From Candidatus Woesearchaeota archaeon (lineage in GTDB: Archaea > Nanobdellota > Nanobdellia > Woesearchaeales > JAGLGH01): a stretch of 64,000 nt of DNA. How positions within the stretch are numbered: position 1 is the first letter of the stretch; the number at the start of each line of letters is the position of its first letter. The notes under the pieces are model-generated. The model worked only from the letters and a program-made list of their open reading frames with translations. It had not been told where the DNA came from and made no database searches. Positions 1-64,000 of the stretch are shown here, in pieces. The stretch lies in the NCBI GenBank assembly GCA_030670545.1, contig DAOVBM010000003.1, positions 1,765-65,764 on the forward strand, read 5' to 3'. The translations under genes and the position numbers were made by a program.

Positions 1-3
1 CAT

Positions 4-411
4 CTACAATTCACCAGCGAACTTTTCCAGATCTTCTTCAAATTCAACATCTTCTTTTGAGATTTCTTTTATGTCTTTAGAGCCAATAACTGCAAAATAT
101 CTTATTGGTTTTCCCATCTGCTTCCCAAGCTTTATCTCTGCAAGCACTCCGTCAGCTATTGGGCCGAATACCCACAGCTCATCAGATATCCTGATTAGAT
201 TATTATTAGCTTTTCTGACCATACCCCTCTTGACTGTATCTGTTACAAAATAATCAAATATGCCGAACTGTGAGATAGGAGTATATCCTTGTTCAAGAAC
301 AAATTTTACACAATGCCGCCTGAAATAGAAAATATGCTTTGACATGGCTATGAATATTGTCTTTGTTTTTTCATCCAGCTGTAATGCCTTGTGTTCAAAT
401 TCATCTGTCAT
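4..411 (-). CDS. hypothetical protein, possibly nucleoside 2-deoxyribosyltransferase-like fold
   Basis: Complete 135-aa ORF (stop at 4-6). Motif DELWVFGPIADGVLAEI resembles the NDT/DUF4406 Rossmann-like family. Assignment from memory only. Confidence 0.4.
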   Translation of the reverse strand: MTDEFEHKALQLDEKTKTIFIAMSKHIFYFRRHCVKFVLEQGYTPISQFGIFDYFVTDTVKRGMVRKANNNLIRISDELWVFGPIADGVLAEIKLGKQMGKPIRYFAVIGSKDIKEISKEDVEFEEDLEKFAGEL

Positions 412-474
412 TTTCTTAATGGAATCGCCTTATGTTTAAATACTTTATCAAGATATATTTTATCAAGATTTAAC

Positions 475-1107
475 TCATATTTCAATCTCTTCTCCTTCTT
501 CCAATATTCTTACTTTAATATCTGGATGGACCTCAATAAGCTCCTTGAACAGCTCAGCATCATCAATTTTTCCAACAATCCCGCTTCCGTAATGCATGGG
601 TATAACAAGCTTTGGCTTTATCTTTTCTGCAGCGATTGCAGCTTCTTTTGCATTCATCGTGTAAGTGCCGCCGACAGGAAGCAGTGCGACAGTAGGCTTA
701 AGTCCTTCCATTTCTGGAATAATATCTGTGTCAGCAGCATGATATATTGACTTGCTGTCAAATCTGATTATAAAACCCAGACCTGGATTTTCTTTTTCAT
801 GAAATGGTTTTCTTAGGTTGTATGCAGGGATTGCTGTTATTGTTATGTCTCCGACTTTCTTGCTATCTCCTGGAGAAAAAGACTCCCCACCTATTGCAGC
901 AACATTATCTTTTGTTGTCAGTATGATAGTGTCATCAACCCGCGCCTGCGAAATCTTTTCCATGCTGCTGTGGTCATAATGCCCATGGGAAACAAGAATA
1001 ATCTCTGCTTTGTCAGAATAATCATCTCCTGCATAAGGATCAATGTATATGACTTTGTGACCCAATGTTATCTTGAAGCTTGCATGCCCGAGCCACTTGA
1101 GTTTCAT
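475..1107 (-). CDS. metal-dependent hydrolase, metallo-beta-lactamase fold (UPF0173-like)
   Basis: N-terminus MKLKWLGHASFKI...IDPY and the HGHYDH metal-binding motif are typical of this MBL family. Confidence 0.8.
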   Translation of the reverse strand: MKLKWLGHASFKITLGHKVIYIDPYAGDDYSDKAEIILVSHGHYDHSSMEKISQARVDDTIILTTKDNVAAIGGESFSPGDSKKVGDITITAIPAYNLRKPFHEKENPGLGFIIRFDSKSIYHAADTDIIPEMEGLKPTVALLPVGGTYTMNAKEAAIAAEKIKPKLVIPMHYGSGIVGKIDDAELFKELIEVHPDIKVRILEEGEEIEI

Positions 1108-1152
1108 TTTTAGATAAAGAATATAAGAAATATAAAAAAGAAAAAATTTAGT

Positions 1153-1359
1153 TTATCTTCTTTTCTTTTTCGCAGCTTTTTTCTTAACTGGCTTTCTTTT
1201 TGCAGCTTTCTTTTTCACAGCTTTTTTCTTAGCTGGCTTTCTTTTTGCTGTTTTCTTTTTCACTGCCTTTTTCTTAACCGGCTTCTTTTTTGCTACTTTC
1301 TTTTTCGCAACTTTTTTCTTAGCTGGTTTTCTTTTTGCTGCTTTTTTCTTAGCTGCCAT
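1153..1359 (-). CDS. lysine/alanine-rich basic protein, histone H1-like, with periodic PxKKKAVKKKxAKRK repeats
   Basis: 68-aa ORF is almost entirely K/A/P/V. The DNA shows tandem ~45-nt repeats. GGTGAT lies 5 nt upstream of the ATG and the ORF ends with a clean stop. Confidence 0.5.
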   Translation of the reverse strand: MAAKKKAAKRKPAKKKVAKKKVAKKKPVKKKAVKKKTAKRKPAKKKAVKKKAAKRKPVKKKAAKKKRR

Positions 1360-1543
1360 AATATCACCTCAACCAAATTTCTAAAAAAATTTGATTATAT
1401 ATTGACTCTAGGTTCATTAGTATTTAAACTTTTTGTTTTTTGTAAATATTTTTTTTGATAAAAAATATTTCATGTAATGACATTTACTCTTTTTATCTGA
1501 AGTTCAATCAGCATAAGGGAGGAAAATAAACGCAGCAAATTTG

Positions 1544-1716
1544 GTAAGTAAAAAGTCAGACGTCATGGAACACAAGCATCTTCAAATCTCTTTATGTATC
1601 TATAGAAGGCTCTGCGTCCCCGAAGGGGGGCCTCCCCCGCGACGAGCAGGAAGTCTGAATAAGAAAGAGTTTTGACCTGATGATGCTGGTGCTCCTTGAA
1701 TAGCAGACTTTTTACT
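1544..1716 (+). repeat. MITE-like structured repeat element, copy 1 (family RE-A)
   Basis: Outer TIR gtaagtaaaaagtcag / cagactttttac. Inner 18-bp imperfect stem ggaacacaagcatcttca / tgatgatgctggtgctcc. Conserved core tagaaggctctgcgtccccg...cgacgagcag. Flanked by aaatttg on both sides. Related copies at 27644, 30485, 31876, 36133 and 55972. Confidence 0.65.
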
Positions 1717-1764
1717 CCCAAAATTTGCATAATTATTTAAACATAAGGATAAAGTTTATTTGAT

Positions 1765-2523
1765 ATGGCACAATTAAAACAGATTGCGGATTTTCTTAAT
1801 AAGGAATTAAGAGTTGCAGAGGTAGAGGATAGCTCAAACAACGGTATTCAGGTTGAGGGGAAACAGCAGATCCATAAGATAGCATTTGCTGTCGATGCAT
1901 GCCTGGAAGTTTTTGAAAAAGCAATAGAACAAGGAGCAAACATGATAATAGTCCATCATGGAATCAGCTGGGGCGATTCTCTGAAATTCATCACTGATCT
2001 TAATTACAACAGGATAAAACCATTGATAAAGAATGATGTATCACTTTATGCATGCCATCTTCCGCTTGACAAGCATGATAAATATGGAAACAATATCCAG
2101 CTTGCAAAGATGCTTGATCTGGAAGAGATAGAGGATTTTGCAGAGTATCATGAAGTGACAATAGGAAAGATGGGGAAGTTTAAGCAGGAGATTGAAATTG
2201 AAGAACTTAAGAAGATTGTTGAGGAAAAGTTGAACACAAAATGCACAGTTCTTAAGTTTGGTAAAGACAAGATCAAGACAATTGGAATTGTAAGCGGCGG
2301 TGGAAGCGATGCATTAAGCGAAGCTATGCAAAAGCGAATTGACTGTCTTTTAGTTGGCGAAGCTCCTCATTCAAAGTATCACGAGACAAAAGAAGGAAAC
2401 ATCAATCTTATCCTTGCAGGCCATTATGAGACTGAAACAGTTGGTGTTAAAGCTCTGATGCCTGTGCTTGAGAAGAAGTTTGGTGTTAAGACTGTGTTTA
2501 TTGATGCGCCTACAACCATATAA
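1765..2523 (+). CDS. Nif3-family dinuclear metal center protein (GTP cyclohydrolase 1 type 2 / YqfO-like)
   Basis: Architecture typical of Nif3/DUF34: NGIQVEG, IIVHHGISWGD, GHYETE motifs; 252 aa. Confidence 0.75.
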   Translation: MAQLKQIADFLNKELRVAEVEDSSNNGIQVEGKQQIHKIAFAVDACLEVFEKAIEQGANMIIVHHGISWGDSLKFITDLNYNRIKPLIKNDVSLYACHLPLDKHDKYGNNIQLAKMLDLEEIEDFAEYHEVTIGKMGKFKQEIEIEELKKIVEEKLNTKCTVLKFGKDKIKTIGIVSGGGSDALSEAMQKRIDCLLVGEAPHSKYHETKEGNINLILAGHYETETVGVKALMPVLEKKFGVKTVFIDAPTTI

Positions 2524-2605
2524 CTTTTTCTATTTTCGTCACCATTCTTAGATAAGATAAATATTTAAATGAGGAAGAAAGCTGATATTTCAAAGGTAGC
2601 AAATA

Positions 2606-5600
2606 ATGAAAAATAATGGATTTTCCCGGCTTGAGATATGTATGGATACAGATAATCCTTTTCTTCTTGATGCCAGAGCTGAAGTATTAAGAAAAAGATC
2701 TGAGAATTATTTTGGTATTGAAATTGATGATGTTAAACATATCCGTGTCCTTACAGTTGACACTAAACTTGATGATATAGTGAAAAAAGAATTCCAGGAT
2801 GCGCTAACAAATCCTGTTACTCAAAAATCTTCTTATTCTCCTCTTATCGGCAAAGACGATATGGACTGGGTCTTGTCTGTAACATTAAGGCCTGGTGTTA
2901 AGGATACTACTAGTGACACTACAAAAGATATGCTTGCGCCATTGATTGGACACTCAGACTTCAATGTTTTTTCATCTTCTTATTTTGCAATAAAAGGCAG
3001 CAATCTTGAAAGAGAGCAGATTGAAAAGATTGGAAAAGAGATGGAAGCAAACCATATTGTCCAAAATTTTAAGGTATATTCAAATGAAGAATGGAATCCT
3101 GATGTAGGTATTGGAAGAAATACTCCTAAAGTAAGATTGAATCATGTACCGACATTTATAAGCATGCCATTATCTGAAATTACTTTTAAAGGAATCAAAA
3201 CATTAAGCGAAGACAGGCAACTTTATTTGAATGAAAAAGATATTCCAACAATAGCCAAGGCTTTCAATGATCAGGAATTCCTGGCAGAAAGGAAAAAATA
3301 TGGGTTAAAAGGCCCAACTGATGTAGAGCTTGAGTATCTTGCGCAGGCGCGGAGTGACCACTGCAATCACAATACATTTAATGCCAGATTTAATTATCTT
3401 GACAGGAAAACCAATGGAATGACTGTTATTGATAATCTCTTTGTTGAATTTATTAAGAATCCTACAGAACAGATATCCGCAGATATAGCTGATGTTGTAT
3501 CTGTATTATGGGATAATTCAGGGGTTAGGCGATTTAATAAGGATTATTATTATGTAATCACTTCTGAGACCCATAACAGCCCGTCGAATATGGAAGCGTA
3601 TGGTGGAGCTATAACAGGGATTGTTGGGGTCTATCGTGATCCACTTGGTACTGGAAAATCATCAAAGCTTATTGCAGGTTCATATGGTTTTTGCGTTGGT
3701 CCAAGAGATTATAAGGGCAATTTACAGCCGTTTCTTCATCCGCAGAGACTGCAGGATGGAGTAATTGAAGGTGTTAAGGATGGGGGCAACAAAAGCGGCA
3801 TACCTACAATATTTGGCTTTTATTATGAAGAGCCTGAGAACATTGCAAAAAGCAATATCTTTGTTACTGCAATCGGGCTTATGCCTGTTGATGTTCTGCA
3901 CAAACCTGCTTATGAGAAAGAGATTTCTTCAGGAGATCTTATTGTAATGTCAGGAGGCAGAGTAGGCAAGGATGGGATACATGGTGTTACAGCTGCATCA
4001 GAAGGGCTTGATGAGAACACGCCTGCAGGACATGTCCAGATTGGAGATCCATATACTCAAAAAAAGATGCATGATTTTATTAATGAAGCAAGAGACATGG
4101 GTTATTTAAAATTCATTACAGATAATGGAGGCGGGGGACTTTCATCCTCAATAGGCGAAGCTTCACGAGAGAAAAATAGCGAAGGAAAGACTGGCGCAGA
4201 AGTCTGGCTTGATAAAGTGCCATTGAAATATGATGGTCTTGACCAGTGGGAGATCTGGGTTTCTGAATCACAGGAAAGAATGACAACTGCTGTCAGGCTG
4301 CCATGTATAGATGACTTCCTAAAACTTTCAGAAAAGCATGGTGTTGAAAGTACAGTTATTGGTAAGTTCAATAATGATGAAGCATTACGCATCAAATATG
4401 GTTCTAAGACCTGCGCATATATCCCTACAAAACTTTTAGAAGAAGAGTTTCCGCAATGGGAATTTGATGCAGAATGGGTTGAACCTGAAGAAAGAGGGTT
4501 GTATGAACCAAAGGGTATATGTGAATTCATAAATAAAATCGCAGATCATGGAAAACTTTTCAAAAATCTTCTTAAAATGCCTAATATCGCTTCTAAAGAA
4601 TGGATAACAAGGCAGTATGACCACGAGGTTCAGGGAACAAGTGTTATCAAGCCTTTGGTTGGAATAGAGAATGATATACCATCTGACGCTGTTGTAATCA
4701 GGCCTGACCTGAATTCTGAAAAAGGATTTGTATTCACGCAGAATGTTAAGCAGAAATACTCAAAGATTGATACTTATCATATGGTTACTGCATCTTTTGA
4801 CGAGGCTGTAAGAAGTATCCTTGCAGTGGGCGCTGATTTAGGACATCTGTCAGGGATGGATAATTTTTGCTGGCCTTCAATTCAGCAAGGTTCTGAAAAC
4901 CCCGACGCAAAACATAAAGCAGCGCAGCTTGTCAGGGCTAACGTGGCATTAAAAGAGTTGTGCCTGTTATACAACAATCCTCTTCTTTCTGGAAAAGACA
5001 GCATGTATATTGACAATACTATGGATGATGTAGAGACTGGAAAGAAAGTCAGGATGTCTGGCCTTGAAACAATGCAATATTCCCTGGTCAGCACTATCGA
5101 TGATGTAAGTGATTGTCTTTCCTGCGATGCAAAAGAAGCAGGGAACCTGATTTATGTAATAGGCGCAACTAAAAATGAATTAGGCGGTTCTGAATATTAT
5201 GCAATGTTTGGAGAGATAGGATTAAATGTCCCAAAAACTGACAGTGAACATAACCTTGAATCATATCATGGATTCGTCGAAGCAAGACAATATGTTGATA
5301 CTGTTAAGGTGGTAAAAGAAGGCGGCCTTGCAGTGCATCTGTTTGAGATGGCTGCTGGAGGAAATCTTGGAGTCAATGTTTCTCTGCAGAATTTATTAAT
5401 AGATGATTCTGTTAATCGTGATGATACAGCTATGTATTCAGAATCAACAGGAAGGCTTATTGTAGAAGTAAGGGAAGAGAATAAGGTGATGTTTGAGTCT
5501 GAGATGGGGGATAGTGCATCCTGCATAGGCAAATTTACAGAAAACAGATTCATAATCAATGGCCTGGAAGGAAATGAGATAATGAACGAAAATATTTATG

Positions 5601-5641
5601 ATCTTAAGAAAGTATGGAAAAGCACGCATGGTGATAGATGA
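2606..5641 (+). CDS. purL: phosphoribosylformylglycinamidine synthase, PurS-like N-terminal region fused to PurL (FGAM synthase II)
   Basis: 1011 aa, about 250 aa longer than a stand-alone archaeal PurL. N-terminal ~200 aa contain PurS-like segments (LRPGVKD...HIVQNFKV). The remainder is tandem PurM-like halves typical of PurL. The stop overlaps the purQ start (ATGATGG at 5638). Confidence 0.85.
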   Translation: MKNNGFSRLEICMDTDNPFLLDARAEVLRKRSENYFGIEIDDVKHIRVLTVDTKLDDIVKKEFQDALTNPVTQKSSYSPLIGKDDMDWVLSVTLRPGVKDTTSDTTKDMLAPLIGHSDFNVFSSSYFAIKGSNLEREQIEKIGKEMEANHIVQNFKVYSNEEWNPDVGIGRNTPKVRLNHVPTFISMPLSEITFKGIKTLSEDRQLYLNEKDIPTIAKAFNDQEFLAERKKYGLKGPTDVELEYLAQARSDHCNHNTFNARFNYLDRKTNGMTVIDNLFVEFIKNPTEQISADIADVVSVLWDNSGVRRFNKDYYYVITSETHNSPSNMEAYGGAITGIVGVYRDPLGTGKSSKLIAGSYGFCVGPRDYKGNLQPFLHPQRLQDGVIEGVKDGGNKSGIPTIFGFYYEEPENIAKSNIFVTAIGLMPVDVLHKPAYEKEISSGDLIVMSGGRVGKDGIHGVTAASEGLDENTPAGHVQIGDPYTQKKMHDFINEARDMGYLKFITDNGGGGLSSSIGEASREKNSEGKTGAEVWLDKVPLKYDGLDQWEIWVSESQERMTTAVRLPCIDDFLKLSEKHGVESTVIGKFNNDEALRIKYGSKTCAYIPTKLLEEEFPQWEFDAEWVEPEERGLYEPKGICEFINKIADHGKLFKNLLKMPNIASKEWITRQYDHEVQGTSVIKPLVGIENDIPSDAVVIRPDLNSEKGFVFTQNVKQKYSKIDTYHMVTASFDEAVRSILAVGADLGHLSGMDNFCWPSIQQGSENPDAKHKAAQLVRANVALKELCLLYNNPLLSGKDSMYIDNTMDDVETGKKVRMSGLETMQYSLVSTIDDVSDCLSCDAKEAGNLIYVIGATKNELGGSEYYAMFGEIGLNVPKTDSEHNLESYHGFVEARQYVDTVKVVKEGGLAVHLFEMAAGGNLGVNVSLQNLLIDDSVNRDDTAMYSESTGRLIVEVREENKVMFESEMGDSASCIGKFTENRFIINGLEGNEIMNENIYDLKKVWKSTHGDR

Positions 5642-6483
5642 TGGGAAAAAAGACAAAGGAAGTCAGAGCGCTTGTACCATACGGTGAAGGCCTGAACTGC
5701 GATCATGAGACAAAATATATATTTGAACTGGCTGGCGCAAGAGCTGACCTGGTGCATGTCAAGGACATAGAGTCAAAGAATGTTAAGATCAATGATTATC
5801 ATATTCTATGTTTCATAGGCGGTTTCCATGCAGGAGATGAGAATGGAGGAGCTGTCAAATGGGCATATGACACAAGAAGATTTATCTATGATGAAATTTT
5901 GGAATTTGTGTATCAGAATAAAAATATGGTGATGGGAATCTGCAATGGTTTTCAAAATTTAGCTAACCTTGGCCTTTTGCCAGGGTTTGATGACCAGGGC
6001 GGCAGGAGAGTTCTTAGTGTATCATATAATGACTGCGGAAACTTCAGGGATCAGTGGGTAAAACTTAAAGTGAATCAGGATTCACCTTGTATTTATACAA
6101 AAGGAATTGATACAATTGAGTTTCCAATAAGGCATGGAGAAGGCAAAGTCATTCCAGGAGAGAATGTTTTAGAAAAACTTGTCGATGGGAACCAGATAGT
6201 GATGCAGTATTGCATAAAACAGACAGGGGAATTAGCAAACAAGTATTTTCCTGACAATCCTAATGGTTCTGTATATGATATTGCAGGGATATGCGATCCA
6301 ACTGGAAGAATATTTGGATTGATGCCTCATCCAGAAGCATTTAATCACTGGACAAATCATGACCAATGGACCAGAAAAAAATATCATCTAAGCAAAAATA
6401 AGGAGATACTAGAATCTAAACTTGGCGATGGAGTTAAGATATTTCAGAATGCAGTGCAATATGCAAAAGAGCATCTGCTTTGA
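5638..6483 (+). CDS. purQ: phosphoribosylformylglycinamidine synthase glutamine amidotransferase subunit PurQ
   Basis: Class I GATase with catalytic GICNGFQ motif and HPE near the C-terminus. Translationally coupled to purL. Confidence 0.85.
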   Translation: MMGKKTKEVRALVPYGEGLNCDHETKYIFELAGARADLVHVKDIESKNVKINDYHILCFIGGFHAGDENGGAVKWAYDTRRFIYDEILEFVYQNKNMVMGICNGFQNLANLGLLPGFDDQGGRRVLSVSYNDCGNFRDQWVKLKVNQDSPCIYTKGIDTIEFPIRHGEGKVIPGENVLEKLVDGNQIVMQYCIKQTGELANKYFPDNPNGSVYDIAGICDPTGRIFGLMPHPEAFNHWTNHDQWTRKKYHLSKNKEILESKLGDGVKIFQNAVQYAKEHLL

Positions 6484-6565
6484 GTTTAAAAAAGATTTAT
6501 CGAAAATTTCGCAATAAATTTTATTGGGGTTTAATACCCCTCACTTCAGTGCGAAATTTTTGTTA
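6484..6565. repeat. about 80-bp intergenic repeat RE-C copy 1 (palindrome cgaaaatttcg, hairpin ggggtttaatacccc, cacttcagtg)
   Basis: Near-identical copy at 9440-9520 (agatttatcgaaaatttcgca..attttattggggtttaatacccctcacttcagtgcgaaattt). Both lie immediately 3' of plus-strand genes (purQ, gatD). Confidence 0.7.
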
Positions 6566-6589
6566 TAATAAATAATTCATATTACTAAA

Positions 6590-8074
6590 ATGCAAAAAAT
6601 AGATTATATCAAAGATGTCATTAAAAGAGGAGATAAAGGGTCAACCAGACTGAATTCTATCTGCGCTCAAACACTTAACAACAGAAACGAGATTGAGATA
6701 ATATCACAAGGTATAGGAGGACTGGCTGTTCTTAGGATTCCTGAGGATTATGTTGTAGCAGTTCATTCTGCAGGAGGAGACCCCAAAGAGATGGACTTAA
6801 GGAGACATACTTTATCACTTATTGACAAGCTTGCTTATGATTCTGAAAATATAGGCGCAGAGCCTGTAGCTTTTGCAGATGTTGTAGACTCAAATACTGG
6901 ACACTCTGATATGATTGATACAGTAGGTTATGCATTAAAAGAAGGCGCAGATAAGCATAAGGTTGGCATCCCAACAGGGGAGAATGCAATCCTTGGAAAC
7001 CGTGTCAATTGCGAAGCAAATGTAATCGGAACAATGATAGCTCTTCTTCCCAGGTCTAAAGCAGAGGAATTATCTTCAGATGGATCATTATTCTTTAGCT
7101 TTAAAAAAAATGGTGTCAGCTATGCAGTTTTTGATCCTGAAGGAAAACCGGTTATGATTAATTCAGACGGTGTCGGGACAAAAACAGAATTTTATGAAAG
7201 GTCAATGAATTATAAGCTCGCTGTTGATGACGAAGCAGCTATGAAATTTGATGATGCAGTAAAGCTGGGAGCCAGAGTAAGAGTAAGTTCAACTATTGTT
7301 GAAACAAAAGGAAATATTCCTATTGATGAAATAATTGCGCATGCTGAATCTCTTGGGAGAAAGAATAATCTGATAGCAATAATTGATGAGGATAAAGTAG
7401 GCAACAGGATAATGGGTTATAATCCTTGCGCAGATTCTTATAATCTGGGCGGTTCTGTTGTAAGCACAATTGATGAAAGGAGATTGCAGAATCCATTAAA
7501 GCCAACTGCACTGGATTATCTTGTTGCTATAACAGCACCAATACCTAATCCAAGGTCAAATGGGATAACAGATAAGAGAAAAGTAATGGTTGACATTTTT
7601 GGTAAAAACTGGCATCAGACAGAGATTGGAAAGATATTTCTGCAATATCTGGCTCAACCATCAACAATTCTTTATCCTGTTTTTAATGATTTGATAGACA
7701 AAGGCCTAGCAACAAGCGTATACCACATGAGTGGAGGAGCATTCAAAGGAAAACTTGCAAAACCTCTTTCCAAGCATAACTTCTTTGTTAATATCAATGA
7801 CCTTTTCAGGCCTGACTGGAGAGAATCAGCACTTATAGGACACTCTTTAATGCCTGCTGAAGTTGCGTATGCATCATTTCCAATGGGCAATGATGGATTT
7901 ATAACAACATCTGAGCCAAAACAAGCAACTGAGCTTATAAAACAGAAATATGGTCTGCTGGCAAGAGTTGTCGGTCCGTTGGAGCATAGTCATAGGGGCT
8001 GGTCAGGTGTAAGGCTGATTGGAATCCAGGGTTCTAATGGCGAAGATGTGTATTTCTCTGGAAAAGATAAATAA
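6590..8074 (+). CDS. PurM-superfamily (AIR synthase-related) protein
   Basis: 494 aa with N- and C-terminal PurM-like domain signatures (GGDPKE..., DVVDSNTG, GIPTGENA...). The exact family (PurM, HypE or ThiL-like) is unresolved. Follows purLQ. Confidence 0.5.
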   Translation: MQKIDYIKDVIKRGDKGSTRLNSICAQTLNNRNEIEIISQGIGGLAVLRIPEDYVVAVHSAGGDPKEMDLRRHTLSLIDKLAYDSENIGAEPVAFADVVDSNTGHSDMIDTVGYALKEGADKHKVGIPTGENAILGNRVNCEANVIGTMIALLPRSKAEELSSDGSLFFSFKKNGVSYAVFDPEGKPVMINSDGVGTKTEFYERSMNYKLAVDDEAAMKFDDAVKLGARVRVSSTIVETKGNIPIDEIIAHAESLGRKNNLIAIIDEDKVGNRIMGYNPCADSYNLGGSVVSTIDERRLQNPLKPTALDYLVAITAPIPNPRSNGITDKRKVMVDIFGKNWHQTEIGKIFLQYLAQPSTILYPVFNDLIDKGLATSVYHMSGGAFKGKLAKPLSKHNFFVNINDLFRPDWRESALIGHSLMPAEVAYASFPMGNDGFITTSEPKQATELIKQKYGLLARVVGPLEHSHRGWSGVRLIGIQGSNGEDVYFSGKDK

Positions 8075-8130
8075 TTCTTTTGTTAAAATCCAAAATCTTT
8101 ATATAAACAAGACTTTTTTATCTGTATACA

Positions 8131-9432
8131 ATGGCAAAACCTGAGAAAGGAGATTATATTAAGATAATAACAAAAGATGAGGAATTTCAGGGCATACTTA
8201 TGCCTAGGCCTGACATTCTGGAAAAAGGCATTACAGTTCTCAAGCTGGATAATGGCTATAATCTAGGAATTAATAATACTAAGATTAAAAAAGTGGAGCC
8301 TATTGAAAAATATAAGCAAAAAAATATAAAGAAGCGTGAGATGAAGTTTAATAAGAATTTACCAACTGTTTCTATTATTTCATGCGGCGGAACAATCTCT
8401 TCAAAAATTGATTACAGGACAGGCGGGGTATATGCTGATTATACTGCTGAGGATTTTGTTGAGATGTGCCCAGAACTTGAAAAAATCGCAAATATAAAAG
8501 CAAAGAAAGTAATGAGCTTGATGAGTGAGGATATGAATCCTAAAGACTGGCAGAAAATTGCAGAAGCAATATATAAGGAGATTAAAGACTGCGACGGAGT
8601 TGTTATAACACAAGGAACTGATACACTCCATTTTACAACAGCAGCAATATCATTTTTCTTAAAAGACTTAAACAAGCCTATTATATTTACAGCATCGCAG
8701 AGGTCTATTGACAGAGGAAGCTCTGATGCATTTATGAACTTAATATGCTCAGTTACAGCAGCTGCAAAACTAGATTTTGCAGGAGTTGCAACATGCCTTC
8801 ATGGAACAATAAATGATGATTACTGTATCTTGAACAGGGGAACAAAAATAAGGAAGATGCATACTTCGAGGAGAGATGCATTCAGGCCTGTAAATGAACT
8901 GCCTCTTGCTAAAGTTTATCTAGATGGAAAAATAGAAGTCATAAATGACAAATTCATAAAAAAATCAAAATCAAAAGAGCTTAAGCCTAAACTTGACAAC
9001 AAATTTGAGCATAAGATTGCTATGATTACGATATATCCAGGTATGGACCCCCGGATAATTGATTTTTATTTGGAGAAAGGATATAAAGGGTTAGTGCTGA
9101 GCGCTACTGCTCTTGGTCATGTTCCTACATTAGTTAAGGGATATTCTCTTGAGCCTTACCTGAAAAAAGCAAAAGACCAGGGGACAGCTGTGGTCATTGC
9201 ATCCCAGACATTATACGGAAGGACACATCCATATGTATATTCTAATCTCAGAAACCTTTCTATAAAACTAAATTGTATATATTTACAAGACATGCTGCCT
9301 GAGACAGCTTATGCAAAGCTTGGCTGGGTACTTGGGCATACTTCTGATATAGAAGAAGTTAGGAAGATTATGCTTGAGAATGTTGCTGGCGAGATCAATG
9401 ACAGGCATAAGCCTGAAAGCTTCTTGTATTGA
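8131..9432 (+). CDS. gatD: glutamyl-tRNA(Gln) amidotransferase subunit D (asparaginase-like)
   Basis: Archaea-specific N-terminal domain GDYIKI...GILMP followed by an asparaginase fold (ISCGGTISS, TQGTDTL); 433 aa. Confidence 0.8.
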   Translation: MAKPEKGDYIKIITKDEEFQGILMPRPDILEKGITVLKLDNGYNLGINNTKIKKVEPIEKYKQKNIKKREMKFNKNLPTVSIISCGGTISSKIDYRTGGVYADYTAEDFVEMCPELEKIANIKAKKVMSLMSEDMNPKDWQKIAEAIYKEIKDCDGVVITQGTDTLHFTTAAISFFLKDLNKPIIFTASQRSIDRGSSDAFMNLICSVTAAAKLDFAGVATCLHGTINDDYCILNRGTKIRKMHTSRRDAFRPVNELPLAKVYLDGKIEVINDKFIKKSKSKELKPKLDNKFEHKIAMITIYPGMDPRIIDFYLEKGYKGLVLSATALGHVPTLVKGYSLEPYLKKAKDQGTAVVIASQTLYGRTHPYVYSNLRNLSIKLNCIYLQDMLPETAYAKLGWVLGHTSDIEEVRKIMLENVAGEINDRHKPESFLY

Positions 9433-9439
9433 TTTTGAT

Positions 9440-9520
9440 GCAAGATTTATCGAAAATTTCGCACGAAATTTTATTGGGGTTTAATACCCCTCACTTCAGT
9501 GCGAAATTTTGGATTCCAAA
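9440..9520. repeat. about 80-bp intergenic repeat RE-C copy 2
   Basis: About 95% identical to 6484-6565. Confidence 0.7.
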
Positions 9521-9648
9521 AATTTGATAATCTATAATGTAAATCCGTAATACTCCACCATTTATGGTGGAGATAGGATTTGCTATCAATAAATTGTCAA
9601 ATTTTTGTTATTTAAAACATATCAATCATATCATACAGAGATCTTACT

Positions 9649-10542
9649 CTAAGATTTTAACTCTTTTATTTTATCAAGAACTAATAATCTTTTCTCAGCA
9701 GGTATACTTGATCTAAACACACTCCAAAAATATCTTTCTAACCAGTTTGTCCAGGATTCATTTTTAAATTCATAAAAAAATGTTCCTACTTTCTTAAGCT
9801 CTCCTTTTTGAGAGGAAAAAGCTGGTTCTTTTAATCTGACAATTTTTCCATCAACTATAAAACTTCTTAGTGGATGTTCTTCATGCCTAATCTCAATACT
9901 ATCATAACCAAGTTTATAATTAATATTAAGAAGTTTACCAATCCTTTCTTTTGTACTTTGATCTACCCTTGCAATGATTTTTATCATAATCTTATCTTTT
10001 GCAAGTTGTTCAATAATCTCTAAAATAGTTGTTTTTCCTATTTTGAGATCAACCCAGGATAGATCTCCTGAAAACATCAATAAATTATTTGAAGTTTGTT
10101 TAAAAAATTTTAATAAGCTTTCTGTCACTTTATCAGTTGGTAATTTAATTGATTTGAAATAAGATGTTACTTCCTCTTCTGGCAAAAACTGGATTATATC
10201 TAACGGACTAAAATCCTGGCTTCTTCTTCCAGATTCAATTTTTTTCAAGATTCTTTTTTGAGCGTTTGAAATATGGACATTCACATCTGGTTGAATAAAT
10301 ACAATTTTGAATGCAACTCTGGGCCCTCTCTTGAATTCTTTAGTGCTTAACAGTCCCTCTTCTTCCATTTTAGAGATATAGTTATCTATTGTTCTCCAAT
10401 TTTTACTAAGTTTGAATGCTAACTCCTGAATAGAACATGGAGCAACAGTTAATATCTCTAATAATTTTCTTTTGATTTCTATTGTCAAGGCCATATAGGG
10501 TGTGGGTAATCTTTTATTTATAAATATTTCGTAAATATACAA
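9649..10542 (-). CDS. winged-helix transcriptional regulator-like protein with uncharacterized C-terminal domain
   Basis: N-terminus KRKLLEILTVAPCSIQELAFKLSKNWRTIDNYISKMEEEGLL is wHTH-like. A hairpin ctccaccatttatggtggag lies 3' of the gene. Confidence 0.5.
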   Translation of the reverse strand: MYIYEIFINKRLPTPYMALTIEIKRKLLEILTVAPCSIQELAFKLSKNWRTIDNYISKMEEEGLLSTKEFKRGPRVAFKIVFIQPDVNVHISNAQKRILKKIESGRRSQDFSPLDIIQFLPEEEVTSYFKSIKLPTDKVTESLLKFFKQTSNNLLMFSGDLSWVDLKIGKTTILEIIEQLAKDKIMIKIIARVDQSTKERIGKLLNINYKLGYDSIEIRHEEHPLRSFIVDGKIVRLKEPAFSSQKGELKKVGTFFYEFKNESWTNWLERYFWSVFRSSIPAEKRLLVLDKIKELKS

Positions 10543-10624
10543 TTAAGTTGTATATTTTCTACTACAAACTATTAAATAAAAGTATGAACTAATAGATATT
10601 TATAATAATTGGAGGTTTATTAAA

Positions 10625-11224
10625 ATGACAGATATTTGGGATCTTTCAGACAATAAAAAAGATTTTAAACCAAAGAAAGAAAAGGACACTATTGAAGATA
10701 ATTTCAATAGTTTTCAATTGATTCAACAAAAGAAGTTTATGCAACTTGTACAAGAGGAAATTAAATTAAGATTTGGTGATCTTCCCAAATCAGGTTATGG
10801 TGCTTCGTATTGCTGTGTGAGTCAGGGACATTATGATGGGCCAATAACCCAATTTCAAGACCAAATCTTTCGTTTAGAATCCTCCGCCAAAGGGATTGAG
10901 TGGGGATTAATAAATTATTTAGAAAAAATTCCTTTAAAGTTGGAACCTAATGTGCAGCATATTTTAACTCCTATATGCCTGTTAATGAAAGAACCACCAT
11001 TAAACTGGGAGCAACAAATAGCTGCTGAAGACATTGCAATACCTAAAGTGAGGGGATATATTTTAATTGAAAAGAGTGATGATAAAATCTACGGATTGTT
11101 GACAACAAAAAGCTTTGAACATGTTTACGATGAGATTAAAGTAGGCATTTCAAATATTCCAAAATTAAAAGGATTGAAATTAGAAGATGCAATCAACAAA
11201 TTATTTGACAACTATAATAAATAG
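10625..11224 (+). CDS. hypothetical protein
   Basis: 199-aa ORF with no recognisable motifs. Lies inside the segment bounded by the gatD 3'-end duplication. Confidence 0.4.
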   Translation: MTDIWDLSDNKKDFKPKKEKDTIEDNFNSFQLIQQKKFMQLVQEEIKLRFGDLPKSGYGASYCCVSQGHYDGPITQFQDQIFRLESSAKGIEWGLINYLEKIPLKLEPNVQHILTPICLLMKEPPLNWEQQIAAEDIAIPKVRGYILIEKSDDKIYGLLTTKSFEHVYDEIKVGISNIPKLKGLKLEDAINKLFDNYNK

Positions 11225-11239
11225 ATGGATAAAAGAAAT

Positions 11240-11292
11240 GCTGCTGCAGAACTTTACTGGTGAGATAAATGATAGGCATAATCCTGAAAGTT
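11240..11292 (+). repeat. imperfect direct duplicate of the gatD 3' end (last 17 codons plus stop), att-like
   Basis: gaactttactggtgagataaatgataggcataatcctgaaagtttcttgtattga vs 9378-9432, about 85% identity. In frame it encodes NFTGEINDRHNPESFLY* vs gatD NVAGEINDRHKPESFLY*. Confidence 0.7.
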
Positions 11293-11342
11293 TCTTGTAT
11301 TGAACCAAAAGTTTTATATACTACTCCCCAGTCATAATAGTT

Positions 11343-11687
11343 ATGAAATATATTAAATTAAAAAAATCAAAGGAACTAAGTTTAGGTTATAACACAAGAG
11401 ATATCAATTTGACTAAGTTGATTCTGGAAAGTGAATCAGGCAAACCTATCAGAATAGAATATAATCTTATCAATAAAACCAAACACACTCAATTTGGTTT
11501 TCCTTATACTGTACTTGTCCTTAAGTATTCAAACGGTATTGCAGCATGCAAAAGAAGCATAACATTTGTCAAAAGCCGCAATGGAAATAATTCACAGGAT
11601 GTTGCAAAAGCTAGTCTGGATACGCATCTGAATAATCTCGATAATTATATAAGCAGGCTGAACAGATATAGAGTAATAAAGGCTTAG
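11343..11687 (+). CDS. hypothetical protein
   Basis: 114-aa ORF, no motifs recognised. Confidence 0.35.
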   Translation: MKYIKLKKSKELSLGYNTRDINLTKLILESESGKPIRIEYNLINKTKHTQFGFPYTVLVLKYSNGIAACKRSITFVKSRNGNNSQDVAKASLDTHLNNLDNYISRLNRYRVIKA

Positions 11688-11699
11688 GATATCATGAAC

Positions 11700-12632
11700 C
11701 TATTTATTGTTTAAGATAGAATTTATCAGTGCTTGTAATCTTTCTGGGGAGAGTTTACTTCCAGTTTCTCTTGGAGAACCTCCAATTGTATCACTGCCCC
11801 CCCATCTATTATTTTCGTGTACAATTTTTCTTTCTTCTTCGTTAAGTCCTGAATATAATTTAAGAATATCAAAAGGAGCCCACACAGACCTTCTACCTAA
11901 AACATAAACAAATGAACCATCAGGTTTTTCTGCCACTAAGGTCGCAAAAGCAGTTATTCCCTCATTATACATAGCCATTCTTGAAGCATGTCCTGTTTCT
12001 CTCGTTAAAGTCCAACCATTGCCACCGCCAATCTTTTCATAATTACCATCAAGGGCAAGTTCACTGCCTTCTCCAAATATATGAGCATTTATTCTACTCT
12101 CAACAGACTCTATTACATTTCGCATTTCTGCTTCTTCCATTTGAGCAACCCTTCCATCAAAACGAGCTTGATTGTATGGTTCAAATATCCATGCCATTTT
12201 TCTTCTCATTGAAGTGTCACCAAAAGGATATGCTCCAGCTGTGCAATCAAGCCTATCCTCACAATAAACAAGACGATTGATTCTTGGCTCAGCATGATTT
12301 TTAATTAATTCATGATTTTTTAGCAGCCACCAGGCAAGACACGTATCCTCATCAGGATCATTAACATAGATATTAGCTTCTGGGACTCCATCTTTTTTAA
12401 ATGTGTCAAATAAACCCATATTTATCTCCATATGTACTTGCTCTGAAGTAGAACGAGTTGCAAATCTATCTGCTTTCGAGTGATGATCAAAATTAGCATA
12501 AGGTCCTTTTGGGTCTCTTCGAGTAGCAGAATTTACAAAACCATCTAGAGCGATAGAATAAGGAGGGGCTTTTTTCTTAAAATCACTCCAACTGTATACC
12601 CTTCTTGGTTCAACATGTAATCCCACTGCCAT
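11700..12632 (-). CDS. hypothetical protein
   Basis: 310-aa ORF filling the interval. Rich in D/H/E motifs (DHHSKADR, EDRLDC) suggestive of a metal-dependent enzyme. No family recognised. Confidence 0.45.
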   Translation of the reverse strand: MAVGLHVEPRRVYSWSDFKKKAPPYSIALDGFVNSATRRDPKGPYANFDHHSKADRFATRSTSEQVHMEINMGLFDTFKKDGVPEANIYVNDPDEDTCLAWWLLKNHELIKNHAEPRINRLVYCEDRLDCTAGAYPFGDTSMRRKMAWIFEPYNQARFDGRVAQMEEAEMRNVIESVESRINAHIFGEGSELALDGNYEKIGGGNGWTLTRETGHASRMAMYNEGITAFATLVAEKPDGSFVYVLGRRSVWAPFDILKLYSGLNEEERKIVHENNRWGGSDTIGGSPRETGSKLSPERLQALINSILNNK

Positions 12633-12793
12633 TTAGTATGTTGTTACTTAGGACTTTATAAACCTTTGGATTTAGTTACTACTTATGAGTTAATATCTGG
12701 TGTTAATCACATTTAAATACGCACAAGGATTCTCATTGAATAAGGATACACAAAATACACAAAAAGCTTTTATTAATAGAATAAAACACAATT

Positions 12794-14149
12794 ATGAAAA
12801 TGGAATATCTGTTGGATAAGATAAGATTTGAGGGGATTGAATCTGGGGATTATGAACAAAAGCTGCAAGTATGCACACCACAATTTAAGAGTTTCAATTA
12901 TAGGGAGAGTTGCGGAATAAAAAAGAGTCTTATTGGAACAAAACGCACTCTGGACACAACATATATGTCGCATGCAGTTAAGATTAAAGCAAATGTGAGA
13001 AGCATATTAGAGAGTGAACAAACCCCTGGACAAAAATCCAAACCACTAGACATAGAAAGGCTGGAAGAAGTGCTTTCATCATCCTATAATGTAAATGTCG
13101 CTATTGCAAGCGTAAATGACATTCCTGTTACAAGAAAAAAAGTCAGGGAGGTATACTTTATAAGAGATGATGACCCTGAGAAGCTGTATAAGGTATGGGT
13201 CTTCAAGGCTGACCCTGTCGCCACCCTTAAAGAACTCACTGTTTATCATATAATATACAAACAGGGCATCCCTACAGGAAAGCCTATTGGTTACAAGCCT
13301 TCTGAATCAGACACAACATATCCCTATGATATAGCTATCCTCGGTGGGATAGTTGAAAACGCAGGGGATTCATATAATGGGGTTCTAAGGAATATGAGGA
13401 TGCTTCCTGATAAGATATTCCAGACTGCCAAAGACATAGCAGAAATAATTGCAGACTATCACATTAAACTGACTCATGCAAAGGGTGAGTTTGCAAGATA
13501 TGGGATTGACTTACATGAGGCAGATACTGGAAGAGAAATAAGAGAAAGGTTTATTGCAGGACTTGGGATTGAAGAGAAATTAGGACACAGTCTGATAGAT
13601 GCATGCATAGGATTGCAAAGCACCCAGAGTGGACTGAATGTGGTTTCTCATGAAGACATAAATGAAAAGAACATTGTATCTGTCAAGAGCGGAGATGCAA
13701 TATTGTATAGAAAATTTGGAGTCATTGACTGGGCATCAATTGCAATCAACAACCCGTTTAGCGACCTTCGCGATTTCTGGATACATCACAAGAGGCAGGC
13801 ATTGAACATCTGCAGCGAATATGATTTCAGTTTTGAAGAGTTTGTTGAATCTTATGCAGAGCGATTTCAGAAGGAAAAAGGAAAGCATAAGATGGATTTT
13901 GACAAGAACAAGCTAAGGACAGACTCATTAGTGCAGTCTGTTCTCTGGAATATCTATGAGATGTATGATCCTGTAAGGGACAACCCAGAAGACATTAAAG
14001 ATAAAGCAGTAATTCACTGCCAGGCTTTATGGGATGACCTAATGCAGATTGAGGCTTTTGGCAATAAGGCCCATGCAGGCAGGATAAAAAAAGAACTAAA
14101 AATCCTCTTAAAAGATAAGCCTTATCTGCATTCTGTACTGAACTCATAA
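12794..14149 (+). CDS. protein kinase-like fold phosphotransferase family protein (APH/choline-kinase-like)
   Basis: SHEDINEKNIV resembles the H-x-D-x4-N catalytic loop, and IDWAS a DFG-like motif. Weak, by eye. Confidence 0.4.
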   Translation: MKMEYLLDKIRFEGIESGDYEQKLQVCTPQFKSFNYRESCGIKKSLIGTKRTLDTTYMSHAVKIKANVRSILESEQTPGQKSKPLDIERLEEVLSSSYNVNVAIASVNDIPVTRKKVREVYFIRDDDPEKLYKVWVFKADPVATLKELTVYHIIYKQGIPTGKPIGYKPSESDTTYPYDIAILGGIVENAGDSYNGVLRNMRMLPDKIFQTAKDIAEIIADYHIKLTHAKGEFARYGIDLHEADTGREIRERFIAGLGIEEKLGHSLIDACIGLQSTQSGLNVVSHEDINEKNIVSVKSGDAILYRKFGVIDWASIAINNPFSDLRDFWIHHKRQALNICSEYDFSFEEFVESYAERFQKEKGKHKMDFDKNKLRTDSLVQSVLWNIYEMYDPVRDNPEDIKDKAVIHCQALWDDLMQIEAFGNKAHAGRIKKELKILLKDKPYLHSVLNS

Positions 14150-15049
14150 TACCAAAGCAAAATACCCGCCAGCGCCATCATATGTTTTCTGGACAATATT
14201 TATCATGTGATGGAGAAATCTGGAATTTATGCCTTTTGATTTTTCCAGTTTTGAATAATATTTATCAAGAAGATTCTTTCTGTCGAGATATATCTTCTTT
14301 TTTAATCCTGTATCAAATTTATAGAACATATTATAGAAGACCATATAGTAGTCAACTGCATCTGCGAAATTATTGAGCATATCTTTATCAATCTTTTTGC
14401 TGCAACCTGAAAAAAGGTCACATATATACTTGAATTCATCAGCTATCCTTTCAATGTTCTTGACTATCTCATATATCTGCATTGTCCTTTTTGGTATCTT
14501 ATACCCTTTCTTATTCAGGATTCTTATGCATACATCTGTAAACTTATTATTTAAAGATTCCATATTCCTGATTTCCTTCAGTTTTTCATAATGGCTTTTT
14601 TTCAGAATGTCAAGGATGCATTTTGCCATCTCATTTGTGATCTGGAATGATTTCCTCAATAATGTGTCAAATTCAGATTCTATTGTTGTAGCTATGCTCT
14701 TGATATAGACCATATTGTCCTTCTGGTCTATGATCTCAAATCCTATGCAATTAGGCAGCCTTTTCTTTATCTCCTCCAGCACATTGCTTTCATCAAAGCG
14801 CACCTCAATCTCATCATATCCCAGCTGGTAGAGATGTGAGAGATTATTCTTGGTGAATATGCCTGATTCTGTGATTGATACCTCTTTTTTCGGAGAAGCG
14901 ATTTCCTGTTCTGTGGTGAGCATGAGCATAGGTCCTGCTTCTTCAATGTTCAGCTCACCGCCTTTTTTGAGATTAAATTTCTCAACCCATTTTATAGGCA
15001 GTGTTATTGTCAATGAACTGCTGCCATGCCTGACAATCCTGCGTTTCAT
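14144..15049 (-). CDS. AbrB/SpoVT-domain plus PhoU-like domain regulator (archaeal phosphate-uptake-regulator-like)
   Basis: N-terminus VRHGSSSLTITLPIKWVEKFNLKKGGEL is a swapped-hairpin AbrB fold. The C-terminal helical region with IERIADEF resembles PhoU repeats. Confidence 0.6.
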   Translation of the reverse strand: MKRRIVRHGSSSLTITLPIKWVEKFNLKKGGELNIEEAGPMLMLTTEQEIASPKKEVSITESGIFTKNNLSHLYQLGYDEIEVRFDESNVLEEIKKRLPNCIGFEIIDQKDNMVYIKSIATTIESEFDTLLRKSFQITNEMAKCILDILKKSHYEKLKEIRNMESLNNKFTDVCIRILNKKGYKIPKRTMQIYEIVKNIERIADEFKYICDLFSGCSKKIDKDMLNNFADAVDYYMVFYNMFYKFDTGLKKKIYLDRKNLLDKYYSKLEKSKGINSRFLHHMINIVQKTYDGAGGYFALVL

Positions 15050-15212
15050 GATAATGAGAAATACAAAATATTATTTAAATCTTTCTAAAATAAACAATGA
15101 TGAATAAAATACACAATTGTTTACCTTTGTGGTTATTACACTGGTTAGATATATCTTTTTCTGGCTCTTTTCAAGAATAAAGGCGAAGATAAGGCCTTTG
15201 GAGGGATAAAAG

Positions 15213-16232
15213 ATGAAAGAAATCAGTGATTATATTCACAGACTAAAGATAGGAAATATAAAGAAGTACAAGAACATGGCAGTTGCGCCTTTGCTTGAAG
15301 CTGACAGCAAACTTGAATATATTGTCTTTGACGAAGCAGTAAATTCCGGATTAAGGGTGAGCGAAACAGGAAGTGTGCCTACGCTTCATTTCAGTAATAA
15401 GACAGGGAAGGAGATTCTTATTCTCCAGGGAGAATATGTTGAAGGCGGAAAACAGAACAGGATGGTAGCAGCTAATGTGTATATGGCAAAAGCTTTTGAA
15501 GGAGATGTGCCTGTAAACTGCGTGGAAGAGCACAGGTGGAGCACAGGATATGATTCTCTAAATATAGGCCTAAATATAGAGGATCCCTTTAGACCAGGGT
15601 TCAGAAACCCCCCAAGGCAGCGAAGGCGGCAGGATGACAGGTTTTACTCCAGCATGAGAATGGCGACAAAAGGAGTATGTTCTGCCTCATCCAGAGGCCA
15701 GGGAGAAGTATGGGGTCAGGTAAACAAACTTATAGGGGATCACAAAGTATCATCAAGGACAGGCAATATAAATGATGTATTCAACCATAAGCAGGATGAG
15801 CTAAGTGATTATGTCTCGAATTTCCAATATACCCCTGGTGCTGTAGGCATTGTTGTTGCAATTGAACAGGATGGCAAAAAGATATATGGAACAGATATAT
15901 TTGATCAAAGTACGACAATGGAAAAAAACTTCAGCAAGCTTTTAGAGAGCTATATTCTTGAAGCAGTAAGTAGTGGCAGCAGCATAAGGCAGACAAAGAA
16001 GGAAATCAGCGCATTCCTGGGTTATATTAACAATATAAAATTTAACGAGAGGAAGCCTGTAAGCCTGGGAAGGGATTTTCTGCTAAACGGAGATAAGATA
16101 GAAGGCTCTGCCTTAGTCTATGAAAGCACACCTGTATATGTTTCATTCAGCACAAGAACTGAAGGACCTGTAGACATATTTCCAGGAATAAGCAACCATA
16201 TCAGGACAGGACTGCACAGGAGATTTTGCTGA
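15213..16232 (+). CDS. hypothetical protein
   Basis: 339-aa ORF with good coding character. Overlaps the next gene by 7 bp. Confidence 0.5.
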   Translation: MKEISDYIHRLKIGNIKKYKNMAVAPLLEADSKLEYIVFDEAVNSGLRVSETGSVPTLHFSNKTGKEILILQGEYVEGGKQNRMVAANVYMAKAFEGDVPVNCVEEHRWSTGYDSLNIGLNIEDPFRPGFRNPPRQRRRQDDRFYSSMRMATKGVCSASSRGQGEVWGQVNKLIGDHKVSSRTGNINDVFNHKQDELSDYVSNFQYTPGAVGIVVAIEQDGKKIYGTDIFDQSTTMEKNFSKLLESYILEAVSSGSSIRQTKKEISAFLGYINNIKFNERKPVSLGRDFLLNGDKIEGSALVYESTPVYVSFSTRTEGPVDIFPGISNHIRTGLHRRFC

Positions 16233-16858
16233 TTGTATATTGCTTGTTTAAGATGGTTAAAGCAATTATATTTGACCTGTGGAACACTCTTGCTGCAAAG
16301 CAGATAAGCATCTCTACAGCATTAAGAGACCATTTCTGCATAAATGTCCCAGACTATCTTCCAGGATATGAGAAGACCATGCAGTTAAGGAAATGGGAAA
16401 GTATTGAGGATCTGGCAGAAAACTTTCTGGATTCCTTTGCTCTTCCTTTATCTGGAGCAAATATCACTTTTATAACAAAAACCTTCAATAAAGGTGTTGA
16501 GAGCGCTGTACTTTATGCAGAAGCAATAGAACTGCTTGAAGATCTGAGTCAGACATGCAAATTAGCTGTACTTTCCAATACAACAGTTTTTGAAGTGATT
16601 AAGGAAAGATGGGGTATAACCCATTTGTTTGACCAGATATCTTACTCATGGAAAACAGGTTTTCTAAAACCAGAAAAGCAGGCATTCATTTCAATGTGCG
16701 TAAGGTTAGGTGTCAAGCCTGAAGACTGCATATTCATAGACGACACTCAAATGAATGTGACTGCTGCAAAGGATTTAGGCATGAATGCTTTGCAATATAA
16801 AAGTATGGACCAGCTTAGAAAAGATCTGAGGGGATTTTTAGGTGAGGATAGCTGTTGA
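16226..16858 (+). CDS. HAD-superfamily hydrolase
   Basis: Motif I IIFDLWNTLA; C-terminal IFIDDTQMNV (motif IV). Likely true start at MVKAIIFD (16253). Confidence 0.6.
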   Translation: MLIVYCLFKMVKAIIFDLWNTLAAKQISISTALRDHFCINVPDYLPGYEKTMQLRKWESIEDLAENFLDSFALPLSGANITFITKTFNKGVESAVLYAEAIELLEDLSQTCKLAVLSNTTVFEVIKERWGITHLFDQISYSWKTGFLKPEKQAFISMCVRLGVKPEDCIFIDDTQMNVTAAKDLGMNALQYKSMDQLRKDLRGFLGEDSC

Positions 16859-17042
16859 CAGTTTTAGAATCCTCTTTTGATCCTCATCGATATCTGAGAG
16901 ATAAAGGGAGATGGGAAGGCTTGGCAGATTCAAGTGTATGATATATTCCAGGACATAGATTGCAAATAAAATTAGGTTAGCGATAAGCTTATATACTTTT
17001 ATGGTTATATAATTATAATTCTGTAATTGCAATAAACTTACA

Positions 17043-17687
17043 ATGCCAAGATTAATCTGCTTTGATATGGATGGTGTAATATTTGAACATACTAATGTAT
17101 GGCTTGAACTTCACAAAAAGTATGGCACTTTGGAAGAAGGTATTGAATTGACAAAAAAATATCTCAAGACTAATTATGCCAAGTTGGTTGAAGAAGTTGT
17201 TGGCAGACTGTGGAAAGGGAAGCCAGAATCAAAATTCCTTGAGCTGCTTAATTCTATTAGATATATAGATGGAACTAAAGAGCTGTTCAGCTGGCTGAAG
17301 AAGAAAGGCTATAAGATTGCAATAATCAGCTCTGGACCAAAGAGGTTGGCTGCAAAAGCGCAAAGAGAATTAGGTGTAGATTATATATACACAAATGAAT
17401 TAATTTTTAAAGATGGAAAAGCTACAGGAGACTTCAAGTGGCCTATAGCTGCAGGAAGGAAAGCTGTTGTATTAAGAAAGCTATGCCAGGAACATAATAT
17501 AGATTTCAAAGACTGTATCGTAGTAGGCCATGACCATGCAGACATTAAGATGGCAAAGACAGCAGGCTTTGCTATAGGTTTTTGCCCTGAAGATGAAGAG
17601 TTAAAGAGATACTGTAGTGTAATAGTTGACAAAAAGGATTTGAGGGAGTTGATTCCGATTATTGAAAATTTTCAATCCCAAATATAA
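17043..17687 (+). CDS. HAD-superfamily phosphatase (phosphoserine phosphatase-like)
   Basis: ICFDMDGVIFEH (DxDG motif I), SSGP (motif II), GHDHADIKMAKTAG. Confidence 0.7.
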   Translation: MPRLICFDMDGVIFEHTNVWLELHKKYGTLEEGIELTKKYLKTNYAKLVEEVVGRLWKGKPESKFLELLNSIRYIDGTKELFSWLKKKGYKIAIISSGPKRLAAKAQRELGVDYIYTNELIFKDGKATGDFKWPIAAGRKAVVLRKLCQEHNIDFKDCIVVGHDHADIKMAKTAGFAIGFCPEDEELKRYCSVIVDKKDLRELIPIIENFQSQI

Positions 17688-17689
17688 AA

Positions 17690-17938
17690 ATGATACCAAT
17701 CAAAGACCTTCTCAACAAGCTCAAGTGGGACAAGAGGTATAAGCCAGATGAATACACAATATATTATCACGACAGGTTCAGGGATGAGATGATTCCTGTT
17801 GATTACAGCTCAATTAAAGGATTAGAAGGCAGCTTCATGATAATCGAAAGGGATGGCGATGAAGTGAGCATACCATTGCACAGGGTTAATAAGGTTATGA
17901 AAGGAAGGATGCTTGTGTGGAGAAGAAAGAAAAACTAA
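17690..17938 (+). CDS. small conserved archaeal protein, UPF0248/DUF504-like
   Basis: 82 aa; IPLHRV motif and size fit the UPF0248 family. From memory. Confidence 0.45.
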   Translation: MIPIKDLLNKLKWDKRYKPDEYTIYYHDRFRDEMIPVDYSSIKGLEGSFMIIERDGDEVSIPLHRVNKVMKGRMLVWRRKKN

Positions 17939-17972
17939 AGATATAAATATACCTTTTATTTATTCTAAAAAT

Positions 17973-19403
17973 ATGGCAGATAAAATCGATTATCATAAGA
18001 TTGGCTTTAAATGCGGAATAGAGATTCACCAGCAGCTTGACACTCATAAGCTGTTCTGCAACTGCTCTTCAGCAATTAACAATAATAATAATCCTGATAT
18101 TGTTTTCACAAGAAGACTCAGACCTGTCGCTGGAGAGACTGGAGAGATTGATGCTGCTGCTATGCATGAGGTTCTCAAAGGAAAATATTATGCTTATGAG
18201 GCATGTTCTACAAGCTGCTGCCTTGTTGAAATGGATGAAGAGCCTCCGCATCAAATAAACAAAGAAGCTCTAAACATAGTTCTTGAAGTTTCAAAACACC
18301 TTAATGCTAAAATTGTTGATGAGATACAGGTAATGAGAAAGACTGTAATAGATGGCTCTAATGTTTCTGGATTCCAGAGAACTGCCTTAGTAGGATATAA
18401 TGGACATATAGAGACATCAAAAGGAAAAGTAAGAATACCTCTTATCTGCCTTGAAGAAGAAGCAGCTCAGAAAAAAGAGGAAACAAATAAATATACAAGG
18501 TATAGGCTTGATAGATTAGGGATTCCGCTAATTGAGATAGCAACAGACCCAGATATAAAAGATCCAGAACATGCAAAAGAAGTTGCTGAAAAATTAGGCA
18601 TGATCTTAAGAAGCACTAAAGTCAAGCGAGGAATCGGCACAATCAGGCAGGATGTCAATATTTCAATAAAAGGCGGAGCAAGGACAGAGATTAAAGGATT
18701 CCAGGATCTTAAGTCAATATCTAAAGTTATTGAAAAAGAAGTTGAAAGGCAATTCAAGTTAATCAAAAAAGGAGATAAGATAAAGCAGGAAGTAAGGAAA
18801 GCTGAGCCTGATTTTTCAACATCATTTTTAAGACCTATGCCTGGAGCAGCAAGAATGTATCCTGAAACTGATGTTTTGCCAATAAAAGTTTCTTGTAAAG
18901 AGATTGAAATTTCAGAGCTTATTGAAGACAAAATAAAAAGATACATTAAAAAATATAATCTTGGAACAGATCTTGCAAAAATCCTCGCTAAATCACAAAA
19001 ATCTGAATTATTTGATAAAGCAGCAACTAATTTTAAAAACATTAAACCAGCGTTTATTGCAGAAACAATTGTCTCTGCTCCCAGGGAGATAAGGAGAAAG
19101 CACAACATTAATGTATCAGACATTCCTGACAAAGGCATGATGGAAATCTTATCTTATATTGATAAAGGAGAGATTTCAAAAGATGTTATTCTTGATGTTA
19201 TGATAGATTATGCAAAAGGAGAATTTGACATCAATAAATACAAAGGAATAACTGATAAAGAGCTTGAAAAAGATGTAAAACAGATAATTGAAGAAAACAA
19301 GGGAGCTCCTGTCGGAGCATTGATGGGAAAGATTATGGCAAAGCATCGTGGAAAGGTTGACGGCAGAAAAGTGATGCAGATGCTTAATAAATTCATAAGA
19401 TAG
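17973..19403 (+). CDS. gatE: GatB/GatE-family aspartyl/glutamyl-tRNA amidotransferase subunit, likely GatE partner of GatD
   Basis: YHKIGFKCGIEIHQQL...LFCNC near the N-terminus; C-terminal GatB/YqeY-like tail LMGKIMAKHRGKVDGRKV. 477 aa is short for GatE, so GatB cannot be excluded. Confidence 0.6.
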   Translation: MADKIDYHKIGFKCGIEIHQQLDTHKLFCNCSSAINNNNNPDIVFTRRLRPVAGETGEIDAAAMHEVLKGKYYAYEACSTSCCLVEMDEEPPHQINKEALNIVLEVSKHLNAKIVDEIQVMRKTVIDGSNVSGFQRTALVGYNGHIETSKGKVRIPLICLEEEAAQKKEETNKYTRYRLDRLGIPLIEIATDPDIKDPEHAKEVAEKLGMILRSTKVKRGIGTIRQDVNISIKGGARTEIKGFQDLKSISKVIEKEVERQFKLIKKGDKIKQEVRKAEPDFSTSFLRPMPGAARMYPETDVLPIKVSCKEIEISELIEDKIKRYIKKYNLGTDLAKILAKSQKSELFDKAATNFKNIKPAFIAETIVSAPREIRRKHNINVSDIPDKGMMEILSYIDKGEISKDVILDVMIDYAKGEFDINKYKGITDKELEKDVKQIIEENKGAPVGALMGKIMAKHRGKVDGRKVMQMLNKFIR

Positions 19404-19418
19404 AAAAGAGGTGGAAAT

Positions 19419-19604
19419 ATGAGCATAGAAGACAAGACCAAAACTGATAAAGATGCAGGATGGGCTGAAGAGAGAAAGTTTGAGCATAATCCTAACGAGA
19501 GATGTATAAATACCTACGATAATCCAACTTTTCTTCTTAAGATGTCCTCAGTTTACATGCAATATATTCCTGCAATGTATGATATTGCAGGGATTCTAAT
19601 CTAG
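19419..19604 (+). CDS. small hypothetical protein
   Basis: 61-aa ORF in the intergenic gap. Weak. Confidence 0.25.
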   Translation: MSIEDKTKTDKDAGWAEERKFEHNPNERCINTYDNPTFLLKMSSVYMQYIPAMYDIAGILI

Positions 19605-19610
19605 GCTAAA

Positions 19611-19790
19611 AATGAATCAATGGAATGAGATATATAAAAAAGAGGGAACTAATTACGGATATTATAATATTCTAGAGCCTCATAAGGATATGCCAAAGGT
19701 GGCCAGGTTTTTTAAGAAACAAGGAGTCAAAAAAGTTCTTGATCTTGGATGCGGTGCAGGAAGAAACCTCATCTATTTCAGCACTTCATA
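19611..19790 (+). pseudogene. truncated class I SAM-dependent methyltransferase (N-terminal 59 codons only)
   Basis: MNQWNEIYKKEG...VLDLGCGAGRNLIYFSTS* carries motif I and then stops. The remainder is replaced by the 3' end of the convergent DUF58 gene. Confidence 0.5.
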
Positions 19791-20627
19791 GAAAGAATCA
19801 AATATATTTTTGTTTGTCTGGATAGTATAGAAATCGACTCCAAGTTTATTACAGACATTTTTTATTTTGGAATTATGTTCATGCAGCTTATTTTTGTAGT
19901 TATTCTTCAACTTTGGGCTTATATATGTCCTGAATGTTTGGTTTGTCTCAAGGTCCTGCAGATTATAGTCACCTTCAATGCCTTTAAGGTCCACCTCCAA
20001 TGGATCAAGCACCTGTACAAGTTTAATATTATGGCCCCCAAATAGGTAAAGCGGCACTTTTATCTGTTCTATGTCATACATAAAATCAGATATTATGATT
20101 ACAAGCGACCTGCTCTGTATAAACTTCCTGTATTTCATCATGCAGTCCTTGAAGTCTGACTCTTTTCCTTTCTTGAGATCATTGAGGTAATCAATCATGA
20201 CCATTATCTGGCTCCTGCTTTTCTTTGAAGAGAATACAGTCAGTTGGTCAGAAAAGGTAGCGAACTGAAACTTGCCGTTCTCACGCAGGCTGAGGTATGC
20301 GAATCCAATCCCTATCATTGATGCATAATCGAATTTAGTCATATTTGAAGATCCAAAATTCATGCTTGCGCTGTTGTCGATTATGACATGCACTATAATG
20401 TTCCTGTCTTCCTCAAAGTTCTTTATGTAGAGGTCGTCTGTCCTTGCAAATAGTTTCCAGTCAATGCTCCTGAAATCATCTCCTGGGGCATACATCCTAT
20501 GGTCCTTGAACATTATGCCTTTGCCCTGGGTTATAGACCTTCTTGACCCTGCATAATTTGAAGTCACCCTCTTGTGTACTATAAGGCTGAATCTGGACAG
20601 TTGGTCAAGGAATCCTGCAGTGATCAT
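19773..20627 (-). CDS. DUF58 (vWA-like) protein of the MoxR operon
   Basis: Typical DUF58 segments (DFRSIDWKLFARTDDLYIKNFEED; VIIDNSASM). Confidence 0.75.
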   Translation of the reverse strand: MITAGFLDQLSRFSLIVHKRVTSNYAGSRRSITQGKGIMFKDHRMYAPGDDFRSIDWKLFARTDDLYIKNFEEDRNIIVHVIIDNSASMNFGSSNMTKFDYASMIGIGFAYLSLRENGKFQFATFSDQLTVFSSKKSRSQIMVMIDYLNDLKKGKESDFKDCMMKYRKFIQSRSLVIIISDFMYDIEQIKVPLYLFGGHNIKLVQVLDPLEVDLKGIEGDYNLQDLETNQTFRTYISPKLKNNYKNKLHEHNSKIKNVCNKLGVDFYTIQTNKNIFDSFYEVLK

Positions 20628-20631
20628 TCTC

Positions 20632-21618
20632 TTATTTCACCTTTTTCAGCACTTCTGCGATTGCATCATCAGTTGTCATGCCTTTTCTTTCTGCCTCGAA
20701 ATTGAGTATTATCCTGTGCCTCATTATCGGGTAGGCAAGCTGTTCTATATCCTCTGAACTGACATTGTTCTTCCCTCTCATGAGCGCTCTTGCCTTTGCT
20801 GCAAGGATGAGGCCTATAGATGCTCTTGGAGATGCTCCATATTCAATCAGTTCAGGTATCTTCCTTGTCTTTGTGACTATCTTTATCACTTTTGCCTTGA
20901 GGTCATTTGCTATCGGAACCTGTCTTGTAAGTTCCTGCAGCCTTATGAGCTTGTCTTTGTTCAGGAGAACTTTCGGCTTTCCAAGTCTGATATCAGAGCT
21001 GTATATGTGGGCAATCTTAAGCTCGTCAGTAGGTGTAGGGTAAGCTGCTTTTATCTTGAGCAGGAATCTGTCTGCCTGCGCTTCAGGAAGAGGGTATGTC
21101 CCTTCCTGTTCTATAGGATTCTGCGTGGCAAGCACAAAGAACGGCTTATCAAGGCTAAAAGTGTTATTCCCTACTGTCACCTGCTTCTCCTGCATCGCCT
21201 CAAGAAGAGCAGACTGTGTCTTTGGAGTAGCTCTGTTTATCTCATCTGCAAGCACTATGTTCGAGAAAACAGGTCCCTGCTGGAACTTGAAATGCCTTTT
21301 GCCTGCTGTCTCCTCAATTATATAAGTGCCTGTGATGTCTGATGGCATGAGGTCTGCAGTCATCTGTATCCTTGAAAATTTCATGTCCATTATATCTGAT
21401 ATTGTCTTTATTGCAAGAGTCTTTGCAAGGCCTGGATAGCCTTCAATCAGTACGTTTGAATTACACAACATGCCCACAAGCGCCTGTTCTATCATCTCAT
21501 GCTGGCCAATGACAACCTTGCCTATCTCATTGTAGACAAGATCAAAAATCTCTTTGTATCTTCTCATCTTTTTTCCCTCCTTTTGTTCAATATGATTGAT
21601 AAACATATCATTTTGCAA
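20632..21618 (-). CDS. MoxR-family AAA+ ATPase
   Basis: Walker A GYPGLAKT, Walker B VLADEINRA, sensor regions; 328 aa. Confidence 0.85.
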   Translation of the reverse strand: MQNDMFINHIEQKEGKKMRRYKEIFDLVYNEIGKVVIGQHEMIEQALVGMLCNSNVLIEGYPGLAKTLAIKTISDIMDMKFSRIQMTADLMPSDITGTYIIEETAGKRHFKFQQGPVFSNIVLADEINRATPKTQSALLEAMQEKQVTVGNNTFSLDKPFFVLATQNPIEQEGTYPLPEAQADRFLLKIKAAYPTPTDELKIAHIYSSDIRLGKPKVLLNKDKLIRLQELTRQVPIANDLKAKVIKIVTKTRKIPELIEYGASPRASIGLILAAKARALMRGKNNVSSEDIEQLAYPIMRHRIILNFEAERKGMTTDDAIAEVLKKVK

Positions 21619-22384
21619 TCTCTTTGAAATAGTTCTTGACTATCTCCTGATTCTCTTTTTCTATGTTAGCTTTGTAAGCGCCTGCGCGCGATACTGTAAC
21701 TGATTCAGGGTATATATCCTGGAAATCTTTCTTTTCAGGATCCTGGACAACATCAGATGTCAGCTTGTAATTTGATTCTATTAGCTGTATCAGCATCTCC
21801 TCTTCTCCAAGTTCACCCAGGTTGAACTCCCCATACCAGTCATCTTCAACTGACACAAGCTGGTACTCTGGTTTGGCTATTCCTGCTTCCTTATCAACTG
21901 GCTCTCTTTTCTGGACTAAGTCTGATACTGCCTTGTTGAAATCGAACAGCACAAAATGATAAGGGGCAAGCACTACTATAAGTATGCACAATCCTATAAT
22001 CACTCCTGTTTTTATTGTAGTCTTCTTTTGGTCGAAAAACTCCCCTGTCTGCACTTTTTTTATCTCCTTGCTTATCTCTTCCTGCAGGTCCTCTACAAAT
22101 GGATTTTTTGAATACAGATAATCCTTTGCTGTCCTCAGCTTTTCACTGAGAAAATCATAAGAGTCTTCAACAATCCTGAGTTTGTTCTTCTTCATCTCCT
22201 TCCATACTCCCCATATTAAATAGCCAAGGCTGGGAAGCAGTGCCCAGCTCCAACTGATGTTGAAGAGCGACAGCGCAAGGTAGAATGACAGGAAAATTAT
22301 TGCAGTTGTGAGTATGGTGTCAAATAGCATAAACAGGCTCAATGTATAATTCACTTCCTCAAGTATCTGCTTAAAGTTTTTCAT
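21608..22384 (-). CDS. membrane protein of the MoxR/vWA operon
   Basis: Two N-terminal TM helices and one central TM. The stop overlaps the MoxR start. Confidence 0.5.
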   Translation of the reverse strand: MKNFKQILEEVNYTLSLFMLFDTILTTAIIFLSFYLALSLFNISWSWALLPSLGYLIWGVWKEMKKNKLRIVEDSYDFLSEKLRTAKDYLYSKNPFVEDLQEEISKEIKKVQTGEFFDQKKTTIKTGVIIGLCILIVVLAPYHFVLFDFNKAVSDLVQKREPVDKEAGIAKPEYQLVSVEDDWYGEFNLGELGEEEMLIQLIESNYKLTSDVVQDPEKKDFQDIYPESVTVSRAGAYKANIEKENQEIVKNYFKEIAK

Positions 22385-22436
22385 TTTTTGTAAGTGCCTT
22401 AGTTTGCGTATGTCCTGTTATGTAGTGGTATATTGA

Positions 22437-22943
22437 TCAAGTAAGTAAGTTCTCGCAGTTATTCAGGTCATCTTCGCAGTCATCAAGATCACTTCTGCAT
22501 TCATTGTAGTCATCCTGCGCATCTTCATAAAGGCTCTTATATTTTGCTATGTCTTTCTCCTTCAATTTTATAGTCTCATTAAGTTCGTAAGCAATTTTCT
22601 TCTCACTGATTAGCTCTGATATCTTTGTATTCAGCTTGGCTGTTGTATCATCCAGTTTGTCCTGCACCCTGTCCATATCTTTTTCCAGTTCCTGATAGTC
22701 AATAACTATCGCCTCCACGTCTTGCGTTGTCCTGTTCAACTCATACTTTGTTTCGGTCAGCACTGTCTTATGTTTTGAAAGGTCTTGTGTGACTTTCTCA
22801 AGCTGGCTAAGCTTTGTTGTGTAATTTGCAGCAAGGTTGTTGAATGTCTGCTGGTAATATAGAGTAAACCCTATAAATACCATTATCATTCCAAGCACAA
22901 GCGCAAGCAGCCCAAAATTAAGGTTCTTTTTCATATAGCTCAT
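22437..22943 (-). CDS. membrane-anchored coiled-coil protein
   Basis: N-terminal TM helix (LLALVLGMIMVFIGF) and a long heptad-like coiled-coil tail. Confidence 0.45.
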   Translation of the reverse strand: MSYMKKNLNFGLLALVLGMIMVFIGFTLYYQQTFNNLAANYTTKLSQLEKVTQDLSKHKTVLTETKYELNRTTQDVEAIVIDYQELEKDMDRVQDKLDDTTAKLNTKISELISEKKIAYELNETIKLKEKDIAKYKSLYEDAQDDYNECRSDLDDCEDDLNNCENLLT

Positions 22944-23054
22944 TTTTCATGCACCTTATTTACTTTTTTCTTTTTACTTATTATGATTTCGTTGTGATTA
23001 TAATCTTGCGGTAAGCTAAGGCGCTCACCAAAATTTGCGCAGCAAATCTTTGTC

Positions 23055-25529
23055 TTATCTTCTGCCATATTTCCTTATCCTCCTTATGCATATTTCAGTA
23101 AGGAATATTATCAGCGCAGTAAGCACAAAAGGCCACCTGAAATATATAGTGAGGGGCTCAATCATGACTGAATCCTCTTTTATCTTATCTACAATGCTTT
23201 CTATGTCATCTGGCCTGAACACTTTACCTTTCTTGAATGTGCCTTTCCTTACAAGATTGAGGAAATGAGGATTCATCCCCCTATTCCTGTATTCCAGCGG
23301 ATAGTTGACAGCCTGCATGTATCCAAAAAAATCCCTAAATTCCTTCCTGTGTGGATAATATTCTGTTGTATATTCCCTTTCATCTGTTTTGATAAATGCA
23401 AAGTCAAGCAGTTCAGGCATCTTGTCAGTATGTATCTTTACAATAGTCTTTTCTCCTATACGCGTGTCATCAAGGTCCACATTAAAGCGCTCTTTCCTGT
23501 CTGGGTCTTCTATTGCCCAGTTAATCATCCTTGGGATGAGCGATGAGCTGTTTCCGCTAAGCACAGGGCCAGACCATGCTCTGCCGTCATCAGTAGAGTA
23601 TGCTACAACCCTTCCAAGGCCGAAGTTCCATGCAGATACAACAGCATTTGCAGTGATAGTATATACCAAATCATGAGCTGACTTCTTTGGCACAACAGCA
23701 TTATATCCAGATACAGCGCCGTCATCAAGCTTAAGTCCTTTTGTGATCCAGTGGCTGGGGTTTATTATAAGTAGCTGCTCTACTTCACCTTCCTCTTTTT
23801 TCTTGAGATCTTCCTCTCCTTCTTTTCCTCCTTCAAATATGAACTCTAGAGGAAGAGGCTGGTCAACGCCAGTATATATGCCATCGCCTGCATCTGCTAC
23901 TTCATTGAGGAAGTCTTCATCAACCCCTCCTATTCCTGAATTAGAGTATCCTACTGTAAATATCTTGTATCCTTCTTCAGCAAGTTGCTGCGCTTTTCTT
24001 ATAGTATTTATTCGGTTAAGCACCTGTTTGCCGTCTGATATGATTATAAGATTGAGGTTATTTTCACCCTTGAGTATCACTTCAGCCCTTTTCAGCCCTG
24101 CATAGATATCTGTTCCCCCTGCGCCCACTATCCTGCCTATATGCGATATGACTGAATCTTCAAAATCAAGAGACCTTTCTGACATCTTTGTAAGATTGAC
24201 TACAGTTTTAGTTCGCTCTCCTGCTCCCCCTCCACTCCTGAATGCCACTACTCCTACAGCATCCTGCATCCTTGCATTGTACAGGACATCAACAGCAAGG
24301 GCTTTTGCATAATCAACAGCTTCTCCTTTGAATGAATATGATGCATCTATGACTATAACTACATTTACTCCTGATGCTCCGCTCTTCACTCCTGTGCCTA
24401 TCCTTACAGGAAGAAGTGTCTCAAACAATGTTCCTTTGTACCCTCCCTTGTCATAGGAGTTCTTCCCTCCTATGACAACAAGCCCATCTCCTTCTGTGAC
24501 ATAGTTGTTAAGGGAATCAAACTTTGGATTTATCTTTGCTATAGGGATGTCATTAAGTATCACAGCATAGTACTTTGAGAGTTGGTCTGGTATATAATTT
24601 AGTTTTTCAAGATTATAATTTTTTTCAAGTATCTCAAGCATAGGTGAATATGTTTCAGATACAAAAAGGGCTTTAGGCTTTTGGAGTATTTGCACAGTCT
24701 TCCTGTAGACATTGTTCTCTTTGAATTCGTCATCAACATCTTCTATATAAGCAAGGATAGTATGATAACCCTGGGGCAGTACTTTGCCAAATGTCTCTAT
24801 ATGCGAACCGACAATCCCTTCCTTGTCTATTACTGTTTGGTTGTCAAGTTTGACCTTAAGGCTGTATACCTTGTCTTTCCCTACATTTTCTATGCTTACT
24901 GTGAACTGGCTGTTGAGCCCTACTATATTCTGGGAAGGCCCGCTTATTATTACTGCTAGGTCGCTGCTCTCAGGCTCAAGATTGACTGTATTGATAGTAG
25001 TCTTTGATATTGCTGCATTTGTGAATGCATTGTCAAGTGTGGAACCGTGAGTTACCCATCCATCTGTTATCAGCAGTACACTCTCCCCATTGCCCTGCAT
25101 ATTGTTAATCAGCTCGTCTCCTATGCCTGATTCCTCGCTGCTTCCTATGTATTTCATTTTGACAGGCATGTGCTTTTCCAGGCTGTTTATTATCCTGCTT
25201 ATTTCATGCTGGTCAAATATTGAAAATGAGATTGAATTGTCAACCATTATAGTCACATGAGGATCTCCTTTTATCTCTTTCTCGTCTGTTATGAAAGGTG
25301 ATGCAAGGGCAATCAGCAGGAGAGCAACAGCGCAGGATCTCATTATAACCATAAATCTCTTGTCCCACTTTCTCTTAATCCTGTATGCCTGCTGTTCTTC
25401 AAAACTTTTGAATTTCACAAAATCCTTTTTTACAAAATAAGCTATGATTATTATGGCAAGCGGAATCAGAGCAAGATATAATGGGTCCTCAAATCTAAAC
25501 GGGATAATTATCTGCTTTAAAGGAATCAT
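23055..25529 (-). CDS. BatA-like membrane-anchored von Willebrand factor A domain protein
   Basis: N-terminal TM helices; vWA MIDAS-type segments (VVIVIDASYS, LIIISDG); C-terminal TM. 824 aa. Confidence 0.7.
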   Translation of the reverse strand: MIPLKQIIIPFRFEDPLYLALIPLAIIIIAYFVKKDFVKFKSFEEQQAYRIKRKWDKRFMVIMRSCAVALLLIALASPFITDEKEIKGDPHVTIMVDNSISFSIFDQHEISRIINSLEKHMPVKMKYIGSSEESGIGDELINNMQGNGESVLLITDGWVTHGSTLDNAFTNAAISKTTINTVNLEPESSDLAVIISGPSQNIVGLNSQFTVSIENVGKDKVYSLKVKLDNQTVIDKEGIVGSHIETFGKVLPQGYHTILAYIEDVDDEFKENNVYRKTVQILQKPKALFVSETYSPMLEILEKNYNLEKLNYIPDQLSKYYAVILNDIPIAKINPKFDSLNNYVTEGDGLVVIGGKNSYDKGGYKGTLFETLLPVRIGTGVKSGASGVNVVIVIDASYSFKGEAVDYAKALAVDVLYNARMQDAVGVVAFRSGGGAGERTKTVVNLTKMSERSLDFEDSVISHIGRIVGAGGTDIYAGLKRAEVILKGENNLNLIIISDGKQVLNRINTIRKAQQLAEEGYKIFTVGYSNSGIGGVDEDFLNEVADAGDGIYTGVDQPLPLEFIFEGGKEGEEDLKKKEEGEVEQLLIINPSHWITKGLKLDDGAVSGYNAVVPKKSAHDLVYTITANAVVSAWNFGLGRVVAYSTDDGRAWSGPVLSGNSSSLIPRMINWAIEDPDRKERFNVDLDDTRIGEKTIVKIHTDKMPELLDFAFIKTDEREYTTEYYPHRKEFRDFFGYMQAVNYPLEYRNRGMNPHFLNLVRKGTFKKGKVFRPDDIESIVDKIKEDSVMIEPLTIYFRWPFVLTALIIFLTEICIRRIRKYGRR

Positions 25530-27325
25530 TATATATCCCCCCTTGATTTTATTATGAATATCTCTGCAATAAAAAGCGCGAATACAAGCATTATTAAAAA
25601 CTTCTCAAAACTGTATGGCATCTTGTGCTTGCTCTCTTCTATCTCAAACTCTTCCATGTCTCTCTTCATCACACTACTCCTGTTGATTCCTGAAGCTCCC
25701 ACATCAGATTCTATCTTATCAAGCAGGTTGACAGACACATCCTTCCCTTTTATGTTGTATATGCCCTGGACTGTTATGTTTATTGTATAGAAATCAGTGA
25801 ATCTTCTGTTATAATCTGATATGTCCCCCCTTTCAACAAGAAAATAAACAAGATTGTTCCAGAATATAGGATAATCCTGGGACAGGACGAACTCGTTCTG
25901 ATCTTCAATTCCATAATAAACTGATTTGCCTTTATCTATCTTTTTTATGGCTATAAGAGGTGTTTCATCATCTGCTGTCGCAATCACTATGCTGTTATTG
26001 CTCGCTGTTGCATTGAAGTAATGCGATGTAGAATATTTCCCTGCTTCCTTTCCTTCTCCAATGCTCTGCAGAGACTTACTGAATTTGTTGAATATGTCAA
26101 CATTTATTGTGGACTCATTGAGATAATCAGATATTGAGACAGGCATAAGGCTGAACCAGTTTATATTTTTCATGTCAGGCTGCGTGATTATTATGGCGCT
26201 TGCTCCCTGTTTCACTTTTCTTTCTACATCATCAGGTGTGCTCGGCAATAGTATCTTTGTGTTTATGTTTGAGAATATTATCACATCATAGTCATAAGAG
26301 CTTATCCTTGGCGGCTCTTCTATTGTAAGGGCTATGCGGGGAGATGAGCGCAGCGCAATTTCAATATTGCTATTTCTCTGGTTTGTTATAAGAAGCACAC
26401 TTATCTTTTCTTTTTCAGGCGATGATATGTATGCTCTGTTGTCGACTAGAAAATCATCCTTTGTATCCAGCTCTATCATGCTTCTTCCTGGGAGAGTGTC
26501 AAAGATTGCTGTTTCTATTGAGTGCGGCAGGATGTCAAGGCTGATTTTATCAACAGTATTTCCGTCTTTTATCAGGGAGATTGATACAGATTCTTTTTTG
26601 TCATTATAATTCTTTATGTATGCTTTTGATTTGTCATTCCCGTATTCTATATCTATAATTCCTATATTCTCTGCAGACTCTGATATATCGATGAATTCCA
26701 CGTCAATATTTTTTGAAGAAAGTATCCTCTTTGCTTCGTTTGGGTCAGGTCCAAGCGTTGGTATGAAATCAGATATCACAACAACGCGGCCGCTTGATTC
26801 GTTTATCATCATTTCAGCTGCAAGTATTGCGCTGCCCAGGTTTGTGACACTGTCTGTCGGCTTTATCTGATCAATTACTTTCCTGGCTCTTGCAGAATGG
26901 ACACTGTTGGCTGCAATATAGGGGTTCTGTGATGCAAGTATTATGCTGTTAAGCCCTCCCAGGTTATCCTTGGCAATGCTTTTTGCTTCATCAAATCTTG
27001 TCTTTAGTCCATGTTTCACCTGCATGCTTGCTGAGGTATCAAGAACTATCACTGTATGCTTTGCAACATATTTTGCAGGAAGATCCATGTAAGGCACTGC
27101 AACTGCTAATGATAATGATATCAATGCGAGAAGCTGGAAAAGGAACAGGAGGTTATGTATGAGCTTCCGGAATATTGTATGCGCTGTTGTAAATCCTGAT
27201 GCCTTCATTATGAACATCAGCGAGGGTATCTTCTTCTCTTTTGGCCTTGGTTTTTTCAGGTATATTATTATTAGGGGTATAAGGCTTAATAATGCATACA
27301 ATCCATCGATATTGTCAAATGGCAA
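25529..27325 (-). CDS. BatB-like von Willebrand factor A domain membrane protein
   Basis: TM helices at N- and C-termini; vWA segment VIVLDTSASMQ...VVVISDF. Overlaps the upstream gene by 1 nt. Confidence 0.7.
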   Translation of the reverse strand: MPFDNIDGLYALLSLIPLIIIYLKKPRPKEKKIPSLMFIMKASGFTTAHTIFRKLIHNLLFLFQLLALISLSLAVAVPYMDLPAKYVAKHTVIVLDTSASMQVKHGLKTRFDEAKSIAKDNLGGLNSIILASQNPYIAANSVHSARARKVIDQIKPTDSVTNLGSAILAAEMMINESSGRVVVISDFIPTLGPDPNEAKRILSSKNIDVEFIDISESAENIGIIDIEYGNDKSKAYIKNYNDKKESVSISLIKDGNTVDKISLDILPHSIETAIFDTLPGRSMIELDTKDDFLVDNRAYISSPEKEKISVLLITNQRNSNIEIALRSSPRIALTIEEPPRISSYDYDVIIFSNINTKILLPSTPDDVERKVKQGASAIIITQPDMKNINWFSLMPVSISDYLNESTINVDIFNKFSKSLQSIGEGKEAGKYSTSHYFNATASNNSIVIATADDETPLIAIKKIDKGKSVYYGIEDQNEFVLSQDYPIFWNNLVYFLVERGDISDYNRRFTDFYTINITVQGIYNIKGKDVSVNLLDKIESDVGASGINRSSVMKRDMEEFEIEESKHKMPYSFEKFLIMLVFALFIAEIFIIKSRGDI

Positions 27326-27326
27326 T

Positions 27327-27524
27327 CTATTTTACCTCTTTTTTTAAATTTTTGATAAGATCATTTGGGCTTGTAAGATCTTTCACTATTATCAGTTTGT
27401 CTCCTATTTCGTACCAGTAGAGTTCAGAGCCTATATCTATGTCCAGGTCTTTCCTTGCCTCTAACGGCAGCGTTATCTGGCCCTGCTTTGTCAGCCTGGC
27501 TTTTGATATGAACTTTGCTTGCAT
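27327..27524 (-). CDS. AbrB/MazE-type swapped-hairpin DNA-binding protein
   Basis: 65 aa; KQGQITLPLEARKDLDIDIGSELYWYEIGDKLII matches the SpoVT/AbrB fold pattern. Confidence 0.55.
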   Translation of the reverse strand: MQAKFISKARLTKQGQITLPLEARKDLDIDIGSELYWYEIGDKLIIVKDLTSPNDLIKNLKKEVK

Positions 27525-27643
27525 TTTATTAATAAATCTTTTGATTACATATTAAATTATTAATATTAATAATAACAATATAATTAATATTCTTATTAAT
27601 ATTATTAATGATATATAAATGTTGCGGTTTATTGTATGTAGAA

Positions 27644-27808
27644 AGTCTGCTAGTCAAGGAGCACTAGCATCATCAGGTCAAAACTCATTCTATATTTATG
27701 TCCTGCTCGTCGCGAGGGGTCGCTCCATCCGGGAACGCAGAGCCTTAGAAAAACAGATGTAGAGTTTTGAAGATGCTTGTGCTCCGTTACACTGGACTTT
27801 CTACATAC
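27644..27808 (-). repeat. MITE-like repeat RE-A copy 2 (inverted orientation)
   Basis: TIR gtatgtagaaagtc / gactttctacatac. Core ctgctcgtcgcgagggg...cgggaacgcagagccttaga is the reverse complement of the family core. Confidence 0.65.
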
Positions 27809-27835
27809 GGTTTTTTGTTGGGAAAAGAATAAGAT

Positions 27836-28666
27836 TTAAACAGTGATAGGGAGTTTACAAACTTCCTTAAAGATTATTTCTGTTTTTTTATTATATTGCC
27901 TTTGAGTTCCAAATTTAATATGGTATTCAATATTATTTCTTTTACAGAATTCAATCACTTGATTTGCACAATCTTCATAAAACATCTCATTATATCTGAA
28001 TTGAGAACTAATTACATTATAATTTAATTTTCCAAAAATGATTCTATCAACAAAACTTATTTGTTCTAATAATCCTTGTAAGTCTTGATTTTCATCAATA
28101 TTTGGAGTTGGATACGGCTCTATACTTACCCATGTTTTTAATCCTTTGTCGTGTAAATATTTTAATGATTTAATCCTATTCTTATATTGTGCACTGTATG
28201 GCTCAAATTCTCTTTTGAATTTATTATTCATAGATATAAGAGTAATACCATATTCATTGTTGATCCCGTATTTTTTTGAATTTGTTAAAGCTTGAGGATA
28301 AACCCCTTTTGTTAAAACTGTGCATTTTATGTTGCTCTCATTTAGTTTTTCTATTATTTTAAGAGTCATACCCTTTACTTCTTTATATCCATACATAAAA
28401 GGATCGGTCATAAAACATAAATGAACAAATTTAATTTTGCCTGCGTATTTAGGGATTTCTTTATCTAGTAATTCTAAAGCATTTTCAACCAGTTTGGGTT
28501 TAACCCAGTCAGAATATGTTTTTACTTTACCGAATCTCTTAGCCATATTGAAAGCATAGCAGGGAAACTTACAACCATGAGCACATCCTTCTACGTGATT
28601 TAAACAGAAATCAGCATATTCAACACCACTTTTATACAAAAGACTTTTTCTTTTGATTTTTTGCAT
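27836..28666 (-). CDS. radical-SAM-like protein with non-canonical three-Cys motif CxxxCxxxC (TcmP-partnered type)
   Basis: GCAHGCKFPCYA near the N-terminus. Gene adjacent to a TcmP-like partner. 276 aa. Confidence 0.55.
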   Translation of the reverse strand: MQKIKRKSLLYKSGVEYADFCLNHVEGCAHGCKFPCYAFNMAKRFGKVKTYSDWVKPKLVENALELLDKEIPKYAGKIKFVHLCFMTDPFMYGYKEVKGMTLKIIEKLNESNIKCTVLTKGVYPQALTNSKKYGINNEYGITLISMNNKFKREFEPYSAQYKNRIKSLKYLHDKGLKTWVSIEPYPTPNIDENQDLQGLLEQISFVDRIIFGKLNYNVISSQFRYNEMFYEDCANQVIEFCKRNNIEYHIKFGTQRQYNKKTEIIFKEVCKLPITV

Positions 28667-28678
28667 TATTCACCTCTT

Positions 28679-29755
28679 TTAAAATCTCATTTCATCTTCA
28701 TTATCAATACCTGTCCTTATCTTACCTGATTTAGTAGTTCTTATTTTTCTTACTATATTAATTTTACTATCTTTTTCCAATTCTTTTAATGCCTGGCGAA
28801 TATGTTTTACTAAATAAGGGGTTTCATCTATTTGCTCTTCAATTATTTCAATGAACGATTTATTACATCCCTTATAAGTTGATAAAAGATACTTCTTGAT
28901 TTCATCAATTTTTATATTATCATAATCAAAAAAAGTCATCTGGCTTTCAGTTTTACCCCTATATTCAACCCTCCCTCTATTGTATTTAGCAAAAGAGCCC
29001 TTCATTATCTCACAACCCTTATAGTGGTTTGTAAGATGAAATAAATAGTAATAAGTACGATTCATCTCAGGAAAGCATAATCGGTATGGGTAAACAAACT
29101 TACAGAATTCTTTTAGTTGTGATCTGAATAACTCAACAATTCTCTTTTCTTTCTCTCTGTTTTCAATATCTTTTAATTCTTTCCATTTAGATGATCCAAA
29201 TAATCCAATTAGTATTTCATCTGCTTGTTCAATACCTAGATTTCTATTTATTCCGTTATACATGAAATTTAAAAATACTTCTGATTTGGCTACTTTCATC
29301 ATCCTCTTTAATGTAGATATCTTAATTTTAAAACCAAAAGGATCAACAAAAAAGAAAGTTGGTGCTAAATTCGGATTTTCATCTAACAATTTATTAACAG
29401 CTAAATCAAAGTCTCTATTGACAAAAATAGGTTTAGCATCTAATTTTTTGTAGTCAAGTATCTTTTTAATATTTTCTAGATTGTTTTTATCCTTATCAAT
29501 TACCACTAAGCATACATCTCTTTTTAAATTTATTTTATTCCTTTGAATGATTTCTGCTGCTATTATTGGAGAACCAAAATAAATTTCATTACCTTCTTCA
29601 TAAGCTCCTTTTCCTCCAAAACAATCAAAATAATTTAGGGGATGATCTTTACCTAAAATTTTAACCCACTTATCAAAGTAATCAGCAAAAACTAGATGTT
29701 TTATTTTAGTTTGTTCCTCATATTTCCATGTTTCAAAGGGTACTGTTTTTTCCAT
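28679..29755 (-). CDS. three-Cys-motif partner protein TcmP-like (methyltransferase-fold, RlmJ-like)
   Basis: YFDCFGGKGAY and FFFVDPFGFK (DPPY-like motif IV) resemble the RlmJ/TcmP family. 358 aa. Assignment from memory of the family. Confidence 0.55.
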   Translation of the reverse strand: MEKTVPFETWKYEEQTKIKHLVFADYFDKWVKILGKDHPLNYFDCFGGKGAYEEGNEIYFGSPIIAAEIIQRNKINLKRDVCLVVIDKDKNNLENIKKILDYKKLDAKPIFVNRDFDLAVNKLLDENPNLAPTFFFVDPFGFKIKISTLKRMMKVAKSEVFLNFMYNGINRNLGIEQADEILIGLFGSSKWKELKDIENREKEKRIVELFRSQLKEFCKFVYPYRLCFPEMNRTYYYLFHLTNHYKGCEIMKGSFAKYNRGRVEYRGKTESQMTFFDYDNIKIDEIKKYLLSTYKGCNKSFIEIIEEQIDETPYLVKHIRQALKELEKDSKINIVRKIRTTKSGKIRTGIDNEDEMRF

Positions 29756-29891
29756 TTTTAAGAGAGAATATGTCTGAGTTTATAAATGCCACGTGGATAC
29801 CTGTCTAGTGGCAAGTGGCTTTTATCCGAGAATTCCGGTAATAATAACAAATTAAAGAATATTCAATCTGCTGCTTCAAAATCATTGCAAA

Positions 29892-30452
29892 TCAAAAACA
29901 AGGAACCGGAACAGAATCCGAAAAGAGTTCCCTTATCCTCTCTGCAAGCGTGTTCTTATCAGGCTTTTTATTAGAGAATTTATATCTTTTCATCTCAATT
30001 ATTGTGGGTAGATCGCTTTCGATAAGATACCTGACCAAAATGTCAGCAGCCCAATTATTGTCCTTTAAGTTCTGCCTGGCTTCTTCATACGAATGCATTG
30101 CGCCAAAATATTCATTATCTTTGTTCCAGTACATAATATCTTCCCCTGAAGAATCATGAATTCTGAAAATATTTGGAAGAACCGTCATTTCTATTCCTAT
30201 ATGCATCAGGATGATGCCAGCATCATAATGCAATCTATTCTTATATTGAGTCCAATACTGGATTTTTTGATACAAGGGCAGTTTAATCTTAGGAGCATGC
30301 TCTTTGTAATCTGCTATGTTCTCAGCCAGATAAATATCACTGCCCTTCAATAGGCAGATCTTTTCAGAAATAGAGGTCTGAGGAGATTGTCTTGCATACT
30401 GACTGAGGTTAATCATACTAATTTGAATAATAAAGAGATTATTTAAATTCAT
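29892..30452 (-). CDS. hypothetical protein
   Basis: 186-aa ORF between the TcmP pair and RE-A copy 3. Confidence 0.4.
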   Translation of the reverse strand: MNLNNLFIIQISMINLSQYARQSPQTSISEKICLLKGSDIYLAENIADYKEHAPKIKLPLYQKIQYWTQYKNRLHYDAGIILMHIGIEMTVLPNIFRIHDSSGEDIMYWNKDNEYFGAMHSYEEARQNLKDNNWAADILVRYLIESDLPTIIEMKRYKFSNKKPDKNTLAERIRELFSDSVPVPCF

Positions 30453-30484
30453 CGCTTCATTTTATGTAATAGCCTTTTATAAAC

Positions 30485-30638
30485 GAGCAGTAGCATCTTC
30501 AAAACTCTAGATGTGTTTTTAGAAGGCTCTGCGTCCCCGTAAGGGACAACCCCCCGCTACGAGCAGGCTGGTTTTAAAATTGATTGAGTTTTGACCTGAT
30601 GATGCTACTGCTCTAAAAATAGTAGACTTATACATACG
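30485..30638 (+). repeat. MITE-like repeat RE-A copy 3 (outer TIR degenerate)
   Basis: gagcagtagcatcttcaaaac...tagaaggctctgcgtccccgtaagggacaaccccccgctacgagcagg...gttttgacctgatgatgctactgctc. Confidence 0.65.
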
Positions 30639-30645
30639 CTTCATT

Positions 30646-30885
30646 TTAATCATCATTAATCTTTTCATAGAATTCCTTTATCTTATCTTCTTTCCATAAC
30701 TTATCCAGTTCTTTATCTGATTCAGCCAATGCTTTTCCTTTAGAAGTAAGTTTCCATGAGAAATCGCACCATCCGTTGCTTCTTACTTTCTTTTCCAGCG
30801 TTGCTATCCCCATGTTCTCAAGCTGGTATAGGTACTTTCGCTTTTCCGCAATAGATGGGTCTTTTTTCATTGTAACATCAAGCAA
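30646..30885 (-). CDS. small hypothetical protein
   Basis: 79-aa ORF; the stop lies 8 nt from the upstream gene. Confidence 0.35.
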   Translation of the reverse strand: MLDVTMKKDPSIAEKRKYLYQLENMGIATLEKKVRSNGWCDFSWKLTSKGKALAESDKELDKLWKEDKIKEFYEKINDD

Positions 30886-31687
30886 TAATCCTTGTTCCTA
30901 TATAATCATTCTTTCCTATCTTATCCAATTCATCAATCCCTATGATGTATGTGAGCATGCCTTCTTTTGCGCATTTGAACCCATACTTTATCTTCTGCTC
31001 CATTCCTCCCCTGCCTATTCCTGATGTTCCAAAGCAGTCTATTTCCTTAAGCATATTTTCAGTCAATACATCTAGCTTCTTTGCGTCATCATATCTGTTA
31101 GGGTCTTTGTCATACACAGCAGATGTTGTTACAAAATATACTTCAGCAGCGTTTATTGCTGAAGACAATTGATAGGTGAAAGGGTCATTGTCGCTGAAAC
31201 CATCTCCATTGTATATGGGAAGCAGCTCTTCAAGAGTCACAAAGTCGTTTGTGTTTGCGATGATGACATGGCCTTTATCCATTGTCTTGTTAAGCCTCCT
31301 GCATATGCCTTCTTTTTCATTAGAGTCAAAATTATTTGAAGTGAAAAGAGTGTAGGCTATATCCATCTCATATCTACGAAAAGCCTGCTGATATTCGCGT
31401 GCCAGCGCATCTGTACCCATGCCTGCGAGAACTGCAAGCTCATCTGCATATTCAATATCTGAACTGAAATCTCTTCTTTCTGGCCTTTGTGCGCCAATCT
31501 TTTCAATGCCAAGCTGAAATGATCCTGATGTTACTATAACAGCCTTAAAGCCATTGAGCCTTAATGCATAGGCCCTTGCTGCTATATCATCTATCCTTTT
31601 GGAATAGAATCTCTGCCCTTTTCCATTATCCTTTGTCAGCACCTTTGTGCCGAATTTCATAACAATGCGTTTCATGATTATCACCAT
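30878..31687 (-). CDS. amino acid kinase-family protein (possibly isopentenyl phosphate kinase-like)
   Basis: MKFGTKVL N-terminus, VIVTSGSFQLG and C-terminal GT.I motifs of the carbamate/amino-acid kinase fold. 269 aa. Confidence 0.5.
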   Translation of the reverse strand: MVIIMKRIVMKFGTKVLTKDNGKGQRFYSKRIDDIAARAYALRLNGFKAVIVTSGSFQLGIEKIGAQRPERRDFSSDIEYADELAVLAGMGTDALAREYQQAFRRYEMDIAYTLFTSNNFDSNEKEGICRRLNKTMDKGHVIIANTNDFVTLEELLPIYNGDGFSDNDPFTYQLSSAINAAEVYFVTTSAVYDKDPNRYDDAKKLDVLTENMLKEIDCFGTSGIGRGGMEQKIKYGFKCAKEGMLTYIIGIDELDKIGKNDYIGTRIIA

Positions 31688-31875
31688 TTATTATTGATAG
31701 ATTTTATGCAAGAAAAAAAGTGTATGGATTAAATAACAATGCAGGATCAGCATCCCGGTAACGGCATCATCTCTATAGAAAGCAGTAGTTTGCCAAGTTC
31801 TTTTATGATGTTATTTACAATCATTATCATAATTTAATGTAAATAGCTTTGTGTTTAAAAATATATCTGAACTAG

Positions 31876-32047
31876 GTAAGTAAAAAGTCAGATGCCCAGG
31901 AGCACAAGCATCTTCAAAACTTAGGATAGGTTATTAGAAGGCTCTGCGTCCCCGTAAGGGACAACCCCCCACGACGAGCAGAATAAGGAAAAGGATTAAG
32001 TTTTGACTGATGATGCTGGTGCTCCTTGAGTAGCAGACTTTTTACTT
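31876..32047 (+). repeat. MITE-like repeat RE-A copy 4 with 9-bp target-site duplication ctgaactag
   Basis: Direct repeat ctgaactag at 31867-31875 and 32049-32057. TIR gtaagtaaaaagtcag / ctgctactc..cagactttttacttg. Abuts the gyrB stop codon (32061). Confidence 0.75.
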
Positions 32048-32060
32048 GCTGAACTAGCAA

Positions 32061-34088
<2,028 letters not shown>

Positions 34089-34271
34089 TTATGTAAATAT
34101 AGAATCACTCCATCTTTATAAATGTTTTGTTTTTTGAATATATCTTAAGGCTGGGAAATGGCTGAAAACCAGCATTTAAGAGGGTTGCTGCATCAAAGCG
34201 TTCCAAGTAGGCATTTGGACTTAATCTGATATGCCTCTGGTAGTTTATCACTATTTAATGATGAATCAATC

Positions 34272-35450
34272 ATGATAACTTTTATAAATAGTTTAATATT
34301 CTTGTTACTCATGCGAAAGGTTATCAAGACACCCCATTGGTCTTATAGGGTAGGAAAACTTCCAAAGGGATGCGAATATTGCGTCAAAGGAAGGAAGATG
34401 GTGCTTTTCATAACAGGCGTGTGCTCACATAACTGCTTCTATTGCCCTCTTTCAGATACAAGAAAAGGCAAGGATTTTGTATGGGCCAATGAATGGAAAG
34501 TAGGCAAAAAGAAAGATGTTGTTGATGAGGCGCAGATATCAAGCAGCAATGGCGCAGGAATAACTGGTGGAGACCCTCTTATGAAGCTTGACAGGACAAT
34601 CAGCCATGTAAGGATGTTGAAGAGCAGTATGGGAAAAGATTACCATATACACCTTTATGCTCCGCTTAATTTTGTTACAAAGAAAAGGATAGAGAACCTT
34701 CATAATGCAGGGCTTGATGAGATAAGGCTGCATCCAGATCTTGATAATCCTGAAGAGTGGAAAAGGATAGAGGTTGCTTTGAAATATGACTGGGACATTG
34801 GCATAGAAATTCCTTCCCTACCTGATAAGATAGAACAGACAAAGCAGCTCATTGACTATGTCAAAGACAAGGTGCAGTTCATAAATATTAATGAGCTAGA
34901 GATTTCTGACAACAATGCATGTAAGCTGGTTGATGCGAATTATCACAGCAAAAAAGGGATTTCTTATGTTGTTGAAGGAAGTGATAAAGCTGCTATGCAG
35001 CTTCTTAAGTATATAGCAAAACAAAAAAAGCTGAATGCGCATTACTGCAGTGCAAGGCTTAAAGATGGAATCCAACTCAGGAACAGAATAAAGCTCAGGG
35101 CTAAGAATGTTGCAAAGCCTTATGACAAGATAACAAAAGACGGCACACTGCTGAGAGGCGCAATATATCTGAAAGAGCTTATACCTGATGCTGATTATAG
35201 GATCAAGTTGCAGATGATAGATCATAAAGTGATTATCAAGAAACTGTTCAAGGTCAAGAGAGAGCTGCAGTCAAAGTGGAACATCAACATAAATGATGCA
35301 GATATTGATACAGATAAGCTGAGAATCATTCTTAATAAGAATTTTGTAAAGAAAATAAGGGGAGACCTAAAGAGAAACAAGCTAGTTCCTGCAATAGTTG
35401 AAGAGTACCCTACGCATGATGCTTTGGAAGTTGAGATTGAGTTCTTGTAA
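34272..35450 (+). CDS. radical SAM domain protein (COG2108-like, pyruvate formate-lyase activase-related)
   Basis: CSHNCFYCP (CxxxCxxC) after an N-terminal CEYC zinc-ribbon-like element. Confidence 0.65.
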   Translation: MITFINSLIFLLLMRKVIKTPHWSYRVGKLPKGCEYCVKGRKMVLFITGVCSHNCFYCPLSDTRKGKDFVWANEWKVGKKKDVVDEAQISSSNGAGITGGDPLMKLDRTISHVRMLKSSMGKDYHIHLYAPLNFVTKKRIENLHNAGLDEIRLHPDLDNPEEWKRIEVALKYDWDIGIEIPSLPDKIEQTKQLIDYVKDKVQFININELEISDNNACKLVDANYHSKKGISYVVEGSDKAAMQLLKYIAKQKKLNAHYCSARLKDGIQLRNRIKLRAKNVAKPYDKITKDGTLLRGAIYLKELIPDADYRIKLQMIDHKVIIKKLFKVKRELQSKWNININDADIDTDKLRIILNKNFVKKIRGDLKRNKLVPAIVEEYPTHDALEVEIEFL

Positions 35451-35475
35451 AACCAAAAGCTGAAAATACATTAGC

Positions 35476-36036
35476 TCATTTTACTCTCTTTTCTGTAAGA
35501 TGTTTTATTATATCCTTAAGTTCTGCCATCTTAAGCTCCCTTCCTACTACAATCTGATGGAACCTCTCAAGCTCATCAACTCTCTGTTCAAGCTCTTTTT
35601 TTGATTTTTTCAGCTCTTTGCTCTGCTGCTGGAGCTTTCTCTCGCTTTCTTTCAGCTGTTTGTATGACCCCTTGAGCTTGGAGTGGCTTTCAATTATCTG
35701 CCTTCTGCTTTTGTTGAGTAATTTGCTTAAATATGCTGTGAATGTTCCTATTATTATAAACATAATTGCCCTGAAAAAATCGAATATCAATACCTCTTCC
35801 ATCCTGAAGATAAGATGGAAGACTACCAGAAATGATGCAAGGAAAACAGGAACAATAAGCCCTCTTTTTTCCCACCATAAGCACGCAAGGATTATAGGAA
35901 TATAGAAAAGATGCGTATATATTCTTCCTATGCCTAGCTTTATCTTGAATACATAAGTCATAATAATGCAGGCAATGATTAGTGCAATCATAAAGCTAAG
36001 CTTTTTTCTGTTTTCTTTGAGATCATCAGTCTCCAT
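35476..36036 (-). CDS. membrane protein with C-terminal coiled coil
   Basis: Three predicted TM helices followed by a K/E-rich coiled coil. Confidence 0.45.
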   Translation of the reverse strand: METDDLKENRKKLSFMIALIIACIIMTYVFKIKLGIGRIYTHLFYIPIILACLWWEKRGLIVPVFLASFLVVFHLIFRMEEVLIFDFFRAIMFIIIGTFTAYLSKLLNKSRRQIIESHSKLKGSYKQLKESERKLQQQSKELKKSKKELEQRVDELERFHQIVVGRELKMAELKDIIKHLTEKRVK

Positions 36037-36132
36037 AATCCTTAATCTATATCTCAGATATTTAAGTATTAGGTTTTATTCCTAAATTAAAATAAGGCCT
36101 GAAACAAAATCTAATAAGTCATTTATAAATAA

Positions 36133-36428
36133 GCAGTAGCATCTTCAAATCTTGATGAGCATAGCTCATTAAGTCTTGAGGAACAAAGTTCCTTAAGAAC
36201 TTAGAAGGCTATGCCTTCCAAGTAACTTAGAGAGCTTTGCTCTCCAAGTACTCAAGATGTGTTTTTGGAAAGCTCTGCGTCCCCGTAGGGGGCTGCTGAG
36301 AAATTGTTTCACAATTTCTGGCACCTCGTTCGGCTTTGCCTCAGAGGTTCCCCCCGCGACGAGCAGGACTTCTAAACTGAAAGAGTTTTGACCTGATGAT
36401 GCTACTGCTCCTATGGTATCAGACTTAT
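36133..36428 (+). repeat. compound RE-A copy 5 carrying an internal ~120-bp four-hairpin array
   Basis: Family termini and core are present. The insert at 36150-36270 has four 6-bp-stem hairpins (atgagc/gctcat, aggaac/gttcct, gaaggc/gccttc, gagagc/gctctc), each followed by (c)caagtaa/cttaga. Confidence 0.65.
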
Positions 36429-36479
36429 TACAGGCAAGAAACAAAAACCTTTATAAACCCTCTTTGATTCACCAATATT

Positions 36480-36698
36480 ACCAATGATTGATGATCCTGT
36501 CTTAGGATGGGTGAGTGAGGTGCAAATTCTTTGTAACCTTACAGATTTTAAATAAATCAAAAACCCAATCGCCGCAAGCGGCGAGGTATAATCTTACATT
36601 GGGTTTTGGGTCATAAAAATATACCAGGCATATCATCATTGGCCACTGCAAGCAGTGGGGTATATTTTTATAAATCAATATCAAGGAGGCTTGTAAAA
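36480..36698 (+). promoter_or_regulatory. structured 5' leader and SD of the L7Ae operon
   Basis: Hairpins aaaacccaat..attgggtttt and gccgcaagcggc. AGGAGG lies 9 nt upstream of the ATG at 36699. Confidence 0.35.
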
Positions 36699-37034
36699 AT
36701 GGCAGATGAAGTTTCAAAAGAAACAATCGAGAAAACATATGAGGCTATAGAAGTCGCAAAGGCGACAGGAAAGATTAAGAAGGGCACTAATGAAGTGACA
36801 AAATCCATTGAAAGGGGAAAAGCAAAACTTGTCGCTGTGGCAAGCGATGTAAATCCGCCTGAGATTATAATGCATATCCCACTGCTTGCAAAAGAGAAAG
36901 GAGTTCCATGCATCAAAGTGACAACCAAGGAAGAGCTTGGGGCTGCTGCAGGAATAGATATTCCTACTGTAAGCGTGGCGATTGTCGAAGAGGGAGAAGC
37001 AAAAGGATTGATAAAAGAGATTTCAAAACAGTAG
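36699..37034 (+). CDS. rpl7ae: 50S ribosomal protein L7Ae
   Basis: KKGTNEVTKSIERGKAKLVAVASDVNPPEI...LLAKEKGVPCIKV is a canonical L7Ae/L30e fold. Confidence 0.85.
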   Translation: MADEVSKETIEKTYEAIEVAKATGKIKKGTNEVTKSIERGKAKLVAVASDVNPPEIIMHIPLLAKEKGVPCIKVTTKEELGAAAGIDIPTVSVAIVEEGEAKGLIKEISKQ

Positions 37035-37044
37035 GTGAGTTAAG

Positions 37045-37326
37045 ATGGCCTATGAAAGAACTGATAACAGGAAATCAAAAAAAGGCGCTGAACAGCAGAA
37101 AGGCGTAGTAAACTTTTCTATTGCATTTCCTTCAAAAGTAGAAGAAGTGATTGGAAGGACAGGTACAAGAGGAGAAGCAATCCAGGTAAGGTGTAAGGTT
37201 CTCGAGGGAAGGGATACTAACAAAATTCTAAGAAGAAATGTCAAAGGCCCTATAAGAGTAGGAGATATACTTATGCTGCGAGAGACAGAAATAGAAGCCC
37301 ATAGAATGACTTCAGGCAGGCGATAA
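37045..37326 (+). CDS. rps28e: 30S ribosomal protein S28e
   Basis: VIGRTGTRGEAIQVRCKVLEGRDTNKILRRNVKGPIRVGDIL matches S28e. Confidence 0.85.
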   Translation: MAYERTDNRKSKKGAEQQKGVVNFSIAFPSKVEEVIGRTGTRGEAIQVRCKVLEGRDTNKILRRNVKGPIRVGDILMLRETEIEAHRMTSGRR

Positions 37327-37328
37327 TC

Positions 37329-37529
37329 ATGGCAAGATGTAATTTTTGCGGGGAAAAGATTGAGAAGGGGACAGGAAAGATGTATGTAGAGGTTACAGGC
37401 AGTGTACTTAATTTCTGTTCATCCAAATGCGAGAAGAATTTGCTTAAGCTTGGCAGAAAGCCGAGGAATATAGCATGGACAAAAGAAGCGCAAGACATAA
37501 AGAAAGCGCAAAAAGGTGGATCCAAATGA
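37329..37529 (+). CDS. rpl24e: 50S ribosomal protein L24e
   Basis: CNFCGEKIEKGTGKMYV and downstream cysteine motifs form the L24e zinc-ribbon. Confidence 0.85.
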   Translation: MARCNFCGEKIEKGTGKMYVEVTGSVLNFCSSKCEKNLLKLGRKPRNIAWTKEAQDIKKAQKGGSK

Positions 37530-38017
37530 TTGAAAAAACACTGGTTTTGATAAAGCCTGACGGAGTGCAGAGATGCATTGTAGGTCGGATAATCAAAAGG
37601 TTTGAGGATGCAGGCCTTAAGATGATAGGCCTGAAGATGCAGTGGATTGACAAGGAGTTTGCAAAAAAGCATTACACTGAAGACATAGCTGTGAGGAGAG
37701 GCGAGAAGGTTAGGGAGCTTTTGCTTGACTTTATCTCAGAAGGCCCTGTTGTTGCGATATGCATTGAAGGTGTGAATGCCATAGAGAATGTGAGGAAGAT
37801 AACAGGCACGACTGAACCAAGAGGAGCTTCTCCTGGAACAATCAGGGGAGATTTTGCGCATGTAAGTTTCAGCTATGCAGACAATAAAGAGATGGCTGTA
37901 AAAAATATAATACATGCATCAGCAGACAAGAAAGATGCAGAGTCTGAAATAAAACTCTGGTTCAAGTCTGAAGAACTGCATTCCTATAAAACAGTGCATG
38001 ACACATTTATCTTATGA
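37526..38017 (+). CDS. ndk: nucleoside diphosphate kinase
   Basis: EKTLVLIKPDGVQR...; ATGA overlap with the L24e stop. Conserved archaeal L7Ae-S28e-L24e-ndk order. Confidence 0.85.
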   Translation: MIEKTLVLIKPDGVQRCIVGRIIKRFEDAGLKMIGLKMQWIDKEFAKKHYTEDIAVRRGEKVRELLLDFISEGPVVAICIEGVNAIENVRKITGTTEPRGASPGTIRGDFAHVSFSYADNKEMAVKNIIHASADKKDAESEIKLWFKSEELHSYKTVHDTFIL

Positions 38018-38059
38018 TAAAAAATTTATGATAAAAATTAATCTACAAGGTGGTAAATA

Positions 38060-40231
38060 ATGGCAGAAAAGATGGTTGACAAAGTTATGAGGCTTAATAA
38101 AGAGCCTTCACAGATAAGGAATATTGCTATTTGCGCTCATATTGATCATGGAAAGACAACATTCTCTGACAACTTGCTTGCAGGCTGTGGGATGATGAGC
38201 GAAGATCTTGCAGGAAAGGCCTGCATTCTTGATTTTCATGAGGATGAGAAAGAGAGAGGAATCACTATTGATTCAGCATCAGTATCTATGGTACACCAGG
38301 TAAAGGATAAGGAATTCCTTATCAATCTGATAGACACTCCTGGCCACGTAGATTTTGGCGGAGACGTGACAAGGGCAATGCGGGCTGTTGACGGAGCTAT
38401 TGTCCTGTGCTGCGCATCTGAGGGAATAATGCCTCAGACAGAGACTGTGCTTAGGCAGGCATTGAAGGAAAGAGTTAGGCCTGTGTTGTTCATAAACAAG
38501 GTTGACAGGCTGATAAAAGAGCTCCAGCTTAGTCCTGAACAGATGCAGGAAAGGTTCATAAATATCATCAATGAGGTGAACAAGCTCATCAAGGACATAT
38601 CTCCAGAATATGGAGAGAAGTGGCAGGTCAGTGTGCAGGATGGAAGTGTGGCATTTGGATCAGCATTCCATAACTGGGCATTGTCTTTCCCATATATGAA
38701 GGAGAATAATATCACATTTAAGGAGATAATCGAAGCATATGACGGAACAGAGAAGTACAAGGAGATTGCAAAAAAAGCACCTATTCATAAGGTTATTCTT
38801 GACATTGTTGTTGAGCATCTTCCAAACCCTATCGAAGCTCAGGGATATAGGATACCTAAGATTTGGCATGGGGATATTGAAAGCGCAGTAGGCAAAGGGC
38901 TAACCAACTGTGATCCTAACGGTCCGTTGTTCTTTGTGATAACAAAGATTGTTGTTGATCCGCAAGCAGGAGAGATATCCGCAGGAAGGCTGTTTTCAGG
39001 AACAATGAAAAGAGGCACTGAAGTCTATCTTAACAGGGCAAAACAGCATACAAGGATACAGCAAGTATATATCTATAACGGCGCAAAGAAAGAGATCCTT
39101 GACAATGTCCCTGCTGGAAACATAATAGGCATATCAGGGGTCAAGGCATTTCCAGGTGAATCCATAACAATTGAAGAGTCTGAGCCTATGGAAGCGATAA
39201 CCCATATATTTGATCCAGTCATAACAAAAGCTATAGAGGCAAAGAATCCTGCAGACCTTCCAAAGCTTATCGAAGTGCTGAGGATGGTGGCAAAAGAGGA
39301 TCCTACAGTCAAAGTAGAGATAAACGAAGAGACTGGCGAGCACCTGCTCCATGGCATGGGAGAACTTCATCTTGAGGTAATAGAGAACAGGATAAGAAGC
39401 GAGAAAGGCGTTGAAGTCAAGACCTCATCTCCTATAGTAGTATACAGGGAAACAATAACAAAGAATTCTATTGAAGTTGAAGGAAAATCTCCAAATAAGC
39501 ATAATAAGTACTATTTTATCGTAGAGCCGCTGTCTGAGGAAGTAGTAAAAGCGGTAAAAGCAGGAGACATCCCTGAGATGAGGATTAAGAAGAAGGATCT
39601 TGAGCTGAGGAATAAGTTTACTGCTTTAGGATTCCCTACAAAAGATGCTGAGGGCATAAAGGATATTTATAAGGGAAACCTATTCATGGACAAGACAAGA
39701 GGCCAGGTGCATCTTGGAGAGGTCATAGAGATGATACTTGACATGTTTGAGGATGTCATGGATAATGGTCCGCTTGCAAGAGAGCCGTGTCAGAAAGTGC
39801 TTGTAAGGCTGATGGATATGACTCTCCACGAAGACGCTATCCACAGGGGGCCTGCGCAGACATACCCTGCAGTAAGGGAAGGTATAAGAGGCGCAATGAT
39901 GCAGGCAGCTCCGATGCTTCTTGAGCCTTTGCAGATATTGCATATTGAAGCTCCTAATGAATATATGGGAGAGATATCAAAGCTTATCTCAAACAAGAGA
40001 GGCCAGCTTCTTGACATGCAGCAGGAAGGCACAATTGTTGTTGTAAAAGCAAAGATGCCTGTAGGAGAGATGTTCGGATGGAGTTCTGAGCTGAGAAGCG
40101 CTACTGGCGGAAGAGGAAACTCATCGCTTATCGACCAGGTATTTGAGAAGCTTCCTGAAGATCTGCAGCAGAAGATCAGAGGCCAGATAGTATCCAGGAA
40201 AGGGCTTAGTGAAGGCCAGCTTGGGGCATAA
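38060..40231 (+). CDS. fusA: translation elongation factor 2 (aEF-2)
   Basis: AHIDHGKTT, DTPGHVDF, NKVDR GTPase motifs. Diphthamide-loop HEDAIHRGPAQ. 723 aa. Confidence 0.9.
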   Translation: MAEKMVDKVMRLNKEPSQIRNIAICAHIDHGKTTFSDNLLAGCGMMSEDLAGKACILDFHEDEKERGITIDSASVSMVHQVKDKEFLINLIDTPGHVDFGGDVTRAMRAVDGAIVLCCASEGIMPQTETVLRQALKERVRPVLFINKVDRLIKELQLSPEQMQERFINIINEVNKLIKDISPEYGEKWQVSVQDGSVAFGSAFHNWALSFPYMKENNITFKEIIEAYDGTEKYKEIAKKAPIHKVILDIVVEHLPNPIEAQGYRIPKIWHGDIESAVGKGLTNCDPNGPLFFVITKIVVDPQAGEISAGRLFSGTMKRGTEVYLNRAKQHTRIQQVYIYNGAKKEILDNVPAGNIIGISGVKAFPGESITIEESEPMEAITHIFDPVITKAIEAKNPADLPKLIEVLRMVAKEDPTVKVEINEETGEHLLHGMGELHLEVIENRIRSEKGVEVKTSSPIVVYRETITKNSIEVEGKSPNKHNKYYFIVEPLSEEVVKAVKAGDIPEMRIKKKDLELRNKFTALGFPTKDAEGIKDIYKGNLFMDKTRGQVHLGEVIEMILDMFEDVMDNGPLAREPCQKVLVRLMDMTLHEDAIHRGPAQTYPAVREGIRGAMMQAAPMLLEPLQILHIEAPNEYMGEISKLISNKRGQLLDMQQEGTIVVVKAKMPVGEMFGWSSELRSATGGRGNSSLIDQVFEKLPEDLQQKIRGQIVSRKGLSEGQLGA

Positions 40232-40305
40232 GGTGAACTTATAATTTTTTATTTTCTTATTATAATATTATTATGATAATCTAAATTAATCTAATCTATC
40301 TTTAT

Positions 40306-41514
40306 ATGGCAAAAATAAGGCTTGAATTCAGGGACATTGGGTTTGAAGAGAGAGAGGATTCTGTAAGAGTAAAATTCCTTAAGATATTCTATTTTGACAT
40401 TCCAAAAGCTGAACTTGATAAGATATCAGAGTTTGATGTTGAAGATCATGCAATAATATTCATAGGAGCAAAGCAGAATAAAGCTGAGATTAGGTTCAAT
40501 CACCTGCTTTCTATAGGGTTCTCCCAACTGAAGAACAGGATTACTGGCAAGGATGCTGTATATGTCCACAGGAATTCTGGCATACCACTTATAGGAACAA
40601 ATTACTTTGGCCTTGTTGACAGGGATACGAACATAATTGAGCTTAAGCCTATAACAAGCTGCAACATAGAATGTATATACTGTTCTGTTGCGCAGGAAAA
40701 AAGAGCAGTTGATTTTGTTGTGGAAAAGGATTATCTTGTTGAAGAATTCAGGAAGCTTGTAAAACTTAAGAATTGTGATGAGATAGAGGCGCATATCGGC
40801 GGTCAGGGTGAGCCTTTATTGTATGGAGATATCCTTGGCTTGATTAAAGGTTTATCAAATATACCTGAAGTAAAAACAATATCAGTTGATACAAACGGAA
40901 CATTGCTGTCTGAAAAGCTTATTGATGAACTTGTCGAAGCAGGGCTTACCAGGATGAACCTTTCAATAAATGCAATGGATCCTGAGCTTGCGAAGAAGAT
41001 GTCAGGCTTTCCTTATGATATTGAAAGAATAAAAAAGATGGCAGGATACATTGCATCAAAGATAGACCTTATAATAGCTCCAGTCCTTGTGCCTGGAATA
41101 AATGAGCAGGAGATACCGAAGATAATACAGTTTGCTAAGAAGATTAAAGATAAAGATGTGTGGCTAGGCATACAGAATTATCTGGAATATCGGTTCGGAA
41201 GGAGACCTGCAAAACAGATGGATTGGGATGATTTCTTTGCTCTTCTTAAGAAGTGGGAAAAAGAATTTGATATATGCCTTACAAAAATGCCTTTTACTTT
41301 TTTAAAAACATCAAAACTTGAAAAGCCATTCAAAAGAAGAGAGATTGTAAAAGCAGATATTGTATGCAGAGGCAGATTCAGGAATGAGATGATTGCAGCT
41401 GCTCAGGACAGAGCAATTGCTGTTCCCCAATGCCATAAAAAGAAAGGTAAGGTAAATCTCAAGATAACAAGAAGCAAGGATAATATATTTAGTGGAGTGG
41501 TTGTGGGGAAGTGA
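40306..41514 (+). CDS. radical SAM protein with ~110-aa N-terminal extension
   Basis: SCNIECIYCS (CxxxCxxC); GGQGEPLL glycine-rich SAM motif. TGAATG stop/start coupling to the next gene. Confidence 0.7.
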   Translation: MAKIRLEFRDIGFEEREDSVRVKFLKIFYFDIPKAELDKISEFDVEDHAIIFIGAKQNKAEIRFNHLLSIGFSQLKNRITGKDAVYVHRNSGIPLIGTNYFGLVDRDTNIIELKPITSCNIECIYCSVAQEKRAVDFVVEKDYLVEEFRKLVKLKNCDEIEAHIGGQGEPLLYGDILGLIKGLSNIPEVKTISVDTNGTLLSEKLIDELVEAGLTRMNLSINAMDPELAKKMSGFPYDIERIKKMAGYIASKIDLIIAPVLVPGINEQEIPKIIQFAKKIKDKDVWLGIQNYLEYRFGRRPAKQMDWDDFFALLKKWEKEFDICLTKMPFTFLKTSKLEKPFKRREIVKADIVCRGRFRNEMIAAAQDRAIAVPQCHKKKGKVNLKITRSKDNIFSGVVVGK

Positions 41515-42618
41515 ATGAGAATAGAAAAAATTAAAAAGGAAAAAATAAATAATAAAAAATTAGTAAAATATTTAACAAGAGATTACAAATTAAGAGATAG
41601 GTCAATAACCATTTTTGCATTACTTCACTCAAGATTCTTAAAAGAGATTTATTATACAGAAGCCTTAGATGTAATGACTGATGGACTTATAACAGTTTAT
41701 GTATCACCAAACGACACAGAAAGAATTAATGTCGATTTAGCTAAAGCAATTAAAAAAGATCCAGATTATATCTCAATAGCATTAAAAGAAGGTATTAGAA
41801 CTTTAAATCTTGTTAAGGAAACCACAGAGAAAAAAATAAAATGGAATATTGATAAAAAGGAAGCATTGACATTGATTAATGAAGCTGAAGATAATTGGAA
41901 TCAATTTGGAAGCTTTCTTGAATTCACTCATGCTTTAGGAAGAATAAATACAAAATTATCTAGATCACAACTAAACACCTTAGGGAAGTTTCATAATGAA
42001 AGAAAAAAAGTATTTCTAAAATTCTTTGTATATTTGGAAAATATTTGCTTATCCATAACAAAAGAATATCCTGAAATCAAACAAGAAGATCTTGCTTACC
42101 TAACTGTTAATGAAATTAAAAAGTATTTTTTGGGTGAATTGGAAACTTCCAAGATAAATAATTTACAAAATATTAGAAAGAAAGGTTATCTATATTATGT
42201 TTCTTCAAAAGGCGCAGAAGAATTGATTACTGATTTTAATAGTATGCGTGCAAAAGAATTACTTTTAAGAATAGAGGATGAAAAAACCCCGGAATTAAAT
42301 GGAACAAGCGTTTCAAAGGGTGTTGTAAAAGGAGAGGTAAAACTTATTTCAATAGATACAAAATTAGGCAAGGAGAATATTTCCCAAAAAATAATTGTTA
42401 CCACAATGACTACTCCTATTATGGATACCTTTTTGAAAAAAGTTGGAGGAATAATAACAGAAGAAGGAGGTATCTTATGTCACGCTGCAATTTTTGCAAG
42501 AGAAACAAATATTCCAACAATTACTCTAATCAAAAAGGTTACCAATATTTTAAAAGACGGAGATTTAGTTGAGGTTGATGCAAATAATGGAGTTGTTAAA
42601 ATTCTTAAAAAGGGTTAA
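41515..42618 (+). CDS. PEP-utilizing-enzyme mobile (phosphohistidine swivel) domain protein lacking the ATP-grasp domain
   Basis: C-terminal GGILCHAAIFARETNIPTI...DGDLVEVDANNGVVKILKK is the PEP-utilizer swivel domain. The last ~57 nt are nearly identical to 46828-46885 inside the giant ORF. Confidence 0.65.
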   Translation: MRIEKIKKEKINNKKLVKYLTRDYKLRDRSITIFALLHSRFLKEIYYTEALDVMTDGLITVYVSPNDTERINVDLAKAIKKDPDYISIALKEGIRTLNLVKETTEKKIKWNIDKKEALTLINEAEDNWNQFGSFLEFTHALGRINTKLSRSQLNTLGKFHNERKKVFLKFFVYLENICLSITKEYPEIKQEDLAYLTVNEIKKYFLGELETSKINNLQNIRKKGYLYYVSSKGAEELITDFNSMRAKELLLRIEDEKTPELNGTSVSKGVVKGEVKLISIDTKLGKENISQKIIVTTMTTPIMDTFLKKVGGIITEEGGILCHAAIFARETNIPTITLIKKVTNILKDGDLVEVDANNGVVKILKKG

Positions 42619-42825
42619 TCTTTAATAATAAATCTCTCTAACTTATCCTAAATATTTAAGTTCTCCGAAGACCAAATGGAGGAGAGTGCAGCGTGACCAG
42701 GGGATCAACGAGAGCGAAAGAGTAAAATTTCTATCTATAATAAATTCTGCGTAGCAGGTTAGAATAGAGTTAGGGCATATCAATAGAGTGCAAAGAACAA
42801 TACAGATAAAGAAAAAAGGGCAAGT

Positions 42826-42992
42826 ATCTATTTACACGAAAAAAAGCAGAAAGCCTTGCCCTTTAGAGCGAGGATGAATGCTATTGCATTTTTGCTTGCT
42901 GCTTTTTTTGTGTCCTAGAAATCCGTCTCAAAAATCCGGAGCAAGCCCAGTCCTTTAGGGCTGGGTAAGTCGGATTTTAGGATTTCTATGAC
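42826..42992 (-). repeat. second repeat family RE-B, solo copy (inverted relative to the copy nested in RE-A copy 6)
   Basis: About 90% identical to the reverse complement of 56157-56330. Internal hairpins gccttgcccttta / agggcaagg and cccagtcctttagggctggg; internal IR tagaaatcc..ggatttcta. Confidence 0.65.
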
Positions 42993-44361
42993 TTTCAGAG
43001 ATTACTTTAATTTGAGTCAATTCACGAAAACCTACAACTCCGTGTTCTCTTCCCATTCCTGATCTCTTATACCCACCAAATGGATTGCAGGAGAGCCAGT
43101 GAGTCGCATTGTTAATTTCAACAGTTCCAGATTCTATTCGGGAAGCAACTCTTTTTGCTCTATTTTTATCTTTAGTAAAAACAATTGAACCTAAACCATA
43201 GATTGTGTCATTTGCGAGATTCACTGCTTCTTCTTCAGTTTCAAAAGAAACAACAGAAAGGACAGGTCCAAATACTTCTTCTTTCCAAACTCGCATTTTT
43301 TTATTGATGTTGGTTAATAGAGTTGGAAGATAGTAAGCACCCTGTACGTCATCTGGGGAATATCCACCAATTACAACTTTCGCACCATTGTCTACTGCAT
43401 CTTTAACTTGACTTTCTAGTAGAGTTAATTGTCTTTTTGCCACCAAACTTCCAATGTTAGTTTCTGGGTCTTCGGGGTCACCTATTTTCTTAGATTCAAT
43501 TTCTTTCTTCAATCTCTGCACAACCTCGTCAAAAATTGATTTATGGACAATTAATCGTTTAAGGGCATCACAAGTTTGTCCGCAAGTCTTGAATCGCTTT
43601 GCATATATTTTGTTTACAAATTCTTCAATCTCTGCATCTTCAAACAAAATGCCTGGATTGGATCCACCAAGTTCAAGAATTGCTTTAATGAATTTCTCCC
43701 CTGCTAATTTATACAATTTTTGACCAACTTTTGTGCTTCCTGTAAACCAAATTAGATTAATGTTATCATTAACTAATTTCCATCCAATTTCTCCATCCCC
43801 ATATACCTCAGAAAACACCCCCTCGGGAAGTTCGTGGCCTAGCATAATTTTTTCTATTAATTTTCCCATCACAGGGCATTCGTCAGATATTTTGAAAACC
43901 ACAGTGTTACCTGCAAGAAGATTTGGAATAACCCCCCAGACAAACATACCAAATGGGTGATTCCATGGTGTAATAACTGCTGCTACACCAAGTGGTTCAT
44001 ACACAATTTTGTGAATTGACTCTTTATCTTCATGGGTGATTTCGTCAGAAAGTGCAGACTCAACATTTTCTAAGAACCATTTTATTTTTTCAATGTGTCC
44101 ACTTACCACTGATTTACTTTCTGTAATCGCTCTTCCTGTTTCTTTTGTAGTTAGTAAGACCATCTCATCTTTTCTTGCTTTAAAGTCCTCATAAATTGGT
44201 CTTAAAAGTTCAACTCTTTTCTTAACACCTAATTCTTTCCAAGCGAGCTTTGCTTTGTGTGCAGCTTGTACTTTCTCTTGTAATTCTATGTCAGAAGATA
44301 CATCTAATTCTCCAATTATTTCATAGTTTTTACCGGGGTTAGTTGAGGTGATTTTCGTCAT
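42955..44361 (-). CDS. NAD(P)-dependent aldehyde dehydrogenase
   Basis: ALDH motifs (FTGSTKVG, ELGGSNP, GQTC catalytic Cys region, EEVFGPV). The last ~12 codons lie inside repeat RE-B. Confidence 0.85.
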   Translation of the reverse strand: MTKITSTNPGKNYEIIGELDVSSDIELQEKVQAAHKAKLAWKELGVKKRVELLRPIYEDFKARKDEMVLLTTKETGRAITESKSVVSGHIEKIKWFLENVESALSDEITHEDKESIHKIVYEPLGVAAVITPWNHPFGMFVWGVIPNLLAGNTVVFKISDECPVMGKLIEKIMLGHELPEGVFSEVYGDGEIGWKLVNDNINLIWFTGSTKVGQKLYKLAGEKFIKAILELGGSNPGILFEDAEIEEFVNKIYAKRFKTCGQTCDALKRLIVHKSIFDEVVQRLKKEIESKKIGDPEDPETNIGSLVAKRQLTLLESQVKDAVDNGAKVVIGGYSPDDVQGAYYLPTLLTNINKKMRVWKEEVFGPVLSVVSFETEEEAVNLANDTIYGLGSIVFTKDKNRAKRVASRIESGTVEINNATHWLSCNPFGGYKRSGMGREHGVVGFRELTQIKVISESHRNPKIRLTQP

Positions 44362-44544
44362 ATATTATTTAAATTAGGTGTACTTAATAAAGATTTCTTT
44401 TAAGACGTGTAGTTAGACAGCACTTGTCCCATTTGCCCTATTGCCCCTACCCTTTTTAACAAATAGAAATTTTATTGAACTTAACACTTATTATAGACTT
44501 AAAAAGAAAACTTTATTAAACATCAATTATTTATTCTAATTAAT

Positions 44545-47500
44545 ATGAATTTAATAAAAGATTTCAGAGAAATCTCAAAATCAGATACTATTATCGCTGG
44601 AGGAAAAGGAGCATCTCTTGGAGAGATGACACAGGCAGGAATTCCTGTTCCGCCTGGTTTTGTGGTTCTTTCTGCTGCTTTTGACAGATTCATAGAAGAA
44701 ACAGATTTGAATGTAGAGATTGATGCAGCTTTAGATGAAGTTAATATCAAAGAAGTGCATACTCTTGAAAATGCTTCTGAAAAAATTCAGGCAATGATTA
44801 TATCAAAAGAAACGCCTGATGATATTAAAGAAGACGTTTTGAAATATTTTAAAGCACTTGATTCTAAATTTGTTGCAGTTCGTTCTTCTGCAACTTCAGA
44901 GGATTCTGCTTCTGCTGCATGGGCAGGACAATTAGATAGCTTTCTTAATACAACAAAAGAAACTCTCTTAGAAAATGTTAAAAAATGCTGGGCTTCGTTA
45001 TTTACTCCACGAGCTATATTTTATAGGTTTGAAAAGAAATTAGAAAAAGACAAAATTTCTGTTGCTGTTGTTGTTCAAAAGATGATTCAAAGCGAAGAAT
45101 CAGGAATCGCTTTTTCTGTTCACCCAGTTACACAAGATGAAAACCAAATAATTATTGAAGCAGGTTTTGGTTTAGGAGAAGCTATTGTTTCAGGCTCAAT
45201 TACCCCAGACAGTTATGTTATAGATAAACAAGGATTTAATATTTTAGATATAAATGTGAATGAGCAGAGTAAAGCATTATTCAAACAAAGCAATGGTGGA
45301 AACGAGTGGAAAGAGTTAGGAGAAAAAGGAAAGAAACAGGTTTTATCTGAAAAAGAGATTACTGAATTATCTAAACTTATTGTAAAAATCGAGAATCATT
45401 ATGGCTTCCCATGCGATATAGAATGGGCAAAAGAGAAAGGTAAATTCTATATTGTACAGAGCAGGCCTATTACTACGTTAAACAAAACGAAAAAGGAATC
45501 CAATACAATTAAATTGGTTTTAGGTAATCAAGATATTGATACTTCCATGCTTACATTAGAAATGACCTGGAGAGGCATGAATGATAAAAAGATTAAGTCC
45601 CAAGTTGGATTTAAAACTCCTCTTTTTTCTTGCGAAATTATCAATGGAAGAACAATAAATGGTTATATTAATCCAAAAGAATTTAAAACATTTGTAGGAA
45701 GATGTGTAAAAAGGATATTAGTAGACAAGAACTTATTAAAACATTTGAAGCAAAAATCAGAAGAGTTTGCCTCTAAAGTACAAAATATCGCTCTTGAAAA
45801 TATAAGTAAAATAGATGAGATGAATAATGATTCTTTTGCTAATCTGTTAGAAAAAATGCAGCAATATCAAAAAGAATTATCTTCATATGGAACAGTGGTT
45901 GCTTTTGTAGATGTTTTTGGAGAATTTTCCAACAAAACATCTGAAATTATTAACTCTCGTAAAAATTTAAAATATCCATCCCACATATATACTCAAGTTT
46001 TATGTAACCCTGAAATAAGAAGCCTGACAGAGCAGGCTTATAGTGATATTAAAACATCAAAAGGATCAGAAGAAAAATTGATTGAAAAATATTTTTGGTT
46101 AGATCAAGGATATATTGGAAGAGGAATTAGTAAAAAAGAAATTAAGGATATAAAAAAATGGCAACTAAAAGAGGAAATATTGCCTAAAAAAGAAATATTG
46201 TTGAAAGAGTTATCTTTAACAGAAAAGGAAAAAGATATTTTGAATATTTCTAAACAACTAATTTACATTAAATCATTAAGAGCTGATTCAAGACAATTTA
46301 TTCATGTTGTAGTAAATAGAATAATAGATAAATTATCAAAAGAATGGAATGAACCAGTTCTAAATTTAGAGTCTCTTACAGCTGATGAAGTAATAGGAAT
46401 TCTAAAACAAAAAATGCAAATCCCATTGGAATTAAACTCCAGAGTTGAACATAGTATTTTTACAATTGAAAAAGAGGGCTATAAAATACTTAAAGGAAAA
46501 GAAGCAAATGTTTTTATTGAAGAAAATATTTTAAAAGAAGAACTAAAAGATGTTAAGGAGATCACTGGTCAAGTTGCAAATCCTGGGAAAGTAAAAGGAA
46601 AGGTGAAGTTGATTTTTGGTCCTCAACATAGTAATAAAGTGCAGGAAGGAGATATACTAGTATCAACTGTGACTAGCCCACAATTATTACCTGCGATGAA
46701 AAAATCGGCAGCCTTTGTAACTGACTTAGGCGGAATTACTTCTCATGCAGCAATAGTTTCCAGAGAATTAAATAAGCCCTGTATTGTTGGCACTGAAATA
46801 GCAACTCAAATCTTAAGCGACGGAGATTTAGTTGAGGTTGATGCAAATAACGGAGTTGTTAAAATTCTTAAAAAAGCTAATGGCTCCCCTTGTGATATAG
46901 AATTGGCAAAAGAGGAAGGTAAATCTAAAATTAGTAATCTTAAAAACAATTTTTATATACTACACACTTCTGTATCTGGATTTAGTTTGTTATTATTTGA
47001 TCTTATGCTTAATATTAAAACTTACGGTGCAGTTGATTATAGGGTTTTATGTGAAAATGATATATCTTTAATGTATTTAACAAAAAAAGGAATGAAACAA
47101 GCATACCAATTAAGTAAAAAATTACTCAATAACAATTTGTTTACAAAAATATTTAATGATTCCAAAAAACTAAATGATAATTTAAAAGCATATAAACCCT
47201 CGAATCTAAATGGGAAAAATATAATTGAGGAATGGGAAAAATATGTAAAACTAGTTAATGAATTTTGTCGATTATATAGGTTTTATGAACAACCATTTCA
47301 ACAAGCATTAGAAGAAAATGTTTTAAGCTATATTCCAGAACAGAAATTAATGGAATATCTATCTAATTCTAATAAAAAACAAACAAAAAACATTAACATC
47401 AGTAGTGAGGGAAAAGTTGCTCTTGATAGGTTAATAAAACTTGGAAATATGAAATTAGAATTACATAAAAATGCGGCGAGATTAGTCACAATAGATTTGA

Positions 47501-50500
47501 TGAAGTTTGTGAAGTTTGTCGCTCAGAAAAATAGTATTTCCATACAAGTTGCACAGTCTTTAAGAAATAACGAATTTATGGATGCAATGACTGGAAAACC
47601 TGCTAATATTAGATTAGCAAAAGAACGTTTAAATGGTTGTGCATTAGTAAAAAGAAATAATAGTTGGTATTTTGATTCAGGAGACAAATATTTATATTGG
47701 AAAAATAAGATACAGAAAACTCAAAGTAAAAAAATAATTGGCAATATTGCATTTCCTGGAAAGGTAAGAGGGAAGGTTGTACTACACCTATCATGGACAG
47801 ATACTACAAAACTTAGTAAAGGCGATATTTTAGTAACCGGGATGACAAACCCTCAAATGATTCCCTTTATTAAAAATGCAGGGGCAATAATTACTGACGA
47901 AGGAGGGATCACTTGTCATGCTGCAATAATTTCTCGTGAGATGAGAAAGCCTTGTATTACAGGAACAAAAAATGCAACGCAATTATTGAAAGATGGAGAT
48001 TTAGTTGAGGTTGATGCTAATAAGGGAACTGTTACAATTCTTAAAAAAGCTAATGGCTTCACCAGTGATATAGAATTGGCAAAAGAGAAAGGTAAATCTT
48101 CTATTGTGCAGAGCAGACCGAGAACTACCATGGATAAAATATCTAAAGACCAAAGAATCTTTAAGATAGAGAAAAACAGCAATTATTTTCCTGTAGTATC
48201 TAGAAAACTCTCTTTACTTCACAAAAGTATTGGTGTTTTAGGGATTACTGATAGCAACATATATCAAAGAATTTTTGGTTTTCCTACAAGATATAAACCA
48301 TTTTATGATAGCCAACAAGGACTTTATTTTAACCGAAAATCAGTAGAATATGAAAAAAAAGAGATTTTAAAAAAGATATCAAAAGATCCAAAATATTTAG
48401 AAAAGATTTCTAAAAAATGTGAATGTGATGGAGATAAACTTTTAGATTTTAGTAAACAAATAAAAAAAACAGATTTTTCCAAAAAAACAGATGCACAGAT
48501 AAAAAATATTACTCAAAAAATTTTCAAATCTTATATTGAGTATACAGCATATATAATGCCTATTCTTTCAGTTCAGGAATATTTGGAGAAAAACATTAGA
48601 AAAAATATTGAAAAGACCATAAAAAATAAAAAACAGATAGAGAAATATTTGCATATTTTAACTGTGCCAATTAAGAATAATTTTGGTTATTTTGAACAGA
48701 TTGAAATCTTAAAATTAGCAAATTTTTATAAAAATAATAAAAACAAGATTATTCCTGCTTTAAAAAGAAAGATTGATAGATATCTTTTTGAGTTTAGTTC
48801 TATTGGCGTGAAATATGGAATCGGGAAATTATGGACTGAAAAAAGCGTAATAGAAAGGATAATTTATTTATCCAAAAAATATCCAGATAAAAAATTAAAA
48901 CATTTGCAAGATTTTCCAAAACTCCAGCAAGAAAAAATTGATTATGTTTTAAAAGAACTAAAGGCAAACAAAAATTTTAGAAAATTTGTTAAAATAGCAA
49001 GAATTTATATTTATTTAAGAACATATAGGACTGATATTATAAGCAATGCACTTGCCAATATGTTTCCTTTATTTGGAGAGATTGCCAAGAGAAATAATGC
49101 TGAATTAGAGGATATATTAAAGTGTTTGTCTAAAGAGATTATTAGTTTTGATATCCCTGATAGAGAATTCTTAAATATGAGGAATAAAACAATTTTAATA
49201 AGGAGCATTAATGGCAGGATGTATTATATATACGGAAAGGAAGCAGAAGAATTAACTAATAATCTTAAAAAGTCTGTTGGATTATATAATGAAAAAGATC
49301 AAGTAAACAAAAAGATAAACAGTTTAATAAAAGGTAGTGCGGCTAATATAGGTAAGGTAAAGGGAGAAGTAAAAATAGTTTTAGATAATAGTCAACTGGA
49401 TAATGTTTTTGATGGTGATATCCTAGTTGCTTCAATGACTACTCCTGATTTCGTTCCTGCAATGGAAAAGGCATCAGCATTTATTACAGATGAAGGTGGG
49501 ATATTATGTCATGCAGCGATTGTATCAAGAGAAATGAATAAACCATGCATAATCGGAACCAAAGTTGCCACTAAAGTTTTAAAAGATGGAGATTTAGTAG
49601 AAGTCGATGCAGATAAAGGAACTGTTACAATTCTTAAAAAAGCTAATGGTTCCCCTTGTGATATAGAATTGGCAAAAGAGAAAGGTAAATCCTCTATTGT
49701 GCAGAGCAGGCCGAGAAGTACCTTAAAAAATAAAGATTTAAAGAATAAAGATCAGGAAATATTTCAAATAATACGTGATAGGGAAATTATGTTGGCGCCA
49801 GTATATTGGGTACCAATGTCTATTACTTCGTTAGGAGCTAAGAGAATATATGGGATTATTAATAAAAACACATATCAAATATACAAAAATGGAAGAATGA
49901 AGGCTGTTTTTATAAAAAATGAAGTTGATCAAATTAGGGAGTGCATAGTAAGCAAAATATTAGATGATAATAATTATTTTAATAGAATTAGAAAGCAAAT
50001 TGAAAATAGAGAAAATAAGCTAAATAATTATTTTAAATATTTTAAGTCTATCAATCTATCTGATTTAAGTCTCCATAAAATTATAGGCTTAATCAGAAGA
50101 ATGGAAAAAGTCTACATTGATTATGAAGATTCTAACATATCAGCATGGTTTATTGCAGCAGATAAATTCCAGGCAGAATTAGAAAAAGAATTAAATATTT
50201 CTGAGAAAGATTTTCTTTTACTTCTTACTCCTAAGACTAAAACTGCTGTAAATCAATTAGAATTTGATTTAAATAAATATTTTAAACAAATAAAAACAAA
50301 CAAATTGGAACTTAAAACTGCTGCTCGTAAATTATCAGAAGATTTTGGCTGGTTGCCTTTTGGTTTTGATGGTCCAGAATACTGGGATGCAAAGTATTTT
50401 GAGAATAAACTTGAAGCTATGTTCAGAGCTAATGAAAAAAAGATACTTTCCAAATTTAATACAATGCAAAAAGAAGAAAACGAAATAGTGATTCAGCAGA

Positions 50501-51198
50501 AAGCTCTAATAATTAAATATGGACTAAATAAAAATAAACAACACCTTATTGATATTATGAATTATATAATAGTATTAACTGATAAAAGAAAAAGGCTTGT
50601 AGTTCAAACTTACTATTATTATTCTCTTATATTGAAAGAATTAGAAAAACGATATGATGTCCCATACACAAATTTAAAATATCTGTTTGCAGATGAATTA
50701 TATTTATTAGATGAACATAAACAAAAAATTTTACAATTAAGCAATAATAGAAGAAATAATGAATTTGTTGTTTTATATCAAAAAGGGAAATACACTATTC
50801 TATCCAAAAAAGCACAAAAACAATTTTTAAAAAAATTAACAAAACAATCAACCTCTTCTGTAATAAATGGGATGGTTGCTTCACAAGGTCCTAAAAAAAA
50901 ATATAAAGGCACTGTAAAAATCTTATTATCTCCAAAAGAAGTGGGAAAAATTAAAAAAGGAGATTTTTTAGTGGCTACTATGACTACTCCTGATTATATC
51001 ACTGCAATGCATCGTGCTGGAGGGTTTATAACTGATGAAGGAGGAGTTACTTGTCATGCTGCCATCACAGCAAGAGAAATGAATAAACCATGCATAATCG
51101 GAACCAAAGTTGCCACTAAAGTTTTAAAGGATGGAGATTTAGTAGAAGTTGATGCTAATAAGGGAACTGTTAAAAAAATAAATAAAACAATGAGGTGA
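44545..51198 (+). CDS. giant multi-module PEP-synthase/rifampicin-phosphotransferase-like protein: one PPDK_N ATP-grasp domain plus four iterated middle + phosphohistidine-swivel modules
   Basis: N-terminus IIAGGKGASLGEMTQAGIPVPPGF...CDIEWAKEKGKFYIVQSRPITT is the PpsA/PPDK ATP-grasp. Swivel domains GG(I/V)T(S/C)HAAI..RE..KPCI(V/I)GT at about aa 730, 1120, 1650 and 2170. Each module junction retains ANG(S/F)(P/T)(C/S)DIELAKE(E/K)GKS(S/K)I(VQSRPR), a relic of the ATP-grasp tail. 2217 aa. Confidence 0.7.
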   Translation: MNLIKDFREISKSDTIIAGGKGASLGEMTQAGIPVPPGFVVLSAAFDRFIEETDLNVEIDAALDEVNIKEVHTLENASEKIQAMIISKETPDDIKEDVLKYFKALDSKFVAVRSSATSEDSASAAWAGQLDSFLNTTKETLLENVKKCWASLFTPRAIFYRFEKKLEKDKISVAVVVQKMIQSEESGIAFSVHPVTQDENQIIIEAGFGLGEAIVSGSITPDSYVIDKQGFNILDINVNEQSKALFKQSNGGNEWKELGEKGKKQVLSEKEITELSKLIVKIENHYGFPCDIEWAKEKGKFYIVQSRPITTLNKTKKESNTIKLVLGNQDIDTSMLTLEMTWRGMNDKKIKSQVGFKTPLFSCEIINGRTINGYINPKEFKTFVGRCVKRILVDKNLLKHLKQKSEEFASKVQNIALENISKIDEMNNDSFANLLEKMQQYQKELSSYGTVVAFVDVFGEFSNKTSEIINSRKNLKYPSHIYTQVLCNPEIRSLTEQAYSDIKTSKGSEEKLIEKYFWLDQGYIGRGISKKEIKDIKKWQLKEEILPKKEILLKELSLTEKEKDILNISKQLIYIKSLRADSRQFIHVVVNRIIDKLSKEWNEPVLNLESLTADEVIGILKQKMQIPLELNSRVEHSIFTIEKEGYKILKGKEANVFIEENILKEELKDVKEITGQVANPGKVKGKVKLIFGPQHSNKVQEGDILVSTVTSPQLLPAMKKSAAFVTDLGGITSHAAIVSRELNKPCIVGTEIATQILSDGDLVEVDANNGVVKILKKANGSPCDIELAKEEGKSKISNLKNNFYILHTSVSGFSLLLFDLMLNIKTYGAVDYRVLCENDISLMYLTKKGMKQAYQLSKKLLNNNLFTKIFNDSKKLNDNLKAYKPSNLNGKNIIEEWEKYVKLVNEFCRLYRFYEQPFQQALEENVLSYIPEQKLMEYLSNSNKKQTKNINISSEGKVALDRLIKLGNMKLELHKNAARLVTIDLMKFVKFVAQKNSISIQVAQSLRNNEFMDAMTGKPANIRLAKERLNGCALVKRNNSWYFDSGDKYLYWKNKIQKTQSKKIIGNIAFPGKVRGKVVLHLSWTDTTKLSKGDILVTGMTNPQMIPFIKNAGAIITDEGGITCHAAIISREMRKPCITGTKNATQLLKDGDLVEVDANKGTVTILKKANGFTSDIELAKEKGKSSIVQSRPRTTMDKISKDQRIFKIEKNSNYFPVVSRKLSLLHKSIGVLGITDSNIYQRIFGFPTRYKPFYDSQQGLYFNRKSVEYEKKEILKKISKDPKYLEKISKKCECDGDKLLDFSKQIKKTDFSKKTDAQIKNITQKIFKSYIEYTAYIMPILSVQEYLEKNIRKNIEKTIKNKKQIEKYLHILTVPIKNNFGYFEQIEILKLANFYKNNKNKIIPALKRKIDRYLFEFSSIGVKYGIGKLWTEKSVIERIIYLSKKYPDKKLKHLQDFPKLQQEKIDYVLKELKANKNFRKFVKIARIYIYLRTYRTDIISNALANMFPLFGEIAKRNNAELEDILKCLSKEIISFDIPDREFLNMRNKTILIRSINGRMYYIYGKEAEELTNNLKKSVGLYNEKDQVNKKINSLIKGSAANIGKVKGEVKIVLDNSQLDNVFDGDILVASMTTPDFVPAMEKASAFITDEGGILCHAAIVSREMNKPCIIGTKVATKVLKDGDLVEVDADKGTVTILKKANGSPCDIELAKEKGKSSIVQSRPRSTLKNKDLKNKDQEIFQIIRDREIMLAPVYWVPMSITSLGAKRIYGIINKNTYQIYKNGRMKAVFIKNEVDQIRECIVSKILDDNNYFNRIRKQIENRENKLNNYFKYFKSINLSDLSLHKIIGLIRRMEKVYIDYEDSNISAWFIAADKFQAELEKELNISEKDFLLLLTPKTKTAVNQLEFDLNKYFKQIKTNKLELKTAARKLSEDFGWLPFGFDGPEYWDAKYFENKLEAMFRANEKKILSKFNTMQKEENEIVIQQKALIIKYGLNKNKQHLIDIMNYIIVLTDKRKRLVVQTYYYYSLILKELEKRYDVPYTNLKYLFADELYLLDEHKQKILQLSNNRRNNEFVVLYQKGKYTILSKKAQKQFLKKLTKQSTSSVINGMVASQGPKKKYKGTVKILLSPKEVGKIKKGDFLVATMTTPDYITAMHRAGGFITDEGGVTCHAAITAREMNKPCIIGTKVATKVLKDGDLVEVDANKGTVKKINKTMR

Positions 51199-52103
51199 GA
51201 AATATGTCTTTTTTTACAAATCTTGTAAACATAGAAGAACATTTTAAGAAGATAAATGAATTCATTGGAGAAACAGAATTCCCAAAAGATAAAATGAATT
51301 CAATAAAATATGAAATAAAACTTATAAATTATTATATTAAATTTATTACAAAAAAACACGAGTCAATAAATCCTGATATAGCTGCTAAGCTAATCTCAAT
51401 AAAGGATCAACTTAATAAATCACATAGGCTTTCATTATTGGAATTTAGAAAAGAATTTCTGAATATAACAAAAGAATTTGAAGCTATTTTTGATTTAACA
51501 CCAGTTTATTTAATGCGGCATCCAGAAAAACCTAAAGAAAAAACAAGGCATCTGTCTTTTGGTGGAGTAAGGCAGGCTAAAGGAGTTGCTGAATATTTAG
51601 CTGAGGAATGTTTACTTTGTCCTAAACCAGTACATGTTTATTTATTTTGCAGCGATGAAAGGAGAACTTATTTATTCGCAAATGTGATACAAAAAAAATT
51701 AGAGCAATTGACAAAGTTTTATGATAAAAAGATTAAAATAGAAAAGATTGTGCCTGATCCTGCATTATATTTTAGATTTACTAATGAAGCTATAAATGAA
51801 ACATTGGAGGAGTATAAGCAAAGTGATTTTTTAGCCTTCACTACATGGATAAAAGGAAAATATAAACTTTGTCCAAATCCAATAAAAGTGATAAAGGAGC
51901 TTGATGCCTGGGTAAAGAACTCAAAAGCAAAGAGACATAATGGAGAATGGACGATTGTTGTTGGGATATCGCATTCATTTATCATTGATGTATTGCTATC
52001 CTCAGTTACTAAAGAACATAAAAGTATTATTCCTACAGCAGGATTTGTTAAATTTAGAGGTAATCAAATGTTTTATGATAATAAATGGTATAATTTTGGT
52101 TAA
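51195..52103 (+). CDS. hypothetical protein with histidine-phosphatase (PGAM-like) C-terminal region
   Basis: YLMRHPEK (RHG-like) and VVGISHSFII (second His) spaced as in the histidine phosphatase superfamily. 4-bp overlap with the giant ORF's stop. Weak, by eye. Confidence 0.4.
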   Translation: MRNMSFFTNLVNIEEHFKKINEFIGETEFPKDKMNSIKYEIKLINYYIKFITKKHESINPDIAAKLISIKDQLNKSHRLSLLEFRKEFLNITKEFEAIFDLTPVYLMRHPEKPKEKTRHLSFGGVRQAKGVAEYLAEECLLCPKPVHVYLFCSDERRTYLFANVIQKKLEQLTKFYDKKIKIEKIVPDPALYFRFTNEAINETLEEYKQSDFLAFTTWIKGKYKLCPNPIKVIKELDAWVKNSKAKRHNGEWTIVVGISHSFIIDVLLSSVTKEHKSIIPTAGFVKFRGNQMFYDNKWYNFG

Positions 52104-52171
52104 TATTATGATTATACTGGATAGCATAAAAACCTTATTCACCAAGAGGATCAATATCTTTTCAGGGATAG

Positions 52172-52218
52172 AAGTAGAAGTTGATGCTAATAAGGGAACT
52201 GTTACAATTCTTAAATAA
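52172..52218 (+). repeat. 47-bp relic of the swivel-module 3' end (gtagaagttgatgctaataagggaactgttacaattcttaaataa)
   Basis: Identical or near-identical to 48009-48047, 49600-49640 and 51143-51170; encodes (V)EVDANKGTVTILK*. Confidence 0.7.
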
Positions 52219-52231
52219 GTTCTGCCATTTC

Positions 52232-52963
52232 TTATATCTCACCGACAGCAAACTCAAGCACAAGTTTCCCGCTCTCAATCTTATAATCTATAAGTTCAAG
52301 TGTTACAGGCAGCAGCTTGAAATAAGCCTTGTCTTCTCCGAATGCTTTTATCTCATAAGAACTCTCTAGCTTGTTTATTCTTATATTCTTAGGATCAGTT
52401 ATGCCTGGCATATCAAACTCGTATATTATCCTGTCTTTCAGCCTTCTTATGTTTGTCCCTTTTACTTCCTCGTATTTGACAGGCTTTTCAGGCATTATCT
52501 TCTCTTTCAGCTCTTCTATCTTGGTCACATTAATTTTTTTCTCTGGCTTAGCTTCCTTCTCTTTTAGAGCTTTCGGCTTTATCCCAAGCTTTTTCCATAT
52601 CTCAGGCTCATACTTCCTGAAATCTCCAAAAGTCTTTACTTTTACATCAGGCTTTCCATTGATATTTGTTATACTTATATCAATGCCGCTGAACTTTGTC
52701 TTTGGCTCTTTTTCAATATCTTCTAAGTCTATCTCCTGACCCCCAGAGAACTCATCAAAATCCTTGAATGTATCTGATACAGAATCAAACATATCAAAGA
52801 ATGGCATATAGCTCCTGAATCCAGGGGATATCTCTCTCCTTTCTTCAGCCTCTTTTTCCTGCTCTTCGCCGCAGAATGGGCAGAAGCTCCATTCTTTATC
52901 AATATCCAATTTGCAGTTATCGCATTTTTTAATTGGCATTTTGGAGCATAAATTAACTATCAT
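52232..52963 (-). CDS. zinc-ribbon plus Hsp20/alpha-crystallin-like domain protein
   Basis: N-terminal CDNC...CPFC zinc ribbon. C-terminal ~90 aa EFDMPGITDPKNIRINKLESSYEIKA...LVLEF resemble the small HSP ACD. Confidence 0.45.
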   Translation of the reverse strand: MIVNLCSKMPIKKCDNCKLDIDKEWSFCPFCGEEQEKEAEERREISPGFRSYMPFFDMFDSVSDTFKDFDEFSGGQEIDLEDIEKEPKTKFSGIDISITNINGKPDVKVKTFGDFRKYEPEIWKKLGIKPKALKEKEAKPEKKINVTKIEELKEKIMPEKPVKYEEVKGTNIRRLKDRIIYEFDMPGITDPKNIRINKLESSYEIKAFGEDKAYFKLLPVTLELIDYKIESGKLVLEFAVGEI

Positions 52964-52990
52964 TTAAATATTTAAAGTTTAAGAATTCAC

Positions 52991-54076
52991 TTAGTTATGC
53001 TTGTACTCATTATTAAGATACTTTGCAAGCCTTTTCAGCCCTTCTTCAATCTTACTGATATCAAGGGCATAACTGAACCTTACTCTCTTTGGATCGCCAA
53101 ACCATGCACCGTCATATACAATTGTGTTGTATTTGTAATAAAGGTCATTTACAACCTTGTTGGGATTCTTCATCTTGGGAAACACATAAAATGCTCCTTC
53201 AGGCTTCCATAGATCCAGATCAAGCTTTTTTAAGCCGTCATAAATCATATCCCTACGCTCTTCCCATATCTTTCTCTGATTCTCAATAAACTCTTTTGGG
53301 ACTGTTGTAGCTTCATGCGCCATCTCCTGGCCAAGAATGTTTGTGTTCATTGATGTATGAGTCTTGATTCCAATAATTTTGTCAATCAGCAATTTTTGCC
53401 TTGCATAAACATATCCTATCCTAAATCCGCACATAGCATAGGTTTTAGAGAATGAATTCAATGTAAGGACATGATCCCCTTTTATCAGGTAATTCTCCCT
53501 CCCATAAATCAGGTCTTTATAAACTTCGTCAGATATTACATAGACTCCATTGTCATGCGTCAATTTCTCAATCTTCTGCAATACATCCAGATCCTGTACG
53601 CTTCCTGTAGGATTCCCTGGGGAATTAATGACTATTGCCCTGTAACCTTTTGTATTTTGCTTTTCACTGATAATCTTTTCTTCAAGATTTTCATAATCAA
53701 TCTTACCCTCTACAAGGTCATAATACTCAGGAATCATATGCGCAAATTTAACATTAAAAGGATAAGAATAATAATAAGGCTTAGGCAATAATATTTTCCC
53801 TCCTGGCTCATATAATGCCCTTAATGAGAGATCCAGCGCTTCAGAAGCGCCGTTTGTTATAATAAAACTATCTGCTGTAGCATTATGATATTGTTCTGAA
53901 AGCGCTTCTCTCAGGTTTTCCTGGCCCTGGATAAGGCCGTATTTAAATGCTCTATATTCAGGCAGTATCTTATAAACTTCCTCAGGGGGGGGCATATCAG
54001 GCTGGCCTGAGCCAAAAGATATTATACCATTTCCTTCCTGTCCAATAAATATAGATGGGCTTGTTATTTTTTCCAT
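52991..54076 (-). CDS. class I/II PLP-dependent aminotransferase (aspartate/aromatic aminotransferase-like)
   Basis: NSFSKTYAMCGFRIGY PLP-lysine motif; GNPTG; 361 aa. Confidence 0.8.
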   Translation of the reverse strand: MEKITSPSIFIGQEGNGIISFGSGQPDMPPPEEVYKILPEYRAFKYGLIQGQENLREALSEQYHNATADSFIITNGASEALDLSLRALYEPGGKILLPKPYYYSYPFNVKFAHMIPEYYDLVEGKIDYENLEEKIISEKQNTKGYRAIVINSPGNPTGSVQDLDVLQKIEKLTHDNGVYVISDEVYKDLIYGRENYLIKGDHVLTLNSFSKTYAMCGFRIGYVYARQKLLIDKIIGIKTHTSMNTNILGQEMAHEATTVPKEFIENQRKIWEERRDMIYDGLKKLDLDLWKPEGAFYVFPKMKNPNKVVNDLYYKYNTIVYDGAWFGDPKRVRFSYALDISKIEEGLKRLAKYLNNEYKHN

Positions 54077-54091
54077 GTAAAATCACCGTTC

Positions 54092-55870
54092 CTATTTGGT
54101 TTTTTTAACTATATCAAGCTTGATATGCAGATCTTTCAGCTGCTCTGTTGTTATTTCTGAAGGGCTTCCATCCATGGGGCACTGCGCAGCCTTATTCTTA
54201 GGGAAAGGCATGACTTCTCTTATGTCATTGAATCCGCAAAGTATCGCAACAAGCCTTTCAAAGCCAATAGCAAACCCACCGTGCGGAGGCGCTCCATACT
54301 TAAATGCTTCAAGAAGGAACCCAAATCTTTCCTCAGCATCTTTCTTAGGGAATCCTACAATATTCATTATCCGTTCCTGGAGTTTTATATTATTGCATCT
54401 TATTGACCCTGAAGCAAGTTCGACTCCATTTAGCACAAGATCATAGCATTGGGCAATGACATTCTCTGGCTCAGATTCAAGAATATCCCAGTGTTCTTTT
54501 TTCGGCATTGTGAACATATGATGGGCTGGAGCCCATTCATTTTTATCATCATTCCATTCAAACAACGGGAAATCAACAACCCAAAGGAAATTGAATTCAC
54601 ATTTGTCATAAAGCTCAAGGTCTGCTCCAAGCTTATTCCTAAGCTTTGATATTATCTCATTGCATTTCGCAGGCTTATCAGCTACAAACATAAGGACGCT
54701 TCCTTGCTTTGCGCCTGTCTTTTCAATAAGCCTTTTCTGGACATCTTCATTAAAATATTTTGCAATATTACTCTCAAGCCCTTTTTCTGTCATGCGCATC
54801 CACGCCATCCCTTTTGAACCAGCCTCCTGGCAGAATGAGATATATCTGTCAATCTCTTTCCTGCTTATATCTTTTTCAGGGTTTATGCATTTCACTATGC
54901 CGCCTGATTCCACAACTGACTTGAACACTCCAAAGTCAGAATCCTTTACTATTTCGCTCACATCCGCAAGCTCAAGGCTGAATCTCATGTCTGGCTTGTC
55001 GCAGCCATATTTGTCCATAGATTCTTTGTATGTTATTCTTTTGAAAGGCGTATTGATATCGGTTTTTGTAGTTTCTTTCATAATCCTTTTTATGCAGCCT
55101 TCAACCACTTCAAAAATATCATCTTCTTCAACAAAAGACATCTCTACATCTATCTGCGTAAACTCTGGTTGCCTGTCATGCCTCAGGTCTTCGTCTCTCA
55201 GGCAGATAGGGAACTGGAAATACCTGTCAAACCCTGCTACCATCAACAGCTGCTTGTACAGCTGAGGCGACTGCGGTAAAGCATAGAACTTTCCAGGATT
55301 TACTCTTGAAGGAACTACATAATCCCTTGCGCCTTCAGGAGTTGATTTTACAAGCAGTGGTGTCTGAATCTCAATAAAATCATTTTCGCAAAAGAAATTT
55401 CTTGCAGCCTGCATTGCTATATGCTTTTTCATCATGTGCTGCTGCATCATTGGTCTTCGCAAGTCAAGATACCTATACTTGAGCCTTATATCTTCATTCA
55501 ACTCAACCCTGTCCTCTATTTCAATAGGAGGGGTCTCTGATTTATTAAGAATATCAATCTCATCAATGAATACTTCTATTTCCCCTGTCTTTAGATTAGG
55601 GTTGCGCATGCCTTCTTTTCTTGGTTTGACTGTCCCTTTTATCCTGATTACATCTTCTCTTCTCAGGCTTTCTGCTGTCTTTAATGCTTCTTTTGAGACA
55701 TCAGGGTCAAATACTATTTGGGTTATCCCATATCTATCCCTGAGGTCAATAAAGATTATCCCCCCATGGTCTCTTCTTGTGGAAACCCAGCCACAAAGGC
55801 ATACTTCACTATCCAGATTCTTTTTTGTAAGCTCACCGCATGTATGTGTCCTTAATTTTGTACTAAGCAT
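54092..55870 (-). CDS. aspS: aspartyl-tRNA synthetase, bacterial type (with GAD insertion)
   Basis: N-terminal OB domain RTHTCGEL...VCLCGWV..RRDHGGIIFIDLRD. Class II motifs (FRDED, GGFAIGFERL). 592 aa is the bacterial-type length. Confidence 0.85.
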   Translation of the reverse strand: MLSTKLRTHTCGELTKKNLDSEVCLCGWVSTRRDHGGIIFIDLRDRYGITQIVFDPDVSKEALKTAESLRREDVIRIKGTVKPRKEGMRNPNLKTGEIEVFIDEIDILNKSETPPIEIEDRVELNEDIRLKYRYLDLRRPMMQQHMMKKHIAMQAARNFFCENDFIEIQTPLLVKSTPEGARDYVVPSRVNPGKFYALPQSPQLYKQLLMVAGFDRYFQFPICLRDEDLRHDRQPEFTQIDVEMSFVEEDDIFEVVEGCIKRIMKETTKTDINTPFKRITYKESMDKYGCDKPDMRFSLELADVSEIVKDSDFGVFKSVVESGGIVKCINPEKDISRKEIDRYISFCQEAGSKGMAWMRMTEKGLESNIAKYFNEDVQKRLIEKTGAKQGSVLMFVADKPAKCNEIISKLRNKLGADLELYDKCEFNFLWVVDFPLFEWNDDKNEWAPAHHMFTMPKKEHWDILESEPENVIAQCYDLVLNGVELASGSIRCNNIKLQERIMNIVGFPKKDAEERFGFLLEAFKYGAPPHGGFAIGFERLVAILCGFNDIREVMPFPKNKAAQCPMDGSPSEITTEQLKDLHIKLDIVKKTK

Positions 55871-55971
55871 AATAACCCCCCTAATCCCTCTATGAATATG
55901 TTAATCTTTAAAGAAAGAAGGAGTATATTTAAAGGTTATTATTTTTTTGTATCTATTTAATCATATATAAA

Positions 55972-56375
55972 GGAGCACAAGCATCTTCAAATCTTGATGA
56001 GCGTAGCTCATTAAGTCTTGAGGAGTAAAACTCCTTAAGAACTTAGAAAGCTATGCTTTCCAAGTAAGTTAGAGAGCTTTGCTCTCCAAGTACTCCAGAT
56101 GTGTTTTTCGAAGGCTCTGTGTTCCCGGATGGAGCGACCCCTCACGACGAGCAGGATGTCATAGAAATCCTAAACTCCGACTTGCCCAGCCCTAAAGGAC
56201 TGGGCTTGCGCCGGATTTTCGAGACGGATTTCTAGGACACAAAATAAAGCAGGAATCAAAAATGCAATAGCATTCATCCTCGCCCTAAAGGGCAAGGCTT
56301 TCTGCTTTTTTTCGTGTAAAGATAGAATGAGTTTTGACCTGATGATGCTACTGCTTTTTTATATGCGACTTATTA
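55972..56375 (+). repeat. compound RE-A copy 6 containing both the four-hairpin array and a nested RE-B copy
   Basis: Family termini ggagcacaagcatcttcaaa / tgatgatgctactgc, hairpin array at 55992-56100, RE-B insert at 56157-56330. The 3' end supplies the last 9 codons of the P-type ATPase. Confidence 0.7.
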
Positions 56376-59263
56376 CATACTATTTTTGGCCTGAACCTTC
56401 TCAAGAGCAAAGAATTATATATTACGCTTACAGAGCTGAATGCCATAGCAGCGCCTGCTATTATTGGGCTGAGCAGCCAGCCTGTAAATGGGTACATTAT
56501 CCCTGCTGCAACAGGAATGCCTATCATGTTGTAGAGGAATGCCCATGCAAGATTTTGTTTTATCTTTCTCATACATACCTTGCTCAACTGAATTGCGGTT
56601 ATAAGGCCGCGAAGGTCATCTTTCATAAGCACAATATCCCCTGATTCAATAGCTATATCTGTGCCCGAGCCTATTGCTATCCCAAGGTCAGACTGCACAA
56701 GCGCAGGAGCATCATTTATCCCGTCTCCTACCATAGCCACTTTTTTGCCTCTCTGCTGCAGCTTTCTGATCTCTTTTGCCTTGTCTTTTGGCATGACTTC
56801 TGCAAGCACATTGTCGATATTGAGCCAGCTGGCGATTGACTCTGCAGATTTTATATTATCGCCTGTTATCATGATGACTTGCTTTTTCATTCTGTGCAGC
56901 GCTTCTACAGCCTCCTTTGAATACGGCTTCAGTTTGTCTGCAAAAGCTATTATGCCTACAACTTTTTTTCCTGCTGCAATTATTATCACAGATTTTCCCT
57001 GGCTCTCGAGATTCTCAAAATCAGATTCTATCTTCTTCAGGCTTATGCCCCTGGACTGCATTAGTTTTTTCTTGCCAATGATTACCTTTGCTCTTTTTAT
57101 TCTTGCTTCCACACCAAAGCCTGGAAGTGGCTTAAATGATGACGGGTCTGCAATCTTTATATCTTCTATCTTTGCAGCATGCACCAATGCTCTCGCAAGA
57201 GGATGCTCAGACCGCTTTTCAGCGATTGCAGCAATCTTCAGTATATCCTTTCTTTTATATTTTCCATAAGGGATTATGTCTGTCACTTCAGGCTTCCCGC
57301 TTGTCACTGTCCCTGTTTTGTCAAGGACAATAGTATCTATCTCCTGCGCCTTTTGTATGATATCAGTGCCTTTGAACAATATGCCTTGCTTTGCTCCTAT
57401 ACCTGCAGCTACCATAACTGCTGTAGGTGTTGCCAACCCAAGAGCGCAGGGGCATGATATTATAAGAACTGATATAGCTATTATCAGCGCAAACCCTAAT
57501 CCATATCCTGCTACAAGCCATATTATCAATGAAGCAATTGAAATAAGCAGGACAACAGGCACAAATACAGCAGATATCCTGTCAGCAAGCTTTTCTATAG
57601 GTGCTTTGCGCGCATATGACTGCATGACAAGATGCACTATTTGCATCAGGGTTGTATTCCCTCCTACTTTTTCAGCCCTGAAATTGAATGCTCCTGCTTT
57701 GTTTATTGTACCTCCTATTACCCTATCGCCTTCTTCCTTGTCTACAGGCATCCATTCTCCTGTTATCATTGATTCATCAACACTGGAGAAACCTCCGACT
57801 ATTATGCCGTCAACAGGGATTCTTTCACCAGGTTTTATATTGATTATGTCCCCGACCTTTACTTTTTCTATAGGCACGACTTTCTCCTGCCTGTCAACGA
57901 TGATTGTAGCCTTTGCTGGCTTTAGTTTTATCAGGCTTTTTACAGCTGAGATAACTCTCCTATGCGCTTTTGCTTCAAAATAATTGCCAAGAAGTATGAA
58001 AGCTATAAGCAGTCCTGCAACTTCATAATAAAGCTGGCTCCTGAAAGCATCTTTTCCCATTATGATCATGGCTGAAGAGAATAGGCTGTATAGATATGCA
58101 GATCCAGTGCCAAGCGCTATAAGTGTATACATGTTCAGCTTCCTGTTTATAATAGATCTTATTCCCTTGATATAAAACCTGTATCCAATTGCAACAATAG
58201 GCATCGCAAGCAGGAACTGGAATATTCCTATATATTTCTCTATCAGATATGTTATTGGCAGCCCTATATGAGGTCCCATTGATATGTATAAAAGCGGTAT
58301 TGCAAATATGAATGCGAATATTGTCTTTATCCTCAGCCTTTCCATCTCTTCTGTGGGCTCTTCAGGCTCTTCTTTTTCAGGCTTTATTTCAGGAATTTCT
58401 TCTTGAATCTGTTCTGGAATAACTGCTTTATCAAGATGCACTTCTTTAGGAAGTTCAGGTTTTTCCTGCTTGGCTTCAGGTTTTTTAGCTGCTTTCTTTC
58501 TCTTTTGTTTTTTTCTTTCTTTAATTGTCTTAGAAATAGATATTATGATTTTTTCAAATCTTTTTGCTTGCGCCTGAAATCCTATCTCTTTTTTCTCTTT
58601 TGGTTTTTTTTCTTCTTTAATCTTTTTAGTTTCAGTCTTTTTCTTTTTTAGCTCTTCTTCCTTTCTTCTTTTCTCTTTCTCAATCTCTGCTTTTTTCTTT
58701 TCCTTTTCTTTTTTGATTATCTCCTCTTTTCTTCTTTTCTCTTTTTCTTTCTCCTTTTGTTTCTTTTTCTCTTCCCTGTGTTTAAGATATGATTCTATAC
58801 CACCTTTGAATGCTTCTGCAATGCCTGTTCTTTTTCTTTCTTCTTTTATCTTCTTTTTTAACTTCTCAACCCTTTCCTTCTCTTTTGCAAGTTTTCTCTC
58901 AATTTTACGCTTCTTTTTCTCTTCTTCTTTTCTTATTGCTTCTTCCTTTCTTCTATTTTCTTCCTCTTTTTGTTTTACAATTTCCTCTTTCTCTTTTTCA
59001 GGCGCTTCTTCTTTCTCATCTTTTTTTTCTTCTATAACATCCTCTCCAGGTTTCCTGTATGTTCCAGTAATATGACCTGCTTTAAGGAAAGCTATCTTTA
59101 CCCTATGCTCGCTTATTATATCTTCATCAAATCTCACAATTGCAATAGAAGTATTGAAATTAATGTTTACGCTTTTTATACCTTTTTCGCGCTTTACAGC
59201 CTTTTTTAGAGTTTTGGCTGTATGTTTTGAATCCAGCGCATATACTTTTAAATAGACTTTCAT
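56348..59263 (-). CDS. P1B-type heavy-metal (Cu+-like) transporting ATPase with a long K/E-rich low-complexity insertion
   Basis: SCPCALGLATP (CPC), DKTGTVT, GDGINDAPAL, SEHPLA motifs. N-terminal HMA-like fold lacks CxxC. About 230 aa of K/E-rich repeats follow (aa ~70-300). Confidence 0.85.
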   Translation of the reverse strand: MKVYLKVYALDSKHTAKTLKKAVKREKGIKSVNINFNTSIAIVRFDEDIISEHRVKIAFLKAGHITGTYRKPGEDVIEEKKDEKEEAPEKEKEEIVKQKEEENRRKEEAIRKEEEKKKRKIERKLAKEKERVEKLKKKIKEERKRTGIAEAFKGGIESYLKHREEKKKQKEKEKEKRRKEEIIKKEKEKKKAEIEKEKRRKEEELKKKKTETKKIKEEKKPKEKKEIGFQAQAKRFEKIIISISKTIKERKKQKRKKAAKKPEAKQEKPELPKEVHLDKAVIPEQIQEEIPEIKPEKEEPEEPTEEMERLRIKTIFAFIFAIPLLYISMGPHIGLPITYLIEKYIGIFQFLLAMPIVAIGYRFYIKGIRSIINRKLNMYTLIALGTGSAYLYSLFSSAMIIMGKDAFRSQLYYEVAGLLIAFILLGNYFEAKAHRRVISAVKSLIKLKPAKATIIVDRQEKVVPIEKVKVGDIINIKPGERIPVDGIIVGGFSSVDESMITGEWMPVDKEEGDRVIGGTINKAGAFNFRAEKVGGNTTLMQIVHLVMQSYARKAPIEKLADRISAVFVPVVLLISIASLIIWLVAGYGLGFALIIAISVLIISCPCALGLATPTAVMVAAGIGAKQGILFKGTDIIQKAQEIDTIVLDKTGTVTSGKPEVTDIIPYGKYKRKDILKIAAIAEKRSEHPLARALVHAAKIEDIKIADPSSFKPLPGFGVEARIKRAKVIIGKKKLMQSRGISLKKIESDFENLESQGKSVIIIAAGKKVVGIIAFADKLKPYSKEAVEALHRMKKQVIMITGDNIKSAESIASWLNIDNVLAEVMPKDKAKEIRKLQQRGKKVAMVGDGINDAPALVQSDLGIAIGSGTDIAIESGDIVLMKDDLRGLITAIQLSKVCMRKIKQNLAWAFLYNMIGIPVAAGIMYPFTGWLLSPIIAGAAMAFSSVSVIYNSLLLRRFRPKIVCNKSHIKKQ

Positions 59264-59380
59264 ATAGTTAAAACACCCATCCCCTATTTAAATGCCTGAG
59301 GTATTTTTAAATAGTTTTGTTTTCTCTATAGAATGATAACAAGAGAAATGTTTATAAAGCTCTTTTCAACTCTGTACTAT

Positions 59381-59980
59381 ATGGGAAAGCTAACAACACC
59401 TAAGTATCCACACTCCCCAGTATATATGGATACACAAACTGCAGAATTCATAGAATCTCTTGAAGACAGGTTGCATCGTATTGATGCTATTAGAGTTGAT
59501 GACAATTCTATTTCAGTCCTTGGATCTGACACTCTAAATAGTTTATATTATGAGATTATAAAACGTAAATTATCCAGTCAAGAAAGTGATTTTTCTTTTA
59601 AGGATATAGATATAGCCAGTACATGTCTTGCTAAGGTCTGTACTTTAGGTCTTTATGCATTGACTAAAGGTGTGCGAAACAGAAAAAAACAAAGAGAAAT
59701 GTATTACCAGAAGATTGAGCAATATAAAAAAACAAATAAGGAGGAGGGGGAGGATAAGCTTAAACATCTCATGATTTATCAGGGAAACATTACAGAAGTA
59801 GAAGAAGAATTAGGACCTCTTAAAAGGGTAGATACAGGAAACGTAGAGACCTTTTTGAGTGAGGAGAGTAGACTCTTGCTGAGAATAAAAGCATATCAAT
59901 TGAAAGCAGACGCAATTGTTCATTATGTGAAAGAGAATGACTATTGTTATACAGGCACTCCAGTAAAGAAGAAAAATTAA
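59381..59980 (+). CDS. tandem paralog family member 1 (unknown function)
   Basis: Starts MGKLTTP like its paralogs; shares (E/D)RL..I(D/N)A..(V/I), YYEIIK, LGLYALTKGV(R/Q)NRK, C(Y/I)GTP(V/I)(K/R)KK motifs. Confidence 0.6.
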   Translation: MGKLTTPKYPHSPVYMDTQTAEFIESLEDRLHRIDAIRVDDNSISVLGSDTLNSLYYEIIKRKLSSQESDFSFKDIDIASTCLAKVCTLGLYALTKGVRNRKKQREMYYQKIEQYKKTNKEEGEDKLKHLMIYQGNITEVEEELGPLKRVDTGNVETFLSEESRLLLRIKAYQLKADAIVHYVKENDYCYTGTPVKKKN

Positions 59981-60004
59981 ATTTCCAAGCAATTTGTAAA
60001 AAAA

Positions 60005-60604
60005 ATGGGAAAGCTAGCAATACCAGATTCACTATTCATTCCACTAGGAATGAAGCAGGATGTAGTGAAATTTGTTGAATCTCTTGAAGACAGGCTTAGT
60101 TCTATTAATGCTGCCAAGATTGAATCTGATAAGATTTATGTCCTTGGATACAATCTGCAGACTCATTTCTATTATGAGATTATAAAAGATGTTTTATCAG
60201 GAGAAGAAAGTGAGTTCTCTTTTAAGAATCCTGATCTTAATAGTACAATGCTTGCTAAGTTATTTACTTTAGGTCTTTACGCATTGACTAAAAGTGTGCA
60301 AAACAGAAAAATGCAAGAGACTATGTTTTACCAGAAAGTGAACCAATATCATGAAGCAAATAATAACCAGATTGAGGATATGGTCAAGCATATTAGGGTT
60401 TATCAGGGAGACATTGCAGAAGCAGAAAAAGTATTAGGTCATCTTGAAAGAGTAGACACAAGAAGCGCAGAGAGATTCTTGAAAAAGGATGGTCCTTTAA
60501 GTCTAAGAATAGAAGCATATCAATTGGGAGCAGATGCGATTGTTCATTATGGGGAAACGTCAGATTCATGCATTGGAACTCCTGTTAGAAAAAAGAAAGA
60601 TTAA
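60005..60604 (+). CDS. tandem paralog family member 2
   Basis: About 80% identical to member 3. Conserved upstream spacer taaatttccaagcaatttgtaaaaaaaatgggaaagcta. Confidence 0.6.
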   Translation: MGKLAIPDSLFIPLGMKQDVVKFVESLEDRLSSINAAKIESDKIYVLGYNLQTHFYYEIIKDVLSGEESEFSFKNPDLNSTMLAKLFTLGLYALTKSVQNRKMQETMFYQKVNQYHEANNNQIEDMVKHIRVYQGDIAEAEKVLGHLERVDTRSAERFLKKDGPLSLRIEAYQLGADAIVHYGETSDSCIGTPVRKKKD

Positions 60605-60628
60605 ATTTCCAAGCAATTTGTAAAAAAA

Positions 60629-61228
60629 ATGGGAAAGCTAACAATACCAGATTCACAACCAATTCCACCAGGAATTAAGCAGGAGGTAGAGAAATTTGTT
60701 GAATCTCTTGAAGACAGGATTAGTTATATTAATGCTGTCAAGATTGAATCTGATCAGATTTATGTGCTCGGATACAATCTGCAGACTCATTTCTATTATG
60801 AGATTATAAAAGATGTTTTATCAGGAGAAGAAAGTGAGTTCTCTTTTAAGAATATAAATGTAGCCAGTACATCTCTTGCCAAGCTTTGCACTTTAGGTCT
60901 TTATGCATTGACTAAAGGTGTGCAAAACAGAAAGAAACAAAGAAAAATGTATTATCAGAAAGTGAAGCAATATGATGAAGCAAATAATAACCGGATTGAG
61001 AATATGGTCAAGAATATCAGGGTTTATCAGGGAGATATTGCAGAAGCAGAAAAAGAATTAGGCCCTCTTGAAAGAGCAGACACCGGAAGCGCAGAGAGAT
61101 TCTTGAAAAAGAATAATATTTTAAATCTAAGAATCAGAGCATATCAATTGGGAGCCGATGCGATTGTTCATTATGTGGAAACGTCAGGGTCGTGCATTGG
61201 AACTCCTATTAGAAAGAAGAAAGATTAA
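60629..61228 (+). CDS. tandem paralog family member 3
   Basis: Same length (199 aa) and motifs as member 2. Confidence 0.6.
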   Translation: MGKLTIPDSQPIPPGIKQEVEKFVESLEDRISYINAVKIESDQIYVLGYNLQTHFYYEIIKDVLSGEESEFSFKNINVASTSLAKLCTLGLYALTKGVQNRKKQRKMYYQKVKQYDEANNNRIENMVKNIRVYQGDIAEAEKELGPLERADTGSAERFLKKNNILNLRIRAYQLGADAIVHYVETSGSCIGTPIRKKKD

Positions 61229-61231
61229 ATT

Positions 61232-62155
61232 CTATTTCTCTAAGCAAAGCCTCAACAATTCATCCCAGGTCTTGTCGATATGATTCTGTATCTCCTCAAT
61301 AAGATGCTTGTTCTCAGGTTTAAAGAGATGCTTAAACCTTCCCTGCGACTTAAGGAATTCTACAATAGGGATTATTTTTGCTGGCTTGTAATTGAGTTTA
61401 TATACGTCATTCTCAATTTCGTACAATGGCCAGAATCTTGTGTCTGCTGCAAGCTTTGCCATCTCAATGCTCTTGGCAGGATCAAACTTCCATCCAAGAG
61501 GGCATGGAGAAAGAACATTGATGAATGCAGGTCCGTCAGCTTCAAAAGCTTTCTTTGCCTTATTGAAAAGGTCGTTCCAGTTATGCACAGATGCCTGTGC
61601 AACATAAGGTATGTGGTGGGCTGCGACTATCTTAGTAAAATCTTTCTTGAACTGTTCTTTTCCCTGCAGCACTTTGCCGCAAGGCGCAGTTGTTGTAGAA
61701 GCGCAGTAAGGCGTGGCGCCGCTCCTCTGTACTCCTGTATTCATGTAAGCTTCATTGTCATAGCACACATAGACCATGTTGTGCCCCCTTTCCAGAGCGC
61801 CTGACAGTGATTGTAGGCCTATGTCATAAGTGCCTCCGTCTCCTCCAAAAGCCACAAACTTGATGTCTTTCTTTACAATTCCTTTCCTGCGCAGCACCCT
61901 GTAAGCTGTCTCAACTCCTGAAAGTGTAGCAGCAGCATTCTCAAAAGCGTTGTGGATATAAGGCACTTTCCATGATGAATAAGGATAGATTGTTGTAGTC
62001 ACTTCCAGGCATCCAGTCGCATTAGCTACAACAACTGGCTTGTCTGTAGCTTTCAGCACAGTCCTTACAATGATTGGTGCTGCACATCCTGCACATGTCC
62101 TGTGGCCAGGCGCAAGCCTCTGCTTCTTTTTTGCAAGCTCTTTTAGCGATACCAT
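61232..62155 (-). CDS. porB: pyruvate:ferredoxin oxidoreductase beta subunit (TPP-binding)
   Basis: CAGCAAPII, GGDGGTYDIG TPP motif; 307 aa. Confidence 0.85.
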   Translation of the reverse strand: MVSLKELAKKKQRLAPGHRTCAGCAAPIIVRTVLKATDKPVVVANATGCLEVTTTIYPYSSWKVPYIHNAFENAAATLSGVETAYRVLRRKGIVKKDIKFVAFGGDGGTYDIGLQSLSGALERGHNMVYVCYDNEAYMNTGVQRSGATPYCASTTTAPCGKVLQGKEQFKKDFTKIVAAHHIPYVAQASVHNWNDLFNKAKKAFEADGPAFINVLSPCPLGWKFDPAKSIEMAKLAADTRFWPLYEIENDVYKLNYKPAKIIPIVEFLKSQGRFKHLFKPENKHLIEEIQNHIDKTWDELLRLCLEK

Positions 62156-62172
62156 TTTTCTTTGAAACTTTT

Positions 62173-63348
62173 CTATGATTCCCTTAAGCTTATGTATTTT
62201 TTCTTATCAGTTATTTTTCCAGCAAGCATATCATGGAAGACATTCTCAATATCTTTTTCAGTTATATCCCTTCCTCCAATGCCAAACACATAGCTTTGCA
62301 GCCCTGGCTTCCTTGCAAGCGGATACAATGAATTCATTATCTCTCCATATACTGGTGAATTAGCTCCAAATGAGAATGATCTGTCAAGCACTGCAACATA
62401 CTTTGCATTAGCAAGCGCTTTTCCTATTTCTTTATAAGGGAAAGGCCTGAACAATACAGGCTTGACCAGCCCGACTTTTATGCCTTGCTTCCTCATCATG
62501 TCAATAACAGCCTTTGTAGTACCTGCAGTCGAACTCATTGCAATTATAACAGCATCTGCGTCCTTTAATCTGTACTCTTCAATATAAGGATACCTGTTTC
62601 CAGTCAGCGAAGAAAGCTCTTTACCAATCTTTAGATAAGCCTTTTTTGCATCATCCATAGCAATCTCTTGCTGGTATTTTGTCTCGAAATTATAATCCTG
62701 GAGCTGCAATGGCCCGAATGTCACAGGGTCATCAATATTAAGAAGCCATTTATCCAGCTTTCTTTTTCCTATGAATTTTTTTACTGCCTTATCTTCATAT
62801 ATCCTGACATTCTGCACACTATGGCTTGTTATGAAGCCGTCCTGCATTATCATTACTGGTAGGTCTACAGATTCTGCAATCTTTAGCGCGAGAATGCAGT
62901 TATCATAAGCTTCCTGCGCATTTTCGCAATATATCTGTATCCATGAATGATCCCTTGTGCCCATTGAATCAGCATGGTCGCAGTGTATGTTGATAGGAGC
63001 TGACAGCGCCCTGTTGACAACATTCATTACAATAGGAAACCTTGAGCCAGACGCAACACCAAGTATTTCCCACATCAAAGCAAGCCCTGCTGATGATGTA
63101 GCTGTCATTGCCCGCGCTCCTGCTGCGCTTGCTCCTACTGCTGCTGACATAGCAGAATGCTCAGACTCAACGCGGATCATTTCAGAATCGACAATTCCGT
63201 CAGCTACAAACTGCGCAAACTTCTGTGCAATAGGAGTCTGCGGAGTGATGGGATATACAGGAACAACATCAGGATTGATCTGCCTCATAGCTTCTGCAGC
63301 AGCTTCTGCTCCTGTAAATGGAACTTCTTTGAATCTTGCTTTTGCCAT
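62173..63348 (-). CDS. porA: pyruvate:ferredoxin oxidoreductase alpha subunit
   Basis: MAKARFKEVPFTGAEAAAEAM...YPITPQT, typical PorA N-terminus. The ORF-track start at 63381 is probably too far upstream. Confidence 0.85.
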   Translation of the reverse strand: MAKARFKEVPFTGAEAAAEAMRQINPDVVPVYPITPQTPIAQKFAQFVADGIVDSEMIRVESEHSAMSAAVGASAAGARAMTATSSAGLALMWEILGVASGSRFPIVMNVVNRALSAPINIHCDHADSMGTRDHSWIQIYCENAQEAYDNCILALKIAESVDLPVMIMQDGFITSHSVQNVRIYEDKAVKKFIGKRKLDKWLLNIDDPVTFGPLQLQDYNFETKYQQEIAMDDAKKAYLKIGKELSSLTGNRYPYIEEYRLKDADAVIIAMSSTAGTTKAVIDMMRKQGIKVGLVKPVLFRPFPYKEIGKALANAKYVAVLDRSFSFGANSPVYGEIMNSLYPLARKPGLQSYVFGIGGRDITEKDIENVFHDMLAGKITDKKKYISLRES

Positions 63349-63367
63349 TTTTATTTTAATTTGAATT

Positions 63368-63670
63368 CTATTTTTCTTCAAACTTGCTTTCTTGAATCAT
63401 ATCAATGCATTTTACAGGACACTGGTTTGCGCATATGCCGCAGCCCTTGCAGTAGTCAAGGTCAATATCCCCTCTCTTTCCATTTTTTATTAATATGCAG
63501 TTTTCAGGACAAAACTGTACGCAGGCCATGCAGTGTATGCATCTTGATTCATCTATAACAGGTCTTTTGGATTTCCAGCTGCCTGTTCTGAATCTGGCTG
63601 ATGAACCTGCTTCTGTAATCATTCCTCCAATTGGAATCTTTTTTGCTGTATCTTTTTTTTTTGATATCAT
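63368..63670 (-). CDS. porD: pyruvate:ferredoxin oxidoreductase delta subunit (2x[4Fe-4S] ferredoxin)
   Basis: CIHCMACVQFCP and CKGCGICANQCP clusters. Start chosen at MISKKK, just after the porG stop. Confidence 0.8.
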   Translation of the reverse strand: MISKKKDTAKKIPIGGMITEAGSSARFRTGSWKSKRPVIDESRCIHCMACVQFCPENCILIKNGKRGDIDLDYCKGCGICANQCPVKCIDMIQESKFEEK

Positions 63671-64000
63671 GATGTCCTGTAAGCCTCTTCGACCATATCT
63701 ATATTTGCCTGTGTCTTTTCTTTTCCTAATTTGCAAAGGAAATGATCTTCTATCTTCTTTTTAAGCACTTCAAGCTTTACAATGCCTGTTGTTTTTACAA
63801 GAGCTCCCAGCAAAGGAGTATTTGGTATGTTCTTTTTCAGGTATTTCATTGATAATGATGTTCCGTCAATTGCTGCAATTTTTCCCTTAAACCTATCAAT
63901 CTCTTTTCTTATATCTTCAGGAGTTTTGTCTGAATTTATGATTAGTATGCCTTTTTCACCAAGGCCTTCTGCAACATCTATTGTCTTTATCAATGTTGAA
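63667..64000 (-). CDS. porG: pyruvate:ferredoxin oxidoreductase gamma subunit, N-terminally truncated by the window edge
   Basis: GILIINSDK...KIAAIDGTSLSMKYL matches PorG. The reading frame continues past position 64000. Confidence 0.75.
   Translation of the reverse strand, partial: STLIKTIDVAEGLGEKGILIINSDKTPEDIRKEIDRFKGKIAAIDGTSLSMKYLKKNIPNTPLLGALVKTTGIVKLEVLKKKIEDHFLCKLGKEKTQANIDMVEEAYRTS

Follow-up and report, generated by a model that had tools for sequence, protein, structure and literature searches.

The window, by which we mean the whole 64-kb stretch of DNA analysed, carries ordinary chromosomal genes, assigned with Pfam to NIF3, GyrB, AspRS, a P-type ATPase and radical-SAM enzymes, together with six copies of a repeated element, RE-A, referred to here as w1 to w6. 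Since the named relatives of its GyrB, which is 100% identical to an NCBI protein, are Nanoarchaeota and Woesearchaeota, the host is a DPANN archaeon. No tRNA or tmRNA genes were found in the window. Several further repeats and open reading frames (ORFs) were noted. A second intergenic repeat of 82 nt, with a GGGGTTTAATACCCC hairpin within an CGAAAATTTCGCA/TGCGAAATTTT inverted repeat, occurs in two 90% identical copies (6492-6573 and 9442-9523), each directly after the stop codon of a gene on the + strand (5638-6483 and 8131-9432, respectively), and may be another small mobile or terminator-like element. Just left of w1, positions 1146-1376 are occupied by a T-rich repeat with a 15-nt periodicity (TTTTTGCAGCTTTCTTTTTCAC...), whose - strand probably codes for a repetitive protein rich in Lys and Ala. 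At 9649-14149, where the left half of the window is richest in A+T (G+C of 0.31 at 10-12 kb), there are three ORFs (297, 310 and 451 amino acids) without a Pfam match. An ORF of 2217 amino acids (44545-52219) contains internal repeats of about 1.2-1.6 kb, and the end motif of its repeat, AGTTGAGGTTGATGC..., recurs at the ends of neighbouring ORFs (also at 42340-42612). Finally, three tandem paralogous genes of about 200 amino acids, with a period of 624 nt and a DNA identity of 75-89%, are located at 59333-61228.

When the window was searched with the 20-nt core word TAGAAGGCTCTGCGTCCCCG, allowing up to 3 mismatches, exactly six matches were obtained, at 1603 (+), 27730 (-), 30520 (+), 31935 (+), 36266 (+) and 56108 (+), compared with an expectation of 0.00 from dinucleotide shuffles of the window. 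The copies thus lie where an earlier sequence-only reading had placed them. They are long imperfect hairpins with outer repeats, an inner stem (GGAGCACAAGCAUCUUCA with UGAUGAUGCUGGUGCUCC) and a GC-rich centre, and two of them, w5 and w6, are compound copies made larger by additional hairpins; all these parts, which that reading had described, were seen again when the copies were read one by one. Their G+C content (0.41-0.47) is also, as it had proposed, above that of the surroundings, where the majority of 2-kb windows have about 0.28-0.42. The limits it had given were revised by means of the terminal repeats and target duplications, which place, for example, w1 at 1544-1718 and w6 at 55949-56380, so that the non-coding unit of the window copies measures 172-432 bp. 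The terminal inverted repeat GTAAGTAAAAAGTC..., which it had considered common to all copies, is clean in w1, w2 and w4 only and has diverged in w3, w5 and w6. Its view that all copies are intergenic holds almost wholly, the exception being w6, inside which the P-type ATPase ORF (56348-59263, -) ends. The last 10 codons and the stop codon of this ORF are supplied by the right end of w6 (56348-56380) and, since they are element sequence, the insertion has either replaced or extended the C-terminus of the ATPase. The sole ORF of at least 80 amino acids lying almost wholly within a copy (36193-36444, -) is found in the repeat-rich w5, and the conservation pattern of the copies is that of paired stems, not of codons.

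The focal copy w1 (1544-1718, +) is complete, with a length of 175 bp, and its ends read GTAAGTAAAAAGTC... and ...GACTTTTTACTCC. Its left target-site duplication, GCAAATTTG (1535-1543), matches the right one, CAAAATTTG (1719-1727), at 7/9 positions. The 5' strand of stem P1 (1568-1580, +) has its partner strand at 1682-1694; the outer 7 nt of this stem covary across copies, and its inner AGCAUC is invariant in the canonical class. The 5' strand of P2 (1582-1590, +) reads UCAAAUCUC, the family consensus being UCAAAACUC, and is paired with GAGUUUUGA at 1667-1675. A large internal loop of variable sequence follows, whose left strand (1591-1608, +) is the place where the tandem mini-hairpins of w5 and w6 are inserted and whose right strand covers 1648-1666 (+). 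Between the two strands lies the GC-rich core (1609-1647, +), made up of P3 (1609-1616 with 1638-1647, +), P4 (1617-1620 with 1626-1629, +), a linker (1630-1632) and a C-run (1633-1637, +) that covaries with the P4 pair 53/64. The right arm (1667-1694, +) comprises the 3' strand of P2, the junction CCUGAU (1676-1681) and the 3' strand of P1.

The second copy, w2 (27635-27808, -; 174 bp), has GTATGTAGAAAGTC at both ends and is flanked by the duplications GGTTTATTG and GGTTTTTTG (27626-27634 and 27809-27817, 8/9). For w3 (30465-30636, +; 172 bp), with its diverged outer repeats, the duplication is CGCTTCATTTTA (30453-30464 and 30637-30648, 12/12), and for w4 (31876-32048, +; 173 bp) it is CTGAACTAG (31867-31875 and 32049-32057, 9/9), the right-hand one ending 3 nt from the gyrB stop codon. 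The 328-bp compound copy w5 (36110-36437, +) is enlarged by a tandem series of mini-hairpins in its left loop and by two more hairpins in the P4 linker, and lies between two copies of GAAACAAAA (36101-36109 and 36438-36446, 9/9). In the 432-bp compound copy w6 (55949-56380, +), left-loop mini-hairpins are accompanied by about 170 nt of more hairpins in the right loop; its flanks read TATTTTTTT and TATTTTTGG (7/9), and its arms derive from two different P1 variants. As for the surroundings of w3 (30450-30490), its target duplication ends 1 nt from the ATG of the ORF 29892-30452 (-), and its left end bears an outward-facing TTTATAAA box 22 nt from the same ATG. This spacing would fit a leaderless archaeal transcript, and similar boxes are present at the left ends of w5 and w6.

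A target-site duplication of about 9 bp is thus present on all six window copies (12/12, 9/9, 9/9, 8/9, 7/9 and 7/9). The window copies begin with GTA(A/T)GTA(A/G)AAAGTC, and the ends of w1 and w4 can be written as (G/C)(T/A)AAGTAAAAAGTC. Among the loci and contigs from other genomes and metagenomes, which are given L numbers, the metagenome subfamily carries GGCTCTGTAGAA at both ends, the termini of the largest such subfamily read GGCTCTGTAGAATTACC and those of L024 GGCTCTGTAGAAAGTC. Duplications were found there too, on at least nine further copies, with TTTTTGATA (L050), TTTTCTTTG (L027), CTATGGGTTTG (L035), TATTTTTGATA (L037), AATGATAA (L029), GATATAAT (L033), AATGGTCC (L015), TACGAAAAA (L020) and GAGGTTAAA (L022), all of them immediately adjoining the inverted termini and consistent in their distance from the arms. 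Of 29 copies, 9 are flanked by direct repeats of at least 9 nt, versus 6.7% of mismatched flank pairs, the control being flanks taken from different copies; in about a third of the copies the duplication is absent. Copies lie in either orientation relative to neighbouring genes, and the same module is found both with short termini of 8-10 nt and with long ones that extend about 30 nt beyond the arms. Taken together, the six copies are very probably miniature transposable elements of the MITE type with duplications of about 9 bp. A non-autonomous, MITE-like transposon was one of the two explanations offered by the sequence-only reading, and the terminal inverted repeats and duplications, on 6/6 window copies and on relatives elsewhere, bear it out, as does the absence of the element from the gyrB regions of three related genomes described below.

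Partial and rearranged copies exist as well. At L023:2650-2836, a full copy and a 3' half-copy are joined directly (GATGC-ACAA-GCATC), as if part of the element had been duplicated in tandem at the palindromic P1. At L004:4088-4390 and L041:1898-2200, a variant B module and a canonical module form a head-to-head dimer, in which the modules are 6-7 nt apart and are bounded by the two 3' tails as inverted repeats. The flanks of this dimer are unrelated between the two contigs, from which it follows that both modules move together; for the same reason, L004 and L041 are separate insertions and a test for compensatory evolution in situ fails. Finally, L051:7413-7554, from the same metagenome gene pool, is a different MITE of 142 bp that has the same termini (GGCTTGGTAGAAAATC / GGCTCTGTAGAAAATC) and an unrelated, hairpin-rich interior.

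An exact scan with a 19-mer of the right arm retrieved 11 contigs of species-representative genomes, belonging to Woesearchaeota, Nanoarchaeota, an unclassified archaeon and two MAGs labelled Methanosarcinales, as well as about 21 metagenome contigs, with several copies per metagenome. In the same scan no viral contig with the element was found, and the other matches to the 19-mer were chance ones inside bacterial genes. A covariance model built from 25 distinct copies recovered every copy found by the scan plus diverged variants, and gave 0 matches in 758 kb of unrelated viral DNA. No match to the model was obtained in the gyrB regions of three relatives whose GyrB is 79-83% identical (six loci, 107 kb), and the family is patchy among related genomes. 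A search for an orthologous empty site by means of identical flanking proteins found none and returned only short contigs, the breaks in these short-read contigs of the same organism falling inside copies. Contigs L012, L015 and L016, which carry the element, come from the two MAGs labelled 'uncultured Methanosarcinales', and these copies either are mis-binned DPANN DNA or were transferred between a DPANN symbiont and an organism that may be its host. Given the very small size of DPANN genomes, a density of one MITE per 10 kb represents a notable load, which also accounts for contig breaks in DPANN assemblies. The 9-bp duplications and the IS903-like ends discussed below offer markers for tracing transposition and gene flow among uncultured Woesearchaeota.

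In the consensus of the interior, P1 is separated from P2 by an asymmetric junction that is fixed (a U facing CCUGAU); beyond P2 come a large internal loop with strands of about 19 and 21 nt and variable sequence, P3, P4 and then the C-run. In the canonical class, about 35 nt of the two arms are near-invariant across genomes (left, AGCAUCUUCAAAAC(U); right, GUUUUGACCUGAUGAUGCU). In the alignment of 25 copies, the exceptions are w1, whose left arm has an A-to-U change, and w4, whose right arm lacks one C. In the 7 bp outside these arms, the sequence is wholly changed and complementarity is kept. The full-length fold of w4 has an energy of -61.8 kcal/mol (z = -5.9). Over the 25 distinct copies, standard pairs were present in 95.9% of the cells, versus 85.5% when shuffled (0/500) and about 40% with the partners slid, and thirteen pairs had changed on both sides. 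Since covariation in P1 might mean only that transposon ends match, P3 and P4 were tested alone. Here, 95.7% of the cells were paired, versus 87.1% when shuffled (0/500) and 42-54% when slid, examples of covarying pairs being 46/81 (UA/GC/CG), 53/64 (CG/UA) and 52/65 (UG/UA/CG). Pairing is thus maintained by compensatory changes beyond what either control, shuffles or slid partners, leads one to expect, with counts that are inflated by shared ancestry, since the sample consists of 25-37 related copies from few lineages.

Diverged modules tell more about the same fold. In variant B (L004:4109-4233, -, and L041:2055-2179, +), AGCAUC/GAUGCU is replaced by ACCGUC/GACGGU, a compensatory change within the 'invariant' arm, and in L005 a U-A pair of P2 has become C-G. 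Variants C and D (L037:9180-9308, -, and L010:6621-6745, +) have a different junction and the same core, CCCCGNNNGGGRCAACCCCCC. Additional hairpins are confined to loops, the left one in w5, w6 and L018 and the right one in w6, and hairpins in the linker after P4 are seen in w5, L005, L015, L016, L032 and L049. The mini-hairpins, of about 23 nt and the form CUURG-N5-N3-N5-CYAAG, are inserted in tandem in the left loop or arm at 36139-36260 (w5), 55987-56095 (w6) and L018:9-56, and were seen in this lineage only; in the five inserted ones, the fourth position is occupied by G·U or A·C in every case and never by a Watson-Crick pair. A DNA palindrome undergoing intrastrand repair could show changes that mimic compensatory ones. 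We think it likely that the interior is kept by selection on a fold, and such a covarying, partly invariant interior is unusual for a MITE.

Our best guess from the sequences is that a compact, stable RNA fold would form when the element is transcribed; that this fold also acts as RNA is possible, with a probability that we put slightly below even. The module would then work as a single-stranded fold, most likely RNA from the strand that has two conserved U·G pairs, 48/77 (15/25 copies) and 52/65 (20/25 copies). Conserved wobble pairs do favour one strand, G·U cells numbering 47 versus 8 for A·C, of which 35 G·U cells are at the two fixed positions and 12 versus 8 remain elsewhere. A further feature is the three-way covariation of columns 53, 64 and 73, which read C,G,C in 13 copies, U,A,U in eight, U,U,U in three and C,A,U in one. 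Column 73 belongs to the unpaired C-run and changes along with the P4 pair 53/64, a pattern that we tentatively attribute to C+·G-C / U·A-U major-groove base triples; an alternative 3-bp helix conflicts with the covarying pair 51/74. The C-run would dock in the groove of P4 through such triples and so give a compact, stable fold, whose candidate benefits are RNA stability, insulation of read-through transcripts or the binding of a partner protein. If the interior is RNA, this would be a structured RNA spreading as transposon cargo in archaea, together with a compact candidate for such a triple in nature; otherwise, the family is still well suited to asking what makes a MITE retain an internal fold.

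The main competitor of this RNA reading is a purely DNA-level palindromic MITE, in which hairpin potential would matter in DNA only, for example by bringing the two ends together, by forming a single-stranded DNA hairpin at replication or through intrastrand mismatch repair that keeps complementarity, and in which the interior would have no RNA role. Such an element agrees with the DNA transposition shown by terminal repeats and target duplications, and P1 covariation is what matching transposon ends should display. Folding energies (MFE) revealed no difference between the strands, and no promoter or terminator was found at a fixed distance, TATA-like boxes lying at inconsistent distances. Orientation with respect to neighbours is near random, with the upstream neighbour pointing away in 19/28 copies and no bias downstream, which makes a strand-specific RNA role awkward. 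However, a palindrome maintained by repair should not keep two U·G (T·G) wobbles unrepaired in 15-20/25 copies, nor should its mini-hairpins retain a G·U or A·C wobble throughout. Moreover, the centre is not palindromic, the loops being non-complementary and the C-run unpaired, the trio 53/64/73 changes jointly, and the MITE at L051 lives with the same ends without this interior, so that we judge the DNA-only explanation unlikely. The other proposal of the sequence-only reading, a structured RNA spreading like a transposon, stands as far as the covarying fold is concerned, including an internal hairpin for which the need of matching ends does not account, and falls short in that no transcript, promoter or strand was established. 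Going further, the MITE might be the vehicle for a functional RNA gene of about 110 nt that spreads through DPANN genomes. Under this reading the RNA would combine a protonated-cytosine triple helix with two variable single-stranded stretches, and would act with its transposase or as a host-level regulator. We consider it improbable, all parts included; if true, it would represent a new class of mobile structured RNA in archaea.

Other origins fit less well. The covarying fold with invariant segments and the conservation of the family in several MAGs would also be expected of an ordinary multi-copy family of trans-acting sRNA genes that was duplicated by recombination and is not a transposon. 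Yet duplications of constant length sit at the outer ends, these ends are terminal inverted repeats, the element is missing from close relatives, contigs break inside copies, partial and dimeric copies occur, and there is no conserved promoter at a fixed distance, all of which makes this origin very unlikely. A SINE-like retroelement, whose RNA would be copied back by a reverse transcriptase, could account for an interior resembling structured RNA, for the target duplications and for the degraded 5' outer repeat of some copies (w3, w5 and w6). Constant duplications of about 9 bp and inverted-repeat ends are, however, typical of DDE transposition, an A-tail is absent, the 5' ends of those three copies are diverged rather than truncated, and no reverse transcriptase was detected, either in the Pfam scan of 20 window ORFs or among genes called on the contigs of the relatives, which leaves little room for it. 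As regards a self-cleaving, hammerhead-like ribozyme (CUGAUGA) or a C/D-box guide RNA (UGAUGA/CUGA), the latter suggested by the sequence-only reading, CUGAUGA does occur in the right arm of canonical copies. There, on the 3' arm, it lies at a two-way junction opposite UCUUC, UGAUGA being paired with UCUUCA; GAAA and a three-way junction are absent and the G of CUGAUGA (G13) is not conserved, since variant B has CUUAUGA (hence UUAUGA) and variants C and D a different junction. Both were rejected, a hammerhead on these grounds and a box C/D sRNA with kink-turn because the required boxes and GA pairs are absent, CUGA not being conserved and G·A pairs opposite the word being impossible. Rfam 15 gave nothing at gathering thresholds for the whole window and, at E up to 10, only noise for w1, w6 and five other loci, with no C/D family above that noise, so that a ribozyme or guide RNA of either type can be given hardly any credence.

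Some further candidates were tried and discarded. Inspection by hand revealed neither the opposed 3-nt bulges of a bulge-helix-bulge intron in the arms nor the outermost AAC/GTT of an integron attC site. The idea of a guide RNA whose loops specify the target was also abandoned: L027 and L052 share the same right loop and have unrelated target duplications, which means that the loops do not encode the target. Resemblances of the core seen by eye to SRP RNA helix 8, to the nadA motif and to the hairpin just inside the right end of IS903 were treated as coincidence.

As a whole, the material is best explained by a MITE family that is moved in trans and carries a folded passenger module, an account that we favour with moderate confidence. 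The module would be a passenger outside the transposition machinery, because the L051 MITE has the same termini and an unrelated interior. From this interior and from the variants with long and short termini, the terminal repeats appear to be sufficient for movement, the module being kept for other reasons. The enzyme moving the copies would be a DDE transposase whose cuts are staggered by 9 bp, most likely of the IS903-group type within the IS5 family, given the likeness between the ends seen in the metagenome subfamilies and the inverted repeat of IS903. In IS903B, the inverted repeats read GGCTTTGTTGAATAAATC and the direct repeat measures 9 bp (PMC10569121). The termini GGCTCTGTAGAATTACC match this inverted repeat at 13/17 positions when anchored at the tip, and the duplication length of about 9 bp agrees with the IS903 group of the IS5 family. 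This 13/17 match is seen in the Ga0210057 and L024 subfamilies; the window copies share its inner part (GTATGTAGAAAGTC) and not the GGC tip. Since they start with GTA(A/T)GTA instead, the resemblance rests mainly on the metagenome subfamilies. With the IS903B transposase of plasmid Rts1 as a query, tblastn gave no match in the window, in the first 60 loci or in six viral-contig loci with a terminus match, and no transposase was present among the 20 window ORFs scanned against Pfam. Arm words with up to 3 mismatches and terminus words did not bracket any ORF as a pair in the window, the loci or the viral contigs, lone arm-word matches being chance ones within genes. An autonomous, transposase-encoding partner with matching ends, for which the sequence-only reading had proposed to look, was thus found neither in the window nor in the first 60 loci or the six loci on viral contigs. 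Mobilisation by an IS5/IS903-type enzyme is a lead that could equally turn out right or wrong.

The family is new, and no similar one is present in Rfam 15 or in the searchable literature: a full-text search for the arm sequences returned unrelated primers only, and general searches on DPANN archaea, MITEs and structured RNA brought up no description fitting it. Among bacterial repeats, the pneumococcal BOX elements (modular, A-B-C), the Correia elements of Neisseria and the enterobacterial ERIC sequences are multi-copy, intergenic and MITE-like, have a strong hairpin potential and, like this family, can be co-transcribed with neighbouring genes. BOX-type repeats are in addition modular with a variable number of inserted sub-units, boxB being comparable to the CTTRG...CYAAG mini-hairpins described here. 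All of them are bacterial and have no sequence relation to this archaeal family, and we know of no report of compensatory changes or of a base-triple-like trio in any of the three. In Sulfolobus, SM1-SM4 are non-autonomous archaeal MITEs with terminal repeats and target duplications that are mobilised by the transposases of resident IS elements; they belong to a different phylum and have extended terminal sequence in common with known ISC elements, and to our knowledge none has a conserved, covarying internal fold.

With archaeal box C/D sRNAs, the module shares the UGAUGA word and a comparable layout, made up of a terminal stem, a pair of variable single-stranded stretches and a structured apex. 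It differs from them in that there is no box D, in that the word lies on the 3' side, is paired and is not conserved in sister variants, and in its size of about 110 nt versus 50-70 nt, with no Rfam match. The closest parallel among mobile elements is with the IS903 group and with MITEAba12 of Acinetobacter, which is related to ISAba12 and has 113 bp, 16-bp terminal repeats and 9-bp duplications, its identity with the IS being confined to the ends (PMC6382973). Like MITEAba12, the elements described here are small (from 172 bp upward) and non-coding; their terminal inverted repeats measure about 16-18 bp, their target duplications are 9 bp long, and similarity to any autonomous IS is confined to the termini. 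In contrast to it, they reside in a DPANN archaeal host, the window copies begin with GTA instead of GGC, and a partner transposase was not found in the loci searched. The most striking difference concerns the interior, since MITEAba12 is 78% A+T with weak predicted structure (PMC6382973), whereas that of RE-A is GC-rich, partly invariant and covarying.

Follow-up and report, generated by a model that had tools for sequence, protein, structure and literature searches.

Two oppositely oriented copies of a repeated element, RE-A, bracket a small region on a contig of Candidatus Woesearchaeota archaeon (GenBank assembly GCA_030670545.1, contig DAOVBM010000003.1). Between them lie the genes for a TcmP-family protein with a methyltransferase-like fold and for a radical-SAM (rSAM) protein with an unusual three-cysteine motif. 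This locus raises two questions: what does the gene pair do, and was it carried to its present site by the two repeats? A first-pass annotation of the region had described the arrangement as composite-transposon-like and had guessed at a role in nucleic-acid modification or defence. We consider both questions here, using "the window" for the whole stretch of 64,000 nucleotides that was analysed. The features that matter for the argument are the following, in window coordinates.

27327..27524 (-): AbrB/MazE-type gene of 65 aa on the host side (PF04014, 33.7 bits; GC 38.9%)
27633..27807 (-): RE-A copy 2, non-coding, hairpin-forming and MITE-like (nhmmer E 3e-54)
27836..28666 (-): rSAM partner, 276 aa, second gene of the cassette, with Cx3Cx3C at C28/C32/C36
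28667..28678 (-): spacer of 12 nt between TcmP and the rSAM gene; 5 nt ahead of the rSAM start codon (ATG) it has GAGGTGA, which resembles a Shine-Dalgarno sequence
28679..29755 (-): TcmP, 358 aa, first gene of the cassette, with a predicted RlmJ-like Rossmann methyltransferase-fold domain (approximately residues 14-258) and, at the C-terminus, a winged helix (269-336)
29779..29786 (-): TTTATAAA, read directly, which resembles an archaeal TATA box and lies 23 nt ahead of the TcmP ATG
29892..30416 (-): gene of 174 aa, first listed as 186 aa (29892-30452) from an upstream ATG
30465..30636 (+): RE-A copy 3, with the 174-aa gene on one side and the stop codon of the 79-aa ORF on the other (nhmmer E 2e-49)
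30646..30885 (-): host-side ORF of 79 aa that overlaps the amino-acid-kinase-family gene upstream of it

The three ORFs between the repeats and the two RE-A copies around them lie where the first-pass annotation had placed them. The motifs it quoted are also present, with GCAHGCKFPCYA in the 276-aa protein and both FDCFGGKGAY and FVDPFG in the 358-aa protein.

TcmP and its radical-SAM partner

The 358-aa protein matched the TcmP model TIGR04474 with 171 bits against a curated cutoff of 53, residues 14-258 covering positions 1-262 of the 263 in the model, and this HMM check bears out the family assignment of the first-pass annotation. The match is full-length and far over the cutoff, and a three-Cys partner adjoins the gene, as the family name implies. 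By its sequence, the protein is a clear member of the family, and nothing sets it apart from other TIGR04474 members. It also matched PF22560 GMT-wHTH (38.7 bits), a name whose "GMT" we did not find explained in the literature, and, over its full length, the PADLOC model PDC-M30A (98 bits).

The AF2 model of TcmP (pLDDT 94, pTM 0.91) found RlmJ and DUF519 as its top structural matches in the PDB (E 1e-7, TM 0.58-0.60). In RlmJ/DUF519, the 23S rRNA m6A2030 methyltransferase, motif I follows strand 1 and an Asp-Pro motif follows strand 4, and TcmP is laid out in the same way, with motif I after strand 40-44 and DPFG after strand 133-137. Residues D44, G48, G50, D138, P139 and G141 are invariant across 50 homologues, and DP[FYW]G is kept in 91 of 93. 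The corresponding RlmJ motif is DPPY, and TcmP has DP[FYW]G instead. The RlmJ likeness that had been proposed from these motifs holds for the fold and not for the sequence: the two proteins share 11-14% identity and their profiles do not match, the RlmJ family HMM (PF04378/DUF519) found neither the window TcmP nor any of the 50 homologues at E<=1, and a PDB profile search with TcmP did not reach RlmJ. PDB sequence searches, with single proteins as well as with profiles, returned no meaningful matches. Moreover, TcmP differs from RlmJ by its extra C-terminal winged helix and its obligate rSAM partner. From the model, TcmP is predicted to be a SAM-binding, amino-methyltransferase-like protein of RlmJ fold, with a glycine-rich motif I, DP[FYW]G as motif IV and a winged helix.

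In the 276-aa protein, PF04055 (radical SAM) reached 45.7 bits against a gathering cutoff of 29.5. Its GCAHGCKFPCYA motif corresponds to C28-x3-C32-x3-C36 and thus to Cx3Cx3C instead of the canonical cluster motif Cx3Cx2C. Variant Cys spacings occur in the radical-SAM superfamily, and therefore Cx3Cx3C does not exclude membership. We found Cx3Cx3C in all 82 partner proteins having the N-terminus; given this count and that of DP[FYW]G among the TcmP homologues, the quoted motifs are not chance matches. Unusual but invariant, Cx3Cx3C would hold a putative [4Fe-4S] cluster.

The AF2 model of the partner (pLDDT 86) is a partial TIM-barrel whose three Cys lie in the loop after strand 1, that is, between strand 20-22 and helix 37-44. 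Its top PDB matches are all rSAM enzymes, and the first of them is spore photoproduct lyase (SPL; E 5e-7, TMq 0.62, 13% identity). This likeness lies at the level of the fold, as the window protein had no match to the SPL-family HMM; the same HMM scored below its cutoff on one viral rSAM partner. We also recorded weak matches to the rSAM models Rv2578c and PA0069, and some sources label the homologues "DNA repair photolyase".

Against DUF5131 (PF07505; phage Gp37/Gp68), the rSAM partner reached 21.4 bits, below the cutoff of 28.9, with the N-terminal 110 residues alone aligned, yet hhalign gave 88% probability for its homology to bona fide DUF5131. Considering both results, we regard the partner as a related sister clade and not as a member of DUF5131. 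The DUF5131 compared has Cx6Cx2C where the partner has Cx3Cx3C, and at RadicalSAM.org DUF5131, SPL and MJ0683-like proteins share one megacluster. Judged by its profile match and its modelled fold, the 276-aa protein belongs to the radical-SAM enzymes, within an SPL/DUF5131-related clade, and this gives substance to what had first been called radical-SAM-like from the Cys motif. One search returned 6444 homologues (E<=0.001), and the protein is strongly conserved, with 67-79% identity across bacteria and archaea.

Pairing, extent and origin of the cassette

We surveyed 93 TcmP ORFs, of which 87 had enough sequence to be judged. The rSAM gene lies directly downstream of TcmP on the same strand in 67/87 (median gap 9 nt), the two are fused into a single ORF in 16/87, and in 2/87 the rSAM gene is adjoining but convergent. 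One further TcmP has a true DUF5131 as partner and one is a truncated fragment. A partner is thus adjoining or fused at 86 of the 87 judgeable loci, and the coupling of TcmP and rSAM is obligate. In the window, operonic coupling is indicated by the 12-nt spacer with its Shine-Dalgarno-like GAGGTGA, and the position of TTTATAAA suggests that the pair may have its own, near-leaderless promoter.

The pair has a GC content of 27.8% vs 39.3% in its flanks, and its GC3 is 20%; the window means are 36.9% (sd 4.2) for GC and 33.9% (sd 7.9) for GC3. The cassette is likewise AT-richer than its flanks at 48 of 50 loci. Similarity at the DNA level to other TcmP loci is limited to positions 27839-29755, and only the TcmP and rSAM coding sequences are both AT-rich and similar to DNA elsewhere. 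In our main reading, the unit is a horizontally acquired, AT-rich, two-gene operon of 1.9 kb (27836-29755, minus strand), and the composition agrees with the accessory origin suspected in the first-pass annotation.

The third ORF between the repeats had been listed as a 186-aa protein. It is present, and the 92 homologous cluster representatives all align from M13 ("MINLS..."), so that the true gene is probably 174 aa long. With a GC of 35.7% and a GC3 of 38% it resembles the host genes, and Pfam and PDB searches with it gave no match. We considered the ORF as a third component and rejected it, as it has no likeness to the ORFs at the same position in two other loci (L006 and L002) and occurs at no other TcmP locus. 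The 174-aa gene is a neighbour, outside the TcmP system.

The other neighbours of the pair in the window are housekeeping genes (vWA/BatA, amino-acid kinase, gyrB). There is no methylase, helicase or nuclease among them, and a search for tRNA genes, which could have marked an integration site, found none. The same site was sought in relatives. A scan of genome contigs with the flanking kinase matched a Streptococcus proB alone, and the 598-aa neighbour had no matches when metagenomes were scanned. Kinase homologues led to one close relative, L009 from sample 3300033144 (85% amino-acid and 94% DNA identity), in which the 79-aa ORF beside the kinase gene is conserved and whose contig ends at window position 30638, the boundary of RE-A copy 3. 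Synteny is lost in two relatives at 62%. When the AbrB-like and the 79-aa protein were looked up by exact sequence, the same sample alone, or nothing, was returned. None of the relatives found thus covers the whole site.

Gene context in other genomes

Across 76 non-redundant TcmP loci, DNA methylases and helicase-nucleases are common neighbours of the pair, and frequently they share an operon with it. An Eco57I/MmeI-type DNA methylase is found near the pair at 15 of these loci, at seven of which it lies upstream at a distance of 2-21 nt and in the same orientation. The survey also found ResIII helicases with a 3-nt overlap onto the TcmP start, N6_N4 methylases that overlap the end of a TcmP-rSAM fusion gene, and, as further neighbours, SNF2/PLD proteins, DUF1156 methylases and RadC. 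One type of operon comprises SNF2/PLD, an Eco57I-like methylase, TcmP and rSAM, and another comprises ResIII, a TcmP-rSAM fusion and an N6_N4 methylase. The pair occurs on 4 of 2.9 million viral contigs; these four are Mu-like, and on them it stands beside a repressor or inside a methylase-helicase block.

PADLOC lists relatives of the pair as the unvalidated candidates PDC-M30/M41, which were proposed by "guilt by embedding" and have the same two-gene architecture. The A subunit matches PDC-M30A over its full length (the 98 bits given above). For the B subunit the match is weak and covers no more than the N-terminal 110 residues of the rSAM partner, at 25-26 bits for the two candidates and 24.9 bits for PDC-M30; PADLOC supplies no curated cutoffs for these models. 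The B subunit of PDC-M30/M41 has a DUF5131-type profile, and the partner here belongs to the Cx3Cx3C clade. Apart from this candidate status, we found no functional study of the TcmP/rSAM family in the literature, as the first-pass annotation had supposed.

Possible function of the pair

Since the pair stands in restriction-modification-like operons of many genomes, we read it as a defence-linked DNA-marking module. Our main reading, which is tentative and to which we assign a probability of roughly 0.45, is that the two-gene operon is an orphan DNA-marking cassette linked to restriction-type defence and flanked by independent MITEs. For this window, the defence role would be an extrapolation from other genomes, as restriction-type partner genes are absent here. 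The scarcity of the pair on viral contigs and the likeness of its proteins to RlmJ and SPL at the level of the fold alone also weigh against this reading. The earlier guess at nucleic-acid modification or defence is plausible from the gene context elsewhere.

We infer the complex, its substrate, its chemistry and its role along the following lines. TcmP and the rSAM protein would act as one complex, in which the winged helix would let TcmP recognise a nucleic-acid site and a flipped-out base would be presented in the RlmJ-like pocket. The rSAM subunit could then perform 5'-deoxyadenosyl-radical chemistry on this base or on a neighbour, and a base would be modified as a result, most probably in DNA. 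The closest solved structures of the two proteins both act on nucleic acids, RlmJ on an rRNA adenine and SPL on DNA.

Because RlmJ is an RNA enzyme, RNA is also a possible target. The substrate of the pair may be rRNA or tRNA, as in the case of RlmJ (m6A2030) or of the rSAM methylases RlmN/Cfr, and the modification would then have a cellular or resistance role. The best structural match of TcmP, the housekeeping genes around the pair in the window and the high identity of the rSAM partner across bacteria and archaea are all consistent with this. Nevertheless, we consider it unlikely. The distribution of the pair is patchy, and in 48/50 loci it has a foreign, AT-rich composition; it is repeatedly embedded in operons of DNA methylases and helicase-nucleases; TcmP has a winged-helix domain; and the rSAM fold is nearest to that of a DNA enzyme.

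The defence-island contexts and the PADLOC candidate status could also be accounted for by an effector, a complex that damages or chemically alters the nucleic acid or the nucleotides of an invader on infection and so acts abortively or by interference. Defence systems containing rSAM proteins exist, and the logic would be that of the prokaryotic viperins or of Ophion, an rSAM system. However, the two-gene unit has no sensor or regulator, it occupies the position of the modification subunit in methylase operons, and its fold is unlike that of viperin, which ranked 45th or lower. An effector role is thus distinctly improbable in our opinion.

We give still less credit to DNA repair, in which an SPL-like enzyme would reverse a DNA lesion with TcmP as the lesion-binding subunit. 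Such a role would leave the restriction-system context unexplained and has no need for a conserved, SAM-binding, methyltransferase-like partner. SPL as top structural match, the weak HMM matches to the "DNA repair photolyase"-type Rv2578c and PA0069 and the label given to homologues in some sources speak for it; the SPL-family HMM, without a match in the window protein and below its cutoff on the viral partner, speaks against it. We judge it very unlikely.

The bracketing RE-A copies

We now return to the second question, whether the repeats moved the pair. RE-A resembles MITEs in being short (approximately 175 nt), non-coding, multicopy and intergenic, with terminal inverted repeats that form a long hairpin and with direct repeats that look like target duplications. 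The hairpin folding has a z-score of -4.5 on one strand and of -6.9 on the other. In two copies there are additional hairpin modules inside the element, or a second repeat nested in it. The window holds six RE-A copies, four of them besides the bracketing two, and with six copies in 64 kb it is not remarkable that two lie 2.7 kb apart. Direct repeats of 6-12 nt stand at matching boundaries of all six, with chance expectations from 0.09 down to 1e-4. For copy 2 the repeat is weak, an exact 6-mer (CGGTTT, 27625-27630 and 27808-27813; chance approximately 0.09), while copy 3 has its own 12-nt repeat, CGCTTCATTTTA (30453-30464 and 30637-30648; chance approximately 1e-4). Copy 4 is missing in the relative L009, though the corresponding site there is not cleanly empty. 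A scan of the whole window found no Rfam family at gathering thresholds, and RE-A is therefore not a described RNA. No transposase ORF is present between or beside the RE-A copies; a trans-acting enzyme elsewhere in the genome is possible.

A composite transposon, in which two inverted RE-A copies would have carried the genes between them along as a single unit, would have one duplication round the whole unit and none at the inner ends. The two nearest copies are indeed inverted and the content between them is AT-rich. However, each RE-A copy is flanked on both sides by a direct repeat of its own, the outer flanks (CGGTTTAT... and CGCTTCATTTTA) differ, RE-A is non-coding with no transposase near it, it was found at 0/95 other loci, homology with other cassettes stops at the coding sequences, and the bracketed 174-aa gene is host-like in composition, all of which makes the composite-transposon-like arrangement of the first-pass annotation extremely improbable. 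In our main reading, the bracketing RE-A copies are independent MITE insertions and did not move the pair.

Implications

At the level of this locus, our analysis corrects a tempting reading as a composite mobile element and shows that RE-A, a MITE-like element, has been active recently in this lineage. At the level of the family, it concerns a large group of proteins in bacteria and archaea, tightly coupled or fused and often found in restriction-like operons, to which no chemistry has been assigned. We propose, as a possibility that we regard as less probable than our main reading, that TcmP and its Cx3Cx3C-rSAM partner install an undescribed, rSAM-dependent base modification in DNA and would thereby form the self- or invader-marking arm of restriction-like defence systems, solo cassettes such as the present one being orphan markers in DPANN archaea. 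If this is true, an rSAM enzyme acting on DNA together with an RlmJ-like base-flipping partner would represent a new route of DNA modification, and it could explain what PDC-M30/M41 do.

Gene layout of the locus

The three ORFs lie where the first-pass annotation had placed them, all on the minus strand and with the lengths proposed (276, 358 and 186 aa), between an AbrB/MazE-like gene of 65 aa and an ORF of 79 aa:

27836-28666, minus strand, rSAM gene, ORF of 276 aa
28679-29755, minus strand, TcmP gene, ORF of 358 aa
29892-30452, minus strand, third ORF, 186 aa as listed

The motif strings quoted for the proteins (GCAHGCKFPCYA, FDCFGGKGAY and FVDPFG) were likewise confirmed. In the window, the TcmP and rSAM genes are separated by a spacer of 12 nt with GAGGTGA five bases 5' of the rSAM start codon, and TTTATAAA is found 23 nt upstream of the TcmP start codon; judged from the sequence, this would suit an archaeal operon driven from a promoter of its own. 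An L7Ae gene was found, neighbouring genes carry archaeal DUF74xx/75xx domains, and the best homologue matches are to DPANN; all three indicate an archaeon of DPANN type.

Across the 92 cluster representatives of the third-ORF family, all alignments start at codon 13 ("MINLS..."), which makes 174 aa the probable length of the gene (29892-30416, minus strand). Family members are about 170-185 aa, unannotated, with a proline-rich C-terminus and the conserved motifs MINLS, YLAEN..DY, PWYK, NVGI, HD.SG, W, SYEE and GLK..DW. The 174-aa protein had no match in Pfam or PDB, and its family was found at no other TcmP locus.

RE-A insertions and the extent of foreign DNA

The RE-A repeats reported earlier are real, and the two copies nearest the genes, 2 (minus) and 3 (plus), are indeed oppositely oriented. 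A model built from four copies recovered six in the window.

RE-A copies in the window and their direct repeats
Copy 1: 1548-1720, plus strand, AAATTTG
Copy 2: about 27633-27807, minus strand, AAACCG
Copy 3: about 30465-30636, plus strand, CGCTTCATTTTA
Copy 4: 31880-32050, plus strand, CTGAACTAG
Copy 5, interrupted: 36095-36455, GAAACAAAA
Copy 6, interrupted: 55943-56392, TATTTTT

RE-A is a non-coding element of roughly 175 nt, intergenic in all six window copies, which folds as a long hairpin from either strand (z -4.5 and -6.9) and has direct repeats of 6-12 nt just outside its ends, at equivalent positions in every copy. Two 20-nt windows drawn at random from this DNA share an exact 6-, 7-, 9- or 12-mer with a probability of 0.09, 0.027, 0.003 and 1e-4, respectively; these per-copy chances place the set of six repeats far beyond chance, that of copy 2 being weak by itself. 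RE-A occurs in none of the 95 other loci, and neither an Rfam family nor a parent transposase was found for it. We conclude that RE-A behaves in a MITE-like manner.

The composite-transposon-like arrangement proposed for copies 2 and 3 is not supported. A composite transposon would produce a single duplication, at its outer ends only. Since each copy has its own direct repeat and the outer flanks differ, copies 2 and 3 look instead like independent MITE insertions. The 79-aa ORF has its stop codon within the 12-mer that copy 3 duplicated, and before the insertion this ORF stood about 45 nt from the 174-aa gene. Copy 3 thus lies inside host-type sequence, marking no edge of foreign DNA.

The proposal that the island is accessory DNA stands for the TcmP and rSAM genes, which are AT-rich (GC 27.7-27.9%, GC3 about 20%, against means of 36.9%, sd 4.2, and 33.9%, sd 7.9, over 48 ORFs of the window), but not for the 174-aa gene, whose GC of 35.7% and GC3 of 38.0% resemble those of its neighbours. 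These two genes are the only compositional outliers within the supposed island. Similarity to every other locus at the nucleotide level lies within 27839-29755, an interval running from the TcmP start codon almost as far as the rSAM stop codon. In 48 of 50 loci the cassette has a higher AT content than its flanks, the mean difference being 5.8 points; in the window the excess is 11.5 points.

The contig of a close relative (L009), found through homologues of the flanking kinase, lacks RE-A copy 4, which in the window separates gyrB from the kinase gene, although the site in L009 is not a clean empty one. The density of RE-A in 64 kb and this polymorphism suggest recent activity. The gyrB-kinase intergenic region measures 374 nt in the window (31688-32060) and 116 nt in L009 (3402-3516); apart from copy 4, the window has an extra segment of ~150 nt immediately 5' of the kinase start codon, and L009 has a different 55-nt segment where the window has RE-A. 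The DNA of L009 is 94% identical to window 30638-30997 and stops at position 30638, the boundary of copy 3; contig breaks at repeats are usual assembler behaviour and imply nothing about what follows. The search for an empty site recovered no relative that spans the cassette. In the protein collection, the closest TcmP other than the window's own is 77% identical, as against 85% for the relative's kinase, a weak hint that this relative may be without the cassette.

Other repeats and ORFs were noted in the window. RE-A copies 5 and 6 contain extra internal modules, a series of four short hairpins in tandem around 36160-36260 and 56010-56090. A second repeat of about 165 nt, RE-B, has two copies 95% identical (42826-42995, minus; 56157-56322, plus), the latter nested in RE-A copy 6. 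Another AT-rich block (41515-52103; GC 27-29%, GC3 18-19%) holds a 2217-aa ORF with at least five internal repeats of roughly 1.2-1.6 kb, flanked by related ORFs. Three tandem paralogous genes (59333-61228; 215, 199 and 199 aa) derive from a 624-nt tandem triplication with 75-89% identity. On the minus strand, a short ORF of 15/30/45-nt periodic repeats (1153-1359) would encode a Lys/Ala-rich sequence, and a long CT-rich low-complexity stretch (58400-59050) lies within a 971-aa ORF.

Identity and fold of the two proteins

The assignment of the 358-aa protein to TcmP was borne out by an HMM search, with 171 bits against NCBIfam TIGR04474 (cutoff 53); its Pfam match is limited to a C-terminal winged helix (PF22560). 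An AlphaFold2 model from 50 homologues is confident (pLDDT 94, pTM 0.91), and a structural comparison with the PDB ranks E. coli RlmJ and a DUF519 protein highest (E ~1e-7, TM 0.58-0.60, 11-14% identity). The glycine-rich FDCFGGKG comes after strand 40-44 and DPFG after strand 133-137, which is where class I methyltransferases have motifs I and IV. The residues D44, G48, G50, D138, P139 and G141 are invariant, and DP[FYW]G is present in 91 of 93 homologous ORFs. The "RlmJ-like" label given to these motifs is therefore right for the fold but not for the sequence family, as no sequence method reached RlmJ from TcmP.

The radical-SAM-like nature of the 276-aa protein was also upheld: it passes Pfam Radical_SAM (45.7 bits, threshold 29.5), falls below DUF5131 (21.4 bits, threshold 28.9) and weakly matches the Rv2578c and PA0069 radical-SAM models. 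The Cx3Cx3C spacing, with consensus C-x-H-G-C-x-[YF]-P-C-Y-A, occurs in all 82 partner ORFs whose N-terminus is included. In the AlphaFold2 model (pLDDT 86) the three cysteines sit in the loop from the first strand to the first helix, where radical-SAM clusters bind. The nearest solved structure is spore photoproduct lyase (SPL; E 5e-7, TMq 0.62). When its profile was compared with that of a genuine DUF5131 member (323 bits to PF07505), the probability was 88% and GC---AHGCKFPCYA was paired with GCTKISEGC-INCYA. The protein is thus a sister of DUF5131 whose cysteines are spaced differently. According to RadicalSAM.org, DUF5131, SPL and MJ0683-like enzymes share one megacluster.

We consider both gene identities nearly certain. 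The locus is a further member of the known, named TcmP family.

Coupling of the two genes

Profiles of the two proteins were run against the ORFs of 96 loci, made up of contigs with close homologues, four viral contigs and 80 metagenome loci. After setting aside 6 of the 93 TcmP ORFs as too close to a contig end to judge, 87 were scored. The rSAM gene lies directly downstream on the same strand in 67, with a median gap of 9 nt, and is adjacent but convergent in 2. A further 16 are single fused ORFs of about 640 aa, in which TcmP is joined by its C-terminus, end to end, to the N-terminus of rSAM. The remaining two are a truncated TcmP fragment without a partner and a TcmP next to a true DUF5131. 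An obligate partnership is, in our judgement, highly probable. In the DUF5131 case (L077:237-2133) the convergent neighbour is a bona fide member (Cx6Cx2C) outside the Cx3Cx3C clade; partners of the two types thus appear interchangeable.

Gene context and proposed function

Neighbouring genes were clustered across 76 non-redundant loci and the largest clusters annotated. Eco57I/MmeI-type DNA methylases occur at 15 of the 76; in 7 of these 15 the methylase ends 2-21 nt upstream of TcmP on the same strand, with an SNF2/PLD protein farther upstream in 4 of the 7. At three loci a ResIII helicase overlaps the TcmP start by 3 nt, and two of these loci also have an N6_N4 methylase overlapping the TcmP-rSAM fusion at its end. 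RadC recurs as a neighbour, as do DUF1156 methylases, and the pairs of close archaeal relatives adjoin a type I restriction system, RadC, DUF1016 and HerA-like genes. Two operon types, with genes overlapping or nearly abutting, look like distinct restriction-like systems with a TcmP-rSAM module: SNF2/PLD, Eco57I-like methylase, TcmP and rSAM (L067, L073, L078, L091), and ResIII helicase, TcmP-rSAM fusion and N6_N4 methylase (L020, L021). Among 2.9 million viral contigs the pair was found in just 4, all Mu-like, where it adjoins the repressor or is embedded in a gene block comprising methylase, T5orf172-helicase and DUF3644.

The PADLOC models PDC-M30A and PDC-M41A match TcmP (98 and 43 bits), and the corresponding B-subunit models weakly match the rSAM protein; these phage-defence systems are unvalidated candidates from "guilt by embedding" (PMC10855318). 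A literature search for TcmP, DUF5131 or the pair found no functional study.

The best-supported reading is that TcmP and its partner form a two-subunit nucleic-acid-modifying enzyme, and we give a nucleic-acid substrate a probability of about 0.65. The winged helix and RlmJ-like base pocket of TcmP would bind the target, and the SPL/DUF5131-type partner would perform radical chemistry on the base that TcmP presents. Rival readings have the pair modifying RNA, repairing DNA or acting itself as a defence effector. For the two-subunit enzyme, DNA would be the most likely target, although a defence-linked DNA target is a tentative proposal that we hold at slightly under even odds. The pair would then most likely serve as the marking module of restriction-like systems, and its copy in this archaeon would be an orphan cassette.

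Follow-up and report, generated by a model that had tools for sequence, protein, structure and literature searches.

The window, the whole stretch of 64,000 nucleotides analyzed here from a Candidatus Woesearchaeota archaeon, contains a radical SAM gene that directly abuts a gene for a short protein with a phosphohistidine swivel domain, called here the solo module gene, or solo. Together with three further genes, the solo lies on a low-GC island, which is bounded on its other side by a Zn-ribbon gene. The features are as follows.

40306..41514, + strand: radical SAM gene, 402 aa (PF04055, E=2.5e-25)
40660..40683, + strand: CxxxCxxC cluster-binding motif, C119/C123/C126 (SCNIECIYCS), in invariant columns
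41512..41517, + strand: TGA-ATG junction (gTGAATGaga), left edge of the low-GC insertion
41515..52231, no strand: low-GC insertion of 10.7 kb, from the radical SAM stop to the convergent Zn-ribbon stop
41515..42618, + strand: solo module gene, 367 aa, helical middle (substrate-binding-like) domain and phosphohistidine swivel
42481..42483, + strand: codon of His323, predicted phospho-carrier, motif TEEGGILCHAAIFARE, invariant in the alignment
42556..42611, + strand: 3′-terminal putative conversion tract of the solo, 55/56 identical to giant module 1
42955..44361, − strand: aldehyde dehydrogenase gene, within the insertion between solo and giant ORF (PF00171, E=3e-133)
44545..51198, + strand: giant ORF, 2217 aa, one ATP-grasp (PPDK_N) and four middle+swivel modules
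44545..45504, + strand: ATP-grasp (PPDK_N) domain (PF01326, residues 17-319, E=3.6e-107)
46819..46874, + strand: partner tract, end of module 1 of the giant ORF
51204..52103, + strand: histidine-phosphatase-like gene with RHPEK and SHS motifs (weak PF00300 match)
52173..52219, + strand: sixth copy of the swivel-end tract, body-less (..EVEVDANKGTVTILK*), right edge of the insertion
52232..52963, − strand: Zn-ribbon gene, right flank, convergent to the radical SAM gene, a neighbor conserved in relatives

Most of what the initial annotation had read from this region holds. Its domain assignment is correct for both genes (PF04055 and PF00391), and the description of the second product as a 367-aa protein made only of a middle region and a PEP-utilizer swivel domain was borne out: PF00391 covers residues 291-359 (E=1.4e-19) and PPDK_N is absent. 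The cluster-binding motif that it placed at SCNIECIYCS corresponds to C119/C123/C126 and is invariant across the 16 aligned homologues. It also had the radical SAM ORF ending in TGA with the ATG of the next ORF adjoining (gTGAATGaga), an arrangement that is present and on which an independent assembly agrees, and the pair lies, as claimed, upstream of the giant ORF, with the opposite-strand aldehyde dehydrogenase gene (42955-44361) intervening.

A homologue search with the radical SAM protein returned 1461 homologues of ~400 aa each. Its C-terminus coincides with the end of the family in the alignment, and the gene is a complete representative of a DPANN family that is conserved but uncharacterised. 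Truncation of this gene by the insertion was considered and rejected, since the alignment to the family shows it at full length. The N-terminal domain of the protein is rich in beta structure, its core is MoaA/NifB-like, and a beta-barrel forms the C-terminal part; its AF2 model (pLDDT 86) was matched by Foldseek to MoaA, RimO, PFL-AE, NifB, and MiaB. It shares with MoaA the CxxxCxxC motif and the core fold (TIGR02666, E=1.2e-23; PDB 1tv7, E=6.6e-11), but it scores only 83.6 bits against a TIGR02666 cut-off of 284. The alignments to RimO/MiaB span 347-365 columns, compared to ~260 for core-only enzymes, which is consistent with a TRAM-like barrel at the modeled C-terminus. No named NCBIfam radical SAM equivalog could be assigned, all 47 of the 47 matches falling far below their own cut-offs, and Pfam at E<=10 returned no model for the N-terminal ~110-116 aa or the C-terminal 73 aa. 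The PADLOC defence models gave only a generic viperin-core similarity, and a literature search for 'COG2100' with 'radical SAM' found nothing. At JGI, the family carries no name beyond 'uncharacterized Fe-S cluster-containing radical SAM superfamily enzyme'.

The solo aligns over its full length with ~350-aa proteins of CPR bacteria and DPANN archaea, at identities from 64% down to 33%, and all 20 of the 20 invariant family residues are present in it, His323 included. It belongs to a real gene family and is not a fragment. His323 lies within TEEGGILCH, which fits the pattern T/S-x-x-G-G-x-x-x-H that is invariant in the family alignment; its counterpart in PEP synthase and in rifampin phosphotransferase (RPH) is the region of the catalytic His. 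In the middle domain of the family, R163, K164, E200, and R221 are conserved. With the AF2 model of the solo (pLDDT 87.7) as the query, Foldseek placed six RPH-Lm entries on top (5fbs/5fbt/5hv1, E 3e-11 to 2e-9, 278-394 columns), with TM scores of only 0.26-0.33, given domain mobility and partial coverage. The sequence match joins solo residues 191-364 to RPH-Lm residues 701-866 (E=1e-11, with a best fold E of 2.8e-11) and reaches only the last ~100 residues of the RIF-binding domain. Pfam at E<=10 had no model for solo residues 1-258, and none of the PADLOC defence models matched the solo, the giant ORF, or the phosphatase-like gene.

The only domains detected were PF00391 in the solo and PF01326 plus PF00391 in the giant ORF, whose module histidines are His734, 1125, 1656, and 2171. 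No PF01326 was found in the solo, so the ATP-grasp is not on the same polypeptide: the solo and the ATP-grasp carrier are separate genes of one island, with the inverted gene between them, and the ATP-grasp heads a multi-module protein. A tblastn search of the window found no full PPDK_N besides that of the giant ORF, and this ATP-grasp is presumed to be the phosphoryl donor for all five swivel domains.

At the junction, the TGA of the radical SAM gene (41512-41514) is followed at the next base by the ATG of the solo (41515-41517), and the two ORFs share one reading frame with the TGA alone between them. The junction can be taken as real because an independent Logan assembly reproduces it base for base: a contig from run SRR26080965 equals positions 39971-42585 with 0 mismatches and ends 30 nt inside the tract that is repeated in the giant ORF. 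No terminator-like site was found at the junction. TGA is an ordinary stop here, ending 16 of the 45 long ORFs, and recoding of this TGA, for instance to selenocysteine, was rejected on that ground and because the radical SAM protein ends at the C-terminus of its family. Unlike other operon-internal genes of the region, the solo has no well-spaced GGTG Shine-Dalgarno; no other canonical start codon precedes its conserved core, and its first 11 residues are an unconserved and disordered extension. The 3′ end of the radical SAM gene contains a TATA-like ATAATATATTTA that precedes the solo ATG by 23-35 nt, a spacing also found at the giant and aldehyde dehydrogenase genes, and an independent leaderless transcript of the solo is therefore possible. 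Translational coupling of the two genes is physically possible, if unproven, with the leaderless transcript as the alternative. Expression of the solo might thus depend either on the radical SAM promoter, through read-through and re-initiation at the UGA-AUG, or on this TATA-like box. Translationally coupled pairs that work by termination-reinitiation likewise have abutting UGA-AUG codons on one strand with zero intergenic space, but the arrangement here is not conserved and coincides with the edge of an insertion.

This insertion is marked by its composition, with a GC3 of 0.18-0.25 compared to 0.34-0.44 in the flanks and discontinuities of GC and GC3 at both edges; at the TGA|ATG junction, GC3 falls from 0.342 to 0.179. 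It contains the solo, the aldehyde dehydrogenase, the giant ORF, and the histidine-phosphatase-like gene, the GAGGTGA Shine-Dalgarno of which overlaps the giant ORF stop. The aldehyde dehydrogenase gene (GC3 0.254) encodes a protein only 30% identical to the Aldedh of the relative L001, and an exact-sequence look-up of it, aimed at the path beyond the tract in an independent assembly, found no record. The insertion is absent from the relatives L001, L002, L004, and L012. Zn-ribbon homologues, 63-68% identical, directly follow the radical SAM gene in L001, L002, L003, and L012, the gap between the two genes being 12 bp in L002, 113 bp in L001, and 1.5 kb in L012, where it holds an unrelated gene. 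The 10.7-kb insertion was probably acquired horizontally and landed in this variable gap, which provides an example, from a DPANN genome, of a hot spot for insertions where two genes converge. The abutment of TGA and ATG is a by-product of the point at which the insertion starts.

Could the junction, the shared 3′ tract described below, or both be artefacts of the assembly, for instance of a chimera formed at a repeat in this metagenome-assembled genome? At least 32 nt of the tract are repeated, the Logan assembly breaks within the tract, and the composition shifts abruptly at the junction, as an artefact would have it. However, the same junction in the independent assembly, base for base, speaks against this; both flanks of the insertion continue the synteny of the relatives (radical SAM ... 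Zn-ribbon), unlike a chimera; the two copies of the tract differ by one base and are followed by different sequences; and the C-terminus of the solo is typical of its family. We consider an artefact extremely improbable.

The initial annotation had proposed a pairing of a radical SAM enzyme with a phosphohistidine carrier and suggested looking for conserved synteny. The adjacency is not conserved in any relative examined. Around the radical SAM gene of the four closest relatives (66-75% identity), the flanks are unchanged but a swivel gene is missing (adjacency in 0/4). Profile HMMs were then applied to a sample of 80 radical SAM loci and 84 swivel loci, with positive controls recovered in 80/80 and 84/84 of them, respectively. 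A swivel or PPDK_N domain occurred within 6 kb in none of the 80 species-level radical SAM loci, and a radical SAM homologue was near the swivel module in none of the 84 swivel loci. No radical SAM-swivel fusion was found among the best 120 matches of either protein. The conserved linkage is instead that of swivel-only genes with PPDK_N-bearing multi-module genes, in 32 of the 84 loci, counted within the stretch fetched per locus.

These counts bear on the view that the radical SAM gene and the solo are a genuine lineage-specific pair, co-transcribed, coupled, or joined by UGA read-through, in which, for example, the radical SAM product or the enzyme itself would be phosphorylated. The zero-nucleotide gap, the shared frame without a terminator, the junction confirmed by the second assembly, and the lack of an alternative canonical start before the conserved core of the solo are all features that such a pair would display. 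Nonetheless, the pair is missing from the relatives and loci just described, fusions included, the jump in GC3 sits exactly at the junction and marks it as an insertion edge, the TGA is an ordinary stop at a normal family C-terminus, and the first 11 residues of the solo are unconserved and disordered. Synteny has largely refuted this alternative, which we hold to be very improbable. The pairing looks accidental, and not a new enzyme partnership, because the solo is an array module carried on a foreign DNA insertion. A partnership of a radical SAM enzyme with a phosphohistidine carrier would have implied new chemistry, and the insertion accident closes this lead.

The relation of the solo to the modules of the giant ORF, which had also been noticed early on, is supported, and it extends to the nucleotide level at their 3′ ends. 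The near-identical tract claimed between the two genes exists, with 55 of 56 nt identical between 42556-42611 and 46819-46874, but the coordinates first given were out of register: aligning 42553-42610 with 46828-46885 matched only 19 of 58 bases. The 216 nt upstream of the tract are 47% identical to module 1. Among codons for the same amino acid, 17 of 19 are identical in the tract compared to 10 of 23 in the upstream swivel (binomial P=4.2e-5), while the same C-terminal stretch in 19 arrays of other genomes has little or no excess of codon identity. A family-wide nucleotide constraint was rejected as the cause of the tract, as other arrays have no such excess. The closest orthologue of the solo, P0122, has a different C-terminus (DADTGVVRKIKE). 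Gene conversion between the solo and the giant ORF, as first suggested, is supported by the sharp identity boundary, by the excess of synonymous identity, and by the different end of P0122, because the codon identity of the tract exceeds what protein conservation would lead one to expect. The 56-nt near-identity is best read as a recent gene conversion among module 3′ ends, the sequences of which are partly homogenised over all six copies of the island. The locus would be a clean example of gene conversion limited to module ends.

In other genomes, modules of this kind are found in series. At least 11 module genes stand in tandem at L008, a module lies directly upstream at L092, and at L006 the orthologue with 64% identity to the solo is accompanied by a histidine phosphatase and two modules; the L006 contig begins inside this orthologue and so covers only its downstream side. 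Among the 84 swivel loci, 59 have at least two modules, 29 at least four, and 32 a PPDK_N, which is typically the first gene and on the same strand. Histidine-phosphatase-like genes are the sole recurrent accessory of the arrays (L006; 6+6 loci). Across CPR bacteria and DPANN archaea, modules of this family line up in tandem arrays behind a single ATP-grasp (PPDK_N). A literature search for swivel/PEP-utilizing arrays in CPR/DPANN found no description, and a CPR resistome paper counts rph-like matches only.

Altogether, the solo is probably a free-standing, short-form RPH-like dikinase module that sits on a foreign insertion and is charged in trans, the radical SAM gene being unlinked to it. 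The phosphate on His323 would come in trans from the ATP-grasp of the giant protein, by analogy with HpeHI, CreHI, and PpsAB, and the swivel would pass it on to a small molecule held by the middle domain of the solo itself.

The solo might also act independently of the giant ATP-grasp, as an autonomous phosphotransferase between metabolites or charged by a PPDK_N encoded elsewhere. HpeH alone moves phosphate between product and substrate (PMC12167813), and the 8 kb searched around the short-form relatives L010, L095, and L096 contain neither a PPDK_N nor a further module; charging in trans by a neighboring ATP-grasp is therefore not a general rule. However, the island itself encodes an ATP-grasp of this family 1.9 kb from the solo, arrays make up most of the module loci, with PPDK_N in the 32 noted above, and the conversion tract suggests ongoing sequence exchange with module 1, which makes an independent solo unlikely. 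Somewhat less likely still is a decaying leftover of an array, which a rearrangement would have separated from its ATP-grasp partner and which would now be non-functional or unexpressed. The solo indeed lacks its own promoter region and a good Shine-Dalgarno, the inverted gene parts it from the giant gene, and the island holds other debris in the form of the body-less swivel-end relic at 52173-52219. Decay is nevertheless at odds with an ORF that is intact and full length compared to the ~350-aa stand-alone family, with the retention of every invariant residue, with the confident AF2 model, and with the many genomes in which short-form genes stand alone.

If the solo is charged in trans, as we favor, a broader reading can be put forward tentatively, with rather less confidence: the solo and the four giant modules may be interchangeable substrate arms of one ATP-grasp head, forming a combinatorial dikinase. 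Such enzymes would be widespread in CPR/DPANN as arrays of up to at least 11 modules, some fused into a giant protein and some with a histidine-phosphatase-like partner, and homogenised module ends would let modules be shuffled, duplicated, fused, and split. Ultra-small symbiotic archaea and bacteria have extensive and rapidly diversifying arrays of RPH-like modules, apparently with one ATP-grasp domain in common. If true, the recently recognised two-component small-molecule dikinases would gain a one-to-many design, and organisms with minimal metabolism could phosphorylate many compounds to scavenge, activate, or detoxify them.

Among known enzymes, PEP synthase and pyruvate phosphate dikinase have in common with these proteins the PPDK_N ATP-grasp and the PEP-utilizers swivel, which is why annotations name them PEP synthase. 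The domain search detected no PEP/pyruvate-binding TIM-barrel in the solo or the giant ORF, and the PEP synthase NCBIfam scores of the solo are all far under their cut-offs (e.g., 80.7 vs 883). The best match of the solo in both sequence and fold is RPH (RPH-Lm, PDB 5FBS/5FBT/5HV1; Stogios et al. 2016, PMC4844700). Like RPH, the solo has a helical, probably substrate-binding region ahead of a C-terminal His swivel with GGxxxH, both lack the PEP/pyruvate TIM-barrel, and the mechanism, from ATP to His to a small molecule, is presumed to be the same. However, RPH is a single polypeptide with its own ATP-grasp, which the solo lacks, its RIF-binding domain has ~430 aa compared to ~250 aa for the middle domain of the solo, the identity in the fold alignment is only 15-18%, and nothing here points to rifamycins as substrates of the solo.

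The closest precedent for charging the solo in trans is given by HpeHI, CreHI, and PpsAB (phenylphosphate synthase), in which the substrate-binding region and the swivel are on one polypeptide and the ATP-grasp is on another (PMC12167813). In dikinases of this type, the conserved swivel His is essential (PMC12167813), and the modeled HpeH:HpeI interface places it near the gamma/beta phosphates. Those systems are dedicated 1:1 pairs of adjacent genes with an H subunit of ~71 kDa. Here, in contrast, the ATP-grasp heads a four-module fusion protein, the fifth, short module (the solo, 42 kDa) has a gene of its own that lies 1.9 kb upstream, beyond an inverted gene, and related loci hold up to 11 or more modules in tandem.

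The two genes that the initial annotation had proposed as a pair abut directly: the radical SAM gene ends in a TGA (41512-41514) and the ATG of the gene encoding a stand-alone middle plus swivel protein, termed solo here, occupies the very next base (41515), with both ORFs in the same frame and a single TGA between them. The genes of this region are as follows.

40306-41514, + strand, radical SAM gene, 402 aa, PF04055 match with E=2.5e-25
41515-42618, + strand, solo gene, 367 aa, PF00391 at residues 291-359 with E=1.4e-19
42955-44361, - strand, aldehyde dehydrogenase gene, between the solo and giant genes
44545-51198, giant ORF, 2217 aa, one ATP-grasp domain (PPDK_N, residues 17-319) and four swivel domains
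51204-52103, weak His_Phos_1 (histidine-phosphatase-like) gene

Run SRR26080965, assembled independently in Logan, reproduces the abutment: its contig is identical to window 39971-42585, including the radical SAM-solo junction. An assembly artefact is hence unlikely, as this second assembly agrees and the flanks are syntenic.

The CxxxCxxC motif first read from the sequence corresponds to C119-x3-C123-x2-C126, which is invariant in 16 homologues. The 1461 homologues, nearly all of ~400 aa, come from Woesearchaeota and Nanoarchaeota and are named in the sources merely as uncharacterised radical SAM enzymes; no named equivalog was reached, the best being MoaA (83.6 bits, cut-off 284). In the AF2 model (pLDDT 86) the core is flanked by a beta-rich domain at the N-terminus and a five-strand barrel at the C-terminus. 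Its Foldseek alignments extend further with RimO and MiaB than with core-only enzymes, a sign that the protein may have a TRAM-like domain and act on a macromolecule. The gene lies among information-processing machinery, with L7Ae-S28e-L24e-NDK-EF-2 as neighbours in close relatives. In the wider Woesearchaeota, a 300-aa gene that reads as GINS-like is divergent from the radical SAM gene in 62 of 80 loci (L012-L091); beyond it lie what we take, by sequence reading, to be L44e and eIF2-alpha genes, and downstream of the radical SAM gene lies presumably a large S-layer-like protein. A second, distant radical SAM-like stretch is found ~6 kb upstream (34422-34904; 23% identity to residues 119-270, tblastn E=1e-5).

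Synteny was compared in the radical SAM relatives L001, L002/L013, L004 and L012 (66-75% identity). EF-2 lies upstream in all of them and the convergent Zn-ribbon gene downstream in three, and in none does a swivel gene accompany the radical SAM gene. No swivel or PPDK_N domain was found within 6 kb of the radical SAM gene in 80 species-representative genomes, and no radical SAM homologue in 84 swivel-module loci (751 kb), both by tblastn and by profile HMMs (positive controls 80/80 and 84/84). The stops of the radical SAM and Zn-ribbon genes are 10,717 bp apart in the window (41515-52231), and the corresponding gap is an empty 12 bp in L002 (5347-5358), 113 bp with a hairpin in L001 (7219-7331) and 1.5 kb with an unrelated 444-aa gene in L012 (1228-2696). 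This DPANN lineage has an insertion hot spot at this convergent gap. GC at third codon positions is 0.34 in the radical SAM gene and drops to 0.18 in solo; across the rest of the island it is 0.19-0.25, and in the Zn-ribbon gene it is back up at 0.41.

As the pair shows no conserved synteny, the gap varies in size and third-position GC drops at the junction, the radical SAM-solo junction is the left boundary of a foreign insertion at a variable spot and not an evolved operon. A true partnership of the two proteins, including one by UGA read-through, is contradicted by synteny and composition alike, and TGA serves here as a normal stop codon, ending 16 of 45 long ORFs. The novel combination of a radical SAM enzyme with a stand-alone phosphohistidine carrier is thus not supported by the relatives, the 80 genomes, the 84 loci and the base composition. 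The insertion did not truncate the radical SAM gene, since the protein is full length and its C-terminus is the family's usual end in the homologue alignment.

Operon-internal genes here are preceded by a well-spaced GGTG Shine-Dalgarno; solo is not, and it also lacks an intergenic region. Within the radical SAM gene, its conserved KDNIF codons contain a TATA-like ATAATATATTTA 23-35 nt ahead of solo, at a distance matching that of the giant and aldehyde dehydrogenase genes. Solo could be expressed by termination-reinitiation or from a leaderless transcript. The ATG at 41515 is its sole canonical start, and the 13-residue N-terminal extension beginning there is unconserved and disordered.

The swivel histidines of the giant protein are 734, 1125, 1656 and 2171. 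Among the modules, middle domains are 30-35% identical or unalignable and swivels 45-59% identical. The giant gene reads as a fused array, because at each module junction a swivel-end tract runs into a copy of the final ~85 nt of the ATP-grasp domain (repeat families D3 and D4), and it looks like a fusion of once separate units with common breakpoints. The ATP-grasp-end copies (GFPCDIEWAKEKGK.. / GSPCDIELAKEKGKS..) lie at 45401-45485, 46880-46964, 48053-48137 and 49646-49730.

A near-identical tract shared by solo and giant module 1, reported earlier in a register where 19 of 58 bases match, does exist, but as 42556-42611 against 46819-46874, where 55 of 56 bases agree; in the 216 nt upstream, identity is 47%. 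Because the encoded DGDLVEVDANNGVVKILKK is conserved in the family, synonymous positions were tested. Same-amino-acid codons are identical at 17 of 19 positions in the tract versus 10 of 23 in the upstream swivel domain (binomial P=4.2e-5), a pattern also present, but weaker, between modules 1, 2 and 4. The equivalent stretch shows little or no such excess in 19 arrays of other genomes, which rules out family-wide nucleotide constraint and points to local homogenisation as the source of the identity. The closest solo orthologue also has a different end (…DADTGVVRKIKE). Given the codon excess, the 19-array comparison and this differing end, gene conversion between the solo and giant module ends, as originally suggested, is a sound reading of the sequence. 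Repeat search found six tract copies in the island. The sixth, body-less (..EVEVDANKGTVTILK*; 52173-52219), ends 13 nt before the stop of the Zn-ribbon gene, and its first 32 nt exactly repeat the end of module 4 (51141-51172). Between these two copies lies the histidine-phosphatase-like gene, which looks as though it had been placed into, or in place of, the last five codons of module 4. The Logan contig (L174) stops exactly 30 nt into the tract (42556-42585), the behaviour expected of a k-mer assembler. The repeat thus interrupts assemblies of this type, and such arrays would often be fragmented in MAGs built from short reads. Elsewhere in the window, a pair of 199-aa ORFs in tandem, neither with a Pfam match (60005-60604 and 60629-61228), is preceded by nearly identical 40-nt regions (..aaattaaatttCCAAGCAATTTGTAAAAAAA ATG) and looks like a recent tandem duplication.

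Solo's relatives lie in tandem arrays elsewhere. At least two one-strand modules occur in 59 of the 84 loci and at least four in 29, and a PPDK_N domain in 32, typically at the array head. Tandem one-strand arrays of 7 to at least 11 middle plus swivel genes were found in CPR (L008, L114, L152, L154, L173), often with PPDK_N missing within the fetched stretch; Paceibacterota contig Ga0376277_0000148 (L008, 1128-17056) holds at least 11. We found no description of these CPR arrays in the searchable literature, and multi-module organisation in CPR/DPANN is the part worth pursuing. In L006 a 64% solo orthologue accompanies a histidine phosphatase and two further modules, and in L092 a module lies directly upstream of a solo relative. 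The only recurrent accessory genes belong to two histidine-phosphatase-like families (6 + 6 of 84 loci), matching the 51204-52103 gene of the island; His_Phos_1-like members with RHG..SH motifs occur in L006 (1107-1724), L111, L131 and L164. Proteins with PPDK_N plus a module number in the thousands, in forms of ~780 aa and ~1150-1350 aa; the closest relative of giant residues 1-777 is a 782-aa single-module protein (73% identity). Some of the longer form carry PF02350 (UDP-GlcNAc 2-epimerase) or PF01989 (aconitase-X swivel) domains (P0258, P0259, P0261, P0266, P0267, P0271, P0292, P0302, P0328, P0337), so that part of the family may act on sugar nucleotides or other substrates.

The island holds a single ATP-grasp domain, and its five swivel modules are intact, with all catalytic histidines conserved. 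The giant ATP-grasp domain would phosphorylate each swivel histidine, in cis for four modules and in trans for solo; each swivel would hand the phosphate to a small molecule that its own diverged middle domain binds, and resetting phospho-intermediates or products may be the role of the phosphatase-like protein. It is possible that solo functions autonomously, independently of the neighbouring ATP-grasp domain, as some short-form genes stand alone (L010, L095, L096). That it is a dead remnant is unlikely, the ORF being intact, conserved and confidently folding.

As first claimed, solo comprises a middle region and a swivel domain: PF00391 is the sole domain found by the Pfam search, which detected no PPDK_N. 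Its family consists of stand-alone ~350-aa proteins of CPR bacteria and DPANN archaea (64-33% identity over the full length), with His323 invariant and middle-domain G57, R163, K164, E200 and R221 conserved. The best solved relative by sequence is Listeria rifampin phosphotransferase (RPH; E=1e-11, solo 191-364 to RPH 701-866), and the six top Foldseek matches are all RPH (E ~3e-11); PPDK, pyruvate kinase and Enzyme I rank below and match the swivel alone. Because sequence and fold both match RPH and solo has no PEP/pyruvate TIM-barrel, it is predicted to be an RPH-like substrate-binding and swivel unit. RPH likewise joins substrate binding to a swivel, but solo lacks an ATP-grasp domain of its own. 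In the two-component dikinases HpeHI, CreHI and PpsAB, experiments showed the swivel histidine to be essential, and the ATP-grasp domain is on a subunit of its own (PMC12167813); these enzymes are a precedent for solo, whose substrate and swivel unit likewise stands apart from an ATP-grasp domain. Solo is a variant within this known RPH and two-component dikinase kind.

What the first reader, a model, noticed from the sequence alone, without database searches (positions are those of the whole stretch)
44545..51198. 2217-aa ORF built from one PEP-synthase-type ATP-grasp domain and four iterated middle + phosphohistidine swivel modules
Known PpsA/PPDK/rifampicin-phosphotransferase-like enzymes carry one ATP-grasp and one His-swivel domain. 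This uninterrupted ORF carries a single N-terminal ATP-grasp (ending CDIEWAKEKGKFYIVQSRPITT) and four swivel domains (GGxT(S/C)HAAIxxRE..KPCIxGT). Each swivel is preceded by a divergent 330-470-aa middle region. Every module boundary retains a relic of the ATP-grasp C-terminal strand (ANGSPCDIELAKEKGKSSIVQSRPR). The gene therefore arose by tandem duplication of a whole ancestral gene, followed by loss of the ATP-grasp body in modules 2-4. The divergent middle regions with conserved swivels suggest one ATP-grasp charging several swivel histidines, each aimed at a different substrate-binding module. I do not recognise this architecture. Alternatively it is a decaying array kept open by chance.
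Basis: partly seen in the sequence, partly recalled or inferred. Interest (0 to 1): 0.85.

Follow-up and report, generated by a model that had tools for sequence, protein, structure and literature searches.

The report
Four-module phosphotransfer enzyme, one ATP domain
This is a real, selected gene in a tiny symbiotic archaeon that joins one ATP-binding domain to four "substrate pocket plus phosphate-carrying histidine" modules, and it belongs to a large, unstudied enzyme family of ultra-small microbes that probably phosphorylates several different small molecules from one ATP site.

Summary
Window 44545..51198 (+) is one uninterrupted 2217-aa ORF with one PPDK_N ATP-grasp domain and four PEP-utilizer swivel domains. 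All four swivels keep the GGxx[SC]H phospho-acceptor histidine.

Each of the four middle regions is a homologue of the rifampin-binding domain of rifampin phosphotransferase (RPH). Each module therefore equals HpeH/PpsA, the substrate-plus-swivel subunit of the known two-component dikinases.

It is neither an artefact nor decay. dN/dS against a 91-95% identical relative is 0.05-0.35. The internal swivel copies are near-saturated at synonymous sites.

All 120 best database homologues, from CPR bacteria and DPANN archaea, have exactly one ATP-grasp and 2-7 swivels. The same modules also occur as free-standing genes: one lies in this window, and a Paceibacterota locus has 13 in a row.

The ATP-grasp "relics" are real but specific to this lineage. 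They are predicted to be disordered and mark recent module recombination.

Best reading: a multi-substrate RPH/HpeHI-type water dikinase in which one ATP-grasp charges several swivels. This is inferred and the substrates are unknown. I found no paper describing the architecture, so I rate it a new variant of a known kind.

The parts
44545..51198 (+). Whole 2217-aa ORF: multi-module RPH/HpeHI-type dikinase (ATP-grasp plus four [substrate-binding domain + phosphohistidine swivel] modules)
   Evidence: It is the most AT-rich stretch of the window (GC 0.28-0.31 against 0.36).
44545..45483 (+). ATP-grasp nucleotide-binding domain (aa 1-313), ending CDIEWAKEKGKFYIVQSRPITT. It is the only one in the 64-kb window.
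   Evidence: Pfam PPDK_N aa 17-319, E 3.6e-107. The six-frame HMM scan finds a single copy. dN/dS is 0.098 against L001.
45484..46581 (+). Middle domain M1 (aa 314-679, type 11), an RPH rifampin-binding-domain homologue
   Evidence: hhalign to the M3 type gives 99.7% and to the M4 type 99.6%. It has an orthologue in L001 at 93.8% nt identity. dN/dS is 0.345.
46582..46878 (+). Swivel 1 (aa 680-778), His734 at 46744-46746 (GGITSH)
   Evidence: dN/dS is 0.129.
46879..46950 (+). Relic 1 of the ATP-grasp C-terminal strand (NGSPCDIELAKEEGKS...), degraded after about 13 aa
   Evidence: pLDDT is below 50 in the module-2 model.
46951..47754 (+). Middle domain M2 (aa 803-1070, short type 14), a reduced RPH-type substrate-binding domain
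   Evidence: hhalign to the M4 type gives 98.9% and to the M3 type 98.2%. The AF2 model has pLDDT 87.3, and its best PDB match is RPH-Lm 5fbu, E 2.3e-11. There is no nt counterpart in L001.
47755..48051 (+). Swivel 2 (aa 1071-1169), His1125 at 47917-47919 (GGITCH)
48052..48132 (+). Relic 2 (NGFTSDIELAKEKGKSSIVQSRPRTT), predicted to be a disordered linker
   Evidence: pLDDT is below 50 for the first ~35 residues of the model. It is absent before the orthologous module in P0002.
48133..49347 (+). Middle domain M3 (aa 1197-1601, type 0), an RPH-type substrate-binding domain. Its motif LRTYRTD aligns with RPH Arg666-Glu667-x-x-Lys670.
   Evidence: The profile aligns with RPH-Lm residues 452-866, E 1.9e-28. 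The AF2 model has pLDDT 85.3, and Foldseek gives RPH-Lm 5fbt, E 2.4e-14, TMq 0.54. dN/dS is 0.145.
49348..49644 (+). Swivel 3 (aa 1602-1700), His1656 at 49510-49512 (GGILCH)
   Evidence: dN/dS is 0.049.
49645..49725 (+). Relic 3 (NGSPCDIELAKEKGKSSIVQSRPRST)
   Evidence: pS against relic 2 is 0.26.
49726..50892 (+). Middle domain M4 (aa 1728-2116, type 2), an RPH-type substrate-binding domain
   Evidence: hhalign to the M3 type gives 100%, E 4e-41. There is no nt counterpart in L001.
50893..51195 (+). Swivel 4 (aa 2117-2217), His2171 at 51055-51057 (GGVTCH)
51204..52103 (+). Downstream 299-aa histidine-phosphatase-superfamily protein (RHPE ... SHS motifs). It starts 5 nt after the stop of the big ORF, or overlaps it if the GTG at 51195 is used. 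It is a probable partner of the system.
   Evidence: Weak Pfam His_Phos_1 hit, E 0.0023. Homologues are annotated as histidine phosphatase family and carry PF00300. Homologues lie next to swivel-module genes in L001, L040 and L041, and a second His_Phos_1 gene lies in L002.
52173..52219 (+). 47-nt remnant of the 3' end of a swivel domain (..EVEVDANKGTVTILK*). It is the trace of a lost single-module paralogue.
   Evidence: It is 90% identical to the 3' end of the 698-aa PPDK_N+swivel gene at the same place in L001.
41515..42618 (+). Free-standing 367-aa module: short middle domain plus swivel (GGILCH), with no ATP-grasp. It is HpeH-like and would need an ATP-grasp supplied in trans.
   Evidence: Pfam PEP-utilizers only, aa 291-359. 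hhalign of the N-terminal part to short type 4 gives 97%. The family has 1290 hits, mostly ~350-aa or ~480-510-aa swivel-only proteins from CPR and DPANN.

Best explanation
What it is: the ORF encodes a multi-substrate 'water dikinase' of the rifampin-phosphotransferase (RPH) / HpeHI branch of the PEP-synthase superfamily. One N-terminal ATP-grasp domain is fused to four HpeH-like modules. Each module is a helical RPH-type substrate-binding domain followed by a phosphohistidine swivel domain.

Proposed cycle:
1. The ATP-grasp binds ATP.
2. The histidine of any one of the four swivels (His734, His1125, His1656, His2171) attacks the beta-phosphate. This gives AMP plus a pyrophosphoryl-histidine that loses Pi.
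3. The charged swivel returns to its own adjacent middle domain and passes the phosphate to the small molecule bound there.
4. Because the four middle domains are of four different old types, the protein should phosphorylate up to four different substrates from one ATP site.
5. The same ATP-grasp can probably also charge the free-standing module encoded at 41515..42618.
6. The adjacent histidine-phosphatase-family protein probably either resets phospho-swivels or dephosphorylates products.

System context: the gene is an accessory, fast-recombining member of a module 'battery' typical of DPANN archaea and CPR bacteria.

Shown: the domain composition, the homology and fold of the modules, the intact histidines, purifying selection, the family-wide 1:N architecture, the module shuffling and the phosphatase linkage.

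Inferred: charging of swivels 2-4 by the single ATP-grasp, the dikinase chemistry, the distinct substrates and the role of the phosphatase.
For: Architecture: Pfam finds one PPDK_N and four swivels, and no other ATP-grasp exists in the 64-kb window. All four swivels keep GGxx[SC]H.

The modules are RPH/HpeH-like:
- The module-3 profile aligns with RPH-Lm residues 452-866 (E 1.9e-28). The conserved RTxRxD motif falls on RPH Arg666/Glu667/Lys670, the phosphate-transfer site (PMC4844700).
- AF2 models of modules 3 and 2 have pLDDT 85.3 and 87.3, and RPH-Lm is the best PDB match for both.
- All four middle domains are mutually homologous at 98-100% hhalign probability.

Precedent for trans-charging: in HpeHI, HpeI is the ATP-grasp and HpeH carries the substrate-binding and swivel domains. 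Both are needed, they form no stable complex, and the His mutant is dead. PpsAB and CreHI are built the same way (PMC12167813).

Family census:
- All 120 best homologues have exactly one ATP-grasp and 2-7 swivels.
- The split and fused forms form a continuum: L002 has swivel-only genes flanking a 7-module gene, L030 has AG+2 modules followed by 3 swivel-only ORFs, and L039 has 13 consecutive swivel-module genes with no ATP-grasp within 21 kb.
- The closest relatives of the M3 domain are mostly 475-520-aa free-standing modules.

Selection: dN/dS is 0.05-0.35 for the ATP-grasp, M1, SW1, M3, SW3 and the downstream ORF.

Module turnover: the window has AG-11-14-0-2 and its 91-95% identical relative has AG-2'-11-0.

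Phosphatase linkage.
Against: - No biochemical data exist for any member of the multi-module family, and no substrate is known.
- Whether swivels 2-4, up to about 1,850 residues from the ATP-grasp in sequence, can reach it was not modelled. I did not see the model coordinates and no complex was predicted.
- The phosphate-site motif is not uniform. M4 has T at the position of the first Arg. M2 and its type have an invariant His in place of the RTxR arginines. Some modules may therefore use different chemistry or be inactive.
- Module types are assorted at random within proteins, with no avoidance of repeats: 34 of 120 proteins have a repeated type against 36.7±4.5 expected. This gives no positive support for the idea that each module is non-redundant.
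- HpeH alone can transfer phosphate between substrates without ATP (PMC12167813), so ATP coupling of every module is not guaranteed.
- L039 shows no ATP-grasp near its 14 modules.
Confidence: 0.6

Rival explanations
1. Only module 1 is coupled to ATP, acting in cis like RPH. Modules 2-4 and the free-standing modules work without the ATP-grasp. They would be phosphohistidine-mediated transphosphorylases that move phosphate from one phosphorylated small molecule to another, or they would be charged by a different donor.
For: HpeH alone catalyses phosphotransfer from 4-phosphoacetophenone to acetovanillone (PMC12167813). L039 has 14 modules and no ATP-grasp within 21 kb. Free-standing modules far outnumber ATP-grasp-containing proteins among relatives of M3.
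Against: In all 120 best homologues the modules stay fused to exactly one ATP-grasp, which is the most conserved part: 60-84% identity across CPR and DPANN. That conservation is hard to explain if the ATP-grasp served one module only. Known two-component relatives need the ATP-grasp subunit for net phosphorylation (PMC12167813).
Confidence: 0.15
2. The modules act together on one large or polymeric substrate, such as a cell-surface glycan, lipid or protein. They would phosphorylate it at several sites, in the manner of glucan water dikinase, rather than acting on several small molecules.
For: Glucan water dikinases belong to the same superfamily and act on a polymer (general knowledge). Repeated same-type modules occur in 34 of 120 proteins.
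Against: No carbohydrate-binding or other targeting domain was found. The middle domains match the small-molecule-binding domain of RPH and HpeH. Module content differs between close relatives and modules also exist as single genes, which fits independent units better than a concerted machine.
Confidence: 0.1
3. The swivels form a regulatory phosphorelay or phospho-carrier chain, PTS-like, and are not catalytic modules.
For: The swivel domain is shared with PTS Enzyme I. A histidine-phosphatase-family gene with weak SixA resemblance is linked to the system.
Against: Each swivel is paired with an RPH-type substrate-binding domain that carries a conserved basic phosphate-site motif. No HPr-like, EIIA-like or receiver partner is associated.
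Confidence: 0.05
4. It is a genuine phosphoenolpyruvate synthase (pyruvate, water dikinase), as databases name its relatives.
For: NCBIfam NF005057 'phosphoenolpyruvate synthase' scores 793 bits against a cut-off of 598. The ATP-grasp and swivels are closest in sequence to archaeal PEP synthase 8a8e.
Against: The protein has no PEP/pyruvate-binding TIM-barrel domain (PF02896). The domain order is ATP-grasp, substrate domain, swivel, as in RPH, not as in PpsA. The NF005057 score is the sum of five stretches (one ATP-grasp plus four swivels). TIGR01418 stays below its cut-off (736 against 739.75).
Confidence: 0.02
5. It is an assembly artefact, or a decaying fusion kept open by chance.
For: The region is repetitive, and raw reads could not be checked.
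Against: The repeats are only 61-84% identical at DNA level. Swivel copies have pS 0.48-0.70. dN/dS is 0.05-0.35. More than 120 independent assemblies carry the same architecture. The AF2 models are confident.
Confidence: 0.02

Closest known systems
Rifampin phosphotransferase (RPH-Lm; PDB 5FBS/5FBT/5FBU, 5HV1) and other single-chain RPH-like small-molecule dikinases (NCBIfam PRK06241 group; PigC/RedH)
   Same: It has the same three domain kinds in the same order for module 1: ATP-grasp, helical substrate-binding domain, C-terminal phosphohistidine swivel. RPH is the best structural match for modules 2 and 3. The conserved basic motif aligns with RPH Arg666/Glu667/Lys670.
   Different: There are four substrate+swivel modules per ATP-grasp instead of one. 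Identity to RPH in the module is only about 15%. The RIF_Ptrans_rph score is 495 bits against a cut-off of 999. The ATP-grasp and swivels are closer to PEP synthase than to RPH. The substrates are unknown.
Two-component dikinases HpeHI (hydroxyphenylethanone kinase), PpsAB (phenylphosphate synthase) and CreHI
   Same: Each module here has the HpeH/PpsA composition, a substrate-binding domain plus a swivel with no ATP-grasp. The system includes a free-standing module (41515..42618) that must be charged in trans, as HpeH is by HpeI (PMC12167813).
   Different: Here the ATP-grasp is fused to a chain of four modules, and up to seven in relatives, rather than paired 1:1 as separate subunits. The hosts are DPANN archaea and CPR bacteria, not aromatic-degrading bacteria. 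Only the swivel parts of the modules match the NCBIfam PRK08296 models.
Phosphoenolpyruvate synthase (PpsA) / pyruvate phosphate dikinase
   Same: It has a homologous ATP-grasp (359 bits to PPDK_N) and swivel with the T-[SC]-H motif. The presumed ATP to AMP + Pi dikinase chemistry goes through phosphohistidine.
   Different: There is no PEP/pyruvate-binding TIM barrel. The swivel follows the second substrate domain rather than preceding it. There are four swivels.

Membership tests
RPH/HpeHI-type small-molecule dikinases (PEP-synthase superfamily) | PPDK_N-type ATP-grasp nucleotide-binding domain | tested here: met
   Pfam PF01326, aa 17-319, E 3.6e-107. The motifs GGKGASLGEM, VAVRSSATSED and DIEWA..VQSRP can be read directly in the translation.
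RPH/HpeHI-type small-molecule dikinases (PEP-synthase superfamily) | Phosphohistidine swivel domain with the conserved T/S-x-x-G-G-x-x-x-H histidine | tested here: met
   Four PF00391 stretches. The motifs are TDLGGITSH, TDEGGITCH, TDEGGILCH and TDEGGVTCH.
RPH/HpeHI-type small-molecule dikinases (PEP-synthase superfamily) | Helical RIF-binding-domain-like second substrate domain placed before the swivel | tested here: met
   Profile against RPH-Lm 452-866, E 1.9e-28. Foldseek gives RPH as the best hit for modules 3 and 2. hhalign links all four middle domains.
RPH/HpeHI-type small-molecule dikinases (PEP-synthase superfamily) | One swivel and one substrate domain per ATP-grasp (1:1, fused or as two subunits) | tested here: not met
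   The ratio is 1:4 in this ORF and 1:2 to 1:7 in the 120 best homologues. This is the point of departure from the described enzymes.
RPH/HpeHI-type small-molecule dikinases (PEP-synthase superfamily) | Dikinase chemistry: ATP + substrate + H2O gives AMP + Pi + phospho-substrate through phosphohistidine | not testable with these tools
   This needs enzymology. It is inferred from homology only.
Rifamycin-inactivating phosphotransferase Rph (equivalog) | Score above the NCBIfam NF041857 / NF000283 cut-off | tested here: not met
   495 bits against a cut-off of 999, and 350 bits against 1700. Both scores sum five stretches.
Phosphoenolpyruvate synthase (PpsA, EC 2.7.9.2) | C-terminal PEP/pyruvate-binding TIM-barrel domain (PF02896) after the swivel | tested here: not met
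   Pfam reports only PF01326 and PF00391 above threshold. The middle regions have no Pfam family even at E<=10.
Phosphoenolpyruvate synthase (PpsA, EC 2.7.9.2) | NCBIfam equivalog cut-off | tested here: inconclusive
   NF005057 scores 793 against 598 and passes, but only by summing one ATP-grasp and four swivel stretches. TIGR01418 scores 736 against 739.75 and fails.
Two-component dikinases (HpeHI/PpsAB/CreHI) | The ATP-grasp and the substrate+swivel unit are on separate polypeptides | tested here: not met
   They are fused in this ORF. The 367-aa neighbour (41515..42618) and many relatives do have the split form.
PTS Enzyme I | HPr-binding alpha subdomain and C-terminal PEP-binding domain | tested here: not met
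   Only the swivel part matches Enzyme I.

The most novel reading that the evidence does not exclude
DPANN archaea and CPR bacteria carry a combinatorial, rapidly recombining 'battery' of substrate-specific phosphorylation modules. The modules are fused in chains of up to seven or encoded as arrays of 13 or more genes. All are charged by a shared, highly conserved ATP-grasp and reset or complemented by a linked histidine-phosphatase-family protein. Such a system would give ultra-small symbionts a plug-and-play way to inactivate or capture many different host or competitor small molecules, such as antibiotics, phenolics and metabolites. It would be a new organisational principle for swiveling-domain enzymes: one donor site and many acceptor modules.
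Probability: 0.35. Interest if true: 0.8.

Novelty: new variant of a known kind. Interest (0 to 1): 0.65.

Why it matters
Swiveling-domain dikinases (PPDK, PpsA, RPH, HpeHI, glucan water dikinase) are textbook one-donor, one-acceptor machines. A conserved family in which one ATP-grasp is combined with 2-7 fused acceptor modules, and with arrays of free-standing ones, would extend that mechanism to one donor and many acceptors.

The family is concentrated in CPR bacteria and DPANN archaea. Their reduced genomes still devote 6-20 kb to it, so it is probably important for their symbiotic way of life. No function has been assigned to it.

There is also a practical annotation point. These proteins are currently named 'phosphoenolpyruvate synthase', 'PEP-utilizing enzyme' or 'rifampicin phosphotransferase'. 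The repeated swivels lift them over an equivalog cut-off. This can mislead metabolic reconstructions (gluconeogenesis) and resistome surveys of these lineages.

Tried and rejected
- Pfam on the four isolated middle regions, even at E<=10, gave only noise, so they have no Pfam family.
- The PF02350 (Epimerase_2) and PF01989 labels on homologues are summed faint hits lying on the swivel domains, not extra domains.
- BLASTP self-comparison showed only weak M1/M3/M4 similarity and nothing for M2. Profile comparison was needed.
- I tested whether proteins avoid repeating a module type, which would support non-redundant specificities. There was no signal: 34 observed against 36.7±4.5 expected.
- The relics carry the ATP-grasp Mg/phosphate residues (E, Q, R), so I asked whether they are functional. 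I rejected this. They are absent from most of the family and absent before the orthologous module 3 in P0002. They are also predicted to be disordered.
- The 299-aa downstream protein has no PDB sequence match and only sub-threshold SixA similarity.
- The source genome was not found. Exact look-ups of P0001 and P0121 returned no contig record, and the GTDB genome scan gave no identical locus.
- The sigma-70 promoter and terminator scan was uninformative, because the organism is archaeal and the counts were below the shuffled expectation.
- No tRNA and no Rfam family was found in the window.
- The afdb50 fold library was unavailable.
- Six literature searches found no description of multi-swivel dikinases.

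Full report

Yes. Window 44545..51198 (+) is a single ATG-initiated ORF of 2217 codons with no internal stop. Its product is identical to a protein already in the public collection from a 66,090-bp NCBI contig (P0001).

Pfam finds one PPDK_N ATP/AMP-binding ATP-grasp domain (aa 17-319, E 3.6e-107). It also finds four PEP-utilizers 'mobile' (swivel) domains, with a summed E of 7.6e-101. A six-frame scan with HMMs built from these domains finds no second ATP-grasp anywhere in the 64-kb window.

All four swivels keep the phospho-acceptor motif: GGITSH (His734), GGITCH (His1125), GGILCH (His1656) and GGVTCH (His2171).

The 'relic' of the ATP-grasp C-terminal strands is also real. DIEWAKE at aa 291 is the genuine domain end, and DIELAKE recurs directly after swivels 1, 2 and 3 (aa 784, 1175, 1706). 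At DNA level these form a four-copy family with 61-84% identity.

There are two small corrections. Relic 1 is degraded after about 13 residues.

**2. Artefact or decay?**

Neither.
- The repeated DNA is only 61-84% identical.
- Pairs of swivel copies within the gene differ at 48-70% of synonymous sites. They are old paralogues, not collapsed or expanded repeats.
- A contig from another sample (L001, protein P0002) is 91-95% identical at nucleotide level in the shared parts.
- Nei-Gojobori dN/dS between the two is 0.098 (ATP-grasp), 0.345 (M1), 0.129 (SW1), 0.145 (M3), 0.049 (SW3) and 0.180 (downstream ORF).
- Both the conserved and the 'divergent' parts are therefore under purifying selection.

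Raw reads could not be examined.

**3. What are the middle regions?**

They have no Pfam family. A profile of module 3 with 18 homologous modules (alignment A1) aligns with Listeria rifampin phosphotransferase (RPH-Lm) from residue 452 to 866. That span covers most of the rifampin-binding domain plus the His domain (E 1.9e-28).

In that alignment the family's conserved motif (LRTYRTD in M3) falls on RPH Arg666-Glu667-x-x-Lys670. Stogios et al. showed these residues hold the transferred phosphate and are essential for rifampin phosphorylation (PMC4844700).

The AlphaFold2 model of aa 1170-1700 (relic 2 + M3 + SW3) has mean pLDDT 85.3 and pTM 0.82. Its best PDB matches are the RPH-Lm structures (5fbt, E 2.4e-14, TMq 0.54 over about 570 columns). 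The model of aa 779-1169 (relic 1 + M2 + SW2) has pLDDT 87.3 and pTM 0.85, and again matches RPH-Lm best (5fbu, E 2.3e-11).

Profile-profile comparison links all four middle domains:
- M1 to M3: 99.7%
- M1 to M4: 99.6%
- M3 to M4: 100%
- M2 to M4: 98.9%
- M2 to M3: 98.2%

M2 is a shorter version of the same domain. Each module is thus an RPH-type substrate-binding domain plus a swivel. That is exactly the composition of HpeH/PpsA/CreH, the non-ATP subunit of the two-component dikinases (PMC12167813).

The basic phosphate-site motif is kept in M1 (KSLRAD) and M3. It is partly kept in M4 (TDKRKR). In M2 and its type it is replaced by a conserved KLELH with an invariant His. The chemistry may therefore not be identical in all modules.

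**4. The relics.**

In both models the relic residues have pLDDT below 50, so they are predicted to be disordered linker. They are not a feature of the family. In most homologues the swivel is followed by a short unrelated linker. Clear relics occur only here, partly in P0002, and as traces in a few others. The orthologue of module 3 in P0002 has no relic in front of it.

The three relics share derived changes relative to the true ATP-grasp end (W>L, FY>SS, I>R). They are less diverged at synonymous sites (pS 0.24-0.50, on few sites) than the swivel bodies. The simplest history has three steps:
- A full-length paralogue was fused behind a swivel, with deletion of its ATP-grasp body.
- The resulting swivel-relic junction was then propagated by recombination.
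- Different, already diverged middle domains were brought in.

The close relative shows that this process is recent. The window has ATP-grasp-M(11)-M(14)-M(0)-M(2). P0002 has ATP-grasp-M(2')-M(11)-M(0). M1+SW1 and M3+SW3 are orthologous at 94-95% nt identity, while M2 and M4 have no counterpart.

L001 also keeps a 698-aa single-module paralogue behind the downstream gene. In the window only its last 47 nt survive (52173-52219).

The gene and its downstream partner form the most AT-rich stretch of the window (GC 0.28-0.31 against 0.36). The middle domains are at 0.25-0.27. This fits a fast-evolving accessory locus.

**5. The family.**

The search of 5.8 billion proteins gave 756 hits at E<=1e-10. 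All 120 best hits have exactly one ATP-grasp body and several swivels. By swivel number they divide as follows:

| Swivels per protein | Proteins |
|---|---|
| 2 | 9 |
| 3 | 71 |
| 4 | 24 |
| 5 | 10 |
| 6 | 2 |
| 7 | 4 |

The ATP-grasp is N-terminal in 118 of them. This ranking favours multi-swivel proteins, so it shows prevalence, not proportion.

Named sources are Parcubacteria/Paceibacterota, other Patescibacteria (CPR), Nanoarchaeota, Woesearchaeota and 'archaeon' (DPANN). A scan of species-representative genomes adds Gracilibacteria, Uhr-, Falkow-, Magasanik-, Moranii-, Sacchari- and Peribacteria and Pacearchaeota. It also shows many ordinary single-module (660-890 aa) relatives.

The ATP-grasp is 60-84% identical across these bacteria and archaea.

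I extracted 417 middle domains. Of these, 390 form one single-linkage cluster. They fall into about ten larger types in two size classes, roughly 250 and 380 aa. The types are combined in variable order, statistically at random.

The same modules are also encoded as separate genes without an ATP-grasp:
- The 367-aa ORF at 41515..42618 in this window. Its family has 1290 hits, mostly proteins of about 350 or about 500 aa.
- Two swivel-only genes flanking the 7-module gene of a Parcubacteria genome (L002).
- Three swivel-only ORFs behind a 2-module gene in a Saccharibacteria MAG (L030).
- Thirteen consecutive genes carrying 14 swivels, 13 of them with the GGxxxH motif, in a Paceibacterota contig with no ATP-grasp within 21 kb (L039).

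An exhaustive HMMER search with M3 alone found 560 representatives (E<=1e-3). The best are mostly 475-520-aa free-standing modules.

**6. Organism.**

The window encodes an archaeal EF-2 (TIGR00490, 1053 bits against a cut-off of 738) and a bacterial-type AspRS with a GAD domain. Homologues of the downstream gene are from Nanoarchaeota. The source is most likely a DPANN archaeon.

**7. Linked phosphatase.**

The ORF just downstream (51204..52103, 299 aa) has a weak His_Phos_1 match and the RH..E and SH motifs, which can be read directly. Its homologues are annotated as histidine phosphatase family proteins.

In every context examined, a homologue or another His_Phos_1 gene lies beside swivel-module genes:
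- L001 (93% identical, same position)
- L040 (directly after a 479-aa swivel-only gene)
- L041 (four swivel-only genes within 7 kb plus a second His_Phos_1 gene)
- L002 (a 178-aa His_Phos_1 gene)

Similarity to the phosphohistidine phosphatase SixA is only sub-threshold. Its role, whether resetting phospho-swivels or dephosphorylating products, is a hypothesis.

**8. How it most likely works.**

By homology with RPH (PMC4844700) and HpeHI (PMC12167813):
1. The ATP-grasp binds ATP.
2. A swivel histidine takes the beta-phosphate, releasing AMP and Pi.
3. The swivel then docks on its own middle domain and phosphorylates the bound small molecule.

HpeHI, PpsAB and CreHI show that an ATP-grasp on a separate polypeptide, forming only a transient complex, is sufficient. 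It is therefore mechanistically plausible that one ATP-grasp serves four tethered swivels, joined by disordered linkers, and also free-standing modules. The strict 1:N stoichiometry across the family argues the same way.

I put this at about 0.6. The charging of swivels 2-4, the dikinase chemistry and the existence of different substrates are all inferred. What the substrates are is unknown. The accessory, fast-shuffling character and the RPH precedent suggest xenobiotics or host-derived compounds, but nothing here tests that.

**9. Rivals.**
- Modules 2-4 may work as ATP-independent transphosphorylases, as HpeH alone can do (0.15).
- The modules may modify one polymer at several sites (0.1).
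- The swivels may form a phosphorelay (0.05).
- It is not a true PEP synthase (0.02). There is no PEP/pyruvate TIM barrel, and the NF005057 cut-off is passed only because five stretches are summed.
- Artefact or decay is contradicted by selection, divergence and independent assemblies (0.02).

**10. Novelty.**

Every domain is of a known kind and the proteins are already in databases under generic or wrong names. Six literature searches found no description of dikinases with several swivel or substrate modules per ATP-grasp, nor of the module arrays in CPR and DPANN. That library is not complete.

I classify it as a new variant of a known kind. It is interesting mainly at the family level, not as a unique oddity of this window.

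Noticed in passing
window 52173-52219 (+): This is a 47-nt remnant encoding ..EVEVDANKGTVTILK*, the 3' end of a swivel domain. In the close relative L001 a complete 698-aa single-module ATP-grasp+swivel gene sits at this place (L001 6935-9031). The window's genome has lost that gene.
   Followed up: yes
window 40306-41514 (+) and 41515-42618 (+): A 402-aa radical SAM protein (weak MoaA-like, below the cut-offs) ends 1 nt before the start of the free-standing swivel-only module. This suggests co-translation and perhaps a functional link. The pairing was not seen in the two contexts of module homologues that I inspected (L038, L039).
   Followed up: partly
locus L039 3128-21056 (Paceibacterota, JGI 3300037810 Ga0376277_0000148): Thirteen consecutive genes all encode substrate-domain+swivel modules, 14 swivels in total, 13 of them with the GGxxxH motif. 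The array has no ATP-grasp within the 21 kb seen and runs off the end of the locus. That is a remarkable investment for a small genome.
   Followed up: partly
window 51204-52103 (+); loci L001, L002, L040, L041: Histidine-phosphatase-superfamily genes (sub-threshold SixA-like) lie beside swivel-module genes in all four other contexts inspected. This is a possible conserved partner of the dikinase modules.
   Followed up: partly
window 38060-40231 (+) and 54092-55870 (-): An archaeal EF-2 (TIGR00490, 1053 bits) and a bacterial-type aspartyl-tRNA synthetase with a GAD domain (TIGR00459, 753 bits) lie on the same contig. This mixed archaeal and bacterial gene set is typical of DPANN archaea.
   Followed up: no
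window 44000-52000 and 28001-30000: The dikinase locus is the most AT-rich part of the window (GC 0.28-0.31 against a mean of 0.36). Its middle domains are at 0.25-0.27 and its swivels at 0.33-0.38. A second AT-rich patch (GC 0.289) lies at 28-30 kb and was not examined.
   Followed up: partly
whole ORF 44545-51198: There is an annotation hazard. The NCBIfam equivalog model for phosphoenolpyruvate synthase (NF005057) is passed (793 bits against 598) only because one ATP-grasp and four swivel stretches are summed. The PEP/pyruvate-binding domain is absent.
   Followed up: yes
window 46951-47754 (M2) and alignment A2: In the short type-14 middle domain, the arginine motif that aligns with RPH Arg666 is replaced by a conserved KLELH with an invariant histidine. 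This hints at a different phosphate-site chemistry in this module type.
   Followed up: no
window 1-64000: No tRNA gene and no Rfam family at gathering threshold was found in 64 kb.
   Followed up: no
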